Shown: positions 1 through 64,000 of the stretch, piece by piece | How the letters are laid out: the number at the start of each line of letters is the position of its first letter | How positions within the stretch are numbered: position 1 is the first letter of the stretch | The notes under the pieces: model-generated | What the model saw: only the letters and a program-made list of their open reading frames with translations | Told to the model about the DNA's origin: nothing | The model's database searches: none | Made by a program: the position numbers and the translations under genes | Assembly: GCA_035605035.1 (NCBI GenBank) | Contig: DATNHI010000106.1 | Span: 849-64,848, forward strand | Length of the DNA stretch: 64,000 nt | Direction of reading: 5' to 3' | DNA from: Verrucomicrobiia bacterium | GTDB lineage: Bacteria > Verrucomicrobiota > Verrucomicrobiia > Limisphaerales > UBA11358

Positions 1-480
1 CGTGCCGGGATTGGCGCCCGTAATCCCGGCGATTTCTTCGAGTGAAAAATCCTCGATGAAGTGCAGCAGCAGCACCGCGCGTTGCGGCAATGGCAATTGG
101 TTCAGCAAATTCATGAACCCGGCTTCCTGTTCCTGCCGGATAAGCAAATCGTCCGGGCTGTGCTCAAATTCATCCGGCAATTCAGCAATTTCCTCGCGCA
201 AAATCTCTTCGCGATTCTGTTTCCGCCAGCGTTGAGCGCATTTCTGGTGCGCAATGCCGAAAAGCCAGCTCCCGAATTTCGCGTTATCGCGCAGGCCGCC
301 GATATGCCGGACGGCGGCGATGAATGTCTCCTGCACAATGTCCAGGCTCGTTTGCTCGTCATGCACCAGTTCAAAAACATAAACGTAAAGCGGCAGTTGG
401 TAGCGGTGGAACAGGGCGTCCCAGGCCGCCGGTTCTCCGGCGCGGGCCTGCGGCACGGGCAGTTGTTCGCGTTCAGCCAC
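1..480 (-). CDS. ECF-type sigma-70 family RNA polymerase sigma factor, C-terminus cut by left window edge
   Basis: Absent from ORF track because it runs off the edge. Reverse-strand GTG at 480, in frame to nt 1. Hand translation VAEREQLPVPQARAGEPAAWDALFHRYQLPLYVYVFELVHDEQTSLDIVQETFIAAVRHIGGLRDNAKFGSWLFGIAHQKC...LPLPQRAVLLLHFIEDFSLEEIAGITG shows sigma region 2 and region 4 patterns. Confidence 0.85.
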   Translation of the reverse strand, partial: MAEREQLPVPQARAGEPAAWDALFHRYQLPLYVYVFELVHDEQTSLDIVQETFIAAVRHIGGLRDNAKFGSWLFGIAHQKCAQRWRKQNREEILREEIAELPDEFEHSPDDLLIRQEQEAGFMNLLNQLPLPQRAVLLLHFIEDFSLEEIAGITGANPGT

Positions 481-615
481 TACCAGCATTTACAACAAGA
501 GGAATGCGCAAGGCGAGAAAAGGTTCAATCAAATTGAACAGAAGCTAACGAAGAAAACGAAGGGGCACATTTTCTTTGTTCCCTTTGTTGCCTTCTGTAA
601 CGAAGTTGGTTTCTG

Positions 616-1986
616 CTATCTCCAGACCCAATCGCTTTTTTCGCGGTCAACCGAACCGTCTTCCTTCAACACCACCTGTCCACCATCATCCGTTTCATTC
701 CAGCCGACGGAATAGAGCAAGAATTTGCCGTCGCTGGTGCGGTGATAATGCAAAGGCTGACCGCCGATAATGTCGTGCGGCAGTTTTTCGATGAATTGGG
801 GCACGAGCGCGTCGAACGTTTCGGGATAGCCGCCGTGCGCGAGGCGATAACGCTCCAGCGCACAGGCGATTTGCGCTTGGTTTGCCATTGTTTGGTTGTG
901 CGCGGTGGTTTGGCATGCCCGGTTGAAATTGGGAATGGCGATTGCCGCAATGAGTCTATATGGTGATATGCCGCGGCCGACAAATTTGTTAAGATCACGC
1001 AGATTCTGCTCAAAGAATCCTGGCGAAATGGTGTCGTGTGCCTCATCAAAACCATCCAGCGTATTCAATTCCATCTTTGTGACATTGACCATGTTTTGAT
1101 AAGTCCAGCCGCTTGGCCAGAACCACCAGCAGAATCTTTCGAGCCGACTTTGGCGATTAACATTCCACAGCTTTAACCAGCTTCCGTATGCCATTTCAAC
1201 CTCCCGGCAAGTACGCACCGGCCCCTCACGGAGAGCTTCCAGCACAAAGGGAGTCAAATGCACTTCCGCAAATTGTTTTTGCAATTCAGCCAGTTGCGCC
1301 TCCTGCCAGATGTGTTGTCGCACTCCTTCCGCGGCGGCATCCGTATAAAGCCCGGCGACGGCCACGTTGATCATCGCGGCCACCAGGGTCATCGGTTTGC
1401 CGGTGGGTGCGACTTGCAACAGACGGCAAAGGTCGTGCAACAGCGTCAAATCCTCCAGTGCCTGTTCCGGCTGGTTCAACAGCAAATGACTATGTGCTCG
1501 TTGAGCCAGGGTCTGTGCGACGGCGCGCACGGCAACAAAATCCGGGATCGGCATCGCAACCGGGTCGTGATAATCGCCCTCCATCCGCGCGTAAGGCCGT
1601 TTGAGCGCTTCGCGAATGAGATTGAAGTCCGGTGTGAATTGGTCGCTCCAGGCCAGATAGTCCCTGGCGTCTTTTTCGGAACTGATGCCGTTGGTTGTGC
1701 CTATCGTACTTGTTTTTGGATTGGCGAGCCGTTTGGTCAAGTCACCCGTTGCATTCGGATTTCTGACAAACCACGCCTGCATCTTTGGCGCAGCGAAAAA
1801 ATTCCGGTCAGCCGGCACGGGCGGCGGAATAAATTTGTCCCAATCCAAAACAAAACCCTTCGCCTCGAATTCGTGTTTGCACTTTTGCCAGGCGTGCCAG
1901 CCGCGCAAATCCTCCTCGGCGTAGAAAATCAAAACCAGGGCAACCAACGCGGCCAGAACGATTGAGGTCCACTTCAGAGCTTTCAC
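616..1986 (-). CDS. hypothetical membrane-anchored protein (N-terminal TM helix, large extracytoplasmic domain)
   Basis: 456-aa ORF. N-terminus MKALKWTSIVLAALVALVLIFY is hydrophobic. C-terminus LERYRLAHGGYPETFDALVP...GGQPLHYHRTSDGKFLLYSVGWNETDDGG resembles pseudopilin-like C-terminal folds. No family assigned. Confidence 0.6.
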   Translation of the reverse strand: MKALKWTSIVLAALVALVLIFYAEEDLRGWHAWQKCKHEFEAKGFVLDWDKFIPPPVPADRNFFAAPKMQAWFVRNPNATGDLTKRLANPKTSTIGTTNGISSEKDARDYLAWSDQFTPDFNLIREALKRPYARMEGDYHDPVAMPIPDFVAVRAVAQTLAQRAHSHLLLNQPEQALEDLTLLHDLCRLLQVAPTGKPMTLVAAMINVAVAGLYTDAAAEGVRQHIWQEAQLAELQKQFAEVHLTPFVLEALREGPVRTCREVEMAYGSWLKLWNVNRQSRLERFCWWFWPSGWTYQNMVNVTKMELNTLDGFDEAHDTISPGFFEQNLRDLNKFVGRGISPYRLIAAIAIPNFNRACQTTAHNQTMANQAQIACALERYRLAHGGYPETFDALVPQFIEKLPHDIIGGQPLHYHRTSDGKFLLYSVGWNETDDGGQVVLKEDGSVDREKSDWVWR

Positions 1987-2039
1987 GCCCTCGCTTTACA
2001 GGATTGCCAATGGCGCGTCAATCGCGCTAAATAAGGTGA

Positions 2040-2531
2040 ATGCCAACGGTCGCCGAACAACTCCGCGCCGGGCGCGAGGCCAAAAAACTCACGATCCAAC
2101 AGGTCGCGGACGCCACCAAAATCCGCACCGACCACATCCGCGCGCTGGAGGAGGGAAATTTCAACGTGTTCTCCGCGCCGGTGTATATCCGCGGGTTTGT
2201 CCGCAATTACGCCACACAGCTCAAACTCGACGTGCCGCAAGTCATGGCCGCGCTCGATGCCGAACTGGGCCGCACGGAAAAATTCAGCGAACCGCCACCG
2301 CTGGTCGAGCAGCCCAAAACCGTGCTCGATCACCTCATGGATTGGCTCGTCAAACTGAACTGGCGGGTGGGGGCCGCCGGCCTCGCCGCCGTGGGCGTCG
2401 TCCTGGTCCTCGTGCTCGCCGGTCTGGCGTGGCGGCATCACAACCGCAGCCATCCGGTGGTCAATCTGCCGCCCGCCGTTTATCAAACCACCAACTCCGG
2501 CGAAACGCTCCCGCTGCCGTCACACCGCTGA
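2040..2531 (+). CDS. RodZ-like helix-turn-helix membrane protein
   Basis: N-terminal HTH LTIQQVADATKIRTDHIRALEEGNF...YIRGFVRNYA, followed by a TM segment AAGLAAVGVVLVLVLAGLAW. Confidence 0.7.
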   Translation: MPTVAEQLRAGREAKKLTIQQVADATKIRTDHIRALEEGNFNVFSAPVYIRGFVRNYATQLKLDVPQVMAALDAELGRTEKFSEPPPLVEQPKTVLDHLMDWLVKLNWRVGAAGLAAVGVVLVLVLAGLAWRHHNRSHPVVNLPPAVYQTTNSGETLPLPSHR

Positions 2532-2534
2532 CTT

Positions 2535-2620
2535 TGTAGGAGCCGAGGTAACGAGGCTCATTTCAAGCCGAATCTTGAATCTGGAATTAAGAAGTGAGCC
2601 TCCTCACGTCGGCTCCTACA
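2535..2620. repeat. 26-nt-arm inverted repeat (tgtaggagccga... family), copy 1, between convergent genes
   Basis: Left arm tgtaggagccgaggtaacgaggctca. Right arm tgagcctcctcacgtcggctcctaca is its near reverse complement. About 34-nt loop. Sits exactly between the stops at 2531 and 2623. Confidence 0.85.
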
Positions 2621-2622
2621 TT

Positions 2623-3219
2623 TCACACATCGGTCAGATAAATCGCCCGGTTGCGCCATAAATAAATCGCGCCGGACGCCACCGTCAGCCCGACGGTCAG
2701 CCAGAGCATGAATTCCGCGAACGCCGGCACCCACGACAGGAAAAAATTTCGCAGCCAATCCTTCCATTCCGCGCAGGCGTCCAGGACCAGCAGGGCGTTG
2801 ATGGTGATAATTTGCGAGATGGTCTTGTGTTTGCCGAAGTTTTCCGCCGCCAGCACAACGTTTTTTGACGCCGCCAACAGTCGCAGGCCGGTGATCGCGA
2901 ATTCGCGCGCGACGATGATGATGACCATCCACGCGGCGACCTTGACCGGCGCGTGCGGGTCCAGACGCGTGCTTTCGACGAACGCAATGAACGCCGAGCA
3001 GGTCATGATTTTGTCCGCCAGCGGGTCCATGAGGATGCCGAAATTGGTGATGAGCTTGCGGCGGCGGGCGAGCCAGCCGTCCAGGAAATCCGTGGCGCCG
3101 GCCAACGAGAAAAAAATCAGCGCCAGCGTGTCGTTATACCGGATCGGCGAGAACAGCGCCCACAGAAAAAGCGCCGTCAACACAAAACGAAAGACCGTCA
3201 GCTTATTGGGCAGGTTCAT
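2623..3219 (-). CDS. pgsA: CDP-diacylglycerol--glycerol-3-phosphate 3-phosphatidyltransferase
   Basis: MNLPNKLTVFRF...GATDFLDGWLARRRKLITNFGILMDPLADK is the CDP-alcohol phosphatidyltransferase motif. ORF track start 3246 probably over-extended; ATG at 3219 preferred. Confidence 0.85.
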   Translation of the reverse strand: MNLPNKLTVFRFVLTALFLWALFSPIRYNDTLALIFFSLAGATDFLDGWLARRRKLITNFGILMDPLADKIMTCSAFIAFVESTRLDPHAPVKVAAWMVIIIVAREFAITGLRLLAASKNVVLAAENFGKHKTISQIITINALLVLDACAEWKDWLRNFFLSWVPAFAEFMLWLTVGLTVASGAIYLWRNRAIYLTDV

Positions 3220-3229
3220 TTCGTAAAAG

Positions 3230-3294
3230 TGTAGGAGACGACGCAAGGAGTCTCACTTTAAAAATATTTGAGCCTCGTTACCTCGGCTCCTACA
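3230..3294. repeat. inverted repeat of the tgtaggag... family, copy 2
   Basis: Arms tgtaggagacgacgcaaggagtctca and tgagcctcgttacctcggctcctaca. Lies between the apgM stop and the pgsA start. Confidence 0.8.
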
Positions 3295-3303
3295 AAATCA
3301 AAC

Positions 3304-4545
3304 TTACGCCCCGAATTTGTCGAACATCCGCGCATTGGCCTGCATCAGGCGGATGAGATACTTCGCCTCGAACACGCCCAGCGAGCCGAGGTTCGCGCCG
3401 GTTTCGGTGAAGCGTTCCAGCTTGTCCGTGCCGCTGAACGCCGAGTGCAACAGCACCGGTTGCGGATGCCACGAATGGCCCTTGACCGCCACCGGCGTCG
3501 AATGGTCGCCGGTGATGACCAGCACGTCGGGCTTTTTCCGCAGCAAAATCGGCAGCGCGGCGTCGAAATCCTGAATCGCATTCATTTTCGCCACGAAATT
3601 GCCGTCTTCGCCGTATTTGTCCGTGTATTTGTAATGGATGAAAAAGAAATCGAAATTGTCGTATTCCTTGAGGTAACGCTCGAACTGCTCGGTGATGGTC
3701 GCCGGGCCTTCAATCTTCTTCATGCCCACGAGTTGCGCCAGGCCTTTGTACATGGGATAAACCGCCAGCGCGGCGGCCCGCAGCTTGTAACGCTCCGCGA
3801 ACAGCGGGAGGTGTGGCTGGTGCGCGATGCCGCGCATGAGAAAACCGTTGGCCGGCTTTTCCCGCACGAGGAGGGGCAGCGCAGCCATGTAAAAACCCGT
3901 GATAAGCGCGGCCATTTTTTTCTGCCCGGCGTTGTTCTCGTCGCGCGGACGAACGGTGGGAATGGGAAAACCTTCGCGGTTCGGATCGGCGTCGGTCAGC
4001 GGCCCTTCGAGTCCGCTGCCGCGAAACACGACGACGAACCGGTGTTCCTTGCCGGCCTTGATGAGGATTTCGGTGTCGCCGAGTTGTTTTACTTCTGCCG
4101 AGAGCATTGCGCACAGTTTCTCGCACGTCTCCGTCGGGATGCGTCCGGCGCGGCGGTCGGTGACGATTGCCTTCTTGTCGAGCGTGCAGAAGTTTGCGCG
4201 GGCGCAAACGTCGCCGGGCTTGAGTTCCATACCCAGCCCCAGCGCCTCAATCACGCCGCGGCCGACCTGGAACTCCAGCGGATCGTAACCAAACAAGCCG
4301 AGATGCCCCGGCCCGCTGCCGGGTGTGATGCCGGGCGCGACGGGAATCATCCGGCCCTGCGCCGAATCCTTGCAGAGCTGGTCGAGGTTCGGCGTGGTGG
4401 CAGCTTCGAGCGGTGTCAGGTAATTTTGTTCCCGCGTGGCGAGATCACCGAGGCCGTCCAGCACGACCAGCGCGAGCTTGGCGTTGGTTTTCAGCGTCAG
4501 TTCGGAATAAAGCGCGTCCAGATTCATCCGCCCATTTTGCCGCAA
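3304..4545 (-). CDS. apgM: cofactor-independent phosphoglycerate mutase, archaeal/ApgM type
   Basis: KLALVVLDGLGD...PNLDQL...GITPGSGPGHLGLFGYDP...VLVITGDHSTP. Alternative start at 4527 (MNLDALY). Confidence 0.8.
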   Translation of the reverse strand: MRQNGRMNLDALYSELTLKTNAKLALVVLDGLGDLATREQNYLTPLEAATTPNLDQLCKDSAQGRMIPVAPGITPGSGPGHLGLFGYDPLEFQVGRGVIEALGLGMELKPGDVCARANFCTLDKKAIVTDRRAGRIPTETCEKLCAMLSAEVKQLGDTEILIKAGKEHRFVVVFRGSGLEGPLTDADPNREGFPIPTVRPRDENNAGQKKMAALITGFYMAALPLLVREKPANGFLMRGIAHQPHLPLFAERYKLRAAALAVYPMYKGLAQLVGMKKIEGPATITEQFERYLKEYDNFDFFFIHYKYTDKYGEDGNFVAKMNAIQDFDAALPILLRKKPDVLVITGDHSTPVAVKGHSWHPQPVLLHSAFSGTDKLERFTETGANLGSLGVFEAKYLIRLMQANARMFDKFGA

Positions 4546-4626
4546 GCGCGCCGGAGCGCAATGCGATTCCCGATGGGCCGGTAAAGTTACGCTTTTCAGC
4601 CATGTTATTTGTGTTAATCTCCAGCG

Positions 4627-5565
4627 GTGCTCACGAGTTCAGCGACCGAACAAACCACGCTGCGACGGAGACGGCTCAATTTCCTCCGCTGGTTGCCGGT
4701 CGCCGCGTCGCTGACCCTGCTGATCATGATCGCGATTATTTCCACCCGAACGATGTCGGATTTGAAGCAGGCAACCTATCGCCACCAGCACACGGTTCAG
4801 GAAATCCTCGCCGCGCATGCTTATGAAGACAATATCGTGGACATCCAGAACAACATGCGCGATTTCGTGACGATGGGCGATGCCGCGGCGCTCGCCGCGT
4901 GTCAGCGCTGCATCGTCCAGGAGCAGCAGCAGTTCGACCGGCTCGTCAACCTGACGCGCGACAACCCTGAACAGCAGCAGCGTTTGCAGGCCCTCTCCGT
5001 AGCAATGAAGGACCTGTTTGCCTACGACACGCGGTTGATTGACACTTACAAGCTACACGGCGCCGAGGCGGTGCTGCAAATCGAGCAAACGGGTGAAGGC
5101 CGGGCCGTCACCGGCCGCGCGCGTGACATTTTGAAGAAGTTCACCGGCGTGGAACAGGGATTGTTGGACGCGCGCGCCGCCATGGAACAGACGGATTACA
5201 ACAATACCGAGCGCTTGCTCATTGTTGGCAGCGTGCTGGTCGTGGCGCTGCTCGTGCTGGCTAATTTCGTGACCAGCCGCGAAATGGCCCGACGCCGGCG
5301 CGCGGAAATCGAACGCGAAAAACTCATCGCCGAGCTGCAGCGGACCCTGGCCGAGGTAAAAACCCTGTCCGGCCTTATCCCGATTTGCGCCTGGTGCAAG
5401 AACGTCCGCAACGACCAGGGCTACTGGCAAACCGTCGAGCAATACGTCCATTCGCGTTCCGACGCCAGCTTCTCGCACAGCATCTGCCCCGGTTGCCGGG
5501 AAAAATTCAAAGACGAAATTGCCAAAGGCCACCGGCCGGGCGAACCATCGCCGTCACAAAATTGA
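4627..5565 (+). CDS. CHASE3-like sensor protein with Cys-rich C-terminal module
   Basis: N-terminal TM helix, CHASE3-like periplasmic region (HTVQEILAAHAYEDNIVDIQNNMRDFVTMGD), second TM helix, coiled coil, then LIPICAWCKNVRNDQGYWQTVEQYVHSRSDASFSHSICPGCREKF. No kinase, GGDEF or other known output domain seen. Confidence 0.65.
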   Translation: MLTSSATEQTTLRRRRLNFLRWLPVAASLTLLIMIAIISTRTMSDLKQATYRHQHTVQEILAAHAYEDNIVDIQNNMRDFVTMGDAAALAACQRCIVQEQQQFDRLVNLTRDNPEQQQRLQALSVAMKDLFAYDTRLIDTYKLHGAEAVLQIEQTGEGRAVTGRARDILKKFTGVEQGLLDARAAMEQTDYNNTERLLIVGSVLVVALLVLANFVTSREMARRRRAEIEREKLIAELQRTLAEVKTLSGLIPICAWCKNVRNDQGYWQTVEQYVHSRSDASFSHSICPGCREKFKDEIAKGHRPGEPSPSQN

Positions 5566-5595
5566 ACTTCGCCACCGGCATGCCGGATTTTCAAC

Positions 5596-6822
5596 GTGAC
5601 TCCGCTGCAATTGCATGAATTTCATCACCGCCTCGGCGCGCGATTTGCGGAAGTGAACGGCGCAGAAGTGGTGAACGATTACGGCGTTTGGCTGGCCGAA
5701 CACGCTGCGCTCCGCGAAAGCGCCGGTGTGATTGATTTGAGTTTTCGTTCGCGAATCTGCCTGGTCGGCAGCGACCGCGTCCGCTTTCTGCACGGACAGG
5801 TCACGAACGACGTGAAACGTTTGCAGGTCGGTGAAGGCTGCTATGCCGCGCTGGTCACGGCCAAAGGCAAAATGGAGAGTGGCCTGAACATTTTCTGCCT
5901 GCCGGACGAACTGCTGCTGGAGTTCGAGCCAGGCCTGACCGGAAAAATTTCGCAACGGCTCGAAAAATTTATCGTCGCCGATGATGTGCAAATTTTGGAT
6001 GCCGCGCCGCAGTACGGCTTGTTGAGCGTGCAAGGGCCAAGGGCGGAAGATGTGGTCCGCGCGACTGGATTGTTTGGGTGGGGCGAGGATCCTGACGGGC
6101 CGGATTCTACGGGCAACCAGCACGGCTCGTCAGGAGCCTCGCCCCACCAATTCCCAACCAAGCCATTCGACTCGGTGAAAATTTCCGATGCGACGCTCGG
6201 CGAAATTTATCTCGCGAATCAGCCGCGTTTTGGAGTGCGGCGACATGTCGCCGCTTTTCAAAGCGCGGACATGTCCACGCACTCCACGATTTCAAGCGGC
6301 TTCGATTTGTTGGTCCCCAACTCATCTCTGGCTGCCGTGGCGGACAAACTCATCGCTGCCGCAAAGTCCGTCGGTGGTCTTGCCTGTGGTTGGCAGGCGT
6401 TCGAGACCGCGCGCATCGAGGCGGGCATTCCGCGCTTCGGCGCGGACATGGACGAAACGAACCTGCCGCTCGAATGCGGCATCGAAAATCAGGCGGTGAG
6501 CTACAACAAAGGCTGTTACATCGGGCAGGAAGTCATCAACCGTGTCCACAGCTTCGGTCATGTCAACCGGGAATTGCGCGGCCTGCGTCTCAGCGACCCC
6601 GCAAGCGCGGGGCTGCCATTACCACAACGCGGTGACAAGCTTTTCCATAACGACAAGGAAATCGGCTACGTCACCAGCGCCGTCAAATCGCCGGTGCTCA
6701 ACGCGGTCATCGTACTCGGTTACGTCCGCCGCGAAGCGAACCAAATCGGGACCGAGTTGTTGCTGCGAACGGCGTCCGGCGAGAGCCCCGCGAAGATTGT
6801 AGAATTGCCGTTTGTGAAATGA
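5596..6822 (+). CDS. GcvT/YgfZ-family folate-binding protein carrying two in-frame palindromic insertions
   Basis: AGVIDLSFRSRICLVGSDRVRFLHGQVTNDV and C-terminal KGCYIGQEVINRV are aminomethyltransferase-fold signatures. About 75 extra residues in the middle. Confidence 0.75.
   Translation: MTPLQLHEFHHRLGARFAEVNGAEVVNDYGVWLAEHAALRESAGVIDLSFRSRICLVGSDRVRFLHGQVTNDVKRLQVGEGCYAALVTAKGKMESGLNIFCLPDELLLEFEPGLTGKISQRLEKFIVADDVQILDAAPQYGLLSVQGPRAEDVVRATGLFGWGEDPDGPDSTGNQHGSSGASPHQFPTKPFDSVKISDATLGEIYLANQPRFGVRRHVAAFQSADMSTHSTISSGFDLLVPNSSLAAVADKLIAAAKSVGGLACGWQAFETARIEAGIPRFGADMDETNLPLECGIENQAVSYNKGCYIGQEVINRVHSFGHVNRELRGLRLSDPASAGLPLPQRGDKLFHNDKEIGYVTSAVKSPVLNAVIVLGYVRREANQIGTELLLRTASGESPAKIVELPFVK
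6079..6146. repeat. inverted repeat inside the ygfZ-like CDS (in frame)
   Basis: Arms tggggcgaggatcctgacg and cgtcaggagcctcgcccca. Translated as GWGEDPDG...GSSGASPH. Confidence 0.8.
6232..6285. repeat. second inverted repeat inside the ygfZ-like CDS (in frame)
   Basis: Arms ggagtgcggcgacatgtcg and ggacatgtccacgcactcc. Translated as GVRRHVAAFQSADMSTHS. Confidence 0.8.
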
Positions 6823-6955
6823 TTTTCGGAGGGACGAGTTACACGAGTCCCTGACTAATCTGCAATCGGAATTCGGGAGTTCGCGAGGATCAGCGTCCAC
6901 TCAACGCCGGCTCGCGGGTACGCTCGCCCCACCAACTGGCGAGGGACTACCCGCC

Positions 6956-8413
6956 TCACCGCTTCAACGCTGAAACTGCGACTTGCTTGCTGACTTTCGC
7001 GAGGCGTTTTTCCCATTCGCCCTTGTGCGCCAACGGGTCGGCGTCCGTGCCCCAGAGTTTCTTGACCATCTCCAATTGCGGCACGAACGGGCATTTGGCC
7101 TTGGGATTTTTGTAAATCTCCTCCATCTCGCGCAACGCGAACTGCGCGCCGGTCATCACCGCCGACGAGCCGAACCGTTCGTTGAGTTGGTGCGCCGCGT
7201 CGTCCAGCGCGCCCCAGCGTTCCGCGTCGGTTTTGCCCCAAAGCGTCGGCTGCGTGTCCAGCCGCGCCAGGTTCCAGAACCCGATGCGGATTTGCCGGAC
7301 CGGTTTGGCCTGGTCGCTCATGATCTTCCGGAAAATATTTTCCAGGACCGCGTTCATGACGGAATTTTGAAATTGTGGTTCGTGAAAACGGTGACCGCCG
7401 CTGACTTCGCTGAAATCGTTGAACCGGATCGTCAGGCCCAGCTCGCGCGCCTGCATTTGCTCGCGGCGCAACTGGCCGACCAGCCGCGTCGCCTCGCTCA
7501 ACGTAAACGTGAGCGCGCCCTCGTAATCCGGCTCGTCGTAAGGCAGCGTCGTGTTGCTGGAAATCGTCGTGCGGTCCTTCACCTGCAACAGCAACGGCTC
7601 GCTCCACAGGCCGTTGGCGAACAGCCAGAGTTGCGTGCCCCAGATGCCGAACTTTTTCCGGAGCAGGGTCGAAGGCAATTTCGCCACGTGCCCGAACGTC
7701 TGCGCGCCCAGCGCCGCCAACGCGCGCTGGCGGTTTTTGCCGATGCCGGAAAGCTCGCGCACGGAACGGTCCTTGAGAAATTCTTTTTCGTCGCCGGGTT
7801 TGATTTCGATGAACCCGGGCTTGGCGGCGTCCGTCGCCAGCTTGGCCAGCCGCGATGAATTGGCCAGACCGGCCGAGACCGGCAATTTTACTTCCCGCGA
7901 AATGCGTTCGCGGATTTCGCCCACGTATTTTTCCGGCGTCGTGTCGCGCCAGACGTGACGGTCCATCGTGGTGAAATCCAGGAAACCTTCGTCAATCGAG
8001 ATGGGAACCAGCGTGGGCGAATATTCCTCGAGGATGCGGAACATCTGCCGCGACAGCTCGCGGTAGTCGTCGTAGTGCGGTTTGCACAGGACGCCGCGCG
8101 GACACAGCCGCGCCGCCTCGAAACACGCCATGCCGGTCGTGATGCCGAATTTCTTGGCCGCGCGATTGGCGGCGATGACGATGCCGTCGCCGCGCCGTCC
8201 GCCGCCGACCCAGACCGGGCGGTCCCGCAATTTGGGATTGCGGGCAATCTCGCAACTGGCGAAGAAACTGTCGCCGTCCACGTGCAGGATGCGAATGGGT
8301 GTGCTCACAACAAGCGCGTTTCGTTGGAGTTCACGCTTCAGCGTGTCTTCATGCCCTAAACAACCTGAAGGTTGAACTCCAACTGTGCGTTGTTCAGGTT
8401 CGCCCAAAACCAT
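6956..8413 (-). CDS. dinB: Y-family DNA polymerase IV
   Basis: ILHVDGDSFFASCE...ISIDEGFLD are Y-family catalytic motifs. A GTG at 8308 (VSTPIRILHVD) is a plausible true start. C-terminal extension relative to typical DinB. Confidence 0.85.
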   Translation of the reverse strand: MVLGEPEQRTVGVQPSGCLGHEDTLKRELQRNALVVSTPIRILHVDGDSFFASCEIARNPKLRDRPVWVGGGRRGDGIVIAANRAAKKFGITTGMACFEAARLCPRGVLCKPHYDDYRELSRQMFRILEEYSPTLVPISIDEGFLDFTTMDRHVWRDTTPEKYVGEIRERISREVKLPVSAGLANSSRLAKLATDAAKPGFIEIKPGDEKEFLKDRSVRELSGIGKNRQRALAALGAQTFGHVAKLPSTLLRKKFGIWGTQLWLFANGLWSEPLLLQVKDRTTISSNTTLPYDEPDYEGALTFTLSEATRLVGQLRREQMQARELGLTIRFNDFSEVSGGHRFHEPQFQNSVMNAVLENIFRKIMSDQAKPVRQIRIGFWNLARLDTQPTLWGKTDAERWGALDDAAHQLNERFGSSAVMTGAQFALREMEEIYKNPKAKCPFVPQLEMVKKLWGTDADPLAHKGEWEKRLAKVSKQVAVSALKR

Positions 8414-8548
8414 ACGCTGTCAATCCTGACTTATGACCTTGGACAAAGGCGGTCCAAGCGGAAATTTTTCATATTCTCATCCTGGAATGGTCGCCGTGCC
8501 GACGACCCTGATTTAGTTGGGACGGCGGCACGCCGTCCCTCCCGGCTT

Positions 8549-8606
8549 AAATCTCGTCGCCCCCCCACCATTTTGCGGATCCAATCCCCCTGTGACACAC
8601 GGGCGC
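8549..8606 (+). repeat. ghost copy of the purM 5' leader/start region
   Basis: Core ttttgcggatccaatccccctgtgacac (8571-8598) matches ttttgcggatttaatctccctgtgaaac (9866-9893, contains the purM GTG) at 24/28 nt by hand count. Weaker similarity on both flanks. Confidence 0.6.
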
Positions 8607-8634
8607 TTCGCCGTAAAGACTTTGCCTGAAGATT

Positions 8635-8976
8635 TCAGCCAATGCCTTCGAGCCGGTCGGTATAGACGTTCACCAGCTTGTGGGATTTGAGCAGCGTTTC
8701 AACCTGCGGCCAGACGCGGGCGAGCAAGGCATGAAAAACATTGCGGCGGAGATTGCCGAATCGCAGATGCACCACCCGTGGCGGCGGCGATTGCGTGATA
8801 ATCCGGTCTGAAAAATCCGCATCCTTGCTCACGATGACCAAATCATGTTTCCGGGCAAATTCCCAGATCTGTGAATCAGTTGGCTGCCTGGCGATTTTGG
8901 ATGTGGAAACAATGGGAAGCTTCGGCGAAAACCGCAGCCGCGTGGGCAGGTTTTCATCGAAGAGAAAGCCCTTCAT
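8635..8976 (-). CDS. DUF5615-like (PIN-like) putative toxin
   Basis: MKGFLFDENLP...IWEFARKHDLVIVSKDADF. 4-nt ATGA overlap with the upstream DUF433 gene. ORF track start 9033 likely over-extended. Confidence 0.7.
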   Translation of the reverse strand: MKGFLFDENLPTRLRFSPKLPIVSTSKIARQPTDSQIWEFARKHDLVIVSKDADFSDRIITQSPPPRVVHLRFGNLRRNVFHALLARVWPQVETLLKSHKLVNVYTDRLEGIG

Positions 8977-9197
8977 GCCGGCTGCACCACGGAAAAATGA
9001 TTGCCCATCACGCGCGAAGCGTAATCGAGACACGCCTGAACGTCAGCACGCGTGAGCCTGGGATACTCCGCGAGCACGTCCTCGACCGAATCGCCGGCGG
9101 CAAGGAATTCCAACACCGTCTGCACCGTGATGCGGGTGCCGCGAACGACCGGCCGCCCGTTGCAAACATCCGGCTTGATGGAGATGCGTTCCGACAT
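8973..9197 (-). CDS. DUF433-like putative antitoxin
   Basis: ISIKPDVCNGRPVVRGTRITVQTVLEFLAAGDSVEDVLAEYPRLTRADVQACLDYA is the typical DUF433 pattern. Confidence 0.75.
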   Translation of the reverse strand: MSERISIKPDVCNGRPVVRGTRITVQTVLEFLAAGDSVEDVLAEYPRLTRADVQACLDYASRVMGNHFSVVQPA

Positions 9198-9486
9198 GCC
9201 GTTACGCTAGCACATTTATGCGTGAATCCAAGAGGAAAAGCGGCGCGCTGGAGCGACACGGGCATTTGCGCAGGAGCGCGGACAGCTTGTCCGCGAGTTG
9301 AATTTGCTGCTTCCATGCATACGCGGGCAGGCTGCCCGCGCTCCGAAATCAAAAGCCCGTCACGGCTGACATCTTTGTAGTCCAATAATCCAGATCAAGC
9401 TAAAGCTCCGTTAGGAGCGGCATCATCGGGAAATCTGCACGGAATATACCGCGCCTGCGAAGTTTCAATCGGCCCTGGCGTTACTG

Positions 9487-9717
9487 CTAAGGACCTACTG
9501 GCCGAGCAAGTTTTATATCTTTCATCTCGTTTTCGTCTGGTGTCGCCACCACCAGATTCACATTACAAGTGAATTGCCTGACCGTTTTTGAACCTCCACT
9601 GACCGCTGTATAAGTGTATTTACCGTTCGAATAAGCTGCCACCCTTATGACATCACCATCAACCACATTTCCCTCGCGGGCATAGTCGGTGAAATGGAGA
9701 CAGTGATTGCTGGTCAT
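9487..9717 (-). CDS. small hypothetical protein in an AT-richer patch
   Basis: ORF only (MTSNHCLHFTDYAREGNVVDGDVIRVAAYSNGKYTYTAVSGG...). Visibly lower GC than surroundings. No family recognised. Confidence 0.3.
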   Translation of the reverse strand: MTSNHCLHFTDYAREGNVVDGDVIRVAAYSNGKYTYTAVSGGSKTVRQFTCNVNLVVATPDENEMKDIKLARPVGP

Positions 9718-9886
9718 GATTGGTATAGGGAAACAAACAGCCGTATGCTTAAAAGTCTCAGGGAATCTAACTTGGGATCGCAGATGATTCCCCATCCGGT
9801 GCGGGCCTAAACAGCGGCCTTGCACCCGCCGATGTCATAAGTGAAATTTTCTCGCCCGCGAATCCTTTTGCGGATTTAATCTCCCT

Positions 9887-10978
9887 GTGAAACAAAAGGC
9901 TTATGCCCGGGCGGGCGTGGATATTGATTTGGGCAACCGGGTCAAATCCACCCTGCCGCAACTGCTCGCCGCCACGCATCGCCGTGAGGTGCTCGGCAAA
10001 GTCGGCGGCTTCGGTGGTTTGTTCGCGCTCGACCTCAAGAAATACCGCGAGCCGGTCCTCGTATCGTCCGTGGACGGCGTCGGCACCAAGCTCAAAATCG
10101 CCTTCGCCATGGACCGGCACGACACCATCGGCGCCGACCTCGTGAACCATTGCGTGAACGACATCGCCGTGCTGGGCGCCGAGCCGCTGTTCTTCCTGGA
10201 TTATCTCGGCACGGGCAAACTCGAGCCGCACGTTTTCACCGAAATCATCAAGGGCTTCGCGCGCGCGTGCTCCGAAAACCATTGCGCACTCATCGGTGGC
10301 GAGACGGCGCAGATGCCTGGCTTTTACCAGAAAGGCGAATACGACGTGAGCGGCACCATCGTCGGCGTCGTCGAAAAAAGCAAAATGCTCAACGGCCAGA
10401 AAACTGTGCGCGTCGGCGATGCGGTCGTTGGCATCGCGTCCAGCGGCTTGCACACGAACGGCTATTCGCTCGCCCGGAAAATCTTTTTCGAGCAATTGAA
10501 ATTGAAACCCACCAGCCGCGTGCCGGGACTGAAAGGCACGATTGGTTACGAACTGCTGAAAGTCCATGTAAGCTACGGGCCGTTGGTGCAAAAGTTAATT
10601 GCAAAGTTCAACAACGTAGCGCAGACGTCTCGTCTGCACAGCAAAAGCAGGCGGGACGCCTGCGCTACTATCAAAGCCTTCGCCCACATCACCGGCGGCG
10701 GGTTTGTGGACAACATCCCGCGCGTTCTCCCGAAAAATTGCGACGTCGTCATCCACAAAGGTTCGTGGGACATGCTGCCGATTTTCGAAATCATCGAAGC
10801 CAAAGGTGGTGTGCCGGAAACCGAGCTTTATCAGGTGTTCAACATGGGCATCGGCATTGTGGCGATTGTGTCGGCGGCCAAGGCAGGCGCGATTTTGAAA
10901 TTCATCCGCAGCCAGAAGCACCGGGCGTGGCTCATTGGCGAAGTGGTGAAGGGCCAAGGCCAGGCGCGGGTGATTTGA
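9887..10978 (+). CDS. purM: phosphoribosylformylglycinamidine cyclo-ligase (AIR synthetase) with an in-frame palindromic insertion
   Basis: AYARAGVDIDLGN...GGFGGLFAL...DGVGTKL...AHITGGGFVDNIPRVLP. GTG start. Confidence 0.9.
   Translation: MKQKAYARAGVDIDLGNRVKSTLPQLLAATHRREVLGKVGGFGGLFALDLKKYREPVLVSSVDGVGTKLKIAFAMDRHDTIGADLVNHCVNDIAVLGAEPLFFLDYLGTGKLEPHVFTEIIKGFARACSENHCALIGGETAQMPGFYQKGEYDVSGTIVGVVEKSKMLNGQKTVRVGDAVVGIASSGLHTNGYSLARKIFFEQLKLKPTSRVPGLKGTIGYELLKVHVSYGPLVQKLIAKFNNVAQTSRLHSKSRRDACATIKAFAHITGGGFVDNIPRVLPKNCDVVIHKGSWDMLPIFEIIEAKGGVPETELYQVFNMGIGIVAIVSAAKAGAILKFIRSQKHRAWLIGEVVKGQGQARVI
10621..10662. repeat. two small GC hairpins inside the purM CDS (in frame)
   Basis: gcagacg-tct-cgtctgc and caggcg-gga-cgcctg. 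Translated as QTSRLHSKSRRDACAT, just before the conserved AHITGGG. Confidence 0.8.
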
Positions 10979-10981
10979 AAG

Positions 10982-11503
10982 ATGATATTGCGGACACCGT
11001 ATCGCTCAAGTCGCCCGTCAATTGACATGCTGGCAGTCAATTGGGCTGTCTTCAGTTTCGTGATGATGGTGGTTTTTGTCATTGGACTTGCGCTGCCGCA
11101 GCAATTCATAAAATTTGCAGTCTCCTTTCCGACAGGATTCATTCTGGCCGGTATTTTTGCGATCAGCTTGCACAGCCTCATAATCTTTCTTTTGTCGCGG
11201 TCCAAAAAACTGCGAACCGCTGCCGCATACACCGATGGAAGGGCGGTCAAAATATTGGAGTACACCGTATCAGCGGTCTGCTGGGTTTTATATTCTTTGT
11301 TGTGGTGGTATGGCGCGCTTGAAGCGACAGCGATTTTTCTTTTCGTTCCAACCTACTTTGTGACGTCGTTAGTAGTTTATCATGTCTGCTTCAACTACTT
11401 CGCGCGCGACGAAATCAACAAAAAGACTCTGTGGGTGTTGGTGGGAAATATCTGGACCCTCGGCCACTACGCCTTGATCTTTTTGAAGGTTCTCAAACCA
11501 TAG
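10982..11503 (+). CDS. hypothetical multi-pass membrane protein (cargo behind purM)
   Basis: 173-aa ORF with several hydrophobic segments. AT-richer than flanks. Starts 3 nt after the purM stop. Confidence 0.55.
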   Translation: MILRTPYRSSRPSIDMLAVNWAVFSFVMMVVFVIGLALPQQFIKFAVSFPTGFILAGIFAISLHSLIIFLLSRSKKLRTAAAYTDGRAVKILEYTVSAVCWVLYSLLWWYGALEATAIFLFVPTYFVTSLVVYHVCFNYFARDEINKKTLWVLVGNIWTLGHYALIFLKVLKP

Positions 11504-11509
11504 TTTTTT

Positions 11510-11585
11510 TCTCACAAACTCAAGCAGCCCGGCGTGGTTCATCGGTGAAGTCGTCAAAGGCAAAGGCGAAGCGCGGGTGGAATAA
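11510..11585 (+). pseudogene. ghost purM 3' end
   Basis: Reads ...AWFIGEVVKGKGEARVE* versus real PurM ...AWLIGEVVKGQGQARVI*. 42/55 nt identical by hand count, same frame and same stop position; several differences are synonymous. Confidence 0.8.
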
Positions 11586-11755
11586 GCCCGAAGTCCGAAT
11601 ACCGAAATCCGACCCGTCCTCCGTAGCAGCACTGCGGAGGGTGGAAAGAAATCCGAATTGCGAAATCCGATCAAGTGAGGCGAGCACTCACGAGCATTTC
11701 GGGCTTCGGGTTTCGGCCTTCTTTTGGAATTCGGATTTCGGGCTTCGGATTTATC
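11586..11755. repeat. composite heptad-periodic inverted repeat (atccgaa / ttcggat units) with a nested cctccgtagcag..ctgcggagg hairpin
   Basis: Left side cccgaagtccgaataccgaaatccga...atccgaattgcgaaatccga. Right side cttcgggtttcgg...ggaattcggatttcgggcttcggattt. Confidence 0.8.
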
Positions 11756-12787
11756 TCAGTAACTCATCCGGTCCAGCTTCACCTTGCCGCGGAAAATCCA
11801 GTAGATGCAGACGGTGTAGGCAATCACCAGCGGCACGCCGATGCACGCGATGATGAGCATAATCTCCAACGTCTTCGGCGAGGACGCGGCGTTGATAATC
11901 GTCAGGCTGTTTTCCGGGTTCGGTTGGCTGAAGACGAGATTCGGATATTGGTCCAGGCCAAACAACGCCATCAGCGTAATCATCGTCGCGCACGATGACA
12001 GGAACGCCTTCCAGTCGCGGCCGTGGTAAAATTCGCGCGGGATGTTGGCGATGGCGAGCATGTTCGCCAGCGCGATGCTGAACAACCAGGGATTTTCCCG
12101 CACGCGCGCCGCCATGTGCGGAACGTAGAGCAGTGTGGCCATCGTCGTGATGGCAGCGCAGATCACGAAGAAAATGATGCTGTTCATCGCCCAGCCGCGC
12201 AATTTGTCGTGGAGCGGGCCTTCGGTTTTCATCAGGCCGTAAATCGCGCCGTGCATCATGAACAACGCGACGGTCGTAACACCGAGCAGCAACGGATACG
12301 GTTTGAGCAAACCCAAAAACGTCCCGGCGAATTCGCCGTTTTTGTCAATCGGAACGCCCCAGGCGATGTTGCCCATCGCTACACCGATGAGCAACGCTGA
12401 CACAAGGCTGCCGGCAGAAAAGCCGATGTCCCACATCTGTCGCCACCAGCGCATCGGTTGTTTGCTGCGGAATTCGATGGCCACGGCGCGAAAGATCAGC
12501 GCCACCAGCAGCAGGACGAAAGCCAGATAAAAACCGGAGAACACCGTGGCATAAACGTTCGGAAACGCGGCGAAGAGCGCGCCGCCGCCGGTGACCAGCC
12601 AGACTTCGTTGCCGTCCCAGACAGGCCCGATGGCATTGAGCAACGTGCGCCGTTCCATATCATCCTTCGTGAACAGGTGGAGCGCGCCGATGCCGAGATC
12701 AAAGCCGTCGAGCATCGCGTAGCCGGTAAACAGCACCCCGACGAGGATGAACCAAGTAGTATTCAGATCAAAATTGGCAGAGTTCAT
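11756..12787 (-). CDS. cydB: cytochrome bd ubiquinol oxidase subunit II
   Basis: MNSANFDLNTTWFILVGVLFTGYAMLDGFDLG is a typical CydB N-terminus. ORF track start 12868 reads through the repeat (SDFGIRISDF) and is rejected. Confidence 0.85.
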   Translation of the reverse strand: MNSANFDLNTTWFILVGVLFTGYAMLDGFDLGIGALHLFTKDDMERRTLLNAIGPVWDGNEVWLVTGGGALFAAFPNVYATVFSGFYLAFVLLLVALIFRAVAIEFRSKQPMRWWRQMWDIGFSAGSLVSALLIGVAMGNIAWGVPIDKNGEFAGTFLGLLKPYPLLLGVTTVALFMMHGAIYGLMKTEGPLHDKLRGWAMNSIIFFVICAAITTMATLLYVPHMAARVRENPWLFSIALANMLAIANIPREFYHGRDWKAFLSSCATMITLMALFGLDQYPNLVFSQPNPENSLTIINAASSPKTLEIMLIIACIGVPLVIAYTVCIYWIFRGKVKLDRMSY

Positions 12788-12965
12788 GGGTGGCAGGAAA
12801 TCCGAAATCCGAATGCCGAAATCCGAAAGAAATCCGAATACCGAATTCCAAAAAAGCGCGGCGCACAATCACTGGCATTCCGGGTTTCGGATTTCGGGCT
12901 TCTTTCGGGTTTCGGATTTCGAGCCTCGGATTTTGGGCATCGGGTTTCGGATTTTGAGTTCATGG
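12788..12965. repeat. heptad-periodic inverted repeat filling the cydA-cydB spacer
   Basis: aatccgaaatccgaatgccgaaatccgaaagaaatccgaataccgaa ... ggtttcggatttcgggcttctttcgggtttcggatttcgagcctcggattttgggcatcgggtttcggatttt. Confidence 0.85.
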
Positions 12966-14327
12966 TTATTCCCGTGTTGGCAAAGCGAGCTTGCCTGCCG
13001 GGGTCAGGTCAGCGTCGTCCGGTCCGTGCTGGATCTTGTCGTTGAGCAGATAAATGAACACCGCGAACAGCAGGAAATAAATGAACGTGAACAAAATCAG
13101 CGACGAGAGAACGGCACTTTTTGCCACGACGGCCGACAAACCCGCCGGCGTGCGCATCAGGCCATAGACAATCCATGGTTGGCGTCCGACTTCGGCGGCG
13201 AACCAACCGAGCTGGTTGGCGATTTGCGGTCCGAGCACGGAGAAAACGAGGATCCACAGCAGCCAGCGCCGTTCATGCAGCGAGCCGTGGCGGAAATACA
13301 AAAAGCCCAGTGCTGCAATCGCGATCATCGTGAAGCCGACGCCTACCATGCCGTGAAAAAACAGGAACGACGCTTCGACCGGCGGACGGTCTTCGGGCGC
13401 GAAGGCGTCCAGACCGGTTACCATCGTTTTGGTTTCAAAGCCGACGAGAAAACTCAACAGCCCCGGCCATTGCAGGCCAACGACCTTCTCCTGTTTTTCG
13501 TCCACATAACCCACGAGCGTCAGCGGTGCGTTGGAAGAAGTTTCATAGAGTCCTTCAAACGCGGCGAGTTTGGCCGGCTGATTTTTCGCCACGCTTCGGG
13601 CACTGCTGTCACCGCTGACCAGTTGCAGCAGCGAGGCGACCAGCGCGACGGTCAAACCGACCCGTAGCGATGCCCGCGCAAAATCCAAGTTTCGTTTCTT
13701 CAGAAGATACCACGCGCTGACGCTCACCACGAGGAACGCGCCCGCCTGCCACGCCCCGCACAACACGTGAAACAGCCGGTCCACCATTGATGGATTGAAC
13801 ACCAGTTGCCAGAAATCCTTGACTTCCGCGCGCGCCACGCCGTTGTGAGTCACGATTTGGTAACCGGCGGGCGTCTGCATCCACGAGTTGGCGACGACGA
13901 TCCAGACCGCGCTGAAATGCGCGCCCAGACAGACCATGCACGTGGAAAAGAAATGCAGCTTGCGACTGACTTTGTCCCAACCAAACAACAACACCGCGAG
14001 AAAACCGGATTCGAGGAAGAACGCGAAGATCCCTTCCGCTGCCAGCGCGCTGCCGAACACGTCGCCGACAAAACGCGAATACGTCGCCCAGTTTGTGCCG
14101 AACTCGAATTCCATCACGATGCCGGTCGCCACGCCGATGGCGAAGGTGAGGGCGAAGACCTTCGTCCAGAATCGTGCCATCTGGTGATAGACCGGATTTT
14201 TGGTTTTGAGCCACAATCCCTCCATGCAGAGGAGCAGAATGCCAAGGCCGATGCTTAACGGCGGGTAGAGATAATGAAACGCGACCGTGGCCCCGAACTG
14301 GATGCGGGCAAGTGTCAATACATCCAT
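12966..14327 (-). CDS. cydA: cytochrome bd ubiquinol oxidase subunit I
   Basis: [28 protein letters not shown]...[12 protein letters not shown] are CydA hallmarks. Confidence 0.9.
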
Positions 14328-14419
14328 ACGCCCTAATTTTGCCGGGGCGAAGTCAAACGGTCAAGACGCCAAAAAAGGAATCAAAAAACATTTTCCCGAT
14401 TTGTTGATTTCCTGATTCA

Positions 14420-15784
14420 ATGCTTTCGGCAATGAAACTTCTGGTCATCGGTTCGGGCGGACGCGAACACGCGCTGGTGTGGAAACTCGCGCAGTCACCG
14501 CACGTCACCCAACTGTGGTGCGCGCCGGGTAACGCTGGAATCGGACAGGAAATAGTGGGACAGGCTTCCAGCCTGTCTGTGGCAACGAACAGGCAAGATG
14601 CCTGTGCCACGGCACGGGCCGCAAAAAATTCTCCCCTTGTCGAATGCGTCAATATTTCCGCCGGAGATTTGCCAAAGCTTCTCGCGTTCGCGCAGGAGAA
14701 GAAAATCGAACTTACCGTCGTCGGCCCGGACAATCCGCTGGCGCTAGGCATCGTGGATTTATTCCAAAAAAACGGCCTGCGAATCTGGGGTCCGAACCGG
14801 AAGGCCGCGCAGTTCGAGTCGTCCAAGGTTTTCTCGCAGCGGTTCGTGGAGAAATACGGCATCCCAACGGCGCGCGCCGGGACGTTTTCGGTGGCAGGAC
14901 CCGCCAAGGCCTTTGCCGCGTCACTCGGCGGCAAATGCGCCGTGAAAGCCGACGGCCTCGCGCTCGGCAAAGGCGTTCTGATTTGCACGAACATGGCAGA
15001 AGCGAACAAGGCGATTGACGAAATCCTGGTCGGCAAAGCCTTTGGCGCGGCGGGCGCAAAGATTGTCATCCAGGAATTTCTGGAGGGCATGGAAATTTCG
15101 CTGCACGCGCTGTGCGACGGTAAAACGGCGAAGCTTTTTCCGACGTCACAGGACCACAAACGCGCGCTGGACTGTGATAAAGGTTTGAATACAGGCGGCA
15201 TGGGCACCTATTCGCCGACGCCGTTCCTGAGCGAAAAGGAATTGGCGGAGACGAGCCGCAAGATTCTGGAACCGTTCACGCGTGGTTGCGCGGCGGAGGG
15301 TATTGATTTTCGCGGCATTCTATATCCCGGCATCATGCTCACGAAGTCCGGCCCGAAGGTGCTGGAATTTAACGCCCGGCTCGGTGACCCGGAAACGCAA
15401 GTCTATCTGCCGCGGCTGGAAAACGACCTGGTCGAACTGCTCGACGCCAGCGCCAGCGGCACACTCGATAAAATGGAATTAAAATGGAGTCCGGTGGCGG
15501 CGGTTTGTGTGGTCATGGCCAGCGGCGGTTATCCCGGCAGTTACACGAAGGGCCAGCCCATCCTGGGTCTGGCCGAAGCGGCGAGATTGCCGAACACAAA
15601 AGTATTTCATGCTGGAACGGCATTGAAGGACGGTCAAATCGTGACGAACGGCGGCCGGGTCCTTGGGGTGACCGCGCTCGGCAAGGATTTGAAATCCGCA
15701 CAGGCGGCGGCCTATGCGGCAGTTGAAAAAATCCATTTCGACGGCGCGCATTTCCGCCGCGATATCGCGGCGAAGGCGCTTTGA
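14420..15784 (+). CDS. purD: phosphoribosylamine--glycine ligase with an in-frame palindromic insertion
   Basis: MKLLVIGSGGREHALVWKLAQSP (likely start 14432)...CAPGNAG...ATP-grasp core...GGRVLGVTALG. Confidence 0.9.
   Translation: MLSAMKLLVIGSGGREHALVWKLAQSPHVTQLWCAPGNAGIGQEIVGQASSLSVATNRQDACATARAAKNSPLVECVNISAGDLPKLLAFAQEKKIELTVVGPDNPLALGIVDLFQKNGLRIWGPNRKAAQFESSKVFSQRFVEKYGIPTARAGTFSVAGPAKAFAASLGGKCAVKADGLALGKGVLICTNMAEANKAIDEILVGKAFGAAGAKIVIQEFLEGMEISLHALCDGKTAKLFPTSQDHKRALDCDKGLNTGGMGTYSPTPFLSEKELAETSRKILEPFTRGCAAEGIDFRGILYPGIMLTKSGPKVLEFNARLGDPETQVYLPRLENDLVELLDASASGTLDKMELKWSPVAAVCVVMASGGYPGSYTKGQPILGLAEAARLPNTKVFHAGTALKDGQIVTNGGRVLGVTALGKDLKSAQAAAYAAVEKIHFDGAHFRRDIAAKAL
14559..14605. 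repeat. two small hairpins inside the purD CDS (in frame)
   Basis: gacaggc-ttcca-gcctgtc and acaggca-aga-tgcctgt. Translated as GQASSLSVATNRQDACAT in the loop after CAPGNAG. Confidence 0.8.
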
Positions 15785-15816
15785 CCGCGAAATTTTATTA
15801 ATGACCCGGAACGTGC

Positions 15817-17370
15817 ATGTTGGTTGCCCGGCCACTTAATGCCACGATGCTCTCCCGACTCTTCCGCCGCAAATCGCTCGACCAACTGAGTGCCGAGGCG
15901 ATAGCGCCGCAGTTTCAGCTCAAACGCGCGCTCGGGCCGGTGCACCTGACATTGCTCGGAGTGGGCGCGGTCATCGGCGCCGGCATCTTCTCTTCCATCG
16001 GCGACGCGGTGGCGGGTGGGCAGAATCATCCCGGCGCCGGCCCGGCAGTCATTGTGTCGTTTGTGTTGTCGGCGATTGCGTGTGCCCTGGCGGGATTGTG
16101 CTACGCGGAGTTTGCCGCCATGGTGCCGGTGTCCGGTTCGGCTTATACCTATACTTACGCCACGTTGGGCGAACTGGCCGCGTGGATCATCGGTTGGGAT
16201 CTTATCCTCGAATACGCCATCGGCAACGTCGCCGTGGCGATCTCGTGGTCGGCTTACTTTCAGGAACTGCTGCGCGGGCTGGGCCTGCACTGGCCGTTAT
16301 GGCTGGGCGTGGATTTTCGTTCGGCACTGCAGGCCGCGAAGCAGATCGCCGCGGCCAAGGCCGCCGGCATTGATCCGGCGACCCTGGATGCAACGGTGCG
16401 AGAGGCAGCCCAGGCGTTTACGGACGCGCCGCGCCTGGCTGGCGTGCCGCTCATCTTCAACTTACCCGGGTTCGGCATTGTGATGCTGTTGACCTGGATT
16501 CTGGTCATCGGCATCCGCGAAAGTTCCTGGTTCAATTCGGCGATGGTGATTGTGAAGCTCGTCATCCTGGCTTTTTTCATGACTTTGGGCGCGTTCTACG
16601 TGAAACCGGAAAACTGGACGCCATTTGCGCCCAACGGCTGGGCCGGCATCACCAGCGCCGCGGCGATCATCTTTTTTGCTTACATTGGTTTTGATGCGGT
16701 TTCAACCGCCGCCGAGGAAACCCGCCAGCCGCAGCGCAACGTGCCAATCGGCATTCTCGCCAGCCTCGCCGTTTGCACGGTCATCTACATCGTGGTGGCG
16801 GTGGTGCTGACCGGCCTCATACGGTGGGACAAACTGGGCACGGCCGAGCCGCTGGCTACGGCATTTTCCGGGCTGGGGCTGAACTGGGCCGTAGGCATTA
16901 TTTCCGTCGGCGCGCTGGTGGCGAACACGTCGGTGCTGCTCGTCTTTCAGTTCGGGCAACCGCGCATTTTTTTCAGCATGGCGCGCGACGGCTTGTTGCC
17001 GGCCTGGGCGGCAAAAGTTCATCCCCGGTACCGCACACCGCACGTGACGACCATCCTGACCGGTGTGCTGGTCGCGGGCTTTGCCGGGATTACGAACCTC
17101 AACGAAATGCTGGAGCTTTGCAACATCGGTACGCTGTTTGCTTTCGTGCTGGTGGCGACCGGCATCCTGATCCTGCGGCGCACGGACCCCGACCGCCCGC
17201 GATCGTTTCGCACGCCGCTGTGTCCGTGGGTGCCGTTGGCGGCCATCCTTTCCTGCGGCTGGTTGATGCTCAAGTTACCGTGGAAAACCTGGTGGTGGTT
17301 CTTTGTCTGGCTCGCCGTCGGGCTGCTGATTTATTTTCCCTACAGCATGCGGCGGAGCCGGCTCCGGTGA
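15817..17370 (+). CDS. APC-family amino acid permease (cargo behind purD)
   Basis: About 12 hydrophobic segments. GVGAVIGAGIFSSIG and FFAYIGFDAVSTAAEE motifs. Alternative start 15847. Confidence 0.8.
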   Translation: MLVARPLNATMLSRLFRRKSLDQLSAEAIAPQFQLKRALGPVHLTLLGVGAVIGAGIFSSIGDAVAGGQNHPGAGPAVIVSFVLSAIACALAGLCYAEFAAMVPVSGSAYTYTYATLGELAAWIIGWDLILEYAIGNVAVAISWSAYFQELLRGLGLHWPLWLGVDFRSALQAAKQIAAAKAAGIDPATLDATVREAAQAFTDAPRLAGVPLIFNLPGFGIVMLLTWILVIGIRESSWFNSAMVIVKLVILAFFMTLGAFYVKPENWTPFAPNGWAGITSAAAIIFFAYIGFDAVSTAAEETRQPQRNVPIGILASLAVCTVIYIVVAVVLTGLIRWDKLGTAEPLATAFSGLGLNWAVGIISVGALVANTSVLLVFQFGQPRIFFSMARDGLLPAWAAKVHPRYRTPHVTTILTGVLVAGFAGITNLNEMLELCNIGTLFAFVLVATGILILRRTDPDRPRSFRTPLCPWVPLAAILSCGWLMLKLPWKTWWWFFVWLAVGLLIYFPYSMRRSRLR

Positions 17371-17384
17371 GCCAAGTCGTGAAA

Positions 17385-17456
17385 TCGGTCAACGGAAGAA
17401 AAATCCATTTCGACGGCGCGCATTTTCGCCACGACATCGCGGCGAAGGCATTTTGA
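17385..17456 (+). pseudogene. ghost purD 3' end, copy 1
   Basis: ...KIHFDGAHFRHDIAAKAF* versus real ...KIHFDGAHFRRDIAAKAL*. 49/54 nt identical over the terminal block by hand count. Confidence 0.9.
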
Positions 17457-17469
17457 ATTGCGAAAAAAA

Positions 17470-19185
17470 TTACTGTTCGGCAGCTTGCGGCGGAATATTT
17501 GTATAACTGGCGTCTTCATGCACCCGATTGCCGGCAGGGTCAATGATTGTTGCGGTGACAAACACGAGCGTGTGCCGATTAAGAGAGTTTGTTTTGCTGC
17601 CATCAAGTTCTGCAAGCGCGGCGTCTGTTTGAACTTGATTGTCCTTCAGTCCAAAAACCAGCGTCTGATCGTCAAAAAGATTTACTGAATTCGTTGTTGA
17701 TTGCACACGAAATTGAGGCGACACCGTTGGCACGTCAATTTCCTGCCCGGCTGAATTATAAGCTGGTGTCGTGTTTGTAGATTGAGCGTAACCCAAAAAT
17801 TCAACCACCGAAGCGATGACAGGCAATTCGATGGTATAACTGTCAGGCAGCACGCGCGGTATCGCGTCGAGAACCGGTCCCGTTTCAACATTTTCAGTTT
17901 GAGGAACAATGCTGGAAGTGCCATTTGTTTCTTGAAGGCAAAAATTGGTCACGACAGAAATAATCTGTGTTGCCCGCATTTGAACTTGGCGTCCGCTGGT
18001 TAACACCACTTCTGGTTCGGCGAGAGTTTCAACATCATTGCGTGAGCGTAATTGCTTTAACGCAATACGGAAGTTTTCGTCGGTAAGAATACCGGCACTG
18101 GTCGAATCATACCAACCGGCAGATACGTCTTTCGGCATCGTCAGAAATCTTGCTTTGATGTGGATTTGCGGGATGGACGAATTGGTATCCGGACTAAAAC
18201 GCAAATGTGACGATGTTTGCAACGGGCGATTTTTTTCGGCGAGTTCGTCAAGCTGTCGCCGCAAGACGCCGGTTTCACCGCGTAATTTCAGCAATTCGTC
18301 AAATTGGTCTTCTGATAATTTTTTTGCATCGCCAACTTGAGCGAGACGATTTGAATAACTTTCGTTGTCCGTTTGCAATTGCGCGATTTGTTGGTTCAAC
18401 GACGTTTGCTGTTGTTGCAATGCGCCGATTTGTTTTTGCAATTGAATCGAGTAAATGCCGCTGCCAATTGCGGCGACGGCAAATCCAGCGATGAGAATTT
18501 TGTGAATCATAGTCATTCCGAGGGTTGTAGTTGTTAAGGCGACGGTGGTTGAAATTGTAGCGGCCAATCCAACCGGTGCGGATTGGACGGCGTTGGCGGA
18601 AATCAGAACCGCCAGTCCGCTCGCGCCAATCGTCACGTTACGTTTCGATAAAAATTCGCGCAGCCGCTCCACGGCGCGGCTGACGCGCTTTTGCGCGGCA
18701 TCGTCGCTCACGCCGAGCGCCCGGCCAACGGCGCGGAAATCCTGGTTCCGGAAAAAACGGAGCAACAAGGCTTCGCGGTCTTCTTCGCCGAGGCTGTCGA
18801 GCGCTTCATCCAGCGCTGGCCGGATTTGTTCCCAATCTGCGGAAGGTCCGGCATTGGAAAGAAATTGATTCATGGCTTGCCTTTCGTTTGCGAGCCGGCG
18901 CCGGTCATCGCGCAAATGCTTGAGCGCCGCATAGCGCGTGGCACGGTGTAGCCAGCCGGCCAGTGAAGCCTCCACCGCCAGCCGTTCGGCCACCGATCCT
19001 GCTTTGCGCGCCAGGTCCACAAAAACTTTTTGAGCAATGTCTGCCGCCAAATCGGCGGATTCCACCTGCCGCAAGGCGGCGGAATACACGAAGTCCGTGT
19101 GGCGCGTGACGATTTCGCGGAACGCGGCTTCGTCACCGCGCTCGGCGTAGTCGCGGAGCAGTTGGACGTCGGATTTGTCGCTCAC
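17470..19185 (-). CDS. ECF sigma domain / TM / coiled-coil / secretin-like C-terminal fusion protein (paralog A)
   Basis: N-terminal sigma r2/r4 (FREIVTRHTDFVYSAALRQV...LLLRFFRNQDFRAVGRALGVSDDAAQKRVSRAVERLREF). TM segment MIHKILIAGFAVAAIGSGIYSI. Q-rich coiled coil. C-terminus LAEPEVVLTSGRQVQMRATQ...GPVLDAIPRVLPDSYTIELPV...HTLVFVTATIIDPAGN resembles the secretin domain pattern. Confidence 0.75.
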   Translation of the reverse strand: MSDKSDVQLLRDYAERGDEAAFREIVTRHTDFVYSAALRQVESADLAADIAQKVFVDLARKAGSVAERLAVEASLAGWLHRATRYAALKHLRDDRRRLANERQAMNQFLSNAGPSADWEQIRPALDEALDSLGEEDREALLLRFFRNQDFRAVGRALGVSDDAAQKRVSRAVERLREFLSKRNVTIGASGLAVLISANAVQSAPVGLAATISTTVALTTTTLGMTMIHKILIAGFAVAAIGSGIYSIQLQKQIGALQQQQTSLNQQIAQLQTDNESYSNRLAQVGDAKKLSEDQFDELLKLRGETGVLRRQLDELAEKNRPLQTSSHLRFSPDTNSSIPQIHIKARFLTMPKDVSAGWYDSTSAGILTDENFRIALKQLRSRNDVETLAEPEVVLTSGRQVQMRATQIISVVTNFCLQETNGTSSIVPQTENVETGPVLDAIPRVLPDSYTIELPVIASVVEFLGYAQSTNTTPAYNSAGQEIDVPTVSPQFRVQSTTNSVNLFDDQTLVFGLKDNQVQTDAALAELDGSKTNSLNRHTLVFVTATIIDPAGNRVHEDASYTNIPPQAAEQ

Positions 19186-19242
19186 TCACTTATTAAACAA
19201 CCGCGCCAGGAAAAATCCGACAAAGTTTTTCAAAATTTCCTG

Positions 19243-19357
19243 CGTGACGGCTCGGGCGAAAGATCTGAAACCCGCGCAAGCCGCCGCCTGCGCGGCTGTG
19301 CCGAAAATCCATTTTGACGTCGCGCATTTCCGCCGCGACATCGCGGCGAAGGCGTTG
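19243..19357 (+). pseudogene. ghost purD 3' end, copy 2
   Basis: KDLKPAQAAACAAVPKIHFDVAHFRRDIAAKAL versus real GKDLKSAQAAAYAAVEKIHFDGAHFRRDIAAKAL. 46/50 nt over the terminal block; stop lost. Confidence 0.9.
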
Positions 19358-19362
19358 AGGTG

Positions 19363-20988
19363 TTATTGACGTTTTGGAAAATCCCGGCCATCCACAACCG
19401 TCGGCGTCACAAACATCAAGAGGCTTTTTGGCCCAGCCGGCATATTTGTGGATCCAGGCATCCATCCATCGTCGGCCATTTCTGTTGCCATGACAACCGT
19501 CTGGCCGGGAGATAATGTCACTTGATTTGTTAATTGAATTGTCTGCACGTCCGGCTGCGAAGGATCGCCGGTCAATTGGTTTAATTTCGCTCCGAGATTC
19601 AAATTAAAAGTAGAGGAGTTGGTTGAAAAATAGGGCTTCACATCCAGGTTGACGCCGATATTCGTGTAATTCACGCTGGCATTCGCGTTTGTGCCCTCGG
19701 CGGAAAGCACGGGAAACGCCTTGGTCACGGAAATTTGAGCTTGTTCTCCATTGATGGTAACTATTCGCGGTGCGCTGATGACATTGGCGTCACTAGCCCC
19801 TTGCAACGCTTCATTGATGACCTTGAATTGCTGTCCGGTCAGTAAGCCGGTTTTTACACCGTGCGCGTCCGACTTCCACCCAACTCCAAGAACTTGCAAA
19901 TTTTCGGTGGGAAGAGAAACAAATTGTGCCCTCAAGAGAATCTGAATCTTTTCCACTTCCGGCACACTGTTCGTCTCCGTTTGCGCCGCGACCGGTAAAG
20001 CATTTTGCTGCCGCCTCAATTGCGTCATTTCGCCGCGCAATCTCAGAAGTTCCGTCTCGTTGGCGCGCAATTGTTTGTTTTCCTGTTGAAGTGACGCCAG
20101 TTGATTTGTCGCCTCGTCACGCTCCTGTTGCAATTGCTGGATTTGTTCGGTCAACGTCGTTTGTTTTTGACGCAGTGAATGAATTTGGTTTTGCAGTTGA
20201 AACGCATAAATGGTCGCACCAACAGCGGCGGCACCCAAGATGATGAAGAGTGTTTTTTGGATTGTGGTCATGGCGATGGCTTTGGTGGCGGCAATTACGG
20301 CTGAAGTGTGAACAGCGGCTCCGGCCAGAACAGCGGCGGTTGAAATGCTCGCAGCCAGCCCAACCGGCGCGGCTTGAACGGCGTTGGCGGAAATCAAAAC
20401 CGCGAGTCCGCTCGCGCCGATGGTCACGCTGCGTTTCGAGAAAAATTCGCGCAATCGTTCGACCGCTCGGCTGACGCGCTTTTGCGCGGCGCCTTCGGAC
20501 GCGCCCAAAACTTCACCGACTTCGCGCAGATTTTTGTTTTCAAAATAGCGGAGCAGAATCGCGCTGCGGTCAGCATCGTCAAGCGTGTCCATGGCTTCGT
20601 CGAGCAGCGGCTCGATTTCGAACCAGACAGGCGGGACGCCTGTGCCACTTTCGGTCGCATTCATATTGTTCATCTCCACGGCGATTTGCTCGCGCAATTG
20701 GCGGCGCGATTCCTTTCGGATTACGTCAATCGCGGTTCGGCGCGTGACGGCGTAAAGCCACGGCGTCAGGGAACTGACAGGCGGGACGCCCGTGCCACCA
20801 ATCTTGCCGGCGTCGCGCGCCAGATCGGCGAAGACGGATTGCGAAACTTCCTCAGCCAGTTGCGGTGAGCGGACTTGCCGCAACGCGGCGGAATGAACCA
20901 GATCCAGGTGCCGCCTGACAATTTCGGCGAAGGCGTCCTGTGAATTTTCCCGCGTGTATTGCCGTAGCAAATCCAAATCGCTTGTCAT
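19363..20988 (-). CDS. ECF sigma domain / TM / coiled-coil / secretin-like fusion protein (paralog B)
   Basis: Start chosen at MTSDLDLLRQYTRENSQDAFAEIVRRHLDLVHSAALRQV (ATG at 20988). The segment VSRAVERLREFFSKRSVTIGASGLAVLISANAVQAAPVGLAASIS is near identical to paralog A. C-terminus VISAPRIVTINGEQAQISVTKAFPV...IGVNLDVKPYF...LLMFVTPTVV is secretin-like. Confidence 0.75.
   Translation of the reverse strand: MTSDLDLLRQYTRENSQDAFAEIVRRHLDLVHSAALRQVRSPQLAEEVSQSVFADLARDAGKIGGTGVPPVSSLTPWLYAVTRRTAIDVIRKESRRQLREQIAVEMNNMNATESGTGVPPVWFEIEPLLDEAMDTLDDADRSAILLRYFENKNLREVGEVLGASEGAAQKRVSRAVERLREFFSKRSVTIGASGLAVLISANAVQAAPVGLAASISTAAVLAGAAVHTSAVIAATKAIAMTTIQKTLFIILGAAAVGATIYAFQLQNQIHSLRQKQTTLTEQIQQLQQERDEATNQLASLQQENKQLRANETELLRLRGEMTQLRRQQNALPVAAQTETNSVPEVEKIQILLRAQFVSLPTENLQVLGVGWKSDAHGVKTGLLTGQQFKVINEALQGASDANVISAPRIVTINGEQAQISVTKAFPVLSAEGTNANASVNYTNIGVNLDVKPYFSTNSSTFNLNLGAKLNQLTGDPSQPDVQTIQLTNQVTLSPGQTVVMATEMADDGWMPGSTNMPAGPKSLLMFVTPTVVDGRDFPKRQ
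20627..20793. repeat. two copies of the acaggcgggacgcc(t/c)gt hairpin inside paralog B (in frame)
   Basis: 20627-20643 and 20777-20793. Translated on the minus strand as ...SGTGVPPV... and ...GGTGVPPV.... Paralogs A and C lack them at the aligned positions. Confidence 0.8.
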
Positions 20989-21177
20989 GCTTTTGAAAGT
21001 ATATCGCCGCCGGACGACGAAATCCGACACAATTTCCCCGGTTGAATCCAGGCTCGACGGAGGCTTCCACCCTCCGTAGCAGAGCAACTGCGGAGGACGG
21101 GCGCCCCACCACTTTTCCCGGCGGCCGTGCGCAAGCATCTTTACTTTCGCCGTTTTGTCGCGCATTGTGGAGGCAGC

Positions 21178-21894
21178 ATGACACAACGTTATTTCAGGCT
21201 CTCGATTCTGGTCTTGGCCGGCGTGCTGGTGGCGCAAGTGGCGTCGTCCGCGGACACGACCAACCCGGCGCTGGCGAAGTCGGAGATTTTGGAAGGCAAC
21301 GTCGCCTATCTCCGCGTCAGCCACGTCGCCGCTGGCCTTTCGGATGAAATTGGCGTGGCCAACAGCGCGTTGACGACCACGAACAAAGTTGCCGGAACCG
21401 TCCTGGACCTGCGCTTTGCCGACGGTGACGATGCGGCGGCGGCGACCGCAACCGCAAATCGGCTGGCGGCAAAGAAGCTGCCCCTGGCAATTCTGGTAAA
21501 CGACGAGACGCGTGGCGCAGCGGTAACATTGGCAACGGCCTTGCGTGCGTCGCGGGCGGGGCTGATTTTCGGCAGCGTGCCGGCGGCGGTGAAACCGGAC
21601 ATTGCCGTCGCGGAAGACCCCGCCGACGAGAAAAGGTTTTTTGAAAATCCCTACGCGACGCCGGCCACCAACGCCGTCGCCGCGCTGTCCGGCACAAATG
21701 AATTTCTGCCCTGGGTGGACCATACCAGCGAAGCGGATCTGGTCCGTGCGAAAATCAAGGATGGCGACGAATTTGAAAATCCGCCGCCGCCGCACGCGGC
21801 GGGACCGCAAAAGCCGGTGATTCGCGACCCGGTCCTGGCGCGCGCGGTGGATTTGATCAAGGGACTTGCGATTGTCCGGGAATTCCATCCTTGA
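21178..21894 (+). CDS. secreted S41 (C-terminal processing peptidase)-like protein, probably non-catalytic
   Basis: Signal-like MTQRYFRLSILVLAGVLVAQVASSA. GNVAYLRVS...GTVLDLRFADGDD...PLAILVNDETRGAAVTLATAL aligns to the S41 core, but the SASASE serine motif is replaced. Confidence 0.5.
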   Translation: MTQRYFRLSILVLAGVLVAQVASSADTTNPALAKSEILEGNVAYLRVSHVAAGLSDEIGVANSALTTTNKVAGTVLDLRFADGDDAAAATATANRLAAKKLPLAILVNDETRGAAVTLATALRASRAGLIFGSVPAAVKPDIAVAEDPADEKRFFENPYATPATNAVAALSGTNEFLPWVDHTSEADLVRAKIKDGDEFENPPPPHAAGPQKPVIRDPVLARAVDLIKGLAIVREFHP

Positions 21895-21908
21895 TTTCGG
21901 GTTGACGA

Positions 21909-24122
21909 TTGGCGGTTCGCGACTCACCTTGGACTTTGCGCGGCATGAAAACCATTCTGTTCATTTGCACCGGCAACATCTGCCGCAGCCCGATGGCCGA
22001 GGGGCTTTTTCGCCGGGCGACCGACGGACGCGGGGAATACCGCGTGCTGTCGGCGGGCCTTGGCGCGGCGAACGACCAGCCGCCGACGCCGCATGCGGTG
22101 TCGGCCATGCGCGAACTGGGCATTGACATTACCGGCCACCGCAGCCGGATGCTGACGGCGGGCCTGGCGCAAGAGGCGGATTATATTTTCGGGATGACGC
22201 GCAGCCACGTGGACACGGTCGCGCTGTTGTTTCCGGAGGCGGAGGAAAAGACCTTTTTGCTGCGCGAATTCGACGAAACGCTGGAGCCATTTGAAAAGGA
22301 CATCAGCGACCCGATTGGCAGTTCCTACGAGGTGTATGTGAACTGCCGCAACCAGATCAAGCAGGGCATCGCGTCTCTTTTGAAATTTATGGAACAACAC
22401 GAAACCCCGTCGGCCGCGCCGGCGGCCAAAGCCGTGGCGACCACAAACTTTGCGCTTGGCGCCGACCACGGCGGCTACGAATTGAAAGAGGCGTTGAAAC
22501 AGCATCTGCAGCAACGCGGCTTGAACGTCACGGACTTCGGCGCGAAATCGAAGGAGCCGGCCGACGATTATCCCGACTTCGCCCAACCCGTGGCGCAGGC
22601 CGTGGCTGGCGGGCAGGCGGAGCTTGGCCTGCTCATCTGCACCAGCGGCGTGGGGATGAGCATGACGGCCAACAAAGTGCCGGGTGTCCGGGCCGCCCTG
22701 GTCACCGACGAACCGGCGGCGGCGTTGGCCCGGCGGCACAACGATGCCAATGTGCTCTGCCTCGCCGGCAAATCCACTTCCGTTGAGGCCGGCAAAAAGA
22801 TCCTCGACGCCTTCCTCGACGCGAAATTTGAAGGCGGCCGGCACGAACGCCGCGTCCACAAGATGGAGGCCCGGCCCGTGCCGCCGCAACTCCGTCTGCA
22901 GAGCGTGGATCCGGTCGTGGCCGCCGCCATCGAGCGCGAGCGGCGGCGCCAGCAGGAAAACATCGAGCTGATCGCCAGCGAAAATTTCGTCAGTCCGGCG
23001 GTCCTGGAAGCGCAGGGTTCCGTGCTCACGAACAAATATGCCGAGGGCCTGCCGAAGAAACGCTGGTACGGCGGCTGCGAGAACATTGACACCGTCGAAC
23101 AACTCGCCATTGACCGGGCAAAGCAGCTTTTTGGCGCTGAACACGTGAATGTCCAGCCGCACTCCGGCAGCCAGGCAAACATGGCGGTCTATTTTGCCGT
23201 GCTGAAACCCGGCGATAAAATGCTGACGATGGATTTGAGCCACGGCGGCCATCTGACGCACGGGAACAAGGTGAATTTCTCCGGCAAATTTTTTGAAATT
23301 GTCCACTACGGCGTGCGCAAGGACGACGAGCGGATTGACTACGACCAGCTCGCCGCCCTGGCGCGCGAGCACAAGCCGAGGATGATCACCGTCGGCGCCA
23401 GCGCCTATCCGCGCATCATTGATTTCAAACGCATGGGTGAAATCGCCCGCGAAGTCGGCGCGTATCTGCTGGCCGACATCGCGCACATCGCCGGCCTGGT
23501 GGCGGTGGGAATTCATCCCAGCCCGATTCCGCACGCGGATTTTGTGACGACCACGACGCACAAGACCCTGCGCGGCCCGCGCGGCGGATTGATTTTGTGC
23601 CGCGAAAAAAATGCAAAGGAGATTGATTCCACCGTTTTCCCCGGCATCCAGGGCGGGCCGCTGGAACACGTCATCGCGGCCAAGGCGGTTTGTTTCCAGG
23701 AAGCGTTGCAGCCGTCGTTCAAGGCGTATCAGGAACAGATTGTGAAAAACGCTAAGGCGCTGGCCGAAGGCATGAAGCGCAACGGCTACCGTATCGTTAG
23801 CGGCGGCACGGACAATCACCTGATGCTGGTGGACGTGGGTGTGAAAGACCTCACGGGCAAGGCCTGCCAGACGGCGCTCGACGAAGCCGGCATCACAGTG
23901 AACAAGAACACGATTCCGTTTGAGACGCGCTCACCGTTCCAGGCCAGCGGCGTCCGGCTGGGCACACCGGCCGTGACGACCCGCGGCATGAAGGAACCGG
24001 AAATGGCGGCCATTGCGGACATGATTTCCGAAGTGCTGCTGGACATCAAAAACATCGAGGCGGCGCACAAAGTCCGCGAACGCGTGCGCGAATTGACGGC
24101 GAAATTCCCGCTGCCTTATTGA
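21909..24122 (+). CDS. glyA: single ORF joining LMW protein-tyrosine-phosphatase, ribose-5-phosphate isomerase B and serine hydroxymethyltransferase
   Basis: aa 13-160 [17 protein letters not shown] (LMW-PTP P-loop). aa 178-320 [13 protein letters not shown]...[23 protein letters not shown]...[10 protein letters not shown] (RpiB). aa 328-737 IELIASENF...[10 protein letters not shown]...[13 protein letters not shown] (SHMT). No stop between domains. Likely start 21945. Confidence 0.85.
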
Positions 24123-25537
24123 TTGGGCGGTGGAAAAGCCATGTGCTGTTGTTCCCAAGCGCCAAAATCACCATCAGGTTCGGCGTGCAGTTGTGCATGG
24201 CCGTCCGCGAAACCATAAACCTTGACCCATTCCCCGTTGTACAACCAGGGTTGGTTTTCCCGGACAATGATGGTGGAGCCGGGGTTGGTAATGCTTTTCC
24301 ACGATCCTTGATAAACAATTTCGAGTTGACTCAAATTACTGCGAACCGAATTTAAATCGCCGCCCAAATAGGGTGCGGCCTGATCAAAGTTCGTGGGAAG
24401 CTGATCTTCGTTGGCATTTGCATACATGATCATTCCCATCACCGATTGTTTGGCGTTGTTCATCTTGAACAGGGCGGCCTTTTCCTGTGCCGCATGCAAA
24501 TCAACCTTCTCATCTTCCGATTGCTGTTGGTTTGAGGTTGCGAGATCCGGTGAGGCACGCAGCTTCCCAAGTTCGTTTGTCCGTTGGCGAAGCATTCCCA
24601 CTTCACCCCGAAGCCGCAGCAAGTCGTTGAATTGTTCATCCGTCAGTGATTTGGCTTCGCCAACCTCCGCAAGGCGGTTGGAAAAGCCTTCGTTGTCCGC
24701 ATGCAATTGCGCGATTTGCTGGCGCAAAGACGTGTTTTCGTCACGCAATTGAGTTTGGGTTTGATGTTGAACCACCAAAGCGGTTGTCACGCCAGCCACG
24801 ACCAGCGCGCTGACGCCGAGTTTCAGTTGGGTTGCAGTCATAATTTTCAAAAGTGTAAGGGGGGTTCCTGCGCCGGCGGCAATCGAAGCAGTCGAAAGCG
24901 TCGCGGCCAGGTTTGCGGGCGCCAGTTGGACCGCGTTGGCGGAAATCACGGACGACAGCGCGGTCGCCGTCGTGATGCCGCGTTTGGCAAAAATGGTGCG
25001 GAGCTTTTCGAGCGTCCGTTCCACCCGCATCCGCGCGGCGTTTTCGTTGAGGCCAAGCTTCGCGCCGAGTTCGGCGAATTGCTGGTTCTCAAAATAGCGC
25101 AGCAAAACGGCTTCGCGGTCGGTTTCTCTCAGTTCGTGCATGGCGTCGTCCAGCACCGGGCGAACCATTTCCCAATCGGCTTCGGACCCGGGTTGGGCAG
25201 ACGGGGTGCCCGATCCGCTATTTTGAATCGGTTCACGCATAAATTTTTCCTCGCGGTCGCGCCGGCGATTTTCCGTCCGCACGATTTTCGCGGCGGCAAA
25301 GTGAGTGCTGGTATAAAGCCAGCCGGTCAACGTTTCGCGACGCGCAAGCGAACCCGCCTTGCGCGCGAGGTCGGTGAAAACAGTCTGCGCCACATCCTGT
25401 GCCAGATGCGCATCGCCGTTGACCTGTCGCAATGCGGCGGAAAAGACCAGATTGACGTGCCGCCGCACCAGTTCGGCGAAGGCGTCTTCAGAATTGGTGT
25501 TGGCGTAACAACGCAGCAGTTCGGTATCCGGCGTCAT
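24116..25537 (-). CDS. ECF sigma domain / TM / coiled-coil fusion protein with a different C-terminal domain (paralog C)
   Basis: [39 protein letters not shown]... (ATG at 25537). TM and coiled coil as in A and B. C-terminus ...[27 protein letters not shown]... is not secretin-like. 7-nt convergent overlap with the glyA end. Confidence 0.75.
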
Positions 25538-25658
25538 GTGCAACTTATAGCACCCGCCGAAACGGAAATCGCACAAGAAAAAAGACACGGATTTCAACGA
25601 TTTGCACGAATGGAAACCGCGCAAAGCCGGTAGATGATCATTCGTGTAATTCGTGTCT

Positions 25659-25735
25659 AAAAATCTCTTTGACAACGCGGTCAAGGTGCGGCATTCTAGC
25701 TGTGAGTTGACTGCGAAATTCCCTTGCCGTGTTGA
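25659..25735 (+). pseudogene. ghost glyA 3' end
   Basis: gagttgactgcgaaattccc versus real gaattgacggcgaaattccc (18/20). Reads ...[14 protein letters not shown](frameshift)PC* versus real ...[17 protein letters not shown]. Confidence 0.7.
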
Positions 25736-25866
25736 GGCTGCGCTGCCTCAGACGCTCGGTTGATGTAATCCATTTTGAACTTTTCCGGCCATCGGGCGTC
25801 CAATGCGTGACGGCCTTTCTGTCCGGCAATTGGAATCCGGTCAATCCAACCAGTTTAATTTTGTTT

Positions 25867-27357
25867 ATGCCAAGAGTTTCAACGAGAAAAGCCAAAGCTA
25901 AACCGGTCGCGGAAGTTCCCGCGGCAGCACCGCCGGATTTGAATAACGGCGCGGTGGCCACAGAAACCGCCGTCGCCGAACCGTCGGGTTCCGCCGACTT
26001 GCAGCCGCCGTCCACACCGGTCGAACTGGCCGAAGAGCCGAAGGTGGAGGAGCCAAAGGTAGAAGAACGCCGCGGCCCGCAACGCGACAAAATTGTCACG
26101 TCGCTCAACATCGCCAAGCTGCAGGCCATGCAGATGAGCGAGTTGAACCACATGGCGCGCGAGTTGGGGGTGGAAAATTTCGGCACCATGCGCAAGCACG
26201 AGGTCATTTTCCACATCCTCCAGAAAAACGCCGAACGCGCGGGGGTGCTGTTTTCGGAAGGCGTGCTCGAAGTGCTGCCGGAAGGCTTTGGTTTCCTGCG
26301 TTCGCAGAGTTTCAATTACCTGCCCTGTCCGGAAGACATTTACGTTTCGCCATCGCAAATCCGCCGGTTTGACCTGCAAACCGGCAACCTCATCGCCGGC
26401 CAGATCCGGCCGCCCAAGGAAAAGGAAAAATTTTTCGCGCTGCTCAAGGTCGAGGGCGTGGACGGCGAAGACCCGGACAAGGCCAAGGAAAAAACGCATT
26501 TCGACAATCTCACGCCGCTGTTCCCGGACAAGCGGTTTATCCTGGAAACCGTGGCCGAGGAAGTGAACACCCGCGTGCTCGATCTCGTTTGTCCGATTGG
26601 CAAGGGCACGCGCGGTCTCATCGTCGCGCCGCCGCGCACGGGCAAGACCGTGCTCATGCAGAAAATCGCCAACGCCATTCTCAAAAACAACCCGGAGACC
26701 TACCTGTTCATCCTGCTGATTGACGAACGGCCGGAGGAGGTCACCGACATGGAACGCACCTGCCGCGGCGCGGAAGTGATTTCGTCCACGTTCGACGAGC
26801 CGCCGGAACGCCACGTGCAGGTGGCCGAAATGGTCATCGAAAAGGCGCGCCGCATGATCGAACACAGGCGCGACGTGGTGATTCTGCTCGATTCCATCAC
26901 GCGCCTCGCCCGCGCCTACAACACCATCCAGCCGCACTCCGGCAAAATCCTGTCGGGCGGCGTGGACGCCAACGCGCTGCACAAGCCGAAGCGCTTTTTC
27001 GGCGCGGCGCGCAACATCGAGGAAGGCGGTTCGCTCACCATCATCGCCACCGCGCTGGTGGACACCGGCAGCCGCATGGATGAAGTCATTTTTGAAGAGT
27101 TCAAAGGCACGGGCAACATGGAGGTGCATCTCGACCGCGCACTGGTGGACCGCCGCATTTTCCCGTCCATCAACGTCGAGATGTCCGGCACGCGCAAAGA
27201 GGAACTGCTTTATCATCCGGACGAGTTGAGCCGGATTGTGCTGCTGCGCCGCGCGCTCACCGGCGTGCCGCCCGTCGAGGCGATGGAACTGCTGTTGGGC
27301 AAATTGAAAAAGACCAAGAGCAACATCGAATTCCTCCTGAGCATGACGGTGAGCTAG
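25867..27357 (+). CDS. rho: transcription termination factor Rho with an N-terminal low-complexity extension
   Basis: [21 protein letters not shown]...[14 protein letters not shown]...P-loop PPRTGKT...[25 protein letters not shown] at 25867 preferred over ORF track start 25729. Confidence 0.9.
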
Positions 27358-27399
27358 CAAGCCCGCCTGATTTCCAGGTCAGGCAACACTCCGAGTTTC

Positions 27400-28017
27400 T
27401 CAATTTTGTTTGCGCACCGATTTCCAATCGGTCCGGCCGCGGACTCCATCAATCAACTGTTCGGTGGTCCAAAGCTGAATGGGGCCAATGTTGGCATAAT
27501 TGGTAACGCTCTTCCGATTTTTGCCCGCCGCAACGGTAATCATGCAGGCGCTGTATTCCAGCGGATTGGCGCGATACGTGTCCTGGAAATTTTTGAAGCC
27601 ACCCGTGTCCAGCGCATAGCAAAGGCGCGCAAAAGTCGGCAAATCAATCAGCCCGACGGCCTGTGATTTTTTGGGCTGGAACACGTCCAATTCGGCCTCG
27701 CCGGAGCGATGAAAGGTCACGCGATAAATCGGGCTGGCATCGGCATTGGTCGTGCGCGCCAGGGAAATGCTGTCATAGGGCAGGCCAGCCCGGAACGCGG
27801 CCAGCCGGTCGGCGGGAAGGTTTCCCAGGTACAGTGGTTTATAGACCTCGGGCACATTGGTTACGGCCTCCGGCGCGAAGAAAACCATCGGCTTCTGGGT
27901 GTCCGTGTTTACTTTTCGAGAACAGGCGCCCAGCAACACCGCCATCACACAAAAAACGCCGACCAAACCGATTCGTGCGGGATTCACTTTAAGCATGTAA
28001 TGGTCATTTCCTTTCAA
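27400..28017 (-). CDS. hypothetical lipoprotein
   Basis: Lipobox VMAVLLGAC after a hydrophobic leader. No family recognised. Confidence 0.55.
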   Translation of the reverse strand: MKGNDHYMLKVNPARIGLVGVFCVMAVLLGACSRKVNTDTQKPMVFFAPEAVTNVPEVYKPLYLGNLPADRLAAFRAGLPYDSISLARTTNADASPIYRVTFHRSGEAELDVFQPKKSQAVGLIDLPTFARLCYALDTGGFKNFQDTYRANPLEYSACMITVAAGKNRKSVTNYANIGPIQLWTTEQLIDGVRGRTDWKSVRKQN

Positions 28018-28137
28018 TGTGACCTTTGCTAGAGCAGAATTATTGCCAATCGTTCCGGCTTATCGGCGAGGCGGGACAAGTGACCAAGGCCGGTCAAATG
28101 CTTCAAAAACCCAATAAACAAGGCTGTTTGATTGCAC

Positions 28138-28166
28138 TTGACGGTTTAAGGCCAAAAACCTATTAT
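28138..28166 (+). promoter_or_regulatory. sigma-70-like promoter candidate for the nusA operon
   Basis: ttgacg, 17-nt spacer, tattat. Confidence 0.45.
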
Positions 28167-28211
28167 ATTCATTCAAGAACGGTAAAATTTGCTGGTTTGA
28201 CCAGCGCGCCA

Positions 28212-28243
28212 AAGTCGGAAGATGTCTATCTCCGACTTTTTTG
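28212..28243 (+). terminator. intrinsic-terminator-like hairpin in the nusA leader (possible attenuator)
   Basis: aagtcgga(a)ga-tgtcta-tctccgactt followed by tttttt, between the promoter candidate and the nusA start. Confidence 0.5.
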
Positions 28244-28272
28244 TTCCCCCGAGCGGGGATGCCGTCGAGCGT

Positions 28273-29577
28273 ATGAATGCGGAATTTTTGACAGTGCTGG
28301 AGTTTTGGGAGCGCGAAAAGGGCATCAATCGTGATGTCCTCGTCGGTGCCGTCCAGGAGGCTTTGCTGTCCGCCGCCAAAAAGGCCGTCGGCCCGGCGCG
28401 CGAATTACGCGTGGAGATTGACCAGAAGAGCGGAGATATCCGGGCGTTCGCCAAACTCATCGTCTCCGACCGGGTCATTTCCAAGCACGACCAGATTTCG
28501 GTTTTTGACGCGCGCCGCCTCAAACCCGGCGCCCAGATTGGCGACGAAATCGAAAAGGAAGTCACGCCGACCGGTTTCGGGCGCATCGCCACGCAGTACG
28601 CCAAGCAGGCGCTCATGCAGAAAATCCGGCAGGCGGAAAAGGCGCTCATTTTCACCGAATTCAAGGACCGCGTCGGCGACATCGTCAGCGGTTCCGTGCG
28701 GCGGTTTGAACGTTCGGACGTGATCCTGGATTTGGGCAAATACGAGGCACTGCTGCCGAACCGCGAGCGCGTGCCCACCGAGGAATATCAGGTCGGGGAG
28801 CGCATCCGCTGCTACGTCAAGGCGGTCGAACAAGGCCCGCACGGTCCCGAAATTATTTTGTCCCGCGCCGACCCGCGCTTCGTCATCAAACTCTTTCAGC
28901 TTGAAGTTTCGGAAATCAATGATGGCACGATTGAAATCAAAGGGGTCGCCCGGGAACCGGGTTTCCGCACCAAAATGGCGGTTTATTCGCGCGACAGCAA
29001 GGTGGACCCCGTCGGCGCGTGTGTCGGCATGCGCGGCCAGCGTGTCAAAAACATCGTCCGCGAACTCAACAACGAAAAGGTGGACGTGATTCCGTGGTCG
29101 CCGGATGTCCGGACGTTCATCACCAACGCGCTCGCGCCGGCCAAGCTCAAGAGCTTTGAGGTGGATGAAGCCGGCAAGCGCGTCAGAATCCTGGTGGCGG
29201 AAGACCAATTATCGCTGGCCATCGGCAAGCGCGGGCAGAACGCGCGCCTGACGGCCAAGTTGACCGGTTGGGAGGTGGACATTGACGCCGAACAGGTCGT
29301 CACGAAGGGCTTCGAGGAAAAGGTCGCCGAGGCCGTCGAGTCGCTCGCGGCCATTCCGGGGATTTCGCGGGAGCAGGCCGATGCGCTGGTGCATGCCGGG
29401 CTGACGCGGCTGGAGGATTTGTTGTCGGCGGATGAAGGCGATTTGAGCAGCATCCCGCAGATTGGCGAACAGGCGGCGGAAATTTTGAAGGCGGCGCGGG
29501 CGGAAGCCGAGCGCCATACGTTGAAAGTCGGCGAGCCGCCAGCGAATCCCGACCTGCATGCCGGGGTGAACAGTTAA
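28273..29577 (+). CDS. nusA: transcription termination/antitermination factor NusA
   Basis: MNAEFLTVLEFWEREKGINRDVL...S1 and KH regions...GMRGQRVKNIVREL...LAIGKRGQNARL. ORF track start 28222 overlaps the leader hairpin. Confidence 0.9.
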   Translation: MNAEFLTVLEFWEREKGINRDVLVGAVQEALLSAAKKAVGPARELRVEIDQKSGDIRAFAKLIVSDRVISKHDQISVFDARRLKPGAQIGDEIEKEVTPTGFGRIATQYAKQALMQKIRQAEKALIFTEFKDRVGDIVSGSVRRFERSDVILDLGKYEALLPNRERVPTEEYQVGERIRCYVKAVEQGPHGPEIILSRADPRFVIKLFQLEVSEINDGTIEIKGVAREPGFRTKMAVYSRDSKVDPVGACVGMRGQRVKNIVRELNNEKVDVIPWSPDVRTFITNALAPAKLKSFEVDEAGKRVRILVAEDQLSLAIGKRGQNARLTAKLTGWEVDIDAEQVVTKGFEEKVAEAVESLAAIPGISREQADALVHAGLTRLEDLLSADEGDLSSIPQIGEQAAEILKAARAEAERHTLKVGEPPANPDLHAGVNS

Positions 29578-29666
29578 GATTTATGACGCAGACCGAAACA
29601 GCGTTGGGAAACGCGCGTTAGCCATGACGGCCTTTCGCACATTCCGGTCGGCGGCGGTGAAAATTT

Positions 29667-32015
29667 ATGCCCGTTCGAATTTACGACATTTCGAAAAAGC
29701 TCGGCCTCGAGAACAAGGAAATCCTCGCGCAGGCCAAGGCGATGGGCATTGCCGCTGCCAAAGTCCCCTCCAGCTCGCTGGATAAAATCACCGCCGAATG
29801 GCTTGAGGAAGAGCTGGTAAAAAGCCATCCGGAAATCGCCGCCCGACTCGCGCCCAAGCCCGCACCTGAACCGCCCAAGCCGCCGCCGGTTGAGGAAAAA
29901 ATCATCGTCATCACGGCACCGCCGCCCGAACCGCCCCCGCCGGAAATCAAGCCTGAACCGCCCCCGGTCATCGAAGCGCCCAAGCCGCCACCACCACCGC
30001 CCAAGCCCGCCGGCCCCAGAATAGGCGACAAAGTCGGATTCATTCAGTTGCCGCACAAGCCGGCGCCGAGAGTCAGCGAGAAAGCCGGCCCGGCCAAATC
30101 GGCACCCAAACCGGCCGCGCCCGGCAGATCAAGCGGCAGGCCCGCCGCGCCAGCGCCGCATAAAGAGGATCGCAAAGCACCGGCGGCTCCGGCCCCGCAG
30201 CCGAAGTTTGTCGCCCCGGCGAGCGCCGAGGTCATCGTCATCAAACCGCCGATTGTCGTCCGCGAACTGGCCGCGCAGCTCAAACAAAAGCCGTTCAAGA
30301 TTATTGCTGATTTGATGGAACTGGGCGTCTTCGCCAACGTGAACCAGGCGATTGACGAAAAAATCGCCCAGCAGCTTTGCGCCAAATACGGTTTCCGGTT
30401 TGAAGTGGAAAAACGCGAGCGCGGGGGCGGAGTCGTCCATGCGCCGATCAAGAAAGTGGAACTCGATGTGGAGGACAGACCGGAGCAACTCAAACCGCGC
30501 GCGCCGGTTGTCACCATCATGGGCCACGTTGACCATGGCAAAACGACGCTGCTCGACGTCATCCGCCAATCGAACGTCGCCGCCGGCGAGGCGGGCGGCA
30601 TTACGCAGCACATTGGCGCCTACACCATTTCCGTGCCCCACCCGGAACGGAAAAAGGAGCTGGCGCAAATCACCTTCCTCGACACGCCCGGCCACGCGGC
30701 GTTCAGCTCGATGCGCGCCCGCGGCGCAAACGTCACGGACCTGGTGGTGCTCGTGGTGGCGGCCAACGACGGCGTGATGCCGCAGACGATCGAGGCGTTG
30801 AACCACGCCCGGGCCGCCAAAGTCCCGATTCTGGTCGCCGTCAACAAGTGCGACCACCCGAATGCGAACCCGATGAAGGTGCGCCAGCAATTGCAGGACA
30901 AGGGACTGGTGCCGGACGATTGGGGTGGTGACACGATTTTCGTGGACGTTTCCGCGCTCACCAAACAGGGCGTGGACAAGTTGCTGGAGATGATTTTGCT
31001 TCAGGCCGAGTTGCTCGAACTGAAGGCGAATCCCGACCGCCGCGCCAAGGGCAACATCATCGAATCCGGTGTCGAGCCGGGTGGCCCGACGGCGACCGTG
31101 CTCGTGCGCAAGGGCACGCTGCGGCTGGGCGACATTATTTTGTGCGGCGAGTTTTATGGCCGCGTCCGCGCCCTCATCAACGAGGAGGGTAATCGCCTCA
31201 AGGAAGCCGGTCCGTCAGTAGCGGTGAAGGTGCTTGGCTTAAACGGTGTGCCGGAAGCGGGCCTGGAGTTCAGCGTGGTTGAGGACGAAAAAGCCGCGCG
31301 CGACGCCGCCGAACAACGCGCCCAGGAAATCAAAACCCAGGATCTGGAGAATCGCTCAAAGGTCACGCTGGAAAACCTGTTCGCTTCGCTGGCGGCGGCG
31401 CAAAGCAAGGTGCTCAAGGTCGTCGTCAAAGCCGACGCGCAAGGCTCGGTGGAGGCCATCGTCGAGGCGCTCAGGAAAATTGAGGCGGAAAAAGTCTCGC
31501 TCGAAATCATTCACAGCGATGTCGGCACCATCACCGAAAACGACGTGGCCCTGGCATCCGCGTCCGATGCCGTCATTCTCGGCTTTCACGCGCGGTTGGA
31601 CAACACCGCCGCCGAAAAGGCGAAGCATGAAGGCGTGCAAATCAAACTGTACGCGATCATTTATGAATTGATTGACCAGGTGAAAGAGGCGATGGCCGGG
31701 CTGCTCGAACCGGTCGTCAAGGAAAACGTCATCGGCTCGGCGGAAGTACGGCAGATTTTCGAATTGTCCAAGGGCACACCGGTTGCCGGTTGCATGGTGG
31801 CCAGCGGCCGCATCGTCAAAGGCAAGGTGCGTGTGCGCCGGCGCAAGGACGTCATCTACGAAGGCATCGCGCAATCGCTGCGCCGGTTTCAGGACGAAGT
31901 CAACGAAGTCCGCGCGGGCATGGAATGCGGCATCCGCATTGAAGGCTACAGCGAATTTCAGGTCGGCGACGTGATCGAGTGTTACACGATTGAAAAAGTG
32001 GCGGCAAAACTATGA
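29667..32015 (+). CDS. infB: translation initiation factor IF-2
   Basis: Pro-rich N-terminus. G domain [17 protein letters not shown]...DTPGHAAF...NKCD. Confidence 0.95.
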
Positions 32016-32019
32016 AATC

Positions 32020-32111
32020 AGGCTCCAGGTTCTTGGGTCGGGTTTCTGGGGAAAGGCAGGATGTTAAGCCCGGCCCCCGGACGCCAGACGCCGGCCCCTA
32101 GACCCCGACTC
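32020..32111. repeat. heptad-periodic inverted repeat in the infB-rbfA spacer
   Basis: ggctccaggttcttgggtcgggtttctgggg ... ccccggacgccagacgccggcccctagaccccgactc. Confidence 0.75.
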
Positions 32112-32113
32112 TC

Positions 32114-32479
32114 ATGCCATCCCTTCGACTCCAACGGGTACGCGAACTTTTGAAGCGCGAAATCGGCGAGGCCATCCGGCGTGAACTCCACGTCAGCGAA
32201 TGTGGGCTGATTTCAGTCAATGACGTGGACGTGGCGGGCGATCTCAAGTCCGCCACCGTCTTCATCAGCATCCTCGGCAATCCCGACCAGCAGAAGCGCG
32301 GTTTTCAGATGCTCAACAACCATCGGATCCGCATCCAGGGGCTGGTTGCCCGCGCCATCGTCCTGAAATACACCCCGAAGCTGAAATTCGCCTTTGACGA
32401 TTCCATCGTGCGCGGAAATCGCGTGCTCCAAATCATCGAGGAACTGGAAAAAACCGCGCCGGGCGGCGATACTGACTGA
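32114..32479 (+). CDS. rbfA: ribosome-binding factor A
   Basis: RLQRVRELLKREIGEAIRREL...VDVAGDLKSATVFISILG. Confidence 0.9.
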   Translation: MPSLRLQRVRELLKREIGEAIRRELHVSECGLISVNDVDVAGDLKSATVFISILGNPDQQKRGFQMLNNHRIRIQGLVARAIVLKYTPKLKFAFDDSIVRGNRVLQIIEELEKTAPGGDTD

Positions 32480-32482
32480 GTT

Positions 32483-33466
32483 GTGAAGAGTTATCCGAAA
32501 ATCATTGACCGCATCCTCGACGCCCTCCGCGGGAGCAAATTTTTTTGCGTCGCCGGTCATATCCGGCCCGACGGCGACTGCGTCGGTTCCCAACTCGGGC
32601 TGGCGCTGGCGCTGCAAAACGAGGGCAAAAAGGTCGTTTGCTGGAACGAGGATCCCGTCCCGCAAAAATATAAATTTCTCGATGCTCACGGGTTGTTCCA
32701 GCAACCGAAGCGCGGCTTGAAATTTGACTGTGTCATTGCCACGGACTGCGCCAGCTTTGAACGGCTGGGCCGGGTCACCCGGTGCATTGCGCAGCGGAAA
32801 ATGTTCATCAACATTGACCATCACGAAAGCAACACGCGTTATGCCGACGTGAACTGGGTGTCCGCGCGCGAGCCGTCCTGTGGCGAACTGATTTATCGCC
32901 TGCTCAAAGTCGCGCGCTGGCCGATCACCAAACCGATTGCCGACTGCCTGTTCACCGCTGTCTCGACGGACACCGGCTCGTTTCAATACTCGACCACGCG
33001 GCCCGGCACGTTCCATGCCGGCGCGGAACTCGTCACGCGCGGAGCAAACCTCGCGAAAATCTGCGACGAAGTTTACCAATCCTATCCGCTCTCGCGGGTC
33101 CGGCTCTTGAAACACATTTACAGCCGGTTCCGGCTGACGCATCATGACCAGATTGCGTATTTCTGGCTGAAGAAGGCGGATTTCGCCCGCGCAGGTTCCG
33201 ACGACGATGAGACCGAAGGTTTGATAGACCACATCCGTGCGATCGCGCCGGTCGTCATCGCGTGCGTGTTCGAGGAAATTGAGCCGGAACTCACGCGTAT
33301 CAGCCTGCGCTCGAAGAGCGACAAGGTGAACGTGAATGAAATCGCCGCGCAATTCGGCGGTGGCGGCCACCCGGCGGCGGCGGGTGCGCGCATTCCGGGC
33401 AAGCCGCTTTCGGTGCAACGCAAGGTGATTGCCGCCGTCAAGCGCGCGCTGAATTCGGCGAAATAA
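32483..33466 (+). CDS. nrnA: DHH-family phosphoesterase (NrnA-like oligoribonuclease/pAp phosphatase)
   Basis: GHIRPDGDCVGS...NIDHHESN...GGGGHPAAAGA. GTG start. Confidence 0.8.
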   Translation: MKSYPKIIDRILDALRGSKFFCVAGHIRPDGDCVGSQLGLALALQNEGKKVVCWNEDPVPQKYKFLDAHGLFQQPKRGLKFDCVIATDCASFERLGRVTRCIAQRKMFINIDHHESNTRYADVNWVSAREPSCGELIYRLLKVARWPITKPIADCLFTAVSTDTGSFQYSTTRPGTFHAGAELVTRGANLAKICDEVYQSYPLSRVRLLKHIYSRFRLTHHDQIAYFWLKKADFARAGSDDDETEGLIDHIRAIAPVVIACVFEEIEPELTRISLRSKSDKVNVNEIAAQFGGGGHPAAAGARIPGKPLSVQRKVIAAVKRALNSAK

Positions 33467-33471
33467 TTTTC

Positions 33472-34185
33472 ATGCAAGAATTTTCCCCGCTCGACGGCGC
33501 CATCCTCATAGACAAGCCTGCCGGCCCGACCTCGCACGACGTGGTGGACGCCATCCGCCGCAAGTTCAGCATCAAAAAAGTCGGCCATTGCGGCACGCTT
33601 GACCCGAACGCCACCGGTTTGCTCATCATCGTGCTTGGGCGCGGGACGAAGCTTTCGGAAAAACTGATGGGCGACGACAAGGTTTATGAAGGCGTCATCC
33701 AATTCGGCGTGGCCACCGACAGCTACGATGCCGACGGCGAAATCATCGAAACAAAACCGGTTCCGCCGCTGACCGCGGAGCAGTTGAATGAAGCTGCTGC
33801 CGTGTTTATCGGCGACTTGATGCAAACGCCACCGATGGTTTCAGCCATCAAAAAAGACGGCGTGCCGCTCTACAAACTGGCGCGCCAGGGCATCGAGGTC
33901 GCACGCGAACCGCGGCTGGTTCACATTTACAATTTTCGTTTCAGGAATTACGAGCCGCCGCTCGGCCAATTTCGCATTGCCTGCACCAAAGGCACTTACG
34001 TCCGCAGTATCGCGCACGAACTCGGCCAGAAACTCGGCTGCGGCGCGCACCTGGCCGCGTTGCGGCGGGTGACTTCGGGAAAATTTGACGTGGCCGACGC
34101 AACGAGGCTGGATGACGTTCTCAAATTGACGGCCACCGAATTGGAGAAAAAGGTGATTCCGTTTCTGAAATTGGCAGCGACATGA
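33472..34185 (+). CDS. truB: tRNA pseudouridine(55) synthase
   Basis: ILIDKPAGPTSHDVV...GHCGTLDPNATGLL. Confidence 0.9.
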   Translation: MQEFSPLDGAILIDKPAGPTSHDVVDAIRRKFSIKKVGHCGTLDPNATGLLIIVLGRGTKLSEKLMGDDKVYEGVIQFGVATDSYDADGEIIETKPVPPLTAEQLNEAAAVFIGDLMQTPPMVSAIKKDGVPLYKLARQGIEVAREPRLVHIYNFRFRNYEPPLGQFRIACTKGTYVRSIAHELGQKLGCGAHLAALRRVTSGKFDVADATRLDDVLKLTATELEKKVIPFLKLAAT

Positions 34186-34322
34186 AAGCTCCAAGCACCA
34201 AGCGCCAATCTCCAGAGAAGCGCCAAATTCCGAACTCCAGGAAGTCTGACGGCAACGAGCGCGTTGTTTGGAATTTGAAGTTTGGAATTTCTCTGGTGCT
34301 TGGTGCTTGAATGTTGGAGCTT
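34186..34322. repeat. heptad-periodic inverted repeat in the truB-ribF spacer
   Basis: agctccaagcaccaagcgccaatctccagagaa ... ttctctggtgcttggtgcttgaatgttggagct, followed by a T-run. Confidence 0.8.
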
Positions 34323-34330
34323 CTTTTTTT

Positions 34331-35254
34331 GTGAAAATCATCCATGCCGCAAACGAGTTGAAACCGGGCAATCGCAAAGTCTGTCTGGCCATCGGTTTTT
34401 TTGACGGCGTGCATCTCGGCCACCAGCAAATCATCCGGCAAACCATCGCCGATGCGCGCCAGCATGACGCCCCGGCGCTGGTGCTCACCTTCGACCGGCA
34501 TCCGAACTCCGTCGTTGCGCCCGCTCACGTGCCGCCGCTGATTTACCCGCTGCCGCAAAAACTGCGCGCGATTGAATCGCTCGGGGCGGACACGTTGCTG
34601 TTGATTCATTTTGACGAAGAGTTCAGCCGGCAAACCGGCGAGGAATTCATCCGCCGGCTGGCGCGCGATTTAGGACAAATTCAAAGCCTGTGCGTCGGCC
34701 TGGATTTTGTATTCGGGCACCGGCGCAGCGGCGACGTCGCGCTGTTGAAAAGACTTGGAGGCGAAACCGGTTTTACCGTTCATGCGTTGGCGGCGGTTTC
34801 ACTTGGCGGCCGGATTGTCAGCAGCACGCGCATTCGCGAGGCGATTCGCGCCGGCAAACTGGACGCCGCGAGCCAGATGCTCGGACGGCCTTACGCCATT
34901 TCCGGCCGGGTCGTGGAAGGCGACCACGTGGGCCGGCCACTGGGGTTTCCCACCGCGAATCTTGACGTGGCCGGTTTGATTCTGCCGCCCAACGGGGTTT
35001 ACGCCGGCCGGACGAAAGTGAAGGAAAAATACCACCGCGTTGCGCTCAACCTTGGTTTGCGACCGACGATGGCATCGGCGGCGCAGCCGCTGCGCGTGGA
35101 GGCGCACCTGCTGGATTTCGGCGGCGACCTTTACGGCGAGGAACTGACGGTCGAAATCGGCGGCAAATTGCGCGAGGAGAGGAAGTTTGCTTCACCGACG
35201 GAATTGCAGCGGCAGATTAGCCGCGATATTGCCGCCGTGCGCGCTTTGGATTGA
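34331..35254 (+). CDS. ribF: bifunctional riboflavin kinase / FMN adenylyltransferase
   Basis: VKIIHAANEL...LAIGFFDGVHLGHQ...GFPTANL. GTG at 34331 preferred; ORF track TTG at 34268 reads out of the repeat. Confidence 0.85.
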   Translation: MKIIHAANELKPGNRKVCLAIGFFDGVHLGHQQIIRQTIADARQHDAPALVLTFDRHPNSVVAPAHVPPLIYPLPQKLRAIESLGADTLLLIHFDEEFSRQTGEEFIRRLARDLGQIQSLCVGLDFVFGHRRSGDVALLKRLGGETGFTVHALAAVSLGGRIVSSTRIREAIRAGKLDAASQMLGRPYAISGRVVEGDHVGRPLGFPTANLDVAGLILPPNGVYAGRTKVKEKYHRVALNLGLRPTMASAAQPLRVEAHLLDFGGDLYGEELTVEIGGKLREERKFASPTELQRQISRDIAAVRALD

Positions 35255-35528
35255 TTAGGTTTAATGCAACCACTTTTACGGTAGCAACTTATATGCCAAG
35301 CAGAACGGCCTCGTCCTGATTTGAGTTTTTTCCGTCCATACGATTGTTCTTGAGTTTTCCGCAAATGCGGTTAGCATGGCGGGGTGTCAGTCTTCCGGTA
35401 TTCTGGCGTTCGCAGTCCCTGAAGTTCAACGGACCGATGAACAATTGTGCAGAACCGACGACGACCGGTCGTGAAGCAGAATCACCCTGTTTCACTGAAC
35501 TAAAACGGATTTTTCAGGTCTGATATTT

Positions 35529-37418
35529 ATGTCGCATCGAAAAAATACGCCGTCAGCCGGCGCCCCGCGCAAGCATAAGCATGGCGGCGGGCGCGGCGCA
35601 GGAACCAAACCGGTCCCGGCGCGGCGACGTTTTGTGATTTCCATTGCCAGGCGGGGACCGTCCAAACCGCTGGACACCAACGGAAAAGCCAAGCCGCACG
35701 CGGCCAATCTCTCTGCGGCCGGCACGCAAAAATTGCCGCCCGGCGGTCATGCCCCCGCGCCCATGGTTTCTTCCGTGGATTTGACGGAGACGGTCAAAAC
35801 GCTGCTCCACCTCGCCCAGGAGCACGGCTACATCACTTACGACGACATCAATGACGTTCTGCCGGACAACCTCAGTCCGGAGGATTTGGACGCGTTGCTG
35901 ACCAAATTGCGCAGTCTCGACGTGGAAATCGTCATGGACCAGGCCGAGGCCGAACGCACCCGGCAGCCCGAACCCGCGCAGCAGGAGGAAGCGGACGAGG
36001 ATGCGCGTCTCGAAATCCTCGATGACCCGGTCCGCATGTACATGAACCAGATGGGCAAAGTCCCGCTGCTCACGCGCGAACAGGAAGTCGAAATTTGCAA
36101 GCGGATCGAAGAGGCCGAGATCGAGATGAAGCGCATCGTTTACAGCCTCGGCTTCACCGCGAAGGAACACATCGCCATCGCGGAAAAACTGCTGTCCGAG
36201 CCGCCGAAGGAGCGGTTCGACCGGGTGATTGTGGACAAGAAAATTGCCAATCGCGAAGGCCATTTGCGCGATTTGCGCAAGCTCATCAAGAAAGTCCATG
36301 CGCTCGACCAAAAGGTGGACGCGAAGTATTTTGCCTGGCAGAAGGCCCTCCAGAAGGGCCGCAAGGAAAAGCTGCAGCGCGAGTTGAAGAAACTCGGCCT
36401 CAAGCTGCAGGAGATGTTTCCCCGTTTTTTCTACAAACAAAAGGTCGTCGAGGAAATGATCATCGTGGCGGGCAACGTCCATGAGAAATTTCAGGCGAGC
36501 CTGCGGCACATCCAGGAACTGGAAGCGTTGCGCACCACCACTGAGCGGCGGGCGGCGCTGGAAGCCGAGCGCGCCAAAATCCAGGTGCTCGAACAGTTCG
36601 TGCGGATGCCGCGCGAGGAATTTTTCAAGGTGTTCAGCGAATTGAAAGGCGCCGCCGACCGCGGGCTGAAGGCCAAGACGCACATGGCCGAGGCCAACCT
36701 GCGGCTCGTCGTGTCCGTCGCCAAAAAATACACCAACCGGGGCCAGTCGTTCCTGGATTTGATCCAGGAAGGCAACATCGGGTTGATGAAAGGCGTCGAG
36801 AAATTTGAATATCGCCGCGGCTACAAGTTTTCCACCTACGCCATCTGGTGGATTCGCCAGGCCATCACGCGCTCCATTGCCGACCAGGCCCGCACCATTC
36901 GCATCCCGGTGCACATGATTGAAATCATGAACAAGCTCTGGCGCGCGCAGAAGCAGCTCACCCAGGAACTGGGGCGCGAACCGACGCCGGAGGAGATTGC
37001 CGATGAAATGCACATGCCGGTCGCGCGCATCCACGCGCTGCTCAAGATGGCGCAACAGCCGGTGTCCCTGCACGCGCCGGTCGGCGATGACGGCGATGTG
37101 AGCGTGGGCGATTTCATCGAAGACAAGACCGCTGAGAATCCGTCCGAAGTCACCAGCTACAGCCTGCTCCGGGAAAAACTGAGCGACGTGCTGACGACGT
37201 TGACCGAGCGCGAACGCAAAATTCTCGAAATGCGTTTCGGCCTGCTCGACGGCTACGAGCGCACGCTCGAGGAAATCGGCAAGATGTACAACGTCACGCG
37301 GGAACGCATCCGCCAGATTGAAGCCAAGGCGCTGCGCAAGCTGCGGCACCCGACGCGCGTCCGCCATCTCCAGGGATTCCTCGACACGCCGGAGCCCGAA
37401 GTGAGCACGACAGCGTAG
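35529..37418 (+). CDS. rpoD: primary RNA polymerase sigma factor RpoD
   Basis: [21 protein letters not shown]...[58 protein letters not shown]...[30 protein letters not shown]. Start uncertain (basic N-terminal extension; MVSSVD is an alternative). Confidence 0.9.
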
Positions 37419-37419
37419 T

Positions 37420-37516
37420 CATTTACGATTTACGATTTTTGATTTACGATTTGCCGGTGCGCGCAAGTTGGCAAGGAGCGCGTAAATCGTAAATCGTGAA
37501 TCGTATATCGTAAATC
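37420..37516. repeat. heptad-periodic inverted repeat (atttacg units) downstream of rpoD, probable terminator-like structure
   Basis: atttacgatttacgatttttgatttacgattt ... gcgtaaatcgtaaatcgtgaatcgtatatcgtaaat. Confidence 0.8.
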
Positions 37517-37518
37517 CA

Positions 37519-38199
37519 ATGAAAGTGACTTACTACGGTCACGCTTGTTTTTCCGTGCAAGTAAAAGAGCGCACGCTGCTATTCGACCCGTTCATTTCCG
37601 GCAACCCGCTCGCCGATGGCATTGACGTAAAAAAGGTGCCGGCGGATTTCATTCTCGTTTCGCACGGCCACGATGACCATCTTGACGACGCGGTCGCAAT
37701 TGCCAAACGCACCCACGCGCTGGTGATTGCGAATTTTGAGGTCGCCAACTGGCTCGAACAACACGGCGCGCCGCGGGTGCACGCGCTGAATCATGGCGGC
37801 GGCTTTCAATTCGATTTTGGCCGCGCCAAATTCGTCAATGCCGTCCATTCCAGCACAATGCCCGATGGCGCCAATGGCGGAAACGCCGGCGGCTTTGTCG
37901 TCGAGAGCGCCGAGGCGAATTTTTATTACTCCGGCGACACCGCTTTGACGTTGGACATGAAACTCATTGGCGAATCCACAAAGTTGAAATTGGCCGTCCT
38001 GTGCATCGGCGACAATTTCACGATGGGGCCGGACGACGCGGTCAAAGCTGCCGGGTTTGTGCGCTGCGACGAAATCCTCGGTGTGCATTACGACACCTTC
38101 CCGCCCATCCGGATTGACCATGCCGCCGCGCAGGAAAAATTCAGGGCTGCCGGAAAGAACCTGCATCTGCTGCGCATCGGCGAGACGCGCGATTTCTAG
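37519..38199 (+). CDS. UPF0173-type metallo-beta-lactamase-fold hydrolase
   Basis: MKVTYYGHACFSVQ...LLFDPFISGNP...LVSHGHDDH. Confidence 0.75.
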   Translation: MKVTYYGHACFSVQVKERTLLFDPFISGNPLADGIDVKKVPADFILVSHGHDDHLDDAVAIAKRTHALVIANFEVANWLEQHGAPRVHALNHGGGFQFDFGRAKFVNAVHSSTMPDGANGGNAGGFVVESAEANFYYSGDTALTLDMKLIGESTKLKLAVLCIGDNFTMGPDDAVKAAGFVRCDEILGVHYDTFPPIRIDHAAAQEKFRAAGKNLHLLRIGETRDF

Positions 38200-39326
38200 T
38201 TATTCGGGTCCACGATGTGCAGGTCAATGCCCGGCGCGTGGTGGAGGAAAAATTGCAACACATTCGGGCGCGTGAATTGCCACCAGCGCCGTTCCGTCGT
38301 ACCCAGCACGACGAGACGGACGCTGTTTTCGCGGCAGAATTTCAGCAGGGCTTCACAAATATTCTCGCTTTCCAGAATGGTGACGCTGCCGCCCAGTTCC
38401 GTTGCCAACTGGACGTTTTGCATGAATTGTCGCTGCAAATCCGACGGAATGCGTATCGGGTCCTCCTTTTTACGGCGGACGTAAACGGCAATCCATTCGC
38501 GATTCAACCGCCCCGCGATGCGCGACGCCGTCCGCAGGAGTTTCGCCGTCGTGACGGGATTGGTGCTGATGAACACCGCGACTTTCTCGCCCACCTCGGC
38601 CGGCAACGCCGTGCCGGCGCGCGGTCGGCGGTCAAGCGCGGCGGCGGTTTCGCGCAACGCCAGCTCGCGCAGGGTGTTCAAATTGTTCTCTGTGAAAAAA
38701 TTCTCGAGCGCGGCCGCGGCGCGGTCGGCGGGGTAAATTTTCCCCAGCTTCAACCGCTCGCGCAATTCCTCGGCCGTCAGGTCAATGTTCACAATCTGGT
38801 CGGCCTCCAGCACAAAACGGTCGGGCACACGCTCGCGCACGTCCACGCCCGTCGCCCGCAGCACCGTGTCGTGCAGGCTTTCCAGATGCTGGATGTTCAT
38901 GGCCGTGATGACATTGATGCTCGCCAGCAGCAGGTCATGCACTTCGAGGTAACGTTTGGGATGTTGCGAGCCGGCAACATTTGTGAACGGTAATTCGTCA
39001 ATGATGCAAACCGTCGGATACCGTTTGAAGATGGCGTCCACGTCGAGCACCTCAACCGTGGTGTTGCCGTGCGGCACTTTTTTGCGGGGAATAATTTCCA
39101 GACCTTCGAGCAACGGCTCCGTTTCCTTGCGCCCGTGCGTTTCAATCCAGCCGATGACCACGTCCACGCCCGCTTTTTTGAGGCGATGCGCCTCCTCCAG
39201 CATCGCGTAGGTTTTGCCGACCCCCGCGGCGTGCCCGAGATAAATCTTCAACTTTCCCAGCCGGCTCTTTTCGATGAGCCGCAGGAAATCTTCCGGCTTC
39301 AAGCGGGGCGCGGCGGGCGGTTCCAC
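38196..39326 (-). CDS. kdpD: short KdpD: KdpD N-terminal sensor domain plus USP-like domain, no TM or histidine-kinase part
   Basis: GKLKIYLGHAAGVGKTYAMLEEAHRLKKAGVDVVIGWIETHGRKET...CIIDELPFTN. C-terminal USP-like KVAVFISTNP...RLVVLG. Ends at 376 aa. Confidence 0.8.
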   Translation of the reverse strand: MEPPAAPRLKPEDFLRLIEKSRLGKLKIYLGHAAGVGKTYAMLEEAHRLKKAGVDVVIGWIETHGRKETEPLLEGLEIIPRKKVPHGNTTVEVLDVDAIFKRYPTVCIIDELPFTNVAGSQHPKRYLEVHDLLLASINVITAMNIQHLESLHDTVLRATGVDVRERVPDRFVLEADQIVNIDLTAEELRERLKLGKIYPADRAAAALENFFTENNLNTLRELALRETAAALDRRPRAGTALPAEVGEKVAVFISTNPVTTAKLLRTASRIAGRLNREWIAVYVRRKKEDPIRIPSDLQRQFMQNVQLATELGGSVTILESENICEALLKFCRENSVRLVVLGTTERRWWQFTRPNVLQFFLHHAPGIDLHIVDPNN

Positions 39327-39338
39327 GCCGCCAAGAAA

Positions 39339-39476
39339 CTATTTTTGCGGCAACTGGTCGAGCGCGAAGTTGAAACCTCTCCGTGCAACGGCAAGATCCT
39401 CCCGCGATGGCAACTGTATCGCCCGCGAAACCGGCAGCCCTCTCTCTGTCACTTGGCTACCAAGTGACCGACCCAT
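39339..39476 (-). pseudogene. ghost kdpC 3' end, 12 nt upstream of kdpD
   Basis: Minus-strand reading ...QVTERGLPVSRAIQLPSREDLAVARRGFNFALDQLPQK* versus real KdpC ...QVPRVARARGLSEARV...RDLGVFGEPRVNIMTLNFALDSLAGK*. Core gtcgagcgcgaagttgaa versus gtcaagcgcgaagttcaa (16/18). Confidence 0.75.
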
Positions 39477-40559
39477 TTAATGTTTTTTAAGTCTTAACCA
39501 TCGCGTGAACAGACAGCCCAAACCCATCAAACAGAGTAGCAGGACTGACCAGTAAGCAAGTCTTGTGTATTTATGAGGCGGTGGGAAAGCGATCACTTTT
39601 TTTGCGAGATGCAGGGTTTCCCTTTCACCTTGCAGAGCCAAACTGTGATATGCACCCACCGAAATAGTTATCACGTTTGTCAAACCGGATGGTATTGCAA
39701 TGGTTCCACCCCAGCCTCTGCCCCATGCAACTAAAGTCCCATCCGACTTGAGGGCTAGACGATGCTGTTCTCCAGCGGCGATTGACACAACATTCGTCAA
39801 ATCCGCTGGGGGTGTGACCTCGCCAAAATTTACATCATGTCCCCAACCCACTACGCGACCGTCAGATTTAAGCGCCAAGCAGTAATGAATTCCGGCTGCG
39901 ATTGCCACCACATTGGTCAAATCGGCTGGAACATTTGTCTGTCCGTATGAGTTATCACCCCAAACGACGACTGTGCCGTTCGACTTCAATGCCATGCTGT
40001 GTTCACCGCCACCGGCGATTGCCACCACATTCGCCAAATCCGGCGGCACTCTGGTTAGATTGGCATTTCCGGGCAATCTGCCTCCCCAGCATACAACTGT
40101 GCCATCCGATTTTAACGCAAGGCTGTGATAATAACCCGCTGCTATGGCGATTACGTTAGTCAGGTTTGCTGGCACTTCAATTTCATCATCACCATCGTAG
40201 CCCCAACCTATAACTGTGCCATCGTCCTTCAGTGCAAGACAGTGCCATTCTCCGGCGGCAATGGCTGTGACGTTCGACAAACCTTCTGGCGTTTTTACCG
40301 GAAAAATGCCACCACCGCCAAGACAAGCTCCCCACGTAATAACCGTCCCATCATTTTTTAACGCCAAGTTGTGACGTAAACCCGCTGCAATGGCGACGAC
40401 GTTGGTTAAGCCCACCGGCACACTTAACTCGCCGAATCCGGCATTCTGTCCCCAAGCCATGATCTGGTTGGCCGGATGAACGAGCGTCTGCATGCTCAAA
40501 TAGAAAATAACGGACAAACAGAACCTGCCAGCACATCGCTGGACTGAAACAGTTTTCAC
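39477..40559 (-). CDS. RCC1-repeat beta-propeller protein with signal peptide and C-terminal TM anchor
   Basis: Repeats of the type NVVAIAAG..H.LALKSDGTVV.WG. C-terminal WSVLLLCLMGLGCLFTRW. AT-richer than flanks. Confidence 0.8.
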   Translation of the reverse strand: MKTVSVQRCAGRFCLSVIFYLSMQTLVHPANQIMAWGQNAGFGELSVPVGLTNVVAIAAGLRHNLALKNDGTVITWGACLGGGGIFPVKTPEGLSNVTAIAAGEWHCLALKDDGTVIGWGYDGDDEIEVPANLTNVIAIAAGYYHSLALKSDGTVVCWGGRLPGNANLTRVPPDLANVVAIAGGGEHSMALKSNGTVVVWGDNSYGQTNVPADLTNVVAIAAGIHYCLALKSDGRVVGWGHDVNFGEVTPPADLTNVVSIAAGEQHRLALKSDGTLVAWGRGWGGTIAIPSGLTNVITISVGAYHSLALQGERETLHLAKKVIAFPPPHKYTRLAYWSVLLLCLMGLGCLFTRWLRLKKH

Positions 40560-40588
40560 CGTGAAATGTTAATCCTGCTGTTGCCGGT

Positions 40589-41893
40589 TTGGGAATCCCA
40601 ATTTTCGTCTGGCTTTGGCCTTTCTTGAAGTTTAAACATCGAAGACAGATGAAAATCATTCCATTGGCGGCAACCCTTTTCTGCGGATTATTTTTCATTG
40701 ATGAGAATGCACACGCACAAACCAACTTGGAATGTATTGGGCACGTCAACGATTCACCATGGGGGGCATTTGATGTGGCGGTTGCCGGGCATTATGTGTT
40801 CCTTGCAAACGGCAGTGATGGTCTCCGAATCTACGATGTATCAACCCCAACAAATCCCATCTGCGTCGGACATGCGAAGGACGGAGGGGTTGGCGCAAGC
40901 GCAATGGGAGTAGCATTATTCGGTGATTATGCCTACATCGCCAACAGCAACGACGGAATGCGTATCTACGATGTTTCCGATCCAACTCACCCGATTAACG
41001 TAGGACGCAGCCCTGAAATCGCCTCCCCAGCAGCTTCATTTGGCATAGCGATTTCTGGTGTGCAACAGCACAGGGCTTTTGCACCCATCCGGTCATGGCT
41101 GTTCGGAAAGCGTAAGTCAGGAGCACGGTATGCCTTCCTAGCAAACTACAATGATGGACTGCGAATCTACGATGTTTCCAATCCCGCCAAACCAAAGCGT
41201 ATTGGCCGTGTGAACGACGGCGGCACAGCTCTTTATGCGGCTGTGTCTGGAAAATACGTATTTCTGGCGAACGACTATGACGGGCTACGGGTATATGACG
41301 TTTCTAATCCCGCCAGTCCGACCAACGTCGCAAGGGTCAAAGATATGGGTTATCCGTGGGGAGTGGCCGTCGCTGGGAAATACGCCTATGTTGCAGACAA
41401 TTTTTACGGCTTTTCAATTTTTGATATTTCTGACGTGACACATCCGGTCGGCGTGGGACATATCAATGACAGTCCACCGCCTCTGTCATTTATTGAAGCT
41501 CATTCGCATACGACCAATAGCAAAACTCACATTGACGGCTCCGCATACGGCATAGCCGTTGCGGGTAATCATGCGTATCTTGCTAATTTTGGCGATGGGG
41601 TTCGGGTTTATGATATTTCCAATCCGACGAACCCAATTAACATCGCGCACACGGCCACAAACTATCAGGGATTCTCAAAGAGAATCGCCGTATCGAGGGG
41701 CTTCGCTTTTGTTGCTAACGCAAATGACGGACTCCGAATTTACAAAGTGTGGGATGACACTCCAACCGCGTCGGAATTTCCTGTTTACACTTTCGCAGTC
41801 ATCGCCCTGAGTTTAATTTTGATTGTGGTCGCAATATCAATCTGGCGATTCAAAGTCAGTTCAGCAAAGCACGAAGCCGACAATTCTTCATAA
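40589..41893 (+). CDS. LVIVD-repeat beta-propeller protein with signal peptide and C-terminal TM anchor
   Basis: Repeats YVFLANGSDGLRIYDVSTPTNP / YAYIANSNDGMRIYDVSDPTHP and similar. Likely start 40649 (MKIIPLAATLFCGLFF). C-terminal FAVIALSLILIVVAISIW. Confidence 0.8.
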   Translation: MGIPIFVWLWPFLKFKHRRQMKIIPLAATLFCGLFFIDENAHAQTNLECIGHVNDSPWGAFDVAVAGHYVFLANGSDGLRIYDVSTPTNPICVGHAKDGGVGASAMGVALFGDYAYIANSNDGMRIYDVSDPTHPINVGRSPEIASPAASFGIAISGVQQHRAFAPIRSWLFGKRKSGARYAFLANYNDGLRIYDVSNPAKPKRIGRVNDGGTALYAAVSGKYVFLANDYDGLRVYDVSNPASPTNVARVKDMGYPWGVAVAGKYAYVADNFYGFSIFDISDVTHPVGVGHINDSPPPLSFIEAHSHTTNSKTHIDGSAYGIAVAGNHAYLANFGDGVRVYDISNPTNPINIAHTATNYQGFSKRIAVSRGFAFVANANDGLRIYKVWDDTPTASEFPVYTFAVIALSLILIVVAISIWRFKVSSAKHEADNSS

Positions 41894-42097
41894 ACATGAG
41901 GGGGTAGCCTTCGCTTCCGGCGAGTTCCTTTCACCGCTTTCCCAAGCGGTTCAAATCTCCCCGGAGCGGAGAAGAAATTTGTTTTGTGGAACGTTTTCCC
42001 CAAGGTGGCTCGGTTTGAGCCAGACGGGCCACCTCGCAACCTTGGGCTGTTTTCTTCTGCTCCGTTGGAGCATCAGGCGGGACGCCCGTGCTACTTT

Positions 42098-42760
42098 TCA
42101 TTTGCCAGCCAGACTGTCAAGCGCGAAGTTCAATGTCATGATGTTCACGCGCGGCTCGCCGAAAACGCCGAGGTCGCGGCCATTCGTGTTTTGTTGAACG
42201 AGTTCGCGGACGCGTGCTTCCGACAGGCCGCGCGCCCTGGCCACGCGCGGAACCTGCAACTCCGCGTTGGCCACGCTGATGTGCGGGTCAAGGCCGCTGC
42301 CGGAAGCGGTTGCGGCATCGGCGGGAACGATGGCATTGGTTGCGAGGCCGTTGTCGGAACGGCAGGTGGCAATGTTCTGCGTGACGTTGGCGACCAGATT
42401 GGATGAGGTCGGGCCGAGATTGCTGCCGCCGGAATGCGTCGCGTCAAAATTGTTCACGCTCACCGCAGATGTTGGATCGCCTGCGCTCGCCGCCGACGGA
42501 CGCGGATGAAAATATTGCGCGCCGGTGAAATTTTGCGCAAGCATTGCCGAGCCGCGCACCCCGCCGGAACGGTCATGCAGCAAACTGCCGTTGGCCTGGT
42601 TCGGGAACAGCAATTGCGACACTCCAAAAACAACGAGTGGATAGAGACCGCACAAAATGACGGCGAAAAAAAGTGTCGCCACCAGCGACCGGCCGAATTC
42701 AGTCAAAATGGTTTTCATAAATTTTTTGCAGGAGACGACGTGAGGAGTCTCATTTTTCAA
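42098..42760 (-). CDS. kdpC: K+-transporting ATPase subunit C
   Basis: Typical KdpC: TM helix then ...GSNLGPTS...SGSGLDPHIS...NFALD. Likely start 42718 (MKTILTEF). Confidence 0.9.
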   Translation of the reverse strand: MKNETPHVVSCKKFMKTILTEFGRSLVATLFFAVILCGLYPLVVFGVSQLLFPNQANGSLLHDRSGGVRGSAMLAQNFTGAQYFHPRPSAASAGDPTSAVSVNNFDATHSGGSNLGPTSSNLVANVTQNIATCRSDNGLATNAIVPADAATASGSGLDPHISVANAELQVPRVARARGLSEARVRELVQQNTNGRDLGVFGEPRVNIMTLNFALDSLAGK

Positions 42761-42789
42761 ATTTGCGCCTCGTTACCTCGGCTGCTACG
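42727..42789. repeat. inverted repeat of the tgtaggag... family, copy 3, in the kdpB-kdpC spacer
   Basis: Arms tgcaggagacgacgtgaggagtctca and tgcgcctcgttacctcggctgctacg. Confidence 0.75.
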
Positions 42790-42799
42790 GTTTCAGTTT

Positions 42800-44812
42800 T
42801 CATGCCAGATGCAGACCCGCGACGATCAGGTCAATGAATTTGATGCCGATGAACGGCAGGATGACGCCCCAGAGGCCGTAAATCAGCAGGTTGATGCGCA
42901 GGATTTGCACCGCGCCGAGCGGGCGGAACTTCACGCCGCGCAGCGCCAGCGGAATCAGTGCGATGATGATGAGCGCGTTGAAAATCACGGCGCTCAAAAT
43001 CGCGCTGTCCGGGCTGTGCAATTTCATGACGTTCAACGGCGCAATGACCGGAAAGGTCACCATCAGCATCGCCGGGATGATGGCGAAGTATTTCGCCACG
43101 TCGTTGGCGATGCTGAAGGTCGTCAGTGCGCCGCGCGTGATGAGCAATTGCTTCCCGATTTCGATGATTTCGAGCAGCTTCGTCGGATTCGAGTCCAGGT
43201 CCACCATGTTGCCGGCTTCCTTGGCGGCTTGCGTGCCGGTGTTCATGGCCACGCCGACATCGGCCTGCGCGAGCGCGGGCGCGTCGTTCGTGCCGTCGCC
43301 AATCATCGCAATCATCCGGCCGCCCTGTTGTTCCTGGCGGATCAACGCCAGTTTGTCCTCCGGTCTCGCCTCGGCGAGAAAATCGTCCACGCCCGCCTCC
43401 TGCGCGATGGCGGCGGCGGTGAGCTTGTTGTCGCCGGTAATCATCACGGTGCGGATGCCCATCGCGCGAAAGCGTTTGAAGCGGTCGGACAGCCCGCCCT
43501 TGACGATGTCTTTCAAATGAATCACGCCGAGCACGCGCTGACGCGTCGCGACGACGAGCGGCGTGCCGCCGGAAAGAGAAATGGTTTCAACCATTTCTTC
43601 AATTTCCGCCGGCAGTTTCCCGCCAACGAACTGGCGGATTGAATTGGCCGCGCCTTTGCGAATTTGTTTGCCTTCGAGATTCACGCCGCTCATGCGCGTT
43701 TGCGCGGTGAATGGCACAAATTGCGCGTTTGGCAACTCGTGAATCGTCCGCGCGCGGATGCCGAATTGTTTGGCGAGCACGACGATGCTGCGGCCCTCGG
43801 GCGTTTCGTCCGCGAGCGACGCAAGTTGTGCGGCGTCGGCCAATTCCCGTTCGGTCACGCCGGGCGCGGGCAGAAAGGCGACGGCCTGCCGGTTGCCGAG
43901 CGTGATAGTGCCCGTCTTATCGAGCAGCAGAACATCCACGTCGCCAGCGGCCTCGACCGCGCGTCCACTCATCGCCAGCACATTGCGCTGGAGCAGACGG
44001 TCCATGCCGGCGATGCCGATGGCGCTCAATAAACCGCCGATGGTCGTCGGAATCAAACAAACCAGTAGCGCGATGAGCACGGCGTTGGAGAAAATCGTCC
44101 CGGAGTAAATGCCGAACGGCTTCAGCGTCACAACCGCGAGCAAAAAGACGACCGTGAGCGCGGCGAGCAAAATCGTGAGCGCGATTTCGTTCGGTGTCTT
44201 CTGACGGCTCGCGCCTTCGACGAGGGAAATCATGCGGTCGAGAAAGCCTTCGCCGGGATTGGCGGTGATGCGGATTCTGATTTCGTCGGAGAGCACGCGC
44301 GTGCCGCCGGTGACGGCGCTGCGGTCGCCGCCGGCTTCGCGGATGACCGGCGCGGATTCGCCGGTAATCGCGGATTCATCTACCGTCGCCGCGCCGAGAA
44401 CAATTTCGCCATCGGCGGGAATGATTTCCATGGCATGCACGACCACGATATCGCCTTTGCGCAGCGAATCGGCATCCACGACTTCAATCCGGTCGCCGGA
44501 AATTTTATTGGCGCTGGTTCGCGTGCGGGTGGCGCGCAGCGCCTTGGCCTGCGCCTTGCCGCGGCCCTCGGCGACGGCTTCGGCGAAATTCGCGAACAGC
44601 ACGGTGAACCAGAGCCAGAGTGCGATTTGGGCGACAAACAGGGTCTGGCCGGGCGAGCGAAAGGCGTCCACGGTGCTGATGGCCGCGCCGACCAGCGTGA
44701 CGAACATGACGGGATTTTTCACCATCAGCCGCGGGTTCAGTTTTTTGAACGCGTCGCCGATGGCGGGCCAGAGAATTTTGGAATCAAAGACGGAAACGGC
44801 TTTCGTTTGCAT
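42800..44812 (-). CDS. kdpB: K+-transporting P-type ATPase subunit B
   Basis: DKTGTIT phosphorylation motif, [16 protein letters not shown]. Confidence 0.95.
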
Positions 44813-44815
44813 AGA

Positions 44816-46615
44816 TTAAAACAGGGTTCCTTTCAGCATCAGAAAATGTTCGACAATCGGGCCGAGCGTGAGCGCGGGCAAAAAAGTCAACGCACCGACG
44901 AGAATCACTGTGCCGACGAGCAGCACGACGAAGGTGATGCCGGTCACCGGAAACGTGCCGGCGCTGGCGGGAACGATTTTTTTGCGCGCCAGCGACCCGG
45001 CGAGCGCGAGCAGCGGCACGATCATGCCGAACCGGCCGAGCAGCATGTCAAAGCCGAGCGTCGTGTCGTACCACGGCGTGTTGGCGTTGAGGCCGGCGAA
45101 GGCGCTGCCGTTGTTGCCCGCGCCGGAGGTGTAGGCGTAGAGCATTTCGCTCAAGCCGTGCGGGCCGTTGTTGTTCAAGCCGGCCTTGCCCCAATCGCTT
45201 ACCGACGCCCAGGCCGTGAACCCGAGAATGATGAACGCGAGAATGACGAACGCCAGCAGCGTCATCTTCACGTCGTAGGCCTCGATCTTTTTGCCGAGAT
45301 ATTCCGGCGTGCGCCCGACCATCAGCCCGGCGATGAACACGGCGAGGATGACAAAAATCAACATGCCGTAAAGCCCCGCGCCGACGCCGCCGAAAATCAC
45401 CTCACCGGTCTGGATGTTGAACATCGGCACCAGCCCGCCGAGCGGCGTGAAGGAATCGTGCATGGAATTGACCGCGCCGCAGGAGGCGTCGGTCGTCACC
45501 GTGGCGAACAGCGCGGAATCGAAGATGCCGAAGCGGACTTCCTTGCCTTCCATGTTACCGTCGGCGACGGCGACGCCGAGTTGCTGATGAATCGGATTGC
45601 CGCGCGCCTCTGCCCACGAGCAAACGAGGACGCCAGCGAGAAACATGACGAACATCGCCGACCAGACCGCCCAGCCGTGTTTTTGATTTTTCGTTTCGCG
45701 GCCGAGGTGATACGTCAGCGCGCTGCCGATGCAGAGGAGCGCCAGCATCTGGAAAAAGTTCGAGAGCGGCGTGGGATTTTCAAATGGATGCGCGGCGTTG
45801 GCGTTCGTGTAACCGCCGCCGTTGGTGCCGAGCATCTTAATGGCCATCTGCGACGCCATCGGGCCTTGCACGATGGTCTGCGTGTCGAGCGTCTGGTTAA
45901 CCATGACTGGATTGCCCTTGGCGTCCACGACCGGTTTGCCGTTCGCGTCGGTTTTTTGGACAGAAACGGTTTGCGGCTCGATGAGCTTGGCGACGGTGTA
46001 AGGTTTGAAATTCTGAATCATGCCCTGCGACACGAAGAACAGCGCCAGCACGAGGCAAATCGGCAGGAGCAGATAATAAATGATGCGCGTGAGGTCCACC
46101 CAGAAGTTGCCGATGGTCTGCGCCGTGTGCCGCGCGATGCCGCGCACGAGCGCGCCGGCGATGGCGATGCCGACGGCGGCGGAAAAAAAGTTTTGGCTGG
46201 CCAGCGCGACCATTTGCGAGAAATACGACATCGTGGATTCGCCGCCGTAGCTCTGCCAGTTGGTGTTCGTGGTAAAGCTGACGGCGGTGTTGAACGCGAG
46301 ATGTTGAGCCAGCGCGCCGAGTTTTTGTGGATTGAGCGGCAGAAATTGCTGCAACCGCAGAATGGCGTAGGTGAAAAGACAGCTCACGAGGCTGAACAGC
46401 AGCATCGCAAACGCGTATTGCTTCCAGCCGTGTTCCTTCGCCGGATCCACGCGCAAGACGCGGTAGGTGAATTTTTCGAACGGGCGCAAAACCGGGTCGA
46501 GCCAGGTGCGACCGTTGGGATTGAGCACGCGGTTGATATACAAACCGAGTGGCTTGGTGACGAGCACGAGCGCGCCGATGTAAAGCGCGAGCTCCAACCA
46601 TTGATGGGCGTTCAT
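44816..46615 (-). CDS. kdpA: K+-transporting ATPase subunit A
   Basis: MNAHQWLELALYIGALVLVTKPLGLYI...TNTNWQSYGGE...LGTNGGG. Confidence 0.95.
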   Translation of the reverse strand: MNAHQWLELALYIGALVLVTKPLGLYINRVLNPNGRTWLDPVLRPFEKFTYRVLRVDPAKEHGWKQYAFAMLLFSLVSCLFTYAILRLQQFLPLNPQKLGALAQHLAFNTAVSFTTNTNWQSYGGESTMSYFSQMVALASQNFFSAAVGIAIAGALVRGIARHTAQTIGNFWVDLTRIIYYLLLPICLVLALFFVSQGMIQNFKPYTVAKLIEPQTVSVQKTDANGKPVVDAKGNPVMVNQTLDTQTIVQGPMASQMAIKMLGTNGGGYTNANAAHPFENPTPLSNFFQMLALLCIGSALTYHLGRETKNQKHGWAVWSAMFVMFLAGVLVCSWAEARGNPIHQQLGVAVADGNMEGKEVRFGIFDSALFATVTTDASCGAVNSMHDSFTPLGGLVPMFNIQTGEVIFGGVGAGLYGMLIFVILAVFIAGLMVGRTPEYLGKKIEAYDVKMTLLAFVILAFIILGFTAWASVSDWGKAGLNNNGPHGLSEMLYAYTSGAGNNGSAFAGLNANTPWYDTTLGFDMLLGRFGMIVPLLALAGSLARKKIVPASAGTFPVTGITFVVLLVGTVILVGALTFLPALTLGPIVEHFLMLKGTLF

Positions 46616-46624
46616 GGCCGTGGA

Positions 46625-46708
46625 CTAAAATTTTTCCGGTTTAAGCATGGCGACAATGAGATAAACACAAAGCGCCACGGAAATAATTCCAAGGATGAGA
46701 TTTTCCAT
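46625..46708 (-). CDS. kdpF: K+-transporting ATPase subunit F (27 aa)
   Basis: Not in ORF track (too short). Hand translation MENLILGIISVALCVYLIVAMLKPEKF* has the KdpF-type hydrophobic helix and a PEKF end. Sits 9 nt upstream of kdpA. Confidence 0.8.
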   Translation of the reverse strand: MENLILGIISVALCVYLIVAMLKPEKF

Positions 46709-46719
46709 AAATTCTTTGG

Positions 46720-46803
46720 TCAGAGCTTTTGGCAACCGACGACATACAGCAAAAAAGCCATAAAAGCGCCACAAACCAATCCGATATAGATTGCGTCCAA
46801 CAT
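46720..46803 (-). CDS. second 27-aa hydrophobic peptide immediately upstream of kdpF
   Basis: MLDAIYIGLVCGAFMAFLLYVVGCQKL*, between the riboswitch candidate and kdpF. ORF only. Confidence 0.3.
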   Translation of the reverse strand: MLDAIYIGLVCGAFMAFLLYVVGCQKL

Positions 46804-46894
46804 AATTTTGTCAACGGCCGCGTCAATGCACATGCCGCAATTGATTTTCACGTTGGGTGAACTTGATGACCGCGGACTTCGCGGTTCAGAGGCT

Positions 46895-47045
46895 CGCCCT
46901 TCCAAATGCCTGCGAGATTAGCTGTCGGGCTTGGCCTTGAAAGTGGCCCGGTGATTCCGTTGCCGGAACCCCTGCGCCCCGTCCTCAACTTTGAGGAATT
47001 TGGGTCTCCCGCATCGGCTTGCAGGAAGGCAAACCGATTTAGGCT
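46895..47045 (-). promoter_or_regulatory. ydaO/yuaA-type (c-di-AMP) riboswitch candidate upstream of kdpFABC
   Basis: Minus-strand RNA AAAUCGGUUUGCC..GAUGCGGGAGACCCAAAUUCC...GACGGGGCGCAGGGGUUCCGG...GCCCGACAGCUAAUCUCGCAGGC. Matches remembered conserved blocks GCGGGGGACCCA, GGGGUGAAUCC and CCCGUCAGCUAACCUCGUAAGCG. Confidence 0.65.
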
Positions 47046-47110
47046 GCAACGGCCAAAGTTAATCACAGCTTCCAAAGTTTGTCAACTCCGCCGCAAACGG
47101 GCTGTTTTTA

Positions 47111-48688
47111 TTGAAAAAACCTTTGCCAACCGGCGCGCCAAAGCGTCTTATTTCCCAACAGCTTATGGCTCGAATCCGGATTTTGCTGGCGTTTGTCTGC
47201 TGGATGCCCGCGATGCTTTTCGCGGAGGAAGAAACGTACTGGCCGGTGGCCATTGTCCCGCCGCAACCGGCGCGCGAATTCCGCGGCGCCTGGCTCGTGA
47301 CCGTCGCCAACAAAGACTGGCCGTCCAAACCCGGCCTGCCCGTCGCGGCGCAAAAGGCCGAACTGGCCGAATTGTTGGACCGCGCGGCGCAGTTGAAATT
47401 GAACGCCATCATTTTTCAGGTGCGCCCGTCCTGCGACGCGATGTATGCCTCGGCGATTGAGCCGTGGTCGGAATATCTCACCGGCACGATGGGCAAGGCG
47501 CCGGAACCGTTTTACGACCCGCTCGCCTTTGCCATCGAAGAGGCACACCGGCGCGGACTTGAACTGCACGCCTGGTTCAACCCGTTCCGCGCGTTGCATG
47601 AGCAGGCCAGGTCGCCCGTCGCGCCGAATCATGTTTCGCGGACGCACCCCGAATGGGTCCGCCACTACGGCAGCCAACTGTGGCTCGACCCCGGGGAACC
47701 GTCCGTGCGGGTTTACGTTTTGGGCGTGATCATGGACGTGGTGCGGCGTTATGACGTGGATGGTGTGCAATTGGATGATTATTTTTATCCCTACCCGGAA
47801 AAGGACGCCGCGGGGCGCGAATTGGGATTTCCCGACGACGCGAGCTGGCGGAACTACGGGCTGTCGAGCCGATTGAGCCGGGACGACTGGCGGCGCGCCA
47901 ACATCAATGCGTTTGTTCAGGGCGTTTACCAGAACATCAAGGCGGCCAAACCGTGGGTGAAATTCGGCGTCAGCCCGTTTGGCATCTGGCGGCCGATGAA
48001 TCCGCTGCAAATCCGGGGCATGGACGCCTACGCGAAACTCTACGCCGACTCGCGCCGGTGGTTGGCGAACGGCTGGCTCGATTATTTTTCGCCGCAACTG
48101 TACTGGTCCATGGATACGCCACAACAGAGCTTTCCCGTGCTCCTCAACTGGTGGGCCCAACAAAATGTTCAAGGCCGGCACCTCTGGCCGGGACTCGACG
48201 CTGCCAATGTCGGGGAAAAGTGGGGACCGGACGAAATCGCGCGGCAAATTGCTGCCACGCGCCAGCAACCCGGCGCCGGCGGGGAAATCTTTTATCACCT
48301 GCGCAACCTGACAGACACTGCCGGGCTGGCCAACGTCGTGCGCGCCGCTTATCCGCAGCCGGCGCTCGTGCCGGCCTCGCCGTGGCTGGAGGCCATGCTG
48401 CCGGGCAAACCCAGGCTCACCATTGCGGAAAACAGCCGCACCAGTTTGAGACTCCAATGGCAAACGGCGGATAGCCGGGCCTCGCTGTGGATTTTGCAGT
48501 TTCGCACCAACCAGGTCTGGACCACGGAAATCCTGCCCGCCGCCCGGACGAATTGGGCGTTTGCCAAGCCCGCGCCGGATTTGATCGCCATCAGTGCGGT
48601 GGACCGGGCGGACGGCGTCAGTACACCCGCTGCGCTCAGGAAATATCGGCTCGTTCCCGTCGGGAAAGGGACCTACATCTGGCGATAG
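47111..48688 (+). CDS. glycosyl-hydrolase-like family 10 (GHL10/YngK-like) secreted protein
   Basis: EFRGAWLVTVANKDWPS...LNAIIFQVRPSCDAMY...LELHAWFNPF...VDGVQLDDYFYP. Likely start 47165. Confidence 0.75.
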   Translation: MKKPLPTGAPKRLISQQLMARIRILLAFVCWMPAMLFAEEETYWPVAIVPPQPAREFRGAWLVTVANKDWPSKPGLPVAAQKAELAELLDRAAQLKLNAIIFQVRPSCDAMYASAIEPWSEYLTGTMGKAPEPFYDPLAFAIEEAHRRGLELHAWFNPFRALHEQARSPVAPNHVSRTHPEWVRHYGSQLWLDPGEPSVRVYVLGVIMDVVRRYDVDGVQLDDYFYPYPEKDAAGRELGFPDDASWRNYGLSSRLSRDDWRRANINAFVQGVYQNIKAAKPWVKFGVSPFGIWRPMNPLQIRGMDAYAKLYADSRRWLANGWLDYFSPQLYWSMDTPQQSFPVLLNWWAQQNVQGRHLWPGLDAANVGEKWGPDEIARQIAATRQQPGAGGEIFYHLRNLTDTAGLANVVRAAYPQPALVPASPWLEAMLPGKPRLTIAENSRTSLRLQWQTADSRASLWILQFRTNQVWTTEILPAARTNWAFAKPAPDLIAISAVDRADGVSTPAALRKYRLVPVGKGTYIWR

Positions 48689-48693
48689 CGGTT

Positions 48694-49126
48694 TTGGAAG
48701 GGCTGTAAGCCGAATTCTGTCTTCACCCTTGCGGATGGAGAGAACCATTTGTCTCAGCAGCCGATACCCGGAACCCGTCCCGCGTTGGCGGGACCGGAGC
48801 GGGCCGCTCCGGAGTTCCCTATTTGGCCTTGCACCCGATGGGGTTTTCCGTGCCGCGTCGCTTGCGCTTCGCGCGGTGGTCTCTTACACCACCTTTTCAC
48901 CCTTGCCCCTCTGAAATTTCAAATTTCAAATTTGAGATTCCAAAGCGGCGGTCTGTTTTCTGTGGCACTGTCCGTCGGGACGGCTCGCGCCGCCGCCGCC
49001 CGCGTGTATCCTCTGAAATCTCAAATCCGAAATTTGAAATTCCAAAAGGTTACGCGGCATCGCGCCCTTTGGTGTTCGGACTTTCCTCTGCCGGCTCGCG
49101 CCGGCGGCGATTCTCCGCCCTTCCAA
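48694..49126 (-). ncRNA. rnpB: RNase P RNA, bacterial type A
   Basis: Minus-strand GGAAGGGCGGAGAAUCGCC...CAGAGGAAAGUCCGAACACCAAAGGGCGCGAUGCCGCGUAAC...CAGUGCCACAGAAAACAGACCGCC...AAGGGUGAAAAGGUGGUGUAAGAGACCACC...GCAAGGCCAAAUAGGGAAC...GACAGAAUUCGGCUUACAGCCCUUCC. P1 closes with GGAAGGGC/GCCCUUCC. Confidence 0.9.
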
Positions 49127-49206
49127 AACCATTGGGAAAATAGCCGATGGGAGCAAAAATCTCAAGGGGTCAATTCCGGTTCGGGCCGCGTCCCTGCGAC
49201 TTCGCA

Positions 49207-49235
49207 TTGACATTTATCGCTTTAAAGGAATAACT
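49207..49235 (+). promoter_or_regulatory. sigma-70-like promoter candidate for the pilus ATPase operon
   Basis: ttgaca, 17-nt spacer, ataact. About 45 nt upstream of the pilB-like start. Confidence 0.4.
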
Positions 49236-49280
49236 TCTCCCTGTGTTCCACAAAATGGGCTAGTGTAAGGCAAGAGCACC

Positions 49281-50984
49281 ATGGCTGAAAAAGACGATTA
49301 TCTGTTGGACTTGCTGGTGGACCTCGGCTCCGTGAATGCCGAACAGGTCGCCGCCGCCCGCCAGGAGGCGCAAACCGCCGGCGTGGGCGTGGTGGACCTG
49401 TTGCTGGCCAACAAAGTTATCCGGCCCGCCGATGTCACCCAGGCCAAGGCCGCGCAATTCGGCGCGGAGGTCGTCCAGCTCGCCAGCCTGCGGATCCCCG
49501 ACGAAGTCATTTCCGTCATTCCCCGCCACATCGCCAAAAAATACCGCGTCGTCCCCATTATGAAAAGCGATGGCAAGGTCGCCGTGGCCATCGCCGACCC
49601 GTCGGATCTGAATACGATTGATTCACTGACCCACCTGCTGAACGCGGAAATCGAACTCCGCGTGGCTTCGGAGCAGGACATTGAAAACGCGCTGGGGCGG
49701 TATTATGGCGGCAAGGGAGACTCGGTGGTGGACAAGGCAATCCAGGAACTGACCCAAAGCGAAGTCGAAGTGCCCGTCGGCGACATGGGCGATGACAGCT
49801 CGGTGGTGGACGCGGACGCGCCGCTCATCCGGTTGGTGAACCAGATCATCGCCGACGCGTTCAAGATGCGCGCCTCGGACATTCATCTGGAGCCATTGGG
49901 CAAGCGCTTCCGGCTGCGCTACCGCATTGACGGTTTGCTGCACGAAATGAAGGCGCCGCCCAAACGGCTGCAGGCGTCCATCATCACGCGGCTGAAAATC
50001 CAGTCGAACATGTCCATCTCCGAGCACCGCATCCCGCAGGATGGGCGTATCCAGTCCAAAGTGGGCAACAAGTTCATTGACCTCCGCGTATCGTGTTTGC
50101 CGACGAACCACGGCGAAAGCATCGTGATGCGTATCCTGGACAAGGAAGGGTTGCGGCTCGGTCTCGGAGAACTCGGTTTTTTCACGGACGACCAGCAAAC
50201 TTTTGAAAGGTTGATCGGCCTGCCCGACGGCATATTGCTGGTGACCGGCCCGACCGGTTCCGGCAAAACGACGACGCTTTATTCCTGCCTGCACTTTATC
50301 AACCGACCGGACCGGAAAATCATCACCGTCGAAGACCCGGTGGAATATATTTTGGGCGGCATCAACCAGGTCCAGGTCAATGAAGTCGTCGGCCTTACCT
50401 TTGCCGCCGCGTTGCGCTCGATATTGCGCCAGGCGCCGAACGTCATCATGATCGGTGAAATTCGCGACCTCGAAACCGCGTCCATTGCCATCAACGCATC
50501 GCTGACCGGCCATTTGGTCTTCTCCACGCTGCACACCAACGACGCGCCGAGCGCTGTCGCCCGCCTGATTGACATCGGCGTGAAGCCCTTTTTGGTCGCA
50601 TCGTCCACGCGTTCACTCATGGCGCAACGCCTCGTCCGCAAGGTTTGCAAAAAATGCGCGGCGCCCTATCAAGCCACCGAAGCCGAGATGAGCGCGCTGA
50701 GTCTCACCCTGGACAACATGAAGGACGCCCACCTGCAGAAAGGGCGCGGCTGCAGTGATTGCTCGAACACCGGCTGCCGCGGACGGTTTGGCATTTTTGA
50801 AATTTTCGTCGTTGACGACGAGGCGCGGAAATTGATTTACGACCGGGCACCGTCGTCCGCGTTGCGCGCACGCGCCCGGGAAATGGGCATGCGGACGCTG
50901 CGCGAGGACGGCATCCGCAAAGTGCTCGCCGGCCTGACCACGCCCGAAGAGGTCATCCGGGCAACCATTGGGGACGAAGCGTGA
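49281..50984 (+). CDS. GspE/PilB-family secretion ATPase with N-terminal MshEN/T2SSE_N domain (copy 1)
   Basis: Walker A GPTGSGKTTTLY, Asp box, MIGEIRD, His box, tetracysteine CKKC...CSDC. Confidence 0.9.
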   Translation: MAEKDDYLLDLLVDLGSVNAEQVAAARQEAQTAGVGVVDLLLANKVIRPADVTQAKAAQFGAEVVQLASLRIPDEVISVIPRHIAKKYRVVPIMKSDGKVAVAIADPSDLNTIDSLTHLLNAEIELRVASEQDIENALGRYYGGKGDSVVDKAIQELTQSEVEVPVGDMGDDSSVVDADAPLIRLVNQIIADAFKMRASDIHLEPLGKRFRLRYRIDGLLHEMKAPPKRLQASIITRLKIQSNMSISEHRIPQDGRIQSKVGNKFIDLRVSCLPTNHGESIVMRILDKEGLRLGLGELGFFTDDQQTFERLIGLPDGILLVTGPTGSGKTTTLYSCLHFINRPDRKIITVEDPVEYILGGINQVQVNEVVGLTFAAALRSILRQAPNVIMIGEIRDLETASIAINASLTGHLVFSTLHTNDAPSAVARLIDIGVKPFLVASSTRSLMAQRLVRKVCKKCAAPYQATEAEMSALSLTLDNMKDAHLQKGRGCSDCSNTGCRGRFGIFEIFVVDDEARKLIYDRAPSSALRARAREMGMRTLREDGIRKVLAGLTTPEEVIRATIGDEA

Positions 50985-51150
50985 GCAGTGGAATGCGTCC
51001 TTGACCAAATCAGTCCAAATGCGAATCTCCCGGCAAAAATTTTCACGTCCTGGCGCGCAACGATTCAATGCGCGCCCGGTCAAATCTGTGACCGACATGA
51101 TTCATGCGGCCGCTGTAGCCTGTTTAACGATTTAACCATTTAACGAACTC

Positions 51151-52266
51151 ATGTCTTACTCCATGTCTGATTTACTACAGTTGGTGGTGGCCGAAGGCGC
51201 CTCCGACCTGCACATCCGCGTTGGCACGCCGCCGGTCATCCGCGTGCACGGCATCCTGCACCGTGTCGAAGGCCCGTCGCTCAAGCCGGAGGACACCGAG
51301 GAATTAATGCGCAGCATCACCTCCGAGGAGCATATCCAGGGCACGCGCGAACGTGGCGGCGCGGACTTCGGGTTCGCGTTCGGCGAGGTGGCGCGCTTCC
51401 GTGTGAGCGTTTTCAAGGAGAAAGGCAATTTCGGCATCGTGCTCCGGCAAATTCCCAGCAAACTTCTGACAATGGAGGAAATCGGAATTCCGCCGAGCGC
51501 GAAGGAACTGCTCTACAAACCGCGCGGCCTGGTGTTGGTGACCGGCCCGACCGGTTGCGGCAAGACCACCACCCTCGCCACGATGATCAATATCATCAAC
51601 GAAGAACGGGACGAGGCACACATCATCACCATCGAAGACCCCATCGAATATTATCACAAGCACAAACGGGCGCTGATTACCCAGCGCGAGATCGGCGTGG
51701 ACGTGCCGAATTTTGCCGAGGGCCTGCGCCGCGCGTTGCGCCAGGACCCGGACGTGGTGCTGGTCGGCGAAATGCGCGACCTGGAGACGATTGACGCCGC
51801 CATCACCGCGGCGGAAACCGGGCACCTGGTCTTCGGCACGCTGCACACGACCGGCGCGGCCAAGACGATTGACCGCATCGTCAACGCCTTTCCGAACAAC
51901 CAGCAGGAACAGATTCGCATCCAGCTTTCGACGGTCCTCCAGGCGGTCATTTCGCAATTGCTGCTGCCGCGCATTGACAAGCCGGGGCGCGTGGCCGTTT
52001 TTGAAATCATGATCAACACACCGTCCATTTCCGCGCTCATCCGCGACAACAAAACGTTCCGCGTCCAGTCGGACATCCAGACCGGCGCCAAGTACGGGAT
52101 GGTGACGCTCGATTCGTTCCTGATTGACAAATATCTGCAAGGCCTGATCGCGCGCGAGGAAGTCATTACCAAGGCGCAGGACCCGACGACGATTCAACAG
52201 AAATTGCAGGAATTGGAACTGGCCCAGGCCACCGGCTCCGACACCGGGCCCAAATCAAAGGGCTGA
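51151..52266 (+). CDS. pilT: PilT-type twitching motility (retraction) ATPase
   Basis: [19 protein letters not shown]...[12 protein letters not shown]...[11 protein letters not shown]...[10 protein letters not shown]. Confidence 0.9.
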
Positions 52267-52276
52267 CCTTTTTCCC

Positions 52277-53983
52277 ATGGCCGAAGAAATTTCCAGTCCA
52301 TTGCTGTCGCTCATCAAGGAGCGGGAGCTGATTGACGACTTGCAATACGAAGAAGTCGTTGCCGAACTGAAGCGCACTGGCGCGCCTGTGATTGAGGTCC
52401 TGCAGGACTTCGGCGTCATGAAGCTCGACGACATCCTGCACGTGATGGCCGCCAACCTCGGCACCGAGGTCGTGTCGTTGCGCGACCGGGAATTTCCTCC
52501 CGCGCTGGTGCAGACGATTCCCGCCAAAGTCGCCCGCATGTATCACTGCGTCCCCGTCGCCTTGAAAGGCTCGACGGTCCAGGTGGCGCTGGCGGACCCG
52601 CTCGACCCGGCGCAGGCCGACGAAATCCAGTTTGCCGCCAAACAGGACGTGCAGGTGGTCGTGGCCGACCCCGCCGAAATCGAGAAGACCCTCGACCGGC
52701 TTTACGGCGCGGACGAAAGCGAAACCTTTTCGGAGATTCTCAAGGAGCTGGGCGCCGACACGGAAATCGCGCGCGAAGCCAGCGAGGCTGACGCCGACGA
52801 TGAAAAGCGCATGACCGAACTGGCCAACGAGGCGCCCATCGTAAAATTCGTCAATCTCGTGTTGCAACAGGCCATTCAGGACCGTGCGAGCGACATTCAT
52901 TTCGAGCCGTTCGAGACGGAATTTCGCATCCGTTACCGCGTGGACGGCGCGCTTTACGAAATGTCCCCGCCGCCCAAGCACCTGGCGTTGCCGGTCATTT
53001 CGCGCCTGAAAGTCATGGCCAACCTGAACATTTCCGAACGGCGCCTGCCGCAGGACGGCCGCATCAATTATGCGGTGGGGAACCGCCAGATTGACCTGCG
53101 CGTGTCCACGCTGCCGACGCAATTCGGCGAATCGCTGGTGTTGCGCGTGCTCGACCGTTCGGCGGTGAACCTGGAACTGGAATCGCTGGGCCTGCCCAAG
53201 CACGTGCAGGAATTCATGAAAGAGGTGATTCAACGGCCCAACGGCATTGTCATCGTCACCGGGCCGACCGGTTGCGGAAAAACGACGACGCTGTATTCCT
53301 GTCTGCGCCGCGTCAACGCGATTGACTCCAAGCTGCTCACGGCGGAAGACCCGGTCGAATATGACATCGAGGGCATCATGCAGGTGGCCATTCATGAGGC
53401 GGTCGGCATGACGTTCGGCAAGGCGCTGCGGTCATTTTTGCGCCAGGATCCGGACATCATCATGGTGGGTGAAATGCGCGACCTGGAAACCGCGCAGATT
53501 TCGATCCAGGCGTCGCTGACCGGCCACCTGGTGATGAGCACGCTGCACACGAACGATTCCGCGGGCGCGGTCACGCGTATGATTGACATGGGCGTCGAGC
53601 CGTTTTTGATTTCCTCGACCCTGATGGCCGTGCTGGCCCAGCGGCTCGTGCGGGTCATTTGCAAGAATTGCCAGACGCCCTTTGAGCCGACGGAGGACCA
53701 GTTGGCGCTGTTGAATCTTTCGCCGCATGATTTGGGCGACAAGGTGTTTCATTACGGGCGCGGCTGCTCGAACTGCAACGACACCGGCTACAAGGGCCGG
53801 AAAGGTATTTTTGAATTGCTCATCATCAACGAACCTATTCGCGCCCTCATCAACGAACGCGCGCCGACGGTGGTGTTGCGGCAGAAAGCCATCGAATTGG
53901 GCATGGTGACCTTGCGCGAAGACGGCTTGCGCAGCATCTTTGAAGGTGATACAACCATCGAGGAAGTCGTCAAATATACTTAA
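52277..53983 (+). CDS. GspE/PilB-family secretion ATPase with N-terminal T2SSE_N domain (copy 2)
   Basis: [23 protein letters not shown]...CSNC. Same architecture as copy 1. Confidence 0.9.
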
Positions 53984-53988
53984 CCGCT

Positions 53989-55290
53989 ATGCCGAAATTC
54001 AATTACGTGGCCCTGGACGCCCGCGGCAACGAAACGAAGGGCAGCCTGGACGTCGCCACTCAGAACGAGGCCATTGGCCGTGTCAAGGAGATGGGCCTGT
54101 TCCCGACCAAAATCGCCGAGGCTGAAAAAGTCCAGGAAAAGCAGGCCGGCCGGAAGGCGAAGACCGGCGGCAAAAAAGGCGGCGGCGGCGCGCTGAATAT
54201 CCAGATCAAAATCCCCGGTCTCAGCGGCCGGGTAAAACAAAAAGTGTTGACGGCCTTCACCCGGCAACTGGCGACGCTGGTGGATGCCGGCCTGCCCCTC
54301 CTGCGCGGGTTGCGCGTCCTCGAAAAACAGGAGCGCAACGCGGCGCTCAAAACCATCATCGGCGAACTGGCCCTGGCGATCGAGGGGGGCAGCACTTTTT
54401 CCGAGGCGCTGGCGCAACATCCCAAAACCTTCAATCGTCTGTACGTGAACATGGTCAAGGCGGGCGAGCTGGGCGGCGTGCTGGAAGTGGTCTTGAAACG
54501 ACTGGCCGAATTCGCCGAAAAAGCGCAGAAGATCAAAGGCAAGATCAAGGCCGCGCTGTTTTATCCGGTGGCCGTGATGATTGTCGCCACCGGCATCCTG
54601 ATTCTGCTGATGACCTTTGTCGTGCCCCGGTTCAAGGAAGTCTTTGCCGGCATGGATGTCACCATGCCGAGATTCACGCTCATCGTGCTTGCGATCAGCG
54701 ACGCCATCCGGCACCACATTCTGCCAACCCTGGGCGGCTTGGCGGTGGCCTGGGTATTGTTGCTTCTGTTTCTCAAGACCAAAGTGGGCCGGCTCATGTG
54801 GGACAAATTCAAACTCAAGATGCCCGCCATCGGGCCGGTCATCAGCAAGGTGGCCATTTCCCGTTTCACCCGCACGCTTGGCACCCTCGTCAGCAGCGGT
54901 GTCCCCATTTTGCAGGCGTTGACCATCGTCAAAGAGACCGCCGGCAACATTGTCATCAGCAATGCCGTCGCCAAGGTCCATGAAAGCGTGAAGGAAGGTG
55001 AAACGATAACCGCGCCCCTGGAAAGTTCGGCGGTCTTTCCGCCAATGGTGGTCAGCATGGTGGACGTCGGTGAACAAACCGGCGCCTTGCCGGAAATGCT
55101 CCTGAGAATCGCCGACAATTACGAAGAAGAAGTGGACAACGCCGTCGCTGCCATGACCTCCCTGCTGGAACCGATCATGATCGTCGCTCTGGCGTTTATC
55201 GTCGGCAGCATCGTCATCGCCATGTTCCTGCCGTTGATCGCCATGATTACCCAGATGAGCGGCGGCGGCGGTGCCGGTGGTGAAGATTAA
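53989..55290 (+). CDS. pilC: GspF/PilC-family inner-membrane platform protein
   Basis: Duplicated T2SSF regions (FTRQLATLVDAGLPLL.. / FTRTLGTLVSSGVPIL..) and three TM segments. Confidence 0.9.
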   Translation: MPKFNYVALDARGNETKGSLDVATQNEAIGRVKEMGLFPTKIAEAEKVQEKQAGRKAKTGGKKGGGGALNIQIKIPGLSGRVKQKVLTAFTRQLATLVDAGLPLLRGLRVLEKQERNAALKTIIGELALAIEGGSTFSEALAQHPKTFNRLYVNMVKAGELGGVLEVVLKRLAEFAEKAQKIKGKIKAALFYPVAVMIVATGILILLMTFVVPRFKEVFAGMDVTMPRFTLIVLAISDAIRHHILPTLGGLAVAWVLLLLFLKTKVGRLMWDKFKLKMPAIGPVISKVAISRFTRTLGTLVSSGVPILQALTIVKETAGNIVISNAVAKVHESVKEGETITAPLESSAVFPPMVVSMVDVGEQTGALPEMLLRIADNYEEEVDNAVAAMTSLLEPIMIVALAFIVGSIVIAMFLPLIAMITQMSGGGGAGGED

Positions 55291-55339
55291 TCCACGACCG
55301 AGCCAAAAGGGCCTTGTTTCCAGGCCGGAAACAAAAGTG

Positions 55340-55385
55340 TTGACAAAATGCGACGCCCGTGCGTAAATACAATGTAATCACATTG
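55340..55385 (+). promoter_or_regulatory. promoter candidate plus palindromic operator for the BrnT/BrnA-like pair
   Basis: ttgaca, 18-nt spacer, taaata, immediately followed by caatgt-aatc-acattg. Confidence 0.4.
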
Positions 55386-55415
55386 CATGGGCGTTTTATT
55401 TACAATTAGCCCGTT

Positions 55416-55709
55416 ATGGAGTTTGATTGGAATAATCCGCCCTTTGAAATGGGTGGTTCTTTGACTCAGCGGGAAATTGAAGAGTCCTTTGAGGATCCGT
55501 TTGCCATCCGGCTGTTGCCCGACTCGCCGCGTTTCGGCGTTCAGGCCCGGTTCTTCAATCTGGGCATGACGGCGGGCGGCGCCGGCGTTTTCAGCGCCTA
55601 TCGGACCAATGGCCGGTTGATCCGGGTTTTGCACGCCCGCGAATTTGACCCGGAAGAACGGTTTTTTTACCAGCGCAAACTGGACCAGACGCTGACGGGT
55701 GAGAAGTGA
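55416..55709 (+). CDS. BrnT/DUF497-like putative toxin
   Basis: MEFDWNNPPF...EIEESFEDPFAIRLLPD...GRLIRVLHAREFDPEERFFY follows the DUF497 pattern. Confidence 0.6.
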   Translation: MEFDWNNPPFEMGGSLTQREIEESFEDPFAIRLLPDSPRFGVQARFFNLGMTAGGAGVFSAYRTNGRLIRVLHAREFDPEERFFYQRKLDQTLTGEK

Positions 55710-55712
55710 CCA

Positions 55713-55798
55713 ATCTGGGGTTTGGGGTCTTGGGTCTGGGGTCCGGGTGCTGAAATCGGTCAGCCCCGGAACCGAGACGCCAGAACCCAGGCCCAAAC
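55713..55798. repeat. heptad-periodic inverted repeat between the toxin and antitoxin genes
   Basis: tctggggtttggggtcttgggtctggggtccggg ... ccccggaaccgagacgccagaacccaggcccaaac. Confidence 0.75.
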
Positions 55799-55803
55799 TT
55801 GAC

Positions 55804-56079
55804 ATGCGAACCTTTGCCAACTGGGAAGACGTGCCGCTCTTCGACAGCGAAGCGGCCGAGGCGAGCTTCTGGTCGGAGAACCGGCCGGACTTGCGCCTGA
55901 TGGAGGCGGCCACCGCCGGGAACGCGGAAGCCTCCGAATCCGTGACCATCACGCTGCGGATGGACCCGCGGATGCTGGCGCGCATCAAGCGGGTGGCCCG
56001 GACCCGCTATTTGAATTATCAGAGTATGATCAAGCAATGGTTGAGCGAACGGATGGAAGACGAACTGCGTGAAAAATAA
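55804..56079 (+). CDS. BrnA/CopG-type putative antitoxin
   Basis: FDSEAAEASFWSENRPDL...ITLRMDPRMLARIKRVARTRYLNYQSMIKQWLSERME matches the CopG-antitoxin pattern (..FW..; I.IRL; YQSLIK.WL.ERL). ATG 55804 preferred over ORF track 55699. Confidence 0.65.
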   Translation: MRTFANWEDVPLFDSEAAEASFWSENRPDLRLMEAATAGNAEASESVTITLRMDPRMLARIKRVARTRYLNYQSMIKQWLSERMEDELREK

Positions 56080-56871
56080 GTGAACGCCATGAAGACGAAA
56101 TCTCGAATGTCGAATGCCCAATGCCGGACTGAAAAGCGAGGCCGTCGCGATTTTGTCATTCGTCATTCGACATTCGACATTCGTGCCTTCACCCTCATCG
56201 AACTGCTCACCGTCATGGCCATCATCGCCGCGCTGGCGGCGTTCCTGTTCCCCGTGGTGGGGCGCATCAAGCGGCAGCAATACATCAAGAACGCGACGGC
56301 GGAAATGGAACAGTTGGAGACGGCCCTTGACCGCTACAAGGCCGCCTACGGCTTCTACCCGCCGGACAATCCATGCAACCCCTTGGTCAACCAGCTCTAC
56401 TTTGAACTGTTGGGAACGACCAATTTGGCTGTTCCTCCTGCCGCGCCGTTCTATCAATCGCTTGACGACCCCACCGTGCAACTCAAGCAATCCGACTTTG
56501 CCAATGCTTTCGGCACCATGGCCGGGAACAATTGCGTGAGCGGTTTTATGAATTGCAGCAAGCCCGGTTCGAGCGAGGACACGCCCAAGGCCCAAAACTT
56601 CCTGCCCAATTTGAGACCCAACCAGACCACCCTCTACAGTAACAACCTTGTCGGGTTAAAATTGATCATCACTTCCGTCAAAGGGCCGGACGTGACGTAC
56701 AAGCCGCTGGGCCTCGGCGCGCCCGACATCAATCCCTGGCGCTACAATTCGTCGAGCCCGACGAACAATCCCGGCGCCTATGACCTGTGGGTCCAACTGG
56801 TAATCAGCGGGAAAACGAATCTCATCTGCAATTGGAACAAGCAAGTGCAATTGAACAGCCCGCTGCCCTGA
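56080..56871 (+). CDS. GspG-like pseudopilin (prepilin-type N-terminal domain)
   Basis: AFTLIELLTVMAIIAALAAFLFPV then AEMEQLETALDRYKAAYGFYPPDN. True start uncertain (GTG 56080, ATG 56089 or ATG 56107); all lie in or before the repeat. Confidence 0.75.
   Translation: MNAMKTKSRMSNAQCRTEKRGRRDFVIRHSTFDIRAFTLIELLTVMAIIAALAAFLFPVVGRIKRQQYIKNATAEMEQLETALDRYKAAYGFYPPDNPCNPLVNQLYFELLGTTNLAVPPAAPFYQSLDDPTVQLKQSDFANAFGTMAGNNCVSGFMNCSKPGSSEDTPKAQNFLPNLRPNQTTLYSNNLVGLKLIITSVKGPDVTYKPLGLGAPDINPWRYNSSSPTNNPGAYDLWVQLVISGKTNLICNWNKQVQLNSPLP
56098..56185. repeat. heptad-periodic inverted repeat (cgaatgt / acattcg units) covering the pseudopilin leader region
   Basis: aaatctcgaatgtcgaatgcccaatgccgg ... ttgtcattcgtcattcgacattcgacattcgtg. 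Confidence 0.8.
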
Positions 56872-57118
56872 TTTTTATGTGCACCGCCTCAAAATCCGCA
56901 TTCGACCGCGGCGAACGGCTCCTGGCCGTTGACTGGCAGGATTGCCGTTGGCGCCCGCGCATCGCGGTGCAATCCCGGCAGGGCGAGGCTCCCGACGGGC
57001 CGTTGTCGCGGGCGGTTAAACGGTTGTCCCCGCCGCCGCGCCGCCCGGTTTCCCCACAACCTGACCTTGTTTCTTTCAAAACCATGAAGGCGATGCCGAT
57101 TTTCTCACGCCTCCGCCT

Positions 57119-58549
57119 ATGAAAACGGTTTATACTGCGATTATTTTCGTGCTGTTGATGACAGACTGTTTCGGCCAGTCTTTTTCGTATCCGACCAATG
57201 CCACGCTACGATGGAAACTGCCATTGGCTGGCGCATCGTTTGCTTTACCGGCTGTTGGGCCCGACGGAATAATTTATGTGATGCAGGATGCCTACCCTGG
57301 CCCTAATCTTTGGGCCATCAATCCAAACGGCACCACCAATTGGGAAAGCACCTTGTATGATGGCACGGTTTCGGTGCCAGTGGTTGGGTCCGACGGAAAT
57401 CTTTATATTTTCGCCACCACTAACTTCGGGAACTTCAATCTCTTCGCGCTCAACCTTGCTGATGGCAGCACGAATTGGTTCTATGTCGGCGATTCTGCTT
57501 CTGAAGGCTCTGATTGCCTCATGCCGGCACTTGATGCCGATGGCACCGTTTATTTTTGCACAAGCGCCGGCGCTATTGATGCCGTTACGAATGGTGTGCT
57601 TGAATGGTCGGCTCTTGGCGATATCGGTCTGGCGGATGGTTCGCCGGTGGTCGGGGCCGACGGCACAATTTATGCCTTTGCGGATGATTCACCACTGCAA
57701 TTCTACGCATTGAATGCCGATGGTTCTTTGAAATGGTCAACGAATTATCCCGGAGTCAGTTTTCCAGCTTATCCTCCGGCCATCGCAGCGGACGGCACCA
57801 TCTATTTTTCCGGCGGTCAGTATTTTTGTGCAGTTAATCCCGCCGATGGTTCAATCGAGTGGGAATTTTCAGCGGCAAATTTTGCGTTTAATTTTGAAAA
57901 TCCTGAAGTTGGCCCGAATGGGACAATTTATATCGAAGCCGTTTCTGACTCAGCTAATATAGCTACTGCTTATACGAATTTATTGTATGCACTCGCGCCG
58001 AACGGCACGGTTGAGTGGACCTTCCCCTTGCCTCAATACTATTCAGCTCATCCCCCGTCATTTCACGAATCCTCGTGTGCGATTGCCGCCGATGGAGAGA
58101 TTTATGTGACTACCACGGCTGGCACGGTTTACTCCATTGCTCCCAATGGGACCATGAACTGGTCGTTTCACACAAATTCAACCGGCTTGCACGCGCCCGT
58201 CATTGGGCCGGACGGCACAGTTTATGTGGACAGTTATGATAATGCCAATCTGTTTGCGTTTTACGGCCCCGCTCCGGTAGCTTGCAGTGCCTGGCCGCAA
58301 TTCAATAAAAATTCGAGACATGTTACCGCCGCCGCAACGGCGTATTTGAGCTCACTATTCATGCGCACCAACGGGTTTCAATTCAACATTACCGGAACCA
58401 GCAACCAGCCGGTTTGTTCCTGTGCCTCCAGTGACCTTGTGAACTGGACCAATATCGGCCGGATTGTTTTAACGAACGGAACTGCAAGTTTTGTGGATGC
58501 CCAATCCACTAATTTCCCGCGCCGATTTTATCGAGCTTTGCCGCAATAG
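57119..58549 (+). CDS. secreted PQQ-like/BamB-like beta-propeller repeat protein with C-terminal beta-sandwich-like tail
   Basis: Repeats DG.IY......L.A.N..DGS..W. Signal-like MKTVYTAIIFVLLMTDCFG. C-terminal ...FQFNITGTSNQP...SSDLVNWTNIG...FVDAQSTNFPRRFYRALPQ. AT-richer than flanks. Confidence 0.7.
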   Translation: MKTVYTAIIFVLLMTDCFGQSFSYPTNATLRWKLPLAGASFALPAVGPDGIIYVMQDAYPGPNLWAINPNGTTNWESTLYDGTVSVPVVGSDGNLYIFATTNFGNFNLFALNLADGSTNWFYVGDSASEGSDCLMPALDADGTVYFCTSAGAIDAVTNGVLEWSALGDIGLADGSPVVGADGTIYAFADDSPLQFYALNADGSLKWSTNYPGVSFPAYPPAIAADGTIYFSGGQYFCAVNPADGSIEWEFSAANFAFNFENPEVGPNGTIYIEAVSDSANIATAYTNLLYALAPNGTVEWTFPLPQYYSAHPPSFHESSCAIAADGEIYVTTTAGTVYSIAPNGTMNWSFHTNSTGLHAPVIGPDGTVYVDSYDNANLFAFYGPAPVACSAWPQFNKNSRHVTAAATAYLSSLFMRTNGFQFNITGTSNQPVCSCASSDLVNWTNIGRIVLTNGTASFVDAQSTNFPRRFYRALPQ

Positions 58550-58562
58550 CCGGTTTAATTTT

Positions 58563-59354
58563 ATGAAAAACATTTCAAATTATTGGCGCCGCCCGCGCGC
58601 GGGTTTCACTCTCGTCGAACTCCTCACCGTCATCGCCATCATCGCCATCCTGGCGTCCATGCTGTTGGTGGTGCTGTCGGCGGCCAAAAAGCACGCGTTA
58701 AGGGTCCAGGCGCACACGGAGGTGGTGGAAATCGCCAATGCCATCGAGAAATACGATTCGGATTACGGACGGTTCCCGGTTTCGACCAACGCGCAATTGG
58801 CGGCCTCGGCGGCGAAGAGCGACTTCACGTACGGCTGGGTGTTCAATACGCCGTCCACTCCGTGTCAAGTTGAGACTTACTTCACCAGCGGCGTCATTCA
58901 AAGCAACGCCGAGGTCATCGCGATCCTGATGGACAACACCACGCTCGCCAACGGGGTGAACACCAACCATGTCAAGAATCCGCAGCAAACCATCTTCCTG
59001 AACGCCAGAATGTCGGGCTACGACCCGTCGGTGGATAAAGGGCAAGCGCCGGGCGGCGTGGACGTGAACGGCGTTTATCGCGACCCGTGGGGCAATCCCT
59101 ACATCATCAGCATGGACCTGAGCTACGACGAAAGTTGCAAGGACTCGTTTTACTGCCGCACCCTGGTTTCCAATTCCGCCGGGTTAAACTCGAATCCGGG
59201 CTTGAACGGCCTGGTCAATCCCAACAACAGCAAAGACAATTTCCAATACCACGGCAAGGTCATGGTCTGGTCCGCCGGGCCGGACGGGCAAATTGATCCG
59301 AGGAGCAACGCCAATGCCGGCGTCAACAAAGACAACGTGTTGAGCTGGCAGTAA
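58563..59354 (+). CDS. gspG: GspG-type major pseudopilin
   Basis: Canonical leader MKNISNYWRRPRAG|FTLVELLTVIAIIAILA and C-terminal DPWGNPY motif. ATG 58563 preferred over ORF track 58491. Confidence 0.85.
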   Translation: MKNISNYWRRPRAGFTLVELLTVIAIIAILASMLLVVLSAAKKHALRVQAHTEVVEIANAIEKYDSDYGRFPVSTNAQLAASAAKSDFTYGWVFNTPSTPCQVETYFTSGVIQSNAEVIAILMDNTTLANGVNTNHVKNPQQTIFLNARMSGYDPSVDKGQAPGGVDVNGVYRDPWGNPYIISMDLSYDESCKDSFYCRTLVSNSAGLNSNPGLNGLVNPNNSKDNFQYHGKVMVWSAGPDGQIDPRSNANAGVNKDNVLSWQ

Positions 59355-59360
59355 TCCCCA

Positions 59361-59454
59361 AAAGCTAAAGGCTAAATGCTAAAGTCTAAAATACAGCTTG
59401 TGCGCCGGGCGCGGGAAAGAAGTTCAGCCTTTAGCCTTCAGCCTTTGGCCTTGG
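59361..59454. repeat. heptad-periodic inverted repeat (gctaaag / ctttagc units) at a pseudopilin 5' end
   Basis: aagctaaaggctaaatgctaaagtctaaaa ... gttcagcctttagccttcagcctttggccttgg. Confidence 0.8.
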
Positions 59455-60293
59455 TTTGCTCCGCCTTCACGCTCATCGAGCTGCTGGTGGTGATTTCCAT
59501 CCTCGGCATCCTCGCCGCGTTGACCGTGCCGGCGTTCAAAAATTTCGGCAAATCAAGCGTCAACCTCAGCGCCTCGCGGCAGATGCTCGACGCCGTGGCG
59601 CGCGCGCGCCAGCTCGCCATGAGCCAGCGCACCACCGTTTATATGGTCTTCGTCCCGACGAATTTCTGGAACGGCAACTCGGGGAGCTGGCCCAACAGTT
59701 GGTGGAGCGGTCCGCCCGGCCCCGGCCTGACGCCCGCGCAAAAAACCGCCGCCACCAATCTGTGCAGCGACCAATTGAGCGGCTACAACTTCATGGCCTA
59801 CGGCGCGATGGGCGATCAGCCCGGCCAGCATGCCTGGCATTATCTCGGATCGTGGCAGACGCTGCCCGACGGCGCGTTCATCGCCCAGTGGAAATTTGGT
59901 CCAAGTTATTTGACCAATTACGTGATTGACCTGGTCAATGGCGCCACCTACCCCGTCGCCGGGTTTCAGCGGACGACCGGTTTTATTCCGTTCCCGACCC
60001 AGGATTCGCCCATCGCGACCACCGTAACGAACCTGCCTTACCTCGCGTTCAATTATCTCGGCCAGTTGACCACCGAAGAATTGACGCCCGCGCCGCTGAC
60101 GCGGGACGCCTATGTCCCGCTGGCGCGCGGCAGCGTGCTGCCCGCCGTCAATCCCAACAAGGCGTTGCAATTCGGCAATCCCGACGTTGCGGAAATGCCG
60201 CCCGGCAACAGCACCAACATTTCCTACAACCTCGTTCACATCAACTGGCTGACGGGCCGCGCGGTCCTGGAATATCACAAAATGGGGCCATGA
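59376..60293 (+). CDS. minor pseudopilin (GspH/FimT-like)
   Basis: SAFTLIELLVVISILGILAALTVPAF...ASRQMLDAVARARQLAMSQRTTVYMVF. Start uncertain (ATG 59376 inside the repeat, or TTG 59451). Confidence 0.7.
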   Translation: MLKSKIQLVRRARERSSAFSLQPLALVCSAFTLIELLVVISILGILAALTVPAFKNFGKSSVNLSASRQMLDAVARARQLAMSQRTTVYMVFVPTNFWNGNSGSWPNSWWSGPPGPGLTPAQKTAATNLCSDQLSGYNFMAYGAMGDQPGQHAWHYLGSWQTLPDGAFIAQWKFGPSYLTNYVIDLVNGATYPVAGFQRTTGFIPFPTQDSPIATTVTNLPYLAFNYLGQLTTEELTPAPLTRDAYVPLARGSVLPAVNPNKALQFGNPDVAEMPPGNSTNISYNLVHINWLTGRAVLEYHKMGP

Positions 60294-61225
60294 AAATTTC
60301 AAGCGAGTTCAGAGTCCAGAGTCCAGAGTCCCGAGTCAACCGACTGCGGGCTATGGACTGTGGACTGCCGACTGTGGACTGTGGACTGCGGACTGGCAAC
60401 TGTGAGTCCGCCTTCACCATGGTCGAGATCGCCATCAGCCTGGCGATCATCGGCATTGCGCTCGTCGCCATCATCGGCGTGTTGCCCATCGGCTTGCGCA
60501 CGCAACGCGACAACCGCGAGGAAACCGTCATCAACCAGGACGCCACCGTGTTCATCGAAGCCATCCGCAACGGCCAGTTCGGACTGAATGATTTGACCAA
60601 TTACGTCTATGCCATCACGAATTATTGGGTTTGGTACAACCCCGATGGCACCCCCAACCGGAACGGAGTGAACGGTTACACCTATTCGGCTGCCTCGGCC
60701 ACGCCGCCGTATCCGACGGCCCCGTTCCCCATCAGTAGCGGGACGAACATCATCGGGCTTTTAAGCACACCGGAATACGTTTTTTTAGACAAAAACGGAA
60801 ACGGAAACTTTGTGCCGACGAACAACCTGTTCAGCGGCGGCATCAGCAACCACGTCGTCGCTTATGTCCGCTCCTTGAGCGGGCCGGCGGAGGAGAAACC
60901 GCCGCAGAACAACGACATCGTGGTGGGCGATGCGTTTGCCTACCGCATCCTGTGCGTGAACGCGCCGCTGGCGATGGACACGAATATGTTCACCCTCACT
61001 GCCTTTCAACCCAACCAGCCGCGGTACAACGCGGCGTTGACGGCCAGCCTGCATGAACTGCGGCTGACGTTTCTCTGGCCGCAACTGCCCAATGGCGCGT
61101 TGGGCGCCGGCCACCTGACCTTCCGCACGATGGTCGCCGGACAGGTGTCACAGATTTTCACCAATAACCAGTGGCTGTATTTTTACCAGCCGAATTCCTT
61201 TACCAACGTCGTCGCCGCGCAATGA
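60290..61225 (+). CDS. minor pseudopilin
   Basis: SAFTMVEIAISLAIIGIALVAIIGVLP. Start uncertain (ATG 60290, ATG 60353 or an in-frame GTG); all lie inside the repeat. Confidence 0.65.
   Translation: MKISSEFRVQSPESRVNRLRAMDCGLPTVDCGLRTGNCESAFTMVEIAISLAIIGIALVAIIGVLPIGLRTQRDNREETVINQDATVFIEAIRNGQFGLNDLTNYVYAITNYWVWYNPDGTPNRNGVNGYTYSAASATPPYPTAPFPISSGTNIIGLLSTPEYVFLDKNGNGNFVPTNNLFSGGISNHVVAYVRSLSGPAEEKPPQNNDIVVGDAFAYRILCVNAPLAMDTNMFTLTAFQPNQPRYNAALTASLHELRLTFLWPQLPNGALGAGHLTFRTMVAGQVSQIFTNNQWLYFYQPNSFTNVVAAQ
60305..60396. repeat. heptad-periodic inverted repeat (agtccag / tgtggac units) at a pseudopilin 5' end
   Basis: gagttcagagtccagagtccagagtcccgagtc ... ctatggactgtggactgccgactgtggactgtggactgcggactgg. 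Confidence 0.8.
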
Positions 61226-62277
61226 CTTCGAAATTTCAAATGACGCATTTGCATCGTGCGGGGAGCACACCCGCCCCGGGTGTGATTGGACGCGCCTCGC
61301 GTCCAATGATGCAGAATAGCGCGGCGGTTGCGTCCGGGAAATTTCCCCGCGTTGCCGGGGTTTCTCGCGAGGGCGCGAAAACCTGCACCCGAGGCGGGTG
61401 CGCTCCCCGCGCGTTCACCCTCGTCGAAGTCCTGGTGGTGATGACGTTGTTGTCGCTCATCGTGCTGGCATTGATGGCGGTGTTCAACAGCACGCAGACG
61501 GCGTTCCGCGCCAGTGTCACGCAGACCGATGTGCTCGAAGGCGGACGCGCGGCGGCGGACCTGATGGCGTCGGACTTGCGGCAGATGTCGCCGTCGCTCG
61601 GCGGCAGCAGCGCGTTTATCAACGGTTTTTACTCCCAGACGCCGGTCAATTTTTACGTCAACACCAATTCCAGCCTGCCGCTCGTGCAATCGCTGCCCGG
61701 CAGCACCGCGCAGCGGGTCAACGTGTTGGAGGGCTTTTTCGCCCTGGGCCGCGGCAACCTGAACGGCAGTCCGGCCTGGATCGGCGTCGGTTATGCGGTG
61801 TATCCGGGATCGCAAACCGATTTGAACCCGCTTTATCGCTTTTACCTGGCCACGAACGTCGCCGCCGCCAGTCCGCAGACGCTGTTCACCAACTTTACCT
61901 ATGCGGTCCTGAGCGGTGCGCTGACGAACTGGAGCCATCTGCTGGACGGCGTGGTGACTTTGACCGTGCATGCCTATGACACCAACGGTGTCTGGATGAC
62001 AAACGGCTACGCCTTCGGATACACCAAGCTCCCGAAGAACATGCTCCTGCTGCCGTCCGCTCCGGGTGCAACCGGCTTCTGCATGTTCAGCAACACGCTG
62101 CCCGCGTCCGTTGAGATTGAACTGGGCGTGCTCGAAGACCGCACGCTCCAGCGCGCCGCGACCTGGCCGAACGGTTCGCTGGCGCAAAGCAACTATCTCG
62201 CGCAGCAGGCGGGCAAGGTCCACCTGTTCCGGCAGCGCGTGACCATTCCCAACGTTGACCCCTCCGCGTACCAATGA
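61222..62277 (+). CDS. minor pseudopilin (GspJ/PilW-like)
   Basis: RAFTLVEVLVVMTLLSLIVLALMAVF...DLMASDLRQ. ATGA overlap start at 61222 or ATG 61306. Leader region full of GC palindromes. Confidence 0.65.
   Translation: MTSKFQMTHLHRAGSTPAPGVIGRASRPMMQNSAAVASGKFPRVAGVSREGAKTCTRGGCAPRAFTLVEVLVVMTLLSLIVLALMAVFNSTQTAFRASVTQTDVLEGGRAAADLMASDLRQMSPSLGGSSAFINGFYSQTPVNFYVNTNSSLPLVQSLPGSTAQRVNVLEGFFALGRGNLNGSPAWIGVGYAVYPGSQTDLNPLYRFYLATNVAAASPQTLFTNFTYAVLSGALTNWSHLLDGVVTLTVHAYDTNGVWMTNGYAFGYTKLPKNMLLLPSAPGATGFCMFSNTLPASVEIELGVLEDRTLQRAATWPNGSLAQSNYLAQQAGKVHLFRQRVTIPNVDPSAYQ
61255..61412. repeat. composite GC-rich palindromic element covering the pseudopilin leader region
   Basis: Outer arms gcggggagcacacccgcc and ggcgggtgcgctccccgc. 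Nested hairpin attggacgcg-cct-cgcgtccaat. Confidence 0.7.
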
Positions 62278-62283
62278 AGAACA

Positions 62284-62377
62284 AATTTACGATTTACGAT
62301 TTACGATTTACGATTGGGGAAAAATCGGCAAAGGCCGCTTCCTTCAATCATCAATCATCAATCATCAATCGTAAATC
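62284..62377. repeat. heptad-periodic repeat (atttacg x4 ... aatcatc x3, aatcgtaaatc)
   Basis: aatttacgatttacgatttacgatttacgatt ... caatcatcaatcatcaatcatcaatcgtaaatc. Confidence 0.8.
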
Positions 62378-62387
62378 CCAATCGGGC

Positions 62388-64000
62388 ATGGCCCTGGTCA
62401 TCACGCTGATTCTGCTCTCGGTGACGCTCATCATGGCCGTCGCGTTCCTGGCCGTCAGCCGCCGTGAACGCAACGCCGTCACCACCACCACCGACACCGC
62501 CACGGCCCGGCTGGCGGCCGACGCCGCGCTCGCCAACGCCAAGGCGCAAATCGTCGCCAGCATCTTCGCGACCAACGCCGCCGCCTATAACTTCGGCCTG
62601 CTCGTCTCCACCAATTACATCAACGGAGTGGGCTTTCTAACCGCTCCTCCGTCAAGCTACACCAGTCTTACCAACGTCAATTATAATTATCCGGGCGGTG
62701 CCCCCATCTCCGGCAACGACCTCATCCAAGACGTGGCCAATCTGTTCTATCTCCCGCGCGCGCCGGTCTATCTGAGCAACCTGGTCACGCACGCCGTGGA
62801 AAACCGCTTTTATTTGGATCTCAACCGCAATGGCGTGGGTGACCCCAATGGCTGGGTGACGAACGTGGACAGCTTTGGCCGCGGTTTCGGAACCATGAGT
62901 TTCCAGGTCGGCGACCCGGAATGGATTGGCCTGTTGGACCATCCGGACGCGCCGCATGGGCCGAAGAACCACTTCGTTGCGCGCTACGCCTTCATCGCCG
63001 TGCCCGTCGGCAATGCGCTCGACCTCAACGCCATTCACAACCAGGCGTACGACACCGTCGCCAACCGCCCGCTCATTCCCCCGAATAACGAATTCTTCCG
63101 CAATCAAGGCGTCGGCTCGTGGGAAATCAATCTGGCCGCTTTACTTGCGGATTTGAACACCAACGAGTGGGGTCAAATCATTGACTTGCCTTCAAATCTC
63201 GGTGGTCCGGCGGGCGGGAGCGGTTTTTATCAATATAACGAACCCTTTACCTTCGATCATGGGCGGGCTTTCAACGACGCACTTTACTTGCTGGCCCACC
63301 GTTACGGGAACGATTACCGGTTGCTGGCCCCGGTTGGAGGGAACAGCCCCAATGGATTATTTACGACAGCAGCCGTTTTCCCGCCGTTTCAGAACAACAT
63401 TGACGCTTACGACAACGGACCGTTGCAAACGGCCTTCGCTGACATCAATGTCAGCGGGCAGAACATTCTTTTTCCTTGGGTCGGCGCGGACAACACCAAC
63501 CAATTCTTCACAATTGGCGAATTGTTCAACACCAACGAAACCGCTGCCTTCGGGATTGACTTGCTCAACGCCAACGCGAGCTTTTTCGGCGGGACAACCA
63601 ATTCCACCTACGACCGCTATACGTTCTACCGGATGCTGGATCAATTGGGGTCCGATTCCGCGCCGGACTCGGGCAAGATCAATCTCAATTACTCCAACGC
63701 CGTCGTTAATATCACCAACGGTCTGGTGGCAAACATTGCCGTCGTGCCCAACGCGGAAACCAATTTCGTTGGCTGGACCAATTTCTTCCTGGCGGCCGCC
63801 GACCGGCTGCTGCGGACTTACACGACGAACTGGTTCCAGGGAAGCACGCTCGATTGTTACACGAATTACACGACCGTGACCAACGTGGTCTTTCAGGATC
63901 CGTCCAATTATCTGGCGACCTATTACGGCATCCACACCAATTACTTTTCCTATGTTGATTCGCTGGGCCGTTTCATTTGGAATGCGCCCAACGGAATTGG
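62388..64000 (+). CDS. large GspK-like / pilus-associated protein, C-terminus beyond the window
   Basis: Absent from ORF track (no stop in window). I hand-translated from ATG 62388 to nt 64000 and found no stop. MALVITLILLSVTLIMAVAFLAVSRRERN... hydrophobic N-terminus typical of GspK/PilX-like proteins. SGKINLNYSN resembles the GspK-type INLN motif. Confidence 0.7.
   Translation, partial: MALVITLILLSVTLIMAVAFLAVSRRERNAVTTTTDTATARLAADAALANAKAQIVASIFATNAAAYNFGLLVSTNYINGVGFLTAPPSSYTSLTNVNYNYPGGAPISGNDLIQDVANLFYLPRAPVYLSNLVTHAVENRFYLDLNRNGVGDPNGWVTNVDSFGRGFGTMSFQVGDPEWIGLLDHPDAPHGPKNHFVARYAFIAVPVGNALDLNAIHNQAYDTVANRPLIPPNNEFFRNQGVGSWEINLAALLADLNTNEWGQIIDLPSNLGGPAGGSGFYQYNEPFTFDHGRAFNDALYLLAHRYGNDYRLLAPVGGNSPNGLFTTAAVFPPFQNNIDAYDNGPLQTAFADINVSGQNILFPWVGADNTNQFFTIGELFNTNETAAFGIDLLNANASFFGGTTNSTYDRYTFYRMLDQLGSDSAPDSGKINLNYSNAVVNITNGLVANIAVVPNAETNFVGWTNFFLAAADRLLRTYTTNWFQGSTLDCYTNYTTVTNVVFQDPSNYLATYYGIHTNYFSYVDSLGRFIWNAPNGI

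Follow-up and report, generated by a model that had tools for sequence, protein, structure and literature searches.

A conserved terminus of kdpC immediately upstream of short kdpD and a variable gene slot within the kdp operon of Limisphaerales

Why should the end of one gene stand a second time in an operon, detached from the rest of that gene and placed directly before the next one? The question is raised by a kdp operon in a stretch of 64,000 nucleotides (hereafter the window) from a Verrucomicrobium of peat soil, whose relatives belong to the Limisphaerales. Its kdp operon genes, including kdpC and kdpD, are all intact as judged by Pfam (Table 1). The original prediction described an operon divided by an AT-richer insertion. 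It listed a 45-codon ORF (39339-39476, minus strand) ending ...RRGFNFALDQLPQK and a stop, a gap of 12 nt from there to kdpD, the end of the true kdpC with a core of 16 identical nucleotides in 18, and two propeller genes between, and every one of these features is present. From comparison with related genomes, we think it fairly probable that the tail of kdpC overlaps a cis-element of kdpD, and that accessory genes gained a long-lived slot when this overlap was duplicated.

Table 1. Coordinates of the kdp genes, the cargo and the junction elements in the window
Feature	Position	Strand	Evidence
Short kdpD	38196..39326	-	Pfam KdpD E=2e-85 + weak Usp match; 376 aa
Relic of compact kdpC-kdpD junction	39327..39374	-	orthologous to kdpC termini of 21 compact loci and relics of 10 other split loci
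Non-kdpC-derived part of 45-codon ORF	39375..39476	-	KdpC homology absent; ~39375-39400 common to L002
RCC1-repeat beta-propeller gene, one half of cargo module	39477..40559	-	Pfam RCC1_2 E=4e-51
Divergent intergenic region of cargo module	40560..40648	.	gene coordinates; GC 0.48
LVIVD-repeat beta-propeller gene, other half of cargo module	40649..41893	+	Pfam LVIVD E=1.8e-51, 7 repeats
Junction DNA between convergent kdpC and LVIVD gene ends	41894..42097	.	terminator-like site
kdpC, intact, split-type tail ...LNFALDSLAGK and stop	42098..42760	-	Pfam KdpC E=3e-68, profile positions 3-181/182
Core repeat copy inside kdpC end, TTGAACTTCGCGCTTGAC	42116..42133	-	direct repeat, 16/18 identical to 39357-39374
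kdpB, P-type ATPase subunit	42800..44812	-	Pfam E1-E2_ATPase + Hydrolase; TGES motif in translation
kdpA	44816..46615	-	Pfam KdpA E=1e-234
kdpF	46625..46774	-	Pfam Potass_KdpF E=3.7e-10, residues 27-49; real start probably inside ORF

The part of the ORF that derives from kdpC is much shorter than the 45 codons originally claimed. A DNA profile of the kdpC 3′ ends of relatives (nhmmer) matched only its last 33 nt (E=5e-8; profile positions 208-240 only), and a protein profile (hmmsearch) matched only residues 35-45 (E=4e-5), with E=0.1 for the N-terminal 34 residues. Homology of the supposed ghost to KdpC is found by clade-specific profiles for 11 codons; it is not found for the other 34, nor was KdpC (PF02669) detected anywhere in the ORF by a Pfam-A scan at E<=1. 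A likeness seen by eye between the N-terminal part (…VTERGLPVSRAIQL…EDLAV…) and KdpC (…VARARGLSEARVREL…RDLGV…) is unsupported by either type of profile and was rejected. Descent from kdpC is limited to 39327-39374. This relic consists of 11 former kdpC codons (FNFALDQLPQK), TAG at 39339-39341 and the spacer at 39327-39338, about 48 bases in all, and is followed by the GTG start codon of kdpD at 39326. Within it, the blocks AACTTCGCGCTCGACC (39356-39371) and AAATAGTTTC are without variation.

The counterpart of the relic is found in compact operons. In 21 related Limisphaerales genomes, kdpC ends in ...LNFALDQLxQK and TAG, and kdpD begins after a further 12-13 nt. Since exactly the relic sequence forms the genuine end of kdpC in these relatives, at an equal distance from kdpD, its resemblance to KdpC exceeds chance, and their matching geometry supports an ancestral compact junction. 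The proposal of an ancestrally contiguous kdpFABC-kdpD is thus supported by genomes in which kdpC and kdpD are uninterrupted. Short kdpC-kdpD spacing is also seen in other phyla.

Further, the split state is not private to the window, nor a recent, one-off insertion as had been supposed. It occurs at 11 species-level loci (the window, L002, L004, L007, L009, L012, L018, L022, L023, L033 and L040), and in all 11 the relic lies immediately upstream of kdpD, with a left boundary sharp to about 3 nt regardless of the upstream neighbour. L018 and L040 retain it though kdpFABC is absent within 7-10 kb. The closest relic, that of L002, has about 30 further nt in common with the window, yet its upstream neighbour is a radical-SAM gene. 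When metagenomes were scanned for the junction pattern specific to these two loci (GGTTTC plus core), the sole match lay in an unrelated gene and is due to chance. In a sister kdpD clade (L019, L020, L029, L030, L038 and L039) the relic is absent and a different, pyrimidine-rich leader stands in its place, which indicates that the element is replaceable.

Insertion of cargo right behind the kdpC stop, as first envisaged, leaves the second terminus unexplained. Plain insertion cannot yield one, so the junction must have been duplicated, and the kdpC tail of the window now reads SLAGK. Among intact split-type kdpC genes, six end in xLAGK and that of L007 in GLAGR, with mostly synonymous variation; such closely similar tails suggest that the split is old. 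The kdpC of L022 is without the xLAGK tail and reads on into the relic. NJ trees of KdpD, KdpA, KdpB, KdpC and RpoD show the split state scattered, with compact and split loci coexisting among close relatives, and they fit equally a split that arose once and was later lost or exchanged and one that arose several times.

The relic is also far better conserved than its surroundings. When split loci are compared in pairs, the relic is identical at 0.815 of its positions and its 17-nt core at 0.897, against 0.578-0.60 at 4-fold sites in the adjacent kdpD, 0.279 in the 45 nt immediately upstream of the relic, and 0.31-0.49 in the 45 nt that precede other genes. In compact loci, third positions of the N-F-A-L-D-Q-L codons are conserved at 1.0 in six of seven cases and at 0.95 in one, whereas the preceding 30 codons average 0.70. 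CTCGACC and TAG are without variation in all kdpD-proximal copies (32/32), while only 2/8 displaced kdpC copies keep these Leu-Asp codons unaltered (Fisher p=7e-6), and the next codon is CAG in 21/21 compact loci and CCG in 8/11 relics (p=1.6e-5), although these tests overstate independence because the loci are phylogenetically related. The window's own kdpC copy of the core carries a synonymous CTC>CTT change. The shift from CAG to CCG in relics fits a release from coding constraint.

Could the relic nevertheless be a neutral ghost, a decaying pseudogene fragment of kdpC left when the RCC1/LVIVD genes recently and privately split the operon? The cargo is compositionally foreign, compact relatives exist, and the fragment has no coding role, all of which would be expected. 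However, the same relic and boundary occur in ten other species-level genomes with different cargo, and the xLAGK tail common to intact split-type kdpC genes makes the split older than the window cargo. Identity of 82-90%, compared with 58-60% at neutral sites and 28% immediately upstream, points to a conserved element rather than a decaying one. Recent horizontal spread of a relic-kdpD unit could mimic such conservation, but 4-fold identity of 0.60 in the first 60 kdpD codons speaks against it. We regard this explanation as very improbable and largely refuted.

The slot between kdpC and the relic ranges from 0.26 kb to >7 kb among split loci, and its cargo is different at every one. In the window it is occupied by a low-GC module, 2.4 kb long, whose two genes encode membrane-anchored beta-propeller proteins, one RCC1-like and one LVIVD. 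The RCC1-repeat gene is oriented like kdpD, and promoters of the module presumably lie in the divergent region between the two genes. Both proteins carry a C-terminal TM helix, and the LVIVD protein a signal peptide as well. A protein identical to the LVIVD protein is annotated in a Verrucomicrobiae MAG, with orthologues at 63-78% identity, and the module (39493-41875) shares 78% nucleotide identity with contigs L080-L082, where it stands in non-kdp contexts. Exact-sequence look-ups of KdpD, KdpC (two alternative starts) and LVIVD (long start) gave no match. No other 2.5 kb of the window is as poor in GC as the cargo interval (0.50, compared with a window mean of 0.579 and an sd of 0.024), whose GC3 of 0.48 contrasts with 0.68-0.82 in neighbouring genes; the module is compositionally foreign, and the AT-richer insertion of the original prediction is confirmed. 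A terminator scan found a small GC hairpin and adjoining T-run (42077-42099, + strand) in the junction DNA between the converging ends of kdpC and the LVIVD gene, and this junction DNA has a homologue in none of the related loci. Other slots contain restriction-modification systems, an NsnA/GmrSD-like and HEPN pair, an IS1595 transposase (L018) or REP-like repeats, the latter being the only sequence common to some slots. Slots of 260-526 nt are devoid of genes.

Such a pattern invites comparison with site-specific integration, in which AACTTCGCGCTCGAC would be an att-like core, incoming elements would bring the xLAGK tail and displace the native one, and the relic would be an attR joined to the native tail. 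The cargo is flanked by imperfect direct repeats, the breakpoint is nearly equal in 11 loci with unrelated cargo, much of it defence genes, L018 has its transposase, and the split state is scattered over the trees. Nonetheless, no recombinase gene was found in the window cargo, which comprises RCC1 and LVIVD only, or among the scanned cargo ORFs of L004, L033 and L018. The sequences after the xLAGK stop, where the end of an element is expected, are unrelated among loci, and no conserved arms were found there. The gene-free small slots, the synonymous variation in the xLAGK codons, which resembles that of an old, vertically inherited gene end, and the imperfect core (an 18-nt repeat of coding origin in the window) also count against integration, and conservation of the relic reaches 30 nt past the repeated core, to the kdpD start. 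We consider an integration hotspot unlikely. The lack of a recombinase in the scanned cargo, the 16/18 core and the unconserved arms do not fit an integrase-mediated island with att duplication, and the lack of terminal inverted repeats flanking 39375-42097 and of a transposase in the window cargo does not fit insertion of an IS or transposon.

Two known situations come close to this arrangement. The icd gene of E. coli is reportedly a target of e14 and phage 21, which integrate at its 3′ end, supply a substitute for that end and leave the displaced icd fragment behind. At kdp as at icd, a gene 3′ end is present twice and flanks foreign DNA, the upstream gene is intact with a slightly changed tail, and the displaced terminus lies beyond. 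Unlike at icd, the kdp cargo examined has no integrase (L018 has only its IS1595 transposase), element ends are unconserved, the duplicated homology is only 15-18 nt, and the cargo is a different gene set in each genome, not one element. In further contrast with icd, the displaced kdpC terminus is under strong purifying selection because it adjoins kdpD. Hotspots of accessory genes and defence islands, in turn, occupy fixed positions between conserved core genes and hold varying accessory genes. The kdp slot is similar in that restriction-modification systems, an NsnA/GmrSD-like gene and HEPN occur at a fixed position, with cargo GC below that of the flanks. It differs from general hotspots in its small size and in sitting inside an operon, where coding and downstream signals overlap; for that reason it is available only in genomes with the duplicated 33-48-nt overlap.

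What the relic does is less readily read from its sequence. A sigma-70 consensus scan, for -35 and -10 hexamers 16-18 nt apart, found no site in or near 39327-39374, which is weak evidence as the scan does not cover Verrucomicrobia promoter types. No Shine-Dalgarno sequence was found in the relic, and an Rfam scan of 38900-42400 at E<=1 gave no match. Conserved RNA structure is unsupported: RNAalifold on 32 sequences gave -0.94 kcal/mol with 0 compensatory pairs, and a single-sequence fold of the element gave z=-0.49. A hairpin across the stop codon (GCCGCAAA…TTTGCGGC) is perfect in a few loci but lacks covariation across loci, and it was dismissed. An in-frame KdpC-KdpD fusion by read-through is ruled out by the 13-nt spacer of several loci.

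Translation might instead be relayed from RCC1 through the ORF, acting as a uORF, to kdpD, with the ORF obliged to stop at TAG 12 nt before kdpD for reinitiation. TAG is indeed present in 32/32 loci with a spacer of 12-13 nt, the ATG of the window ORF abuts the RCC1 TAA (TAAATG), and kdpC itself stops at that TAG in compact loci. But in L004, L007, L009, L012, L018 and L033 the relic frame is closed 12-20 codons upstream and a proper start is absent, several loci have a 13-nt spacer, and conservation is at the level of nucleotides, third positions included, not of frame or peptide. This makes a relay quite unlikely. That the ORF is a real small protein gene is scarcely credible. An ATG start and 45 open codons speak for it, but its N-terminal 34 residues are unconserved even in the closest relative, it has no Pfam family match, its frame is interrupted in other split loci, and it spans a 12-bp hairpin (39445-39471) that an inverted-repeat search placed directly after the RCC1 stop.

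We infer the function of the element, and the route by which duplication and cargo arrived, from these patterns. The relic has probably been kept in 11 related species because kdpD needs it for expression. In the compact operon, the last ~11 codons of kdpC, TAG and the 12-nt spacer would overlie a nucleotide-level signal needed by kdpD. The likeliest candidate for this signal is the translation-initiation region of kdpD, a promoter or operator being a further possibility. As coding sequence and signal coincide, kdpC and kdpD could be separated only by duplicating the overlap, which would have happened long ago. The kdpC copy would then have been free to evolve at the DNA level, giving rise to the GC-richer xLAGK tail, while the kdpD copy would have lost its coding role and retained its nucleotides. 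The space between the copies would have become permissive, a slot where accessory DNA is gained and lost. Compact and split loci could coexist through deletion between the 15-18-nt repeats, through homologous exchange via the flanking kdp genes, or through both.

In E. coli, kdpDE is transcribed from a weak promoter of its own, located in the end of kdpC or close to it, and also by read-through from kdpFABC. The Limisphaerales operons would be alike in placing signals of the downstream regulator in the kdpC end, and kdpD likewise lies within a few nucleotides of kdpC. They differ in the Verrucomicrobium host and in a short KdpD composed of KdpD-N and Usp, and no recognisable sigma-70 promoter was found, a promoter being one candidate role only. 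The window kdpD, at 81-93% identity to relatives, has the architecture of the short-KdpD class, namely a KdpD N-terminal domain (Pfam residues 24-229) and Usp (residues 250-365, E=4e-4, under the gathering score), and the TM, GAF and histidine-kinase (DHp-CA) parts are absent from it by Pfam. Short KdpD of exactly this type has been described as an atypical serine kinase acting on its own, which phosphorylates Ser162 of KdpB and so inhibits KdpFABC (PMC11018627), and translation of the window KdpB contains the TGES motif. That work does not treat cis-signals of kdpD or split operons.

A bolder extension is possible but doubtful. The 48-nt element might be of dual use in compact operons, as the KdpC tail and as the control site of the stand-alone KdpD serine kinase, with duplication ending the conflict and creating a landing pad. 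Signs of conflict between coding and signal would, under dual use, be the recurrent CAG>CCG in relics and the GC-enrichment of the freed kdpC tail. Such a landing pad would be heritable, lie inside an operon, and repeatedly capture defence and surface-protein genes. In a stronger version, the invariant block AACTTCnCnCTCGACC could conceivably be a putative binding site for a trans-acting regulator or recombinase.

The split kdp junction does not reveal a new molecular machine. It does identify a non-coding element, short and under strong conservation, that precedes the gene for short (kinase-only) KdpD, and the 11 split and 21 compact genomes provide a comparative series for testing it. For annotation, the 45-codon ORF should not be entered as a gene, nor the relic labelled a pseudogene. 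More generally, the locus is a clear case from nature of operon architecture constrained by signals that overlap, in which the last codons of one gene are proposed to double as the expression signal of the next. A tiny duplication would free both functions and give the operon a lasting slot for genes gained by horizontal transfer.

All the literal features behind the original prediction are present: a 45-codon open reading frame (MGRSLGSQVTERGLPVSRAIQLPSREDLAVARRGFNFALDQLPQK) whose TAG stop lies 12 nt (39327-39338) before the kdpD GTG, a kdpC product ending in NIMTLNFALDSLAGK, and an 18-nt repeat identical at 16 positions. The view of this frame as a kdpC remnant holds for its last 11 codons, while the other 34 lack KdpC homology in DNA and protein profiles. 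Aligned locally as DNA to the window's own kdpC, it yields no more than an 18-34-nt core, and its match to a DNA profile built from the kdpC 3′ ends of 26 relatives is confined to the final 33 nt (E=5e-8). A kdpC protein profile is restricted to residues 35-45, with no significant match to the first 34, and Pfam KdpC does not match the frame. The true relic therefore comprises only the stop, the spacer and 11 codons that once belonged to kdpC, and the evidence does not support a real protein of 45 aa. The non-homologous part holds a hairpin directly after the stop of the RCC1-repeat gene, which could end or stabilise the transcript of that cargo gene.

Features of the kdp locus in the window and in relatives (L numbers)
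Locus	Feature	Position	Strand	Remarks
Window	kdpF	46625-46774	minus	
Window	kdpA	44816-46615	minus	
Window	kdpB	42800-44812	minus	
Window	kdpC	42098-42760	minus	Pfam KdpC E=3e-68, full-length profile coverage
Window	18-nt repeat	39357-39374 / 42116-42133		
Window	LVIVD-repeat gene	40649-41893	plus	best start; between kdpC and kdpD
Window	RCC1-repeat gene	39477-40559	minus	between kdpC and kdpD
Window	hairpin	39445-39471	minus	12 bp, 3-nt loop; inside 45-codon frame
Window	45-codon frame	39339-39476	minus	TAG at 39339-39341
Window	relic	39327-39374	minus	
Window	short kdpD	38196-39326	minus	376 aa; Pfam KdpD E=2e-85, weak Usp match; kinase part absent (Pfam)
Window	sigma-70/Secretin frames	17470-19185; 19363-21927	minus	571 aa; 854 aa
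Window	RCC1-like/LVIVD module	39493-41875		
L080; L081; L082	RCC1-like/LVIVD module	240-2619; 912-3158; 915-3161		
L004	NsnA / PD-T4-2-like GmrSD_N protein, HEPN	4143-5752		PADLOC E=2e-66 (GmrSD_N)
L033	D12 type II methyltransferase, SacI-like endonuclease	7830-9939		
L018	type II R-M: N4/N6 methyltransferase, MvaI/BcnI endonuclease	6884-9317		adjoining IS1595 transposase
L022	collapsed junction	~6857-6905		
L004; L009	REP/MITE-like repeats	~8447-8542; ~9870-9955		abut relic
L007; L012	REP/MITE-like repeats	~9890-9955; ~9890-9954		abut relic

A KdpD protein scan, taking one genome per species, recovered about 40 MAGs of Verrucomicrobiae/Limisphaerales, most of them of peat or bog origin, whose KdpD is 81-93% identical to that of the window. 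In 21 of these, kdpC ends in LNFALDQL(P/A/S/T/G)(Q/R)K and TAG, kdpD starts 12-13 nt further on, and the junction is exactly the window relic in sequence and geometry. Together with the short kdpC-kdpD spacing known from other phyla, these uninterrupted junctions make the predicted compact kdpFABC-kdpD ancestor well supported.

Ten further loci keep the relic against kdpD with kdpC displaced or absent. The intervening slot measures 260 nt (L012), 317 nt (L007), 441 nt (L009), 526 nt (L023), 5.5 kb (L033) or 7.4 kb (L004); kdpFABC is absent within 10 kb of the relic in L018 and within 7.4 kb in L040, and L002 is a short contig in which kdpC is either displaced or absent. The kdpC frame of L022 continues across a collapsed duplication (LNFALDELAR-HFALDPPPQK, then stop) and so gains 11 residues; relative to the split junction, this one is either intermediate or collapsed. 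Homology to the compact junction starts abruptly at (TG)AACTTC, within ~3 nt, in all 10 loci; what had been proposed as a simple insertion behind the kdpC stop is instead a junction duplication. Intact displaced kdpC tails are near-identical (G/S/A/N-LAGK in six, GLAGR in L007) and their codon variation is largely synonymous, which argues that the split is old and not an invention of the window's genome. The L002 relic is closest to that of the window, sharing GGTTTC and ~30 further nt upstream, yet its upstream gene is radical-SAM where the window has RCC1, so there has been cargo turnover after the split arose. A sister clade of short kdpD genes (L019, L020, L029, L030, L038, L039) has neither a kdpC relic nor kdpFABC within 10 kb; a pyrimidine-rich leader (e.g. 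CCTTTTTTCCTTTTGCC), unlike the relic, precedes its GTG start.

This recurrence across loci contradicts a neutral ghost left by a recent private insertion, as does the conservation of the relic. Among the 11 split loci, pairwise identity is 0.815 over the 45-nt relic and 0.897 over its 17-nt core; it is 0.578 at 4-fold degenerate sites of the whole kdpD, 0.60 at those of its first 60 codons, and 0.279 in the 45 nt directly upstream of the relic. The 45 nt upstream of rpoD, an MBL-fold gene, kdpA and kdpB give 0.31-0.49. CTCGACC and TAG are invariant in an alignment of 32 kdpD-proximal sequences. At compact loci, third positions of the N-F-A-L-D-Q-L codons have a majority fraction of 1.0 in six of seven cases and 0.95 in the other, and the preceding 30 kdpC codons average 0.70. 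Displaced kdpC copies carry synonymous changes at the CTCGACC codons (CTT, CTG, TTG; GAT): the Leu-Asp codons are unchanged in 2/8 displaced copies versus 32/32 kdpD-proximal ones (p=7e-6, with independence overstated by relatedness). This difference argues that the nucleotide constraint travels with kdpD rather than kdpC. Directly after GAC, 21/21 compact loci have CAG, while CCG stands there in 8/11 relics (p=1.6e-5, independence again overstated by relatedness), a pattern suggesting that the constraint of coding for KdpC was lifted. Judged by these sequence comparisons, the 'ghost' appears to be a functional element conserved by selection.

Cargo differs in every split locus. As predicted for an AT-richer insertion, the window cargo is foreign in composition: the interval has a GC of 0.50, the lowest of any 2.5 kb in the window (mean 0.579, sd 0.024), and a GC3 of 0.48-0.49 versus 0.68-0.82 in kdpA-D, rpoD and other neighbours. 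The second lowest-GC stretch (~0.52) holds two adjacent frames, each encoding ECF-type sigma-70 regions 2 and 4 together with a Secretin domain at the C terminus (Pfam), which is an unusual architecture. The window's RCC1-like/LVIVD pair is a conserved, divergent 2.4-kb module found in different contexts on metagenome contigs; L080-L082 carry it amid unrelated genes, with no kdp gene, at ~78% nucleotide identity (module range 75-78%). Each window product carries a signal-like segment at its N terminus and a hydrophobic helix at its C terminus, the signal peptide and TM helix of the module's proteins, and PADLOC assigns neither to a family. Defence genes occur in relatives' slots (L018, L033, L004), alongside DUF2971 in L033 and an S26 signal peptidase and others in L004. 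Short slots contain REP/MITE-like repeats, common to L004/L009 and to L007/L012 (e.g. CTTTGCGTCTTTGCGCCTTTGCGTTGAAT and AATCCGTGTTCATCCGTGCCCATCCGTGGTTGAAAA at the relic); translated, these resemble LCVFASLR and IRVHPWLK. Site-specific integration at an att-type hotspot, as with e14 and phage 21 at icd, would account for the common breakpoint, but no recombinase came up in the cargo frames scanned, conserved element ends are lacking, and conservation beyond the repeated core is left unexplained. No integrase, transposase or terminal inverted repeats flank the window cargo.

NJ trees of KdpD, KdpA, KdpB, KdpC and RpoD do not separate split from compact loci; the two are intermixed. Compact L001, L005 and L006 nest beside split loci with common slot-boundary sequences, which are held by the split pairs window/L002, L007/L012 and L004/L009. 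For this pattern one of three processes is needed: recurrent deletion between the 15-18-nt repeats, which would restore the compact sequence precisely; allelic exchange, with the flanking kdp genes as the sites of homologous recombination; or repeated origins of the split. CCG, common in relics, never occurs in compact loci. Either this counts against simple recurrent deletion, or it means that Pro is selected against in the KdpC tail.

The best-supported reading is that kdpD expression depends on a cis-element with which the kdpC end overlaps. Separation of the two genes would then be possible only if the overlap were duplicated, after which each copy would have specialised and the gap between them become a tolerated slot for accessory DNA. 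KdpD proteins of the short class are described as serine kinases that act alone and inhibit KdpFABC post-translationally (PMC11018627), which explains why kdpD can do without co-transcription with kdpFABC. The upstream gene is divergent in L004 and L002, and a promoter for kdpD itself must therefore lie within the slot there. A termination-reinitiation relay onto kdpD fits in part, with the invariant TAG and the window's TAAATG junction with RCC1, but the frame of the relic is closed nearby in most split loci. The candidate element contains no Shine-Dalgarno sequence, sigma-70 consensus promoter or conserved RNA structure, and has no Rfam family. Its ~45-nt span to the start codon and its A/U- and pyrimidine-rich AAATAGTTTCTTT would suit a translation-initiation region with little structure, though the element may instead be a promoter or operator of non-canonical type. 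The kdpC-kdpD junction of these bacteria would be a variation on three known themes: hotspots for accessory genes, insertions at which a gene end is duplicated, and signals that lie within the gene upstream.

Follow-up and report, generated by a model that had tools for sequence, protein, structure and literature searches.

The kdp operon and its promoter

The window, a stretch of 64,000 nucleotides from a Verrucomicrobiota bacterium, carries on its minus strand a kdp operon in which a very short first cistron is followed by kdpF, kdpA, kdpB and kdpC, with a short kdpD further downstream (the coordinates of these genes and of the leader elements discussed below are given in Table 1). The first three cistrons are tightly spaced, with gaps of 11 nt (27-residue ORF to kdpF) and 9 nt (kdpF to kdpA). 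The 27-residue peptide has no match in Pfam or NCBIfam; in this lineage it may belong to the Kdp complex as an additional small subunit. The closest relatives of the window's KdpA are encoded in Verrucomicrobiota MAGs, at 91% (locus L001) and 86% (locus L027) identity. Two further genes, one for an LVIVD-repeat protein (plus strand) and one for an RCC1-repeat protein (minus strand), occupy 39477..41893, between kdpC and the short kdpD. On the other side of the operon, a GHL10 gene is transcribed divergently from the kdp leader, and beyond it lies a bacterial class A RNase P RNA (49126..48690, minus strand, 224 bits), enlarged by long insertions (44 nt and about 23 nt).

Table 1. Features of the kdp locus and its leader (positions within the window)
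Feature	Position	Strand	Evidence and remarks
-35 hexamer TTGACA, kdp leader promoter	47080..47085	-	Conserved spacing in related loci
-10 hexamer TTAACT, with TGA before it (extended -10)	47057..47062	-	Spacer of 17 nt from TTGACA
Riboswitch aptamer, c-di-AMP (ydaO/yuaA) class	46892..47055	-	Bounds from Rfam RF00379; helices covary in 87 relatives
Extended first hairpin (P2)	47013..47038	-	Stem covaries; loop CCUUCCUG nearly invariant, with CCUUCC at 47029..47024
Hairpin GGCC-ACUUUCAA-GGCC, counterpart of the ydaO pseudoknot-forming hairpin	46933..46948	-	Invariant in 87/87 relatives
3' tail UUGGAAGG, predicted 3' strand of pseudoknot	46898..46905	-	Complementary to hairpin loops
Conserved 3' module	46855..46899	-	GGGCGAGC (46899..46892), CCUCUG, covarying hairpin (46886..46869), CAAGUUCACCC (46865..46855)
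Second stem-loop domain	46797..46856	-	CCAACGUGA (46856..46848) pairs with UUAUGUUGG (46805..46797), covering the start codon of the first ORF
27-aa hydrophobic ORF (MLDAIYIGLVCGAFMAFLLYVVGCQKL), first cistron	46720..46803	-	Protein conserved in L001, L027, L002 and most metagenome loci
kdpF	46625..46708	-	PF09604 at 8.4e-11; TIGR02115 at 1.5e-9
kdpA	44816..46615	-	PF03814, 779.9 bits
kdpB (P-type ATPase; E1-E2 ATPase by Pfam)	42800..44812	-	TGES from residue 150 (serine 153); DKTGT from residue 298
kdpC	42098..42760	-	PF02669, 229.6 bits
Short kdpD, 376 aa, kinase-less	38196..39326	-	PF02702 at 2.1e-85

The promoter ahead of the leader recurs among its relatives. Of 80 related loci, at least 43 have the arrangement of TTGACA, 17 nt and T(T/A)(T/A)AnT, in every case 5-7 nt ahead of the block GUUGCAGCC, and TTGACA is also kept in L001 and L027; because this conserved promoter stands so close to GUUGCAGCC, the aptamer described below is placed at the very 5' end of the transcript. 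Judged from the promoter spacing, transcription would begin near position 47050. With the promoter directly upstream and the kdp operon downstream, the element thus occupies the 5' untranslated region of K+ transport genes. An internal candidate promoter (TTGACG-16-TATGTT, 46826..46799) was taken as a chance occurrence, given that its second hexamer falls on the start region of the ORF and that the stretch upstream of it differs between subclades.

The leader aptamer and its relatives

[quoted passage not shown] All three of the quoted blocks are found on the minus strand, with GCGGGAGACCC(A) at 47012..47002, (G)CCCGACAGCUAAUCUCGCAGGC at 46929..46908, and GGGGCGCAGGGGUUCC between the two. When the whole window was scanned with Rfam cmscan, the c-di-AMP (ydaO/yuaA) family RF00379 was matched over all of its model positions (1-134 of 134) by a segment that encloses the span first proposed. 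The score, 46.7 bits, exceeds the gathering score, which is 38 bits for this family; with the 64-kb window searched against 4227 families, E is 1e-7. A scan of the leader alone improved the E-value to 8.5e-10 and returned no other Rfam family at E <= 1. The conserved core blocks of the two pseudo-symmetric halves were aligned to the model with high posterior probability; one core position departs from the Rfam consensus (GGAGA here, GGGGA in the family), and there are long insertions relative to RF00379 in the first and second hairpins of the aptamer.

We then considered the element in related loci. RF00379 is also matched in L001 (49.6 bits) and L027 (55.1 bits), where the element occupies the corresponding place ahead of kdpA, and was not matched in seven other Verrucomicrobial loci. 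A metagenome scan that used the 3' core block of the aptamer as its search pattern returned at least 119 loci; in about 80 of those listed, a kdpA gene lies approximately 300 nt downstream, encoding a protein 67-96% identical to the window's KdpA. From these data we assembled an alignment (A2) of 87 distinct sequences of this aptamer subfamily. Since 21 of the 22 positions of the search pattern were fixed, helices that involve this block had no freedom to vary and are uninformative; GGCCACUUUCAAGGCC and the loop CCUUCC, by contrast, are invariant independently of the pattern.

RNAalifold, applied to A2, returned the ydaO layout. For the specified structure, 97.3% of cells over the 87 sequences form standard pairs, and 20 pairs have changes on both sides; none of 500 shuffles reached any of the observed covariation measures, and in a control in which the pairing partners were slid by one to three columns just 28-50% of cells were paired. 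The changes on both sides fall in three variable aptamer helices (seven, four and three pairs, respectively) and in the hairpin of the 3' module, whereas four helices are either constant or changed on a single side and are therefore uninformative with respect to covariation. A mutual-information scan, given no structure as input, recovered the same helices as the specified structure. One further candidate, pairing of column 171 with column 184, was discarded by a filter that required 85% or more of the pairs to be canonical.

One of the variable aptamer helices is the stem of the extended first hairpin, P2, in which columns 24-32 of A2 pair with columns 42-50 and seven of the nine pairs have changes on both sides. 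Its loop, CCUUCC, is complementary over 6 bp to GGAAGG in the 3' tail (99.6% of cells paired, with no variation). The hairpin GGCC-ACUUUCAA-GGCC lies outside the search pattern, yet does not vary in any of the 87 relatives, and its loop can also pair with the tail (CUUUCAA with UUGGAAG, 7 bp). Both strands of this predicted pseudoknot are invariant, and the complementarity is thus present without covariation. The construct crystallised as a c-di-AMP aptamer (sequence in PMC5393176) contains CUCCUUC and GAAGGAG, which on our reading of that sequence form the homologous pairing; GGGGCGAA and CCCG.CAGCUAA.CUCGCA are also found in it. Two pyrimidine loops, CCUUCC at 47029..47024 and ACUUUCAA at 46944..46937, are therefore both complementary to the single tail UUGGAAGG (46905..46898, minus strand), the former pairing with it as well as the latter does, and both loops and the tail are essentially invariant in the 87 relatives. 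In one relative, L177, a C to G change in the loop of the first hairpin and a G to U change in the tail leave only the pairing of the CCUUCC loop.

The layout of secondary structure is that of the Bacillus subtilis ydaO (kimA) and ktrAB riboswitches (RF00379; crystal structures 4QLM and 4QLN). Blocks held in common with this class include GCGGG.GA.CC, GGGGCGAA and CCCG.CAGCUAA.CUCGCAGGC, and in both cases the GGCC hairpin has a loop that is complementary to a purine-rich 3' tail. The leader element differs from the B. subtilis examples in two hairpins, which are lengthened by insertions (17 nt and about 25 nt), in its output stage, and in having two loops that would compete for one tail.

Genes other than kdp also follow this aptamer, together with the 3' module described in the next section. 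A 655-residue APC-family permease is found downstream of it in six loci (L107, L108, L117, L177, L182 and L199), a 158-residue membrane protein of no known family in four (L085, L147, L178 and L183) and a 75-residue zinc-ribbon protein in two (L110 and L180). In its architecture the permease appears to us to resemble KimA; a KimA-like permease among the targets fits a K+ regulon, and the B. subtilis ydaO element likewise stands before kimA.

The search for a diadenylate cyclase covered the window and related loci. No DisA_N domain (diadenylate cyclase) was detected by Pfam in the 51 window proteins, and a six-frame search of 2.0 Mb of related loci for the cyclase motif DGA...GxRHxA gave no convincing match. 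An NrnA-like DHH/DHHA1 protein is encoded at 32483..33466 (plus strand), in the gene row nusA, infB, rbfA, NrnA-like gene, truB, ribF, which we take to be the context of the mycobacterial c-di-AMP phosphodiesterase CnpB; this protein is a possible, although not diagnostic, pApA or c-di-AMP hydrolase. For the phylum as a whole, diadenylate cyclases of the DacD class have been reported in Verrucomicrobia (PMC6741144).

Might the element then be a diverged or decaying ydaO-like RNA that has lost c-di-AMP sensing, with another ligand or none, and kdp be controlled in some other way? Such a reading would account for a score just 8.7 bits over the gathering score, for the long insertions in hairpins 1 and 2 and the GGAGA core, and for the lack of a cyclase among the window proteins and in the related loci scanned. 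Against it, a set of 87 distinct sequences, drawn from many samples, shows invariant core blocks and covarying stems, the targets are K+ transporter genes, KdpDE is present instead in relatives that lack the element, GGGGCGAA is common to the crystallised c-di-AMP aptamer, and DAC proteins are known in the phylum; we regard loss of sensing as very improbable. Family membership, covariation, promoter, gene content and the link with a short KdpD described below make us confident that the leader element is a genuine riboswitch of the ydaO class, with c-di-AMP as its predicted ligand and OFF as its probable mode of control of kdp; the class and the target, kdpFABC, are those named in the preliminary description. 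By homology with tested members, high c-di-AMP, as a signal of sufficient K+, would favor folding of the aptamer and its pseudoknot and lower expression of the pump; under K+ limitation c-di-AMP would be low and the operon expressed.

The output stage of the riboswitch

Every member of the subfamily carries the same, nearly invariant 3' module, regardless of the gene downstream. It consists of GCAGGC-AWUUGGAAGGGCGAKCCUCUG, then a hairpin rich in GC, then (N)CAAGUUCACCC and lastly an A-rich stretch. In the window the hairpin reads AACCGCG-AAGUC-CGCGGU (46886..46869), and six of its seven pairs have changes on both sides in the alignment. It had been described before, at 46868-46884, as a downstream hairpin without a U-tract; the hairpin is real, displaced by a few positions from that span, and has no U-tract. 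RNAalifold predicted, unprompted, parts of a second helix in the module, GGGCGA:UCACCC, which is invariant with a fixed C.A mismatch and on which covariation is accordingly uninformative. In the lineage of L177 and L199, GGCG with CGCC stands in place of GGGCGA:UCACCC, an exchange that looks compensatory.

We asked how such a module could pass the state of the aptamer to the genes. The output is not a canonical hairpin-plus-U-tract terminator: a terminator scan found no such site on the minus strand between the aptamer and the first ORF. Nor is there any enrichment of terminator-like sites in the 20 kb of this genome examined, where 32 were counted and 30.7 +- 5.4 are expected from shuffles. 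An intrinsic terminator of the Bacillus thuringiensis type, in which the GC hairpin at 46886..46869 would form when c-di-AMP is bound, has several features in its favor, namely the position of this hairpin directly 3' of the aptamer tail, its covariation in both kdp and non-kdp leaders, the presence of CUUUCAAGUU after it in some relatives, and the fact that this is the mode of the tested Bacillus example (PMC6488665). In the window, however, the stem is followed by GGUCAUCAAGUUCACCC and by no U-tract, the scan passes over it, and canonical sites in this genome are no commoner than in shuffled sequence. Moreover, covariation revealed no alternative partner within the aptamer for the variable bases of the hairpin stem, so that no alternative of the antiterminator type is visible. 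Taken together, these results make an intrinsic terminator at this hairpin improbable.

Purely translational control, in which c-di-AMP binding would occlude the region where the first cistron starts, and coupling would extend the effect to the closely packed cistrons behind it, was weighed against the folding of the region that follows the module. In the window, the second stem-loop domain has a ViennaRNA minimum free energy of -21.5 kcal/mol, with the AUG paired at a probability of 1.0. Its 9-bp helix (CCAACGUGA with UUAUGUUGG) is shared by the window's subclade, where the AUG is likewise paired at a probability of 1.0 and one-sided changes keep the pairing (C-G to U.G, G.U to A-U). These observations speak for translational control, as do the spacing of the first cistrons and the lack of a Shine-Dalgarno sequence to expose. 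The helix over the AUG reaches at least 8 bp, however, in just 19 of 66 distinct relatives and has only 3-4 bp in most others, and a partner-shuffled control does nearly as well (a mean of 4.8 pairs compared with 4.2 in the control). It forms in silico whether the tail is free or blocked, that is, whatever the state of the aptamer, and an identical module precedes genes with unrelated start regions at differing distances. We consider an exclusively translational output unlikely, albeit a little less so than termination at the GC hairpin.

The arrangement that we would put forward instead, tentatively and with rather less than even confidence, is a gene-independent step governed by the tail. 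When ligand is bound, the pseudoknot would capture the tail and so alter the pairing of GGGCG with CACCC; the altered pairing would take effect ahead of the start region that is particular to each gene, by Rho-dependent or otherwise non-canonical attenuation or by processing of the RNA; in the window's subclade the 9-bp helix that hides the AUG would reinforce this effect as a lineage-specific addition. Rho is encoded in the window (25729..27357, plus strand, 542 aa); its first Pfam domain begins at residue 131, leaving approximately 130 residues ahead of Rho_N. A broader proposition is that the 3' module and the extra CCUUCC loop together make up an expression platform that is new and portable, serving c-di-AMP riboswitches of bacteria without canonical terminators. 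The two loops would compete for the tail and thereby set the GGGCG:CACCC pairing, to which Rho, an RNase or the ribosome would respond; this we hold to be doubtful, and less probable than a step governed by the tail as such. The set of about 90 sequences represents a riboswitch with neither a recognisable terminator nor Shine-Dalgarno occlusion, and should be useful for studies of output in little-studied phyla.

Several other pairings and elements were considered for the module and rejected. Invasion of the aptamer core by GUUCACCC via GGGGCGAAC amounts to 7 bp in the main subtype and is lost in the GCGCAG subtype to which the window belongs. For pairing of GCGAKCCUCUG with the aptamer, the best partners differ by subtype, and the complementarity is probably due to chance. 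A leader peptide starting from a CUG after the Shine-Dalgarno-like GGAAGG was set aside given that the changes in the hairpin are compensatory and that length variation by single nucleotides shifts the frame. Near the start of the permease ORF, UUUGG could pair with CACCCAAA over 5-7 bp, which is too weak and too constrained by coding to be judged.

Short KdpD and comparison with known kdp systems

The KdpD of the window is truncated. In its 376 residues Pfam detects the KdpD N-terminal domain (PF02702) and no HisKA or HATPase domain, and the match to the Usp domain is weak (21.2 bits, under the Pfam cut-off of 24). Among NCBIfam models the top hit is NF038185, 'KdpD-like non-kinase potassium sensor', which scores 345 bits, under that model's cut-off of 550. 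The Walker A (GHAAGVGKT) and Walker B (VCIIDE) motifs are present, and KdpB has the sequence AITGESAP with the target serine of TGES. No response regulator (KdpE) was found among the 51 window proteins scanned. The Usp domain of Staphylococcus aureus KdpD is said to bind c-di-AMP through the motif SXS-X20-FTAXY, reportedly described by Moscoso and colleagues in 2016, to which the window's KdpD, with STN-X21-WIAVY, is just a loose match.

The short KdpD accompanies the riboswitch consistently. Among 14 related riboswitch loci, two of which are cut by the end of the contig, all 12 complete ones have a KdpD frame of about 380-398 residues no more than about 0.8 kb after kdpC, whereas in Verrucomicrobial loci without the riboswitch KdpD is mostly about 890 residues long. 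The preliminary description's suggestion that an RNA layer and a kinase-less KdpD might coexist is thus borne out by the arrangement of genes at these 12 loci. The association runs in one direction only, since a short KdpD is also encoded at eight loci (L011, L018, L022, L024, L033, L037, L063 and L045) that have no RF00379 match at the gathering score and no match to the search pattern. At locus L002, whose KdpA is 88% identical to that of the window, the 27-residue ORF, kdpF and kdpABC are arranged as in the window, behind a different leader that has no aptamer; the same locus (span 1..8904) encodes an 888-residue KdpD and a 236-residue response regulator that reads as OmpR-type (KdpE). The two loci therefore display a swap of regulatory modules between near neighbours. 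Close relatives that carry either module offer a natural comparison for the way in which control of K+ homeostasis is exchanged between lineages.

The proposal under review had cited Bacillus as a precedent for control of kdp by a c-di-AMP riboswitch, and this precedent exists: in B. thuringiensis BMB171, kdpFABC is preceded by a c-di-AMP riboswitch and accompanied by a truncated KdpD, with no KdpE, and in the Bacillus cereus group the riboswitch and KdpDE are mutually exclusive (Wang et al. 2019, PMC6488665). The window resembles the BMB171 locus in the RF00379-class aptamer in the kdpFABC 5' untranslated region, in a KdpD that consists of the N-terminal part only (365 residues there, 376 here), in the absence of an adjacent KdpE or histidine kinase, and in the exclusion, among relatives, between the riboswitch and a complete KdpDE. 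It differs from BMB171 in its Verrucomicrobiota host, in having no intrinsic terminator, in the extended first hairpin with its conserved CCUUCC loop and the invariant 3' module after the tail, and in the 27-residue cistron before kdpF and the two genes between kdpC and the short kdpD. The survey in PMC6488665 placed kdp-linked riboswitches in Bacillales only, and the same paper cites earlier predictions of K+-transporter riboswitches in Verrucomicrobia. The riboswitch in the kdp leader is accordingly a known arrangement, established by experiment in Bacillus, in a new phylum-level occurrence and with a conserved, unusual output module, and its novelty is modest. What the present loci add is that a c-di-AMP riboswitch on kdpFABC combined with a kinase-less KdpD in place of KdpDE extends beyond the Bacillota, to widespread uncultured Verrucomicrobia of soil and peat.

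A role for the short KdpD is suggested by published work on other bacteria. Silberberg et al. (2024, PMC11018627) showed that the N-terminal domain of KdpD acts as a serine kinase and thereby inactivates KdpB; a short KdpD is stimulated by c-di-AMP, and a two-layer model, in which post-translational control of the pump by c-di-AMP is joined in some Bacillota by a riboswitch, has been described (PMC11018627). As far as can be judged by sequence comparison, the window's protein would correspond to the short KdpD of Deinococcus geothermalis treated there, in domain architecture (the weak Usp match aside), in the Walker A and B motifs and in the serine of the KdpB TGES motif. By analogy, the short KdpD, with its N-terminal kinase domain and Usp-like region, would phosphorylate the TGES serine of KdpB at high c-di-AMP. 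In this way c-di-AMP would control both the synthesis and the activity of the pump, and KdpDE would be replaced.

Some features elsewhere in the window, away from the kdp locus, may be recorded here. A single open frame of 737 residues (21909..24122, plus strand) joins a low-molecular-weight phosphatase domain, RpiB and serine hydroxymethyltransferase. Three long ORFs on the minus strand (17470..19185, 19363..21927 and 24116..25684) contain ECF-type sigma-70 regions 2 and 4, with a secretin-like C-terminal fusion in two of them. A type II secretion or type IV pilus cluster occupies 49281..62277 (plus strand), encoding three T2SSE ATPases, one T2SSF protein and four proteins with an N-terminal methylation motif.

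Follow-up and report, generated by a model that had tools for sequence, protein, structure and literature searches.

Why should two peripheral helices of one conserved ribozyme, the RNA of RNase P, end in hairpins that are built of the same AU-rich heptamer? The question arises from a 64-kb stretch of Verrucomicrobiota DNA (hereafter the window, meaning the whole stretch that was analysed), in which a sequence-only reading had noticed two near-identical heptad-repeat hairpins inside the rnpB gene, had likened them to the intergenic elements and had offered two explanations: either the repeat class had colonised variable helices, or the helices had been duplicated.

The gene that carries them was matched by Rfam search to RF00010 (RNaseP_bact_a) at 224.3 bits (E 1.7e-71) over positions 1-367 of the 367-position model, well above the gathering score of 100 bits and over the full model. 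Type A membership was judged on the conserved P4 strands together with helices P13, P14 and P18; the P4 strands (GAGGAAAGUCCG ... ACAGAAUUCGGCUUA) and the P13/P14 region were aligned with high posterior probability and show almost no variation among relatives. On one side of the gene lies a GHL10-family gene in convergent orientation (47111-48688), and on the other a type IV pilus cluster (PilB, PilT, PilB, PilC) in divergent orientation; no tRNA genes were found within the 64-kb window. The GHL10 protein is 100% identical to one of a Verrucomicrobiae MAG, an exact look-up of the adjacent PilB gave no recorded match, and loci with related rnpBs belong to MAGs that carry the labels Verrucomicrobiae, Limisphaerales and Verrucomicrobia subdivision 3. 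The parts of the gene that matter for the question are the following.

48690-49126, minus strand: rnpB, type A bacterial RNase P RNA of 437 nt (Rfam RF00010; P1 pairs 48690-48703 with 49117-49130).
49050-49057, minus strand: 5' strand of P8 (CCGCGU), then the two unpaired A's of the L8 motif UAAC (covariance-model alignment, MFE folds).
49010-49049, minus strand: P8x, a 40-nt AU-rich hairpin, CCUUUUGGAAUUUCAAAUUUCGGAUUUGAGAUUUCAGAGG, inserted in L8 (44-nt P8-loop insertion; 18-bp MFE fold; TRF period 7).
49000-49009, minus strand: 3' side of the P8 internal loop (AUAC) and 3' strand of P8 (ACGCGG) (covariance-model alignment, MFE folds).
48974-48999, minus strand: P9, a GC-rich hairpin with a GCGA tetraloop, not built of heptads (covariance-model alignment and relatives).
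48905-48949, minus strand: P12, with an AU-rich, 38-nt apex hairpin at 48908-48945, CUUUGGAAUCUCAAAUUUGAAAUUUGAAAUUUCAGAGG (covariance-model alignment; TRF period 7).
48875-48893, minus strand: P13, GGUGGUGUAAGAGACCACC (alignment with relatives).

Both hairpins were present as described, the quoted strings GGAAUUUCAAAU-UUCGG-AUUUGAGAUUUC and GGAAUCUCAAAU-UUGAA-AUUUGAAAUUUC being found in the 49010-49049 and 48908-48945 hairpins, respectively. Four 7-nt repeats of the degenerate heptad S-ARAUYU make up each hairpin, in the register GGAAUUU, CAAAUUU, CGGAUUU, GAGAUUU for P8x and GGAAUCU, CAAAUUU, GAAAUUU, GAAAUUU for the P12 apex, and TRF reported period-7 arrays at 48914-48944 and 49012-49040 (4.4 and 4.1 copies). 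Because S-ARAUYU is a self-complementary hexamer plus one base, a single heptad array folds back as its own hairpin; both hairpins have 17-18 bp, with dG of -27.9 and -22.4 kcal/mol when flanks are included, and the P12 apex fold contains one C.A mismatch. The two align as an ungapped direct repeat of 37 nt at 86% identity, which extends over the non-heptad ends CUUUGG and CAGAGG, and direct and inverted alignments are about equally good (a 'flip' of the hairpin was considered). With 32% GC in a genome of 58% GC, the cassette is AU-rich in a GC-rich background; it is either recent or actively maintained.

A chance origin of the pair is excluded. Arrays of at least three S-ARATYT heptads occurred twice in the window, both times in rnpB, and not once in 50 window shuffles; a covariance model of the hairpin (R1) scored 68.4 bits at the P12 apex and 55.8 bits at P8x, and its best score elsewhere in the 64 kb was 12 bits (E ~1). 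Alignment to the RF00010 covariance model put 48908-48945 at the apex of P12, in agreement with the helix proposed earlier for 48905-48945, but the segment at 49010-49050, which had been assigned to P9, proved to be a 44-nt insertion in the loop of P8, the true P9 lying at 48974-48999. This P9 is of the same type as in the sister lineages L123 and L247; it also has 18 nt in common with the window's P3 at 89% identity. The comparison with RF00010 and with relatives, which had been suggested as the check, places both segments in variable peripheral helices outside the conserved core, and relatives differ there, so the original observation stands.

The hairpin in L8 is here named P8x. An extra helix at this site is present in every one of the Verrucomicrobiota rnpBs that were compared (28 of 28), whereas about 90 rnpBs of other phyla all lack it, and all 24 Verrucomicrobiota sequences that were folded form P8 (CCGCGU/ACGCGG), an AA/AUAC internal loop and an extension hairpin. 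In about 87 of 92 rnpBs from other phyla L8 closes one nucleotide after xAAC; the window has no such closed small loop (UAAC plus 1 nt, docking on P4), the 44-nt insertion having opened it, and the AA of UAAC is kept as an internal loop. The GUAAC of L8 is invariant among Verrucomicrobiae relatives, and AUACACGCGG, in the 49000-49009 region, is conserved in relatives. The open L8 is a lineage-specific variation that leaves type A membership unaffected. We know of no cyanobacterial counterpart of P8x, and a literature search on helix P8 of Verrucomicrobia RNase P and on heptamer repeats in rnpB found nothing beyond the cyanobacterial precedent discussed below. In type A RNAs the AAC of L8 makes the L8-P4 interdomain contact (PMC8457005). 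Since both A's of L8 stay unpaired in the window, this contact can plausibly persist, with P8x pointing outward.

Comparison with relatives showed that the tips of these helices are hypervariable on a conserved core. A scan of genome contigs with the pattern GAGGAAAGTCCGAACNCCANAGGGC matched many phyla, with at least 19 Verrucomicrobiota and at least about 14 Pyrinomonadaceae rnpBs among the matches listed. The order KdpA, c-di-AMP riboswitch, GHL10, rnpB, PilB is kept in L020, L123, L245 and L247/248/250, whose GHL10 and PilB proteins are 80-83% and 89-95% identical to those of the window, respectively. These nearest relatives lack the AU cassette at both P8x and P12 and carry unrelated, GC-rich hairpins there on nearly the same rnpB core. 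Their P8x measures 19 nt in L123, 18 nt in L245 and L247 and 36 nt, GC-rich, in L020, and their P12 apex measures 20-64 nt, with a sequence unrelated to that of the window. In 23 tabulated Verrucomicrobiota sequences the length of P8x varies between 11 and 93 nt and that of the P12 apex between 12 and 90 nt, while the cores that were compared are about 87-94% identical. Because the closest relatives have unrelated hairpins at both sites, the AU hairpins of the window represent a derived, swappable state. A 19-nt P8x (YCAAGYCNGUUYGRUUGRG), common to L123, L073, L094, L107, L111 and L117, looks ancestral because it recurs in different parts of the core tree. Alignment with relatives revealed neither a remnant of an older hairpin nor a target-site duplication at the window's tips.

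Across about 1.4 kb two further loci, L140 and L187, differ by just 12 mismatches and are otherwise 100% identical; the mismatches all fall within rnpB nt 317-364, which is one peripheral hairpin, and the two versions of this segment correspond to alleles of other species. This difference is direct evidence that peripheral helices are exchanged in short patches within rnpB, the conserved core providing the homology. The window's P13 stem variant, 8 nt from P12, is common to L140, L242 and L073, with L123, L245 and L247 having GGUGCGG..CGCACC instead; this difference of two base pairs gives a weak hint that the boundary of a recombination patch may lie here. Other sequences repeat different modules over several helices. 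The 700-nt rnpB of L092 has four palindromes of about 94 nt, at P3, P8x, P12 and P19, with the common ends CCCSGCCCUUYUUNAA and UUNAARAAGGGCSGGG and no further copy in 8 kb, and in the rnpB of L109 P3 and P12 share a 30-nt repeat.

The AU-heptad cassette itself was also found beyond the window. A metagenome scan with the hairpin pattern gave at least 120 matches, of which about half of those listed were unrelated AT-rich palindromes. Among the matches listed were three more Verrucomicrobiae rnpBs (L140, L187 and L242), which have heptad hairpins on both P8x and P12. The GHL10 of L140/L187 is 64% identical to that of the window, farther away than that of the cassette-free relatives, and the rnpB core of L242 is closest to that of the cassette-free L107 (94%). 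Because L140 is the more distant and the L242 core is nearest to L107, the state in which both tips are AU heptads appears to occur in at least three non-sister Verrucomicrobiae lineages, as judged from a short-core neighbour-joining tree and flanking-protein identities. The P12 hairpins of the window, L140 and L242 are 92-95% identical (window to L140, 95%; window to L242, 92%), and those of L140 and L242 differ by one U-A to G-C compensatory change that keeps the pairing. Within one genome, P8x and P12 are 85% identical in the window, 74% in L140 and 69% in L242. Arithmetic from the consensus gives about 79% identity between any two arrays of the degenerate heptad, so the near-identity of the window's hairpins is largely a property of the class. 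A loop-loop (kissing) contact between P8x and P12 was considered and rejected, the loops being complementary only in L140 (UGA / UCA) and not in the window or L242.

Heptad hairpins were also found outside Verrucomicrobiota and outside rnpB. In Pyrinomonadaceae/Blastocatellia rnpBs (L031, L093, L043, L057, L029 and L017) they sit on P3, P9, P12, P13, P15-17 and P19; five or six helices carry one in Pyrinomonadaceae rnpB, where they make up 21-25% of the RNA in L093 and L031, and in the rnpB of L206 four helices do. Five contigs have an 89-92% identical hairpin about 70 nt past the 3' end of an unlinked 16S rRNA gene, and the window's P12 hairpin is 92% identical to these 16S-trailer hairpins. 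The one contig of the five whose taxon was checked (L213) is Terriglobia, by the source names of close homologues of one protein.

Our preferred explanation, held tentatively and with somewhat less than even confidence, is that P8x and P12 are tolerated, fast-turnover expansion sites, over which an AU-heptad cassette has spread by slippage, template switching and short-patch recombination. Heptad arrays would arise and change length through DNA-level slippage and through template switching in quasi-palindromes, and short-patch homologous recombination would move the cassette into and between rnpB alleles, with the conserved core as flanking homology. Copying between two tips of the same rnpB may add to the spread. 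The cassette would be tolerated because both sites are hypervariable, presumably solvent-exposed tips whose functional bases, at the roots, are kept, and it would serve as a replaceable expansion segment with no catalytic role. The hypervariable tips, the cassette-free nearest relatives, the exchange between L140 and L187, the compensatory change, the enrichment of period-7 arrays in the window (described below) and the other multi-helix modules all favour this explanation. A single recombination tract from P8x to P12 is ruled out: the intervening P9 has the form typical of the local clade, and one tract cannot therefore have delivered both hairpins. Weighing against the explanation, the cassette is restricted to rnpB in the loci examined, and in three lineages the occupancy of the two helices is all-or-none, which goes beyond pure neutrality and hints at selection or targeting; its low GC content in a GC-rich genome counts against the explanation as well.

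If selection is responsible, the hairpin may be a functional module: a portable S-ARAUYU hairpin placed on every permissive tip of stable RNAs, where it would dock an RNA-binding protein or an RNase (for example of the RNase III type) or would aid folding or stability. We consider this explanation unlikely, although several observations fit it. The hairpin is confined to rnpB in the window, in L140, L187 and L242 and in the six Pyrinomonadaceae/Blastocatellia loci, with none in about 0.8 Mb of flanks, and among the matches listed both P8x and P12 are occupied in 3 of the 3 Verrucomicrobiae lineages that have it. The five or six decorated helices of Pyrinomonadaceae, the 89-92% identical hairpins about 70 nt after 16S in the five contigs (Terriglobia for the one checked), the compensatory change that preserves pairing and the persistence of an AU-rich composition in GC-rich genomes point the same way. 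A precedent for protein-binding modules in P12 exists in archaea, in the form of L7Ae K-turns (PMC4245976 and PMC5499556). However, the nearest relatives do without the hairpin at either site, and the module cannot therefore be essential; identical arrays lie scattered through intergenic and 5'-UTR regions in other high-GC metagenome contigs, so the heptad class is not specific to stable RNAs. No candidate partner protein came to light, and the metagenome loci were picked by the hairpin pattern itself. A bolder form of the proposal, which we regard as distinctly unlikely, is that a portable stable-RNA module moves between lineages and even phyla as a docking or processing signal, for instance for a shared RNA-binding protein or a cut of the RNase III type, such that some soil bacteria would have a decorated or fragmented RNase P RNA.

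Colonisation by a genome-wide mobile or dispersed palindromic repeat (MITE-, REP- or STRR-like), which would have entered both helix tips independently, corresponds to the first of the two explanations offered by the sequence-only reading, and is improbable. Its attraction is that period-7 arrays abound in the window (18 were observed, and Markov simulations gave 2.4 on average), mostly with an inverted layout and in intergenic or 5' regions, and that one degenerate array, at 34265-34295, has heptads similar to those of rnpB. The likeness that had been drawn between the rnpB hairpins and these intergenic elements holds for the 7-nt period and the inverted layout but fails for the heptamers themselves, since the intergenic arrays have their own GC-richer, non-palindromic units (GAAATCC, ATTTACG, AAGCACC, AAAGGCT and GAGTCCA); the array at 34265-34295 is the only one that resembles the rnpB heptad class. 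No third copy of the heptad class was found in the 64-kb window by heptad scan or by R1 covariance-model search run without filters, and R1 searched over 129 further loci (about 0.8-0.9 Mb, from 120 species and close relatives) gave no match outside an rnpB. The ancestral hairpins were wholly replaced rather than split, and the further copies, GTAG/CGTC tag and target-site duplication characteristic of REP and MITE elements were all lacking in the window. Dispersal of one heptamer family, as in STRR-type repeats, was likewise not seen within the 64 kb available, a result that is provisional. In favour of a mobile repeat, S-ARATYT arrays are dispersed in other high-GC contigs, including Acidobacteriota ones, in intergenic or 5'-UTR positions that are often immediately upstream of start codons, with five arrays within 14.6 kb in L126; because of this dispersal, there are organisms in which the heptad class can act as a repeat of the whole genome. 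When the heptad-array contigs were searched permissively against Rfam, the search returned only sub-threshold matches to plant and animal miRNA precursors and no described bacterial RNA family. A genome-wide STRR family of cyanobacteria also occurs in P12 (Vioque 1997).

The second explanation offered at the outset, that the tip of one helix gave rise to that of the other by copying inside the window's own rnpB, is quite improbable. The 86% ungapped direct repeat of 37 nt does include the non-heptad ends CUUUGG and CAGAGG, a third copy is absent nearby, and helix-to-helix repeats within the gene are also seen in L092, L109 and Pyrinomonadaceae rnpBs. Against this, the window's P12 is closer to the P12 of L140 (95%), to the P12 of L242 (92%) and to the 16S-trailer hairpins (92%) than to its own P8x (85%), the identity of P8x and P12 within one genome falls to just 74% in L140 and 69% in L242, and about 79% is expected for any two arrays of the degenerate heptad.

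That the hairpins are an assembly artefact or a chimera of the metagenome-assembled contig is highly improbable: contigs of the relatives L122, L244, L246 and L249 do terminate in or beside rnpB, from which the region is judged hard to assemble, but the separately assembled JGI contig L121 has an identical rnpB, the same two-hairpin architecture occurs in L140, L187 and L242 from other samples, and the RNA is a full-length RF00010 match.

Among known systems, the closest comparison is with cyanobacteria. STRRs are known as genome-wide families. In heterocyst-forming cyanobacteria, STRR heptanucleotide repeats were described within P12 of rnpB (Vioque 1997, Nucleic Acids Res 25:3471, cited in PMC2858038). 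In both cases tandem 7-nt units lengthen the variable P12 of an ordinary type A RNA in a genome rich in heptamer arrays, and the window adds a second array in P8x to the tandem heptanucleotide units and P12 location that it has in common with STRRs. Unlike the STRR case, that of the window lies in Verrucomicrobiota, with parallels in Acidobacteriota; its unit is a self-complementary AU-rich hexamer plus one base, such that one array makes a whole hairpin; and a pair of helices is involved together, of which one is an L8 insertion specific to the lineage. The heptad is also not found elsewhere in the 64 kb, and its recurrence is polyphyletic and crosses phyla.

Intervening sequences (IVSs) of 23S rRNA offer a second comparison. 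Known from helices 25 and 45 of Salmonella, Leptospira, Campylobacter and other bacteria, they measure some 100 nt or more, and RNase III cuts them out, leaving a fragmented rRNA. As with IVSs, the extended hairpins of rnpB replace the variable tip of a helix in an essential stable RNA, are sporadic among close relatives and have a distribution that points to lateral exchange. In contrast, the window's hairpins are of about 38 nt with 17-18 bp.

Dispersed and structural elements resemble the cassette in part. REP elements are small, extragenic palindromic dispersed repeats with a GTAG/CGTC tag (PMC3733652). The window's hairpins are palindromic and of the same 20-40 nt size range but, unlike REP elements, they have no GTAG/CGTC tag and no dispersed copies in the window, lie inside a structural RNA gene and show an internal 7-nt periodicity. 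TAACTGA and other heptamer direct repeats of Beggiatoaceae, Cyanobacteria and Bacteroidetes stand mostly just before start codons and are patchily distributed across phyla (PMC4679880). The S-ARATYT arrays of the Acidobacteriota-type contigs are similar in their position upstream of start codons and their patchiness across phyla, but they consist of another heptamer, and TAACTGA-type repeats are not reported inside rnpB. Extra structure on peripheral helices of the S domain is likewise known from the P9-P12 pseudoknot of Deinococcus radiodurans RNase P RNA (PMC8457005) and from the L7Ae-bound K-turns in archaeal P12 (PMC4245976 and PMC5499556). Those structures are lineage-conserved and have a demonstrated role in folding or protein binding, whereas the window's hairpins are absent from its nearest relatives and, on our reading of the folds, the P8x and P12 loops are not consistently complementary across lineages.

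Overall, the locus indicates that the peripheral helix tips of a conserved ribozyme, RNase P RNA, behave as interchangeable cassettes. It extends the precedent of STRRs in P12 to new phyla and a new helix, and it documents a Verrucomicrobiota-specific helix in L8, the loop that normally docks on P4. In practical terms, such inserts lower covariance-model scores, and metagenome assemblies appear to break at rnpB. Ultimately, if the hairpin is a selected docking or processing module, it would be an accessory element of a kind new to bacterial RNase P.

The heptad hairpins built from the degenerate S-ARAUYU unit also occur on the RNase P RNAs of Acidobacteriota, where in Pyrinomonadaceae/Blastocatellia they are carried on P3, P9, P12, P13, P15-17 and P19:

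L031, 439-1023: Pyrinomonadaceae/Blastocatellia rnpB with heptad hairpins
L093, 151-743: Pyrinomonadaceae/Blastocatellia rnpB with heptad hairpins
L043, L057, L029 and L017: further such rnpBs

The RNase P RNAs of L031 and L093 are 585-593 nt long, and, among the matches listed, other Pyrinomonadaceae loci have short P9 and P12 regions.

One module on several helices was also observed in an rnpB of approximately 700 nt from a related Verrucomicrobiota MAG (REEB211; L092 1500-2199). It contains four palindromic modules of approximately 94 nt each, at P3, P8x (the extra helix inserted in loop L8), P12 and P19, with the common ends CCCSGCCCTTYTTNAA ... TTNAARAAGGGCSGGG. All eight module half-sites lay within rnpB and none was found elsewhere across the 8 kb locus. 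The Rfam model scored this gene at only 147 bits and misplaced P1-P3. The rnpB region of L109 (Solibacteraceae) holds a 30-nt direct repeat of 90% identity (CCGCCCGCCCTCGCTCGCGGCTCTTCGAGC) which, judged by offsets from the P4 motif, seems to connect one arm of P3 to one arm of a long P12; L109 is a further rnpB in which helices share a repeated module. Within the window rnpB, the P9 (48981-48998) and P3 (49092-49109) hairpins are 89% identical over an 18-nt stretch that in each case surrounds a GCGA tetraloop (CGGCTCGCGCCGCCGCCG in P9, CGGCTCGCGCCGGCGGCG in P3), a similarity that could be due to chance in GC-rich sequence.

Two Verrucomicrobiae loci with heptad hairpins on P8x and P12 differed at 12 positions (L140 721-1165 vs L187 985-1429), all clustered at rnpB nt 317-364, the P15-17 hairpin, and outside this segment the contigs were 100% identical across approximately 1.4 kb. 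The cluster is a short recombination patch inside rnpB. Because the contigs of four close relatives (L122, L244, L246 and L249) end within rnpB or at most approximately 250 nt from it, assembly breaks at this gene are suggested, arising from strain heterogeneity or variable-helix repeats. The neighbouring kdpA is preceded by a c-di-AMP riboswitch, a known and ordinary association, in the window and likewise in L020, L123 and L140:

44816-46615, minus strand: kdpA
46892-47055, minus strand: c-di-AMP riboswitch (47 bits against a gathering score of 38)

Beyond rnpB, the same heptad hairpin was located approximately 70 nt past the 3' end of 16S rRNA in at least five contigs (L172, L198, L200, L213 and L232), the only one tested for taxon, L213, belonging to Terriglobia. 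Neither tRNA nor 23S follows the 16S rRNA gene in these five; the trailer holds the heptad hairpin and more period-7 sequence, then a GC hairpin with a U-run after it that looks like a terminator, with four additional repeat units at this place in L172. A high-GC metagenome contig, L126, carries intergenic S-ARATYT arrays at 3523-3557, 5271-5346, 7732-7766 and 13140-13174, at least three of which appear to lie directly upstream of minus-strand start codons, and also GTAG-bearing palindromic repeats (TAAGTAGCGCAGGCTTCAGCCTGTGG).

The window itself is strongly enriched in period-7 arrays, with 18 TRF rows compared to a simulated mean of 2.4 and maximum of 7 (n = 20 simulations):

11696-11752, 12797-12954, 34186-34309: period-7 tandem arrays
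37421-37516, 55714-55747, 56097-56184: period-7 tandem arrays
59360-59452, 60305-60404, 62285-62370: period-7 tandem arrays

The hairpin layout (heptamer)n-spacer-(reverse-complement heptamer)n is seen in most of these arrays, at intergenic or 5' positions, and the heptamer differs from array to array. In three prepilin-like genes, the heptad inverted arrays fall within the leader-coding 5' ends:

56080-56240, plus strand: prepilin-like gene, 5' end
59376-59530, plus strand: prepilin-like gene, 5' end
60290-60450, plus strand: prepilin-like gene, 5' end

Their leaders are unusually long (27-42 aa) ahead of an AFTLIELL or AFTMVEI motif, and the N_methyl motif was detected for two of the three. 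Given this placement within the leader-coding sequence, a hairpin formed in the mRNA would overlie the start region.

Follow-up and report, generated by a model that had tools for sequence, protein, structure and literature searches.

In-frame palindromic repeats in the predicted leader peptides of pilin-like genes from a Limisphaerales bacterium

Pilin-like genes of a bacterium of Verrucomicrobiota subdivision 3 (Limisphaerales) carry hairpin-forming repeats between the start codon and the prepilin cleavage motif, and the question arises whether these repeats are translated and whether the hairpins are needed for anything. The window (64 000 nt, the whole stretch of DNA analysed) was compared with 158 related loci containing 547 prepilin motifs, in which heptamer arrays were counted if they were located at most 150 nt upstream of a motif. 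The related loci are MAG or metagenome contigs, the sole exception being Limisphaera sp. VF-2 (L019). RNA fold z-scores were computed against dinucleotide shuffles. Positions are those of the window, and a slash in a peptide marks the predicted cleavage site.

Pilin-like genes and their leaders

Upstream of the pilin genes, type IV filament machinery was recognised by profile scores (49281..55290, + strand): a PilB/GspE-like gene (49281–50984), a PilT-family gene (51151–52266), another PilB/GspE-like gene (52277–53983) and a PilC/GspF-like gene (53989–55290), all on the + strand. Only the PilT-family gene scores above its cut-off (TIGR01420, 445.7 bits, cut-off 319.1); the PilB/GspE scores (616–625 bits) and the GspF score (411 bits) lie just under theirs. 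The window ORFs that were scanned yielded no prepilin peptidase gene. The major pilin-like gene (58563..59354, +; PF07963 33.3 bits, T2SSG 22.3 bits, TIGR01710 44.9 bits) had been called GspG in a preliminary description and its neighbours pseudopilins, labels that are loose: the best GspG score (44.9 bits) stays below its cut-off (88.85), and the cluster contains a PilT-family ATPase. Its leader is of normal short length, as had been described (MKNISNYWRRPRAG, 14 aa, coded by 58563–58604 and followed by FTLVELL), and is free of repeats and unstructured (z +0.80).

A hairpin element between start codon and cleavage motif was found in five consecutive pilin-like genes (A–E), so that repeats within prepilin leaders, previously described for four genes, were recovered in one gene more; the positions and start codons given at that time were all correct on rechecking. 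The element is an inverted pair of tandem 7-nt repeats in A, B, C and E and a GC-rich palindrome in D. Hairpin-bearing leaders span 30–64 aa, and the plain leader occurs only in the major pilin. The fold z-scores (A −2.8, B −1.7, C −5.8, D −6.8, E −3.9) show that the leader structures of the window exceed chance, gene B alone being marginal by this measure (9 of 200 shuffles fold equally well or better). The pilin frame is free of stops in all five hairpin leaders, and each of the other frames contains at least one.

Gene A (56089..56871, +; PF07963 23.5 bits, cut-off 21.2; TIGR02532 23.7 bits, cut-off 16.3) has candidate starts at GTG 56080, ATG 56089 and ATG 56107; its orthologues begin MKT..., and GTG 56080 is a less likely start than ATG 56089. 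The leader (56089–56187, 33 aa, MKTKSRMSNAQCRTEKRGRRDFVIRHSTFDIRA) ends ...DIRA/FTLIELL, with the +1 codon at 56188. Its heptamer-repeat hairpin (56099..56181, +; −35.2 kcal/mol, z −2.78) is an inverted repeat of 25 nt (56099–56123/56157–56181, 88% complementary) with CGAATGT-type units in the 5′ arm, GTCATTC×4.3 in the 3′ arm (period 7 at 56155–56184) and a loop coding for RTEKRGRRD. In the minor pilin-like gene B (59376..60293, +; PF07963 24.9 bits) the leader (59376–59465, 30 aa, MLKSKIQLVRRARERSSAFSLQPLALVCSA) ends ...VCSA/FTLIELL, and the 5′ arm contains a possible start at ATG 59376 and the loop one at GTG 59400, with two TTG codons (59445 and 59451) at the 3′ edge as further candidates. 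The ATG is furnished by the cassette itself, and the same cassette with its ATG recurs in L002, L012, L024 and L026. The hairpin (59358..59448, +; −38.1 kcal/mol, z −1.74; arms 59358–59383/59423–59448, 26 nt, 85%; units AAAGGCT×4.4 and AGCCTTT×3.9) begins 4 nt after the end of the upstream stop codon (59352–59354).

In each of the three following genes the ATG overlaps the stop codon of the preceding one. That of minor pilin-like gene C (60290..61225, +; PF07963 19.6 bits, just under the cut-off of 21.2) lies at 60290 (ATGA), with a further ATG in the loop (60353) and a GTG in the 3′ arm (60374). The leader (60290–60412, 41 aa) ends ...CESA/FTMVEIA, and 61 orthologues share the FTM(V/I)EIA motif. 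Its hairpin (60305..60404, +; −58.8 kcal/mol, z −5.81) was equalled in stability by none of 200 shuffles and is built from GAGTCCA×4.7 (60305–60337) and GACTGTG×7.7 (60342–60395, continuing to 60404), each unit with a periodic mismatch. Minor pilin-like gene D (61222..62277, +; PF07963 24.5 bits; TIGR01711 25.8 bits, under the cut-off) starts at ATG 61222 and has a weakly GspJ-like N terminus; its leader (61222–61413, 64 aa) ends ...APRA/FTLVEVL. The element is a GC-rich compound palindrome and not a heptamer array (61255..61413, +; −110 kcal/mol, z −6.78), in which a long outer stem (61255–61282/61386–61413, 28 nt, 89%, arms 103 nt apart) encloses three small hairpins. No second copy was found in the window or in 160 loci, and no match in Rfam.

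Gene E, which was absent from the preliminary description, codes for a large GspK/“Verru_Chthon A”-like protein (62274..64000, +, continuing past the window end; TIGR02600 20.1 bits, far under the cut-off). It starts at ATG 62274, and its leader (62274–62387, 38 aa) ends ...SQSG/MALVITL. The heptamer-repeat hairpin (62285..62377, +; arms 62285–62316/62345–62377; z −3.94) has perfect units in the 5′ arm (ATTTACG×4.4); in the 3′ arm CATCAAT stands in place of the expected CGTAAAT, and the TAA stops are thereby lost.

Reading frame of the repeats and residue at −1

Heptamer arrays lie just upstream of 187 of the 547 motifs. An in-frame ATG is present at or before the array in 154 of these, as against 8 in each of the other two frames; with all canonical start types included the count rises to 171, and an ATG, GTG or TTG after the array was found in only 15. 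The array typically stops 0–5 codons ahead of the +1 codon (at most 15 nt in 153 array-bearing genes). Stop trinucleotides in any phase occur 1.75 times per 100 nt in leader arrays and 4.35 times in arrays outside leaders (p=1×10−4). Because of the skew of in-frame ATGs and the scarcity of starts after the array, we infer that the leader hairpins are translated, as had been proposed for the window, where no start downstream of a leader repeat is credible.

It is highly improbable that the hairpins are instead left untranslated, with initiation at a non-canonical codon (CTG, ATT etc.) or an occasional TTG just past the 3′ arm, very short leaders and merely incidental in-frame ATGs upstream. Such starts can be pointed to: TTG 59451 would give gene B the leader MVCSA, A and C contain near-cognate codons close to the 3′ edge, and the 15 genes mentioned above offer a canonical start beyond the array. 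However, the frame skew would be impossible in an untranslated region, stop codons are depleted in every phase, swapped cassettes stay a multiple of three in length, and an array ending so close to the +1 codon leaves no space for a basic leader. TTG 59451 itself is not shared by any of the six further members of its cassette family (four orthologous gene B leaders and the C and D leaders of L026).

Cleavage after Ala had been regarded as an oddity tied to the repeats. Among the related loci, Ala is found at −1 in 325 of the 547 motifs (59%) and Gly in 222, and no orthologue group lacks either residue, whether hairpins are present or not; Ala is thus the clade norm, and a link to the repeats is not supported.

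Since seven is not divisible by three and the arrays belong to a coding leader, gain or loss of one unit by slipped-strand mispairing could shift the frame and switch minor pilins on and off. The 4.4 perfect units of gene E and the leaders being the most indel-rich part of strain-pair alignments would suit such contingency loci, but this explanation is very unlikely: arrays are short (3–5 units) and mostly imperfect, 171 of the 187 array-bearing genes are “on” in the assemblies and most of the others have a downstream start, and similar arrays are found in non-coding gaps. Furthermore, near-identical strain pairs differ by in-frame replacement of the whole cassette or not at all (L087/L088), and no single-unit change was seen between them.

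Cassette turnover and possible roles of the hairpin

Many orthologues have no hairpin at all, and their leaders measure 9–14 aa (e.g., MKFRRPHFFRAESA, MKLSPLRRNSA and (V)KTVRCSSA, each directly followed by the cleavage site); gene C of the window retains MKIS...ESA on either side of its cassette. These leaders show that the cassettes were inserted into an ancestrally short leader. In the pair L011/L140, with flanks 99.97% identical, unrelated cassettes of 107 and 92 nt lie between ATGAAA and the +1 codon, both in frame, with Gly at −1 in one and Ala in the other. The same kind of exchange was seen in L083/L089 and L102/L110; in gene E of the latter pair the frame is intact from ATGAAA to G/VALVITL, where the +1 codon is GTC and cannot be a start. 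In these near-identical strains the slot thus holds unrelated cassettes, always in frame, and all that survives a swap is the frame, its freedom from stops and a small residue at −1. The window and L001 become homologous again a few bases at most from the +1 codon, and the (M)TSKFQ with which gene D begins resembles NTKFQ of L001. In close relatives the slots are more often refilled than emptied, being usually occupied by a differing cassette; in distant orthologues, other palindrome families are located in the leaders.

Repeats are known to confuse metagenome assemblers, and the cassette differences and some in-frame arrangements might be chimeric, given that all loci but L019 are metagenomic and that repeat families recur within genomes. 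Such an artefact is scarcely conceivable: the cassettes (90–120 nt) are below typical read length and lie between unique flanks, the architecture recurs across different projects in more than 100 independent assemblies, and the frame would not survive random chimeras.

The heptamer hairpins are a genome-wide intercistronic feature, an occurrence absent from the preliminary description. One with TCTGGGG units (55714..55800, +; z −4.77) takes up precisely the space from the stop (55709) of a small upstream ORF to the ATG (55804) of a CopG/BrnA-type antitoxin gene, and is replaced in L001 and L083 between flanks of approximately 90% identity. Another (37421..37516, +; ATTTACG/CGTAAAT, z −7.15) fills the gap from the stop of a sigma-70-like gene (37418) to the next ATG (37519) and retains CGTAAAT, unlike gene E. 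A third, with GAAATCC units (12797..12954, −), lies between a cydA-like stop (12966) and a cydB-like start (ca. 12787), and a further one (11584–11757) follows the cydB stop. Stop-to-start gaps are filled in this way at the cydAB, truB/ribF, sigma-factor and antitoxin loci, and an in-frame palindrome adds 18 aa to PurM. Period 7 dominates in the clade (208 arrays, vs. 2–8 for periods 8–11), with more than 100 unit types. Neither transposition machinery nor duplicated target sites were recognised for the cassettes.

These observations are probably best explained by lineage-specific palindromic repeats that accumulate wherever they are tolerated, the discarded leader being one such place. The elements would be cassettes, mostly of two inverted arrays of 7-nt units flanking a loop, that in this genome usually occupy short gaps between cistrons. 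The pilin operon offers no gap because its cistrons overlap (ATGA); there, the cassettes would lie in frame in the leader and be translated as part of its 30–64 aa, and prepilin peptidase would be expected to cut the long leader off after Ala or Gly. Selection would retain only a length divisible by three, freedom from stops, a small residue at −1 and a largely basic character, and the cassette sequence itself would drift and be quickly replaced. The earlier suggestion that insertion is tolerated because the leader is removed holds as the best fit to the hairpin-free short leaders, the swaps between near-identical strains and the absence of compensatory stem evolution; its premise, cleavage of such long leaders, is a prediction from the motifs. 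The hairpin as such would then have no required function.

A regulatory role is doubtful by comparison. A stem-loop that encloses the start codon or begins no further than ca. 33 nt downstream of it would hinder free 30S binding, so that synthesis of each minor pilin would depend on ribosomes handed over by coupling from the cistron before it (ATGA) or would proceed slowly; minor pilins could in this way be kept scarce relative to the major one, or sites of mRNA processing or stability created, the leader being the place for such an element in an operon without spacers. The geometry agrees with this: the start lies inside the 5′ arm (B) or 10–15 nt (A, C, E) or 33 nt (D) upstream of the hairpin base, and three of the five starts (C, D, E) overlap an upstream stop. 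The main hint is the scarcity of hairpins in major pilins of the related loci (5 of 74, vs. 84 of 255; p=2×10−6), which suggests that hairpins carry an expression cost or have a use. Slots also remain mostly occupied in close relatives despite differing cassettes, and leaders are enriched in hairpins relative to other DNA: leader zones, a small share of the DNA of the pilin-centred loci, hold about three quarters of the heptamer arrays there, and because of this concentration the leaders look more than merely permissive (in the window, the leaders, approximately 0.5 kb in all, contain 4 of the 10 heptamer hairpins). On the other hand, the hairpin is absent from many orthologues, and no compensatory pairs were found in seven copies of the one cassette family that can be aligned, in which changes break pairs. 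Leader hairpins are also weaker (z −1.7 to −3.9 in A, B and E) than intergenic ones (−4.8 and −7.2) and carry stop-removing mismatches, and, after control for composition, the sense strand shows no folding advantage over the antisense strand. Damping of minor-pilin translation is a possible role of the hairpins.

Comparison with known systems

The gene set recalls the “Verru_Chthon cassette”, a set of prepilin-type proteins in fixed order with a very large protein last, and cassette proteins D, B, C and A (TIGR02596, TIGR02598, TIGR02599 and TIGR02600) are the best or only subfamily matches of genes B, C, D and E, respectively. The scores are far under the cut-offs (32.9 vs. 70, 23.4 vs. 51.4, 28.7 vs. 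256.5 and 20.1 vs. 332.3 bits) and only the N-terminal helices match; membership was therefore rejected in favour of an analogous set. In Neisseria opa genes, CTCTT repeats lie in the signal-peptide coding region and are perfect, numerous and demonstrably phase-variable. In both systems, tandem units whose length is not a multiple of three fall in the part of a surface-protein gene that codes for an N-terminal peptide which is cleaved off (here by prediction), but the arrays described here are short, imperfect and hairpin-paired, 171 of 187 are “on”, and no switching of unit number was seen.

Rickettsia palindromic elements are dispersed palindromes of approximately 100–150 bp inside genes, which leave the frame intact and insert an extra peptide where it is tolerated (PMC10969869). 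The in-frame leader cassettes and the purM palindrome resemble these and MITE-like repeats. Unlike the few conserved families of Rickettsia, however, the arms consist here of tandem 7-nt units of more than 100 types, the favoured site is a peptide predicted to be cleaved off, leaving the mature protein unchanged, and cassettes are replaced between near-identical strains. Over-represented intergenic heptanucleotide repeats are known from cyanobacteria (STRR and GGGGA(T/C)T), Xanthomonas (GGGAATC) and Beggiatoaceae (TAACTGA); they have few copies per set, are mainly intergenic, often adjoin start codons, vary much in length and sequence among close relatives and are occasionally inverted and capable of forming stem-loops (PMC4692102, PMC4679880). 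Period 7 is likewise singled out in the present clade, but the known repeats use one or a few unit sequences per lineage, mostly in direct arrays, whereas nearly every site here has its own unit in inverted pairs. No literature report of heptanucleotide repeats in Verrucomicrobiota, or in frame within signal peptides, was found.

Class III prepilin leaders are given in a review as 6–26 aa long (ca. 15–30 aa for type IVb), the bacterial ones “invariably” ending in Gly (PMC4471445). The leaders described here share the hydrophilic, net-basic character followed by F-T-L-I-E and a hydrophobic helix, and their genes adjoin PilB/PilT/PilC-type machinery; they differ in being repeat-encoded and 30–64 aa long and in ending in Ala in 59% of the motifs of related loci. 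In-frame hairpin DNA thus makes pilin leaders far longer than the textbook form, as a habit of a whole lineage.

Pilin-like genes and filament machinery

Genes for a type IV filament machinery (49281–55290), encoding two PilB/GspE-like ATPases, a PilT-family ATPase and a PilC/GspF-like platform protein, were located in the window; the assembly ATPase and platform genes immediately precede the run of pilin-like genes, as is expected for type IV prepilin genes. The two PilB/GspE-like ATPases are full-length, lie on either side of the PilT-family ATPase (49281–53983), and each score just under both the PilB and the GspE equivalog cut-offs. The PilT-family gene scored 445.7 bits (cut-off 319.1), and such an ATPase within the cluster speaks for a retractile system like a type IV pilus and not for a T2SS; the filament system fits neither the textbook T2SS nor the textbook T4aP. 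No prepilin peptidase (peptidase A24) was found among the 28 window ORFs scanned.

A prepilin-type N-terminus is encoded by the major pilin-like gene (58563–59354) and by four minor pilin-like genes, A (56089–56871), B (59376–60293), C (60290–61225) and D (61222–62277); the fifth, gene E, starts at 62274, runs past the window end and encodes a large protein. With the PF07963 N_methyl profile (cut-off 21.2), scores of 23.5 (A), 33.3 (major pilin), 24.9 (B) and 24.5 (D) were obtained, gene C (19.6) falling slightly under the cut-off; TIGR02532 (cut-off 16.3) gave 23.7 (A), 27.8 (major pilin), 27.4 (B) and 21.1 (D). The motif with Phe at +1 (the first residue after the predicted cleavage site) and Glu5, followed by a hydrophobic stretch, was read as FTLIELL, FTLVELL, FTLIELL, FTMVEIA and FTLVEVL. 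Gene E has the motif MALVITLILLSV, without Glu5, and matched neither the PF07963 nor the TIGR02532 profile; absence of an N-terminal prepilin profile match is usual for GspK-like proteins.

The names "GspG" for the major pilin and "pseudopilin" for its neighbours, used in the preliminary description, were dropped. With TIGR01710 the major pilin reached 44.9 bits (cut-off 88.85), only residues 14–76 being matched; given this score and the PilT homologue in the cluster, "type IV pilin-like" is the safer label. Membership in the "Verru_Chthon cassette" was rejected as well, all scores lying under the cut-offs.

Between gene A and the major pilin gene, 57119–58549 encodes a secreted-looking PQQ/BamB-type beta-propeller protein of 476 aa, which may be a pilus-associated or secreted partner. 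Downstream of the PilC/GspF-like gene and ahead of the first pilin gene, 55416–56079 holds a small ORF without Pfam match (55416–55709) and a CopG/BrnA-type antitoxin gene (55804–56079). This arrangement is kept in three related loci (L001, L083 and L089; about 90% nucleotide identity), only the hairpin between both genes being replaced.

Leader hairpins and their probable translation

In the preliminary description, all coordinates of which proved correct, inverted repeats had been reported in genes A, B, C and D, and each indeed lies after the upstream stop codon and before the (A/G)↓F-T-x-x-E motif (↓, predicted cleavage). In A, B and C the arms consist of tandem 7-nt units, two inverted arrays enclosing a loop (heptamer hairpin, or cassette); gene D carries a GC-rich palindrome instead, of which no second copy was found in the window or in 160 related loci and which matched no Rfam family. 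A search of the hairpin elements against Rfam gave nothing beyond a chance miRNA match (E = 0.43). The same anatomy was found in gene E, which had not been described before: its ATG overlaps the stop codon of gene D and is followed by an arm of 4.4 ATTTACG units, a loop, the complementary arm and ...SQSG↓MALVITL.

The leaders, counted from the start codon to the residue before cleavage (−1), comprise 33 (A), 30 (B), 41 (C), 64 (D) and 38 aa (E), and these hairpin leaders do not fit the short-leader range of 6–26 aa (up to about 30 aa in type IVb). The major pilin alone has a normal short leader (14 aa), as had been stated for the gene then called GspG. No stop interrupts the pilin frame in any of the five hairpin leaders, and both other frames have stops. 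Genes C, D and E each start in an ATGA overlap with the stop codon before them, and their start codons share the frame of the motif 114–192 nt further on. Basic residues predominate in the window leaders (Lys+Arg 6–10 vs. Asp+Glu 1–5). As to RNA structure around these starts, leaders C, D and E fold better than dinucleotide shuffles (z = −5.8, −6.8 and −3.9, respectively), A does so to a lesser degree (−2.8), and B only marginally (−1.7). No structure is seen in the short leader of the major pilin (z = +0.8).

For comparison, 80 genome and 80 metagenome loci were retrieved with the major pilin, nearly all of these sequences being metagenome assemblies. All loci with an informative label belong to Verrucomicrobiota subdivision 3 / Limisphaerales, the best match having 69–71% protein identity. 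Removal of three duplicate loci left 547 prepilin motifs. Heptamer periodicity was used for detection instead of a strict inverted-repeat score, which flagged only 15% of leaders because the arms are imperfect. Heptamer arrays were found no more than 150 nt upstream of 187 of the 547 motifs; a first pass restricted to the genome loci had shown such arrays in about 2% of windows placed at random. The array ends within 15 nt of the +1 codon in 153 of these 187 genes, and an ATG, GTG or TTG lies 3′ of it in only 15. An in-frame ATG at or upstream of the array is present in 154 genes (8 and 8 in the other two frames), and the frame is open through the array in 174. Since a gene needs a start, and in view of these frame counts, starts 5′ of the array are the sole option left. 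The hairpins are thus very probably translated as part of the leader, judging from these sequence statistics, which contradict the reading that the hairpin is untranslated and a cryptic downstream start is used. The alternative TTG start suggested earlier for gene B (59451; 5-aa leader) is missing from all six other copies of its cassette.

Counting all canonical start codons, an in-frame start at or upstream of the array was found in 171 of 187 genes, which argues against the arrays being phase-variable contingency loci. This reading is unlikely also in view of the arrays being short and imperfect, and of strain pairs among the fetched loci, which were used to look for unit-number variation: these were either unchanged or had the whole cassette replaced with the frame kept, and no single-unit differences were seen.

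Stop trinucleotides, counted in every phase, are rarer in leader arrays than in other arrays (1.75 vs. 4.35 per 100 nt, p = 1e-4); depletion in all phases is needed because a 7-nt unit is read in three phases. In the 3′ arm of gene E, three expected CGTAAAT units read CATCAAT, so that TAA is gone and mismatches are gained; CGTAAAT is kept in the intergenic hairpin 37421–37516, which has its heptamer in common with gene E. The antisense strand folds about 5 kcal/mol better than the sense strand in 63 of 85 leaders, an advantage that is compositional because mature coding segments are equally skewed (+4.0), and that says nothing on whether the RNA strand is selected. Net leader charge does not differ between frame 0 (+5.5) and frame 1 (+5.9) and tells neither way.

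Distribution and turnover of the cassettes

Ten hairpins of inverted period-7 arrays were found in the window, the unit differing at almost every site. Six of them are outside pilin genes, between or beside genes and each with its own 7-nt unit, and five of these either follow a stop codon directly or occupy the gap from a stop to the next start. These five are located between the cydA-like and cydB-like genes (12797–12954), after cydB (11584–11757), between truB and ribF (34186–34322), between a sigma-70-like gene and the next ATG (37421–37516), and between the small ORF and the ATG of the antitoxin gene (55714–55800); the sixth lies between a glycosyl-hydrolase-like gene and the first PilB/GspE-like gene (48907–49049). 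The 34186–34322 hairpin is followed by a T-run, as in a terminator. The heptamer ATTTACG occurs at two window sites and in 22 loci. Related DNA amounting to about 0.94 Mb has 208 arrays of period 7, a marked excess over periods 8–11 (2–8 arrays); 417 arrays represent 117 heptamer types, a few of them common.

GC-rich palindromes form a second repeat class, distinct from the heptamer hairpins. Long ones (2535–2620, 6077–6148, 6231–6286, 8323–8383 and 9273–9344) have arms of 22–30 nt with 83–92% complementarity and folding energies of −32 to −58 kcal/mol. The purM-like gene (9887–10978) contains an in-frame GC-rich palindrome, GTAGCGCAGACGTCTCGTCTGC...GCAGGCGGGACGCCTGCGCTAC (10616–10668), which codes for about 18 extra residues (VAQTSRLHSKSRRDACAT) compared with the solved PurM structure 2z01_A; it is an RPE-like in-frame insertion in a housekeeping enzyme. 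Two features of in-frame palindromic repeats were thus found: the heptamer hairpins recur at several genomic sites, and the leader cassettes and the PurM palindrome lie within ORFs with the frame kept.

When orthologous leaders were compared, as the preliminary description had proposed, hairpin-free orthologues were found to carry ordinary leaders (MKFRRPHFFRAESA↓FTMIEIA, MKLSPLRRNSA↓ and (V)KTVRCSSA↓), and orthologue-type ends (MKIS...ESA↓) are kept around the cassette in gene C of the window. In the strain pair L011/L140 the flanks are 99.97% identical and, in gene D, the stretch from ATGAAA to the +1 codon is the sole difference (107 vs. 92 nt), both cassettes being in frame and −1 being Gly in one and Ala in the other. 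Unrelated cassettes occupy the gene A slot in L083/L089, where one cassette supplies its own ATG, and the gene E slot in L102/L110, where the +1 codon is GTC and an upstream start is therefore obligatory. When the window is compared with L001 (about 90% nucleotide identity), homologous sequence in genes B and C is regained within a few bases of the +1 codon. No target duplications were visible at the cassette borders in three strain pairs. As to the window strain elsewhere, the exact major pilin protein was absent from the contig index, and a DNA pattern spanning the gene C leader gave no metagenome match.

One cassette family (MLKSK...SAFSLQPSAF) occurs in gene B of the window and of L002, L012, L024 and L026, and also in genes C and D of L026. 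The three L026 copies (genes B, C and D; 6757–6869, 7659–7771 and 8535–8647) suggest that the cassette was copied from one paralogue to another or passed on by gene conversion, for which the conserved stretch coding for FTLIELL may have served as anchor. An identical 33-nt mini-palindrome, TCCGCCTCCGGCGAGACCTCGCCAAAAGGCGGG, was seen in leader cassettes of two pilin genes of one genome (genes B and D; L136 compared with L026 and L002); it is a nested insertion of a length divisible by three and resembles small dispersed repeats of cyanobacteria, where they insert into heptamer arrays. The leaders of genes B and C in distant loci (L029, L056, L075 and others) contain a different GC-rich palindrome family, translated as ...RTAQRAVPT..., and several unrelated repeat families have thus colonised the leader slot independently.

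It is conceivable, though rather improbable, that the hairpins lower or couple the translation of the minor pilins, as a cost or to some use. Three points fit such an effect and argue for more than tolerance: arrays occur in leaders far above their DNA share, the stem starts at or soon after the start codon, and the highly expressed major pilin is depleted of hairpins (5/74 vs. 84/255 minor pilins, p = 2e-6). Across seven copies of the MLKSK...SAFSLQPSAF family, compensatory changes were found in none of 27 pairs, and substitutions break pairs; with neither compensatory pairs nor an Rfam family, the elements do not qualify as a conserved structured RNA.

Alanine at −1, probable tolerance of the repeats and known systems

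Residue −1 is Ala in A, B, C and D, as previously described, and Gly in the major pilin and E. The association of Ala with the repeats did not stand: Ala is the majority residue of the clade (325 vs. 222 Gly), and both residues occur in every orthologue group (Ala/Gly: A, 46/23; major pilin, 28/46; B, 51/22; C, 34/27; D, 43/9). Ala at −1 is hence a lineage-wide property of substrate and peptidase that is not caused by the repeats, and one cassette swap changes Gly to Ala. In the isolate Limisphaera sp. VF-2 (L019), pilins have Ala at −1 and heptamer leaders are absent. In the P. aeruginosa pilin PilA, Ala was reportedly the sole −1 substitution still permitting some cleavage (Strom and Lory, 1991). 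Bacterial prepilin leaders are described as "invariably" ending in Gly, with a length of 6–26 aa (PMC4471445; also PMC9360617); in contrast to this rule, the present hairpin leaders are longer, and Ala at −1 is common.

Most likely, the leader hairpins are tolerated repeats. Palindromic repeat cassettes would arise or spread in the lineage and persist wherever little harm is done. In most operons the usual refuge would be the spacer between cistrons; in the pilin operon the cistrons overlap, and the refuge would be the leader, which is predicted to be cut off before the pilin is used. Selection would act on leader length, on freedom from stops, on a small residue at −1 and on basic character, and the remaining cassette sequence would drift and be replaced. 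This account assumes that the long leaders are cleaved and that the hairpins have no required function.

A more far-reaching proposal, which we consider improbable and to a greater degree than an effect on translation as such, is that Limisphaerales have co-opted the class III signal peptide leader to carry a cis-regulatory module that can be exchanged. An active process would generate heptamer-hairpin cassettes or swap them among pilin genes and strains, structure-dependent translational coupling would tune each minor pilin, and the peptide would be discarded by a prepilin peptidase evolved for very long leaders and Ala at −1. If this were true, a dedicated mechanism making inverted heptamer arrays would be new biology.

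The prepilin leader can, on this evidence, be stretched across a whole bacterial order to 30–64 aa of essentially arbitrary repeat-encoded sequence, with Ala as often as Gly. This matters for pilin prediction rules, for gene-start calling in Limisphaerales MAGs and for prepilin peptidase specificity, and would be a clear case in nature of repeat DNA, selfish or structural, that has colonised a coding sequence where the product is discarded. An undescribed, fast-evolving inverted heptamer repeat family in Verrucomicrobiota is also brought to light. The findings as a whole are of relevance to pilus biology, to gene annotation in the phylum and to the study of bacterial repeats.

A literature search found neither a report of inverted heptamer hairpins from Verrucomicrobiota, nor one of prepilin leaders encoded by repeats or of Ala at −1 throughout a clade, such absence not being proof. 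By sequence, the present elements belong to none of the Rickettsia, heptanucleotide or opa repeat families. Their building blocks are similar to the over-represented intergenic heptanucleotide repeats of cyanobacteria, Xanthomonas and Beggiatoaceae, which lie close to start codons and vary between close relatives (PMC4692102, PMC4679880). Their position is like that of the Neisseria opa leader repeats, and their behaviour matches that of the Rickettsia palindromic elements and other intragenic MITE-like repeats, namely in-frame insertion at tolerated sites (PMC10969869).
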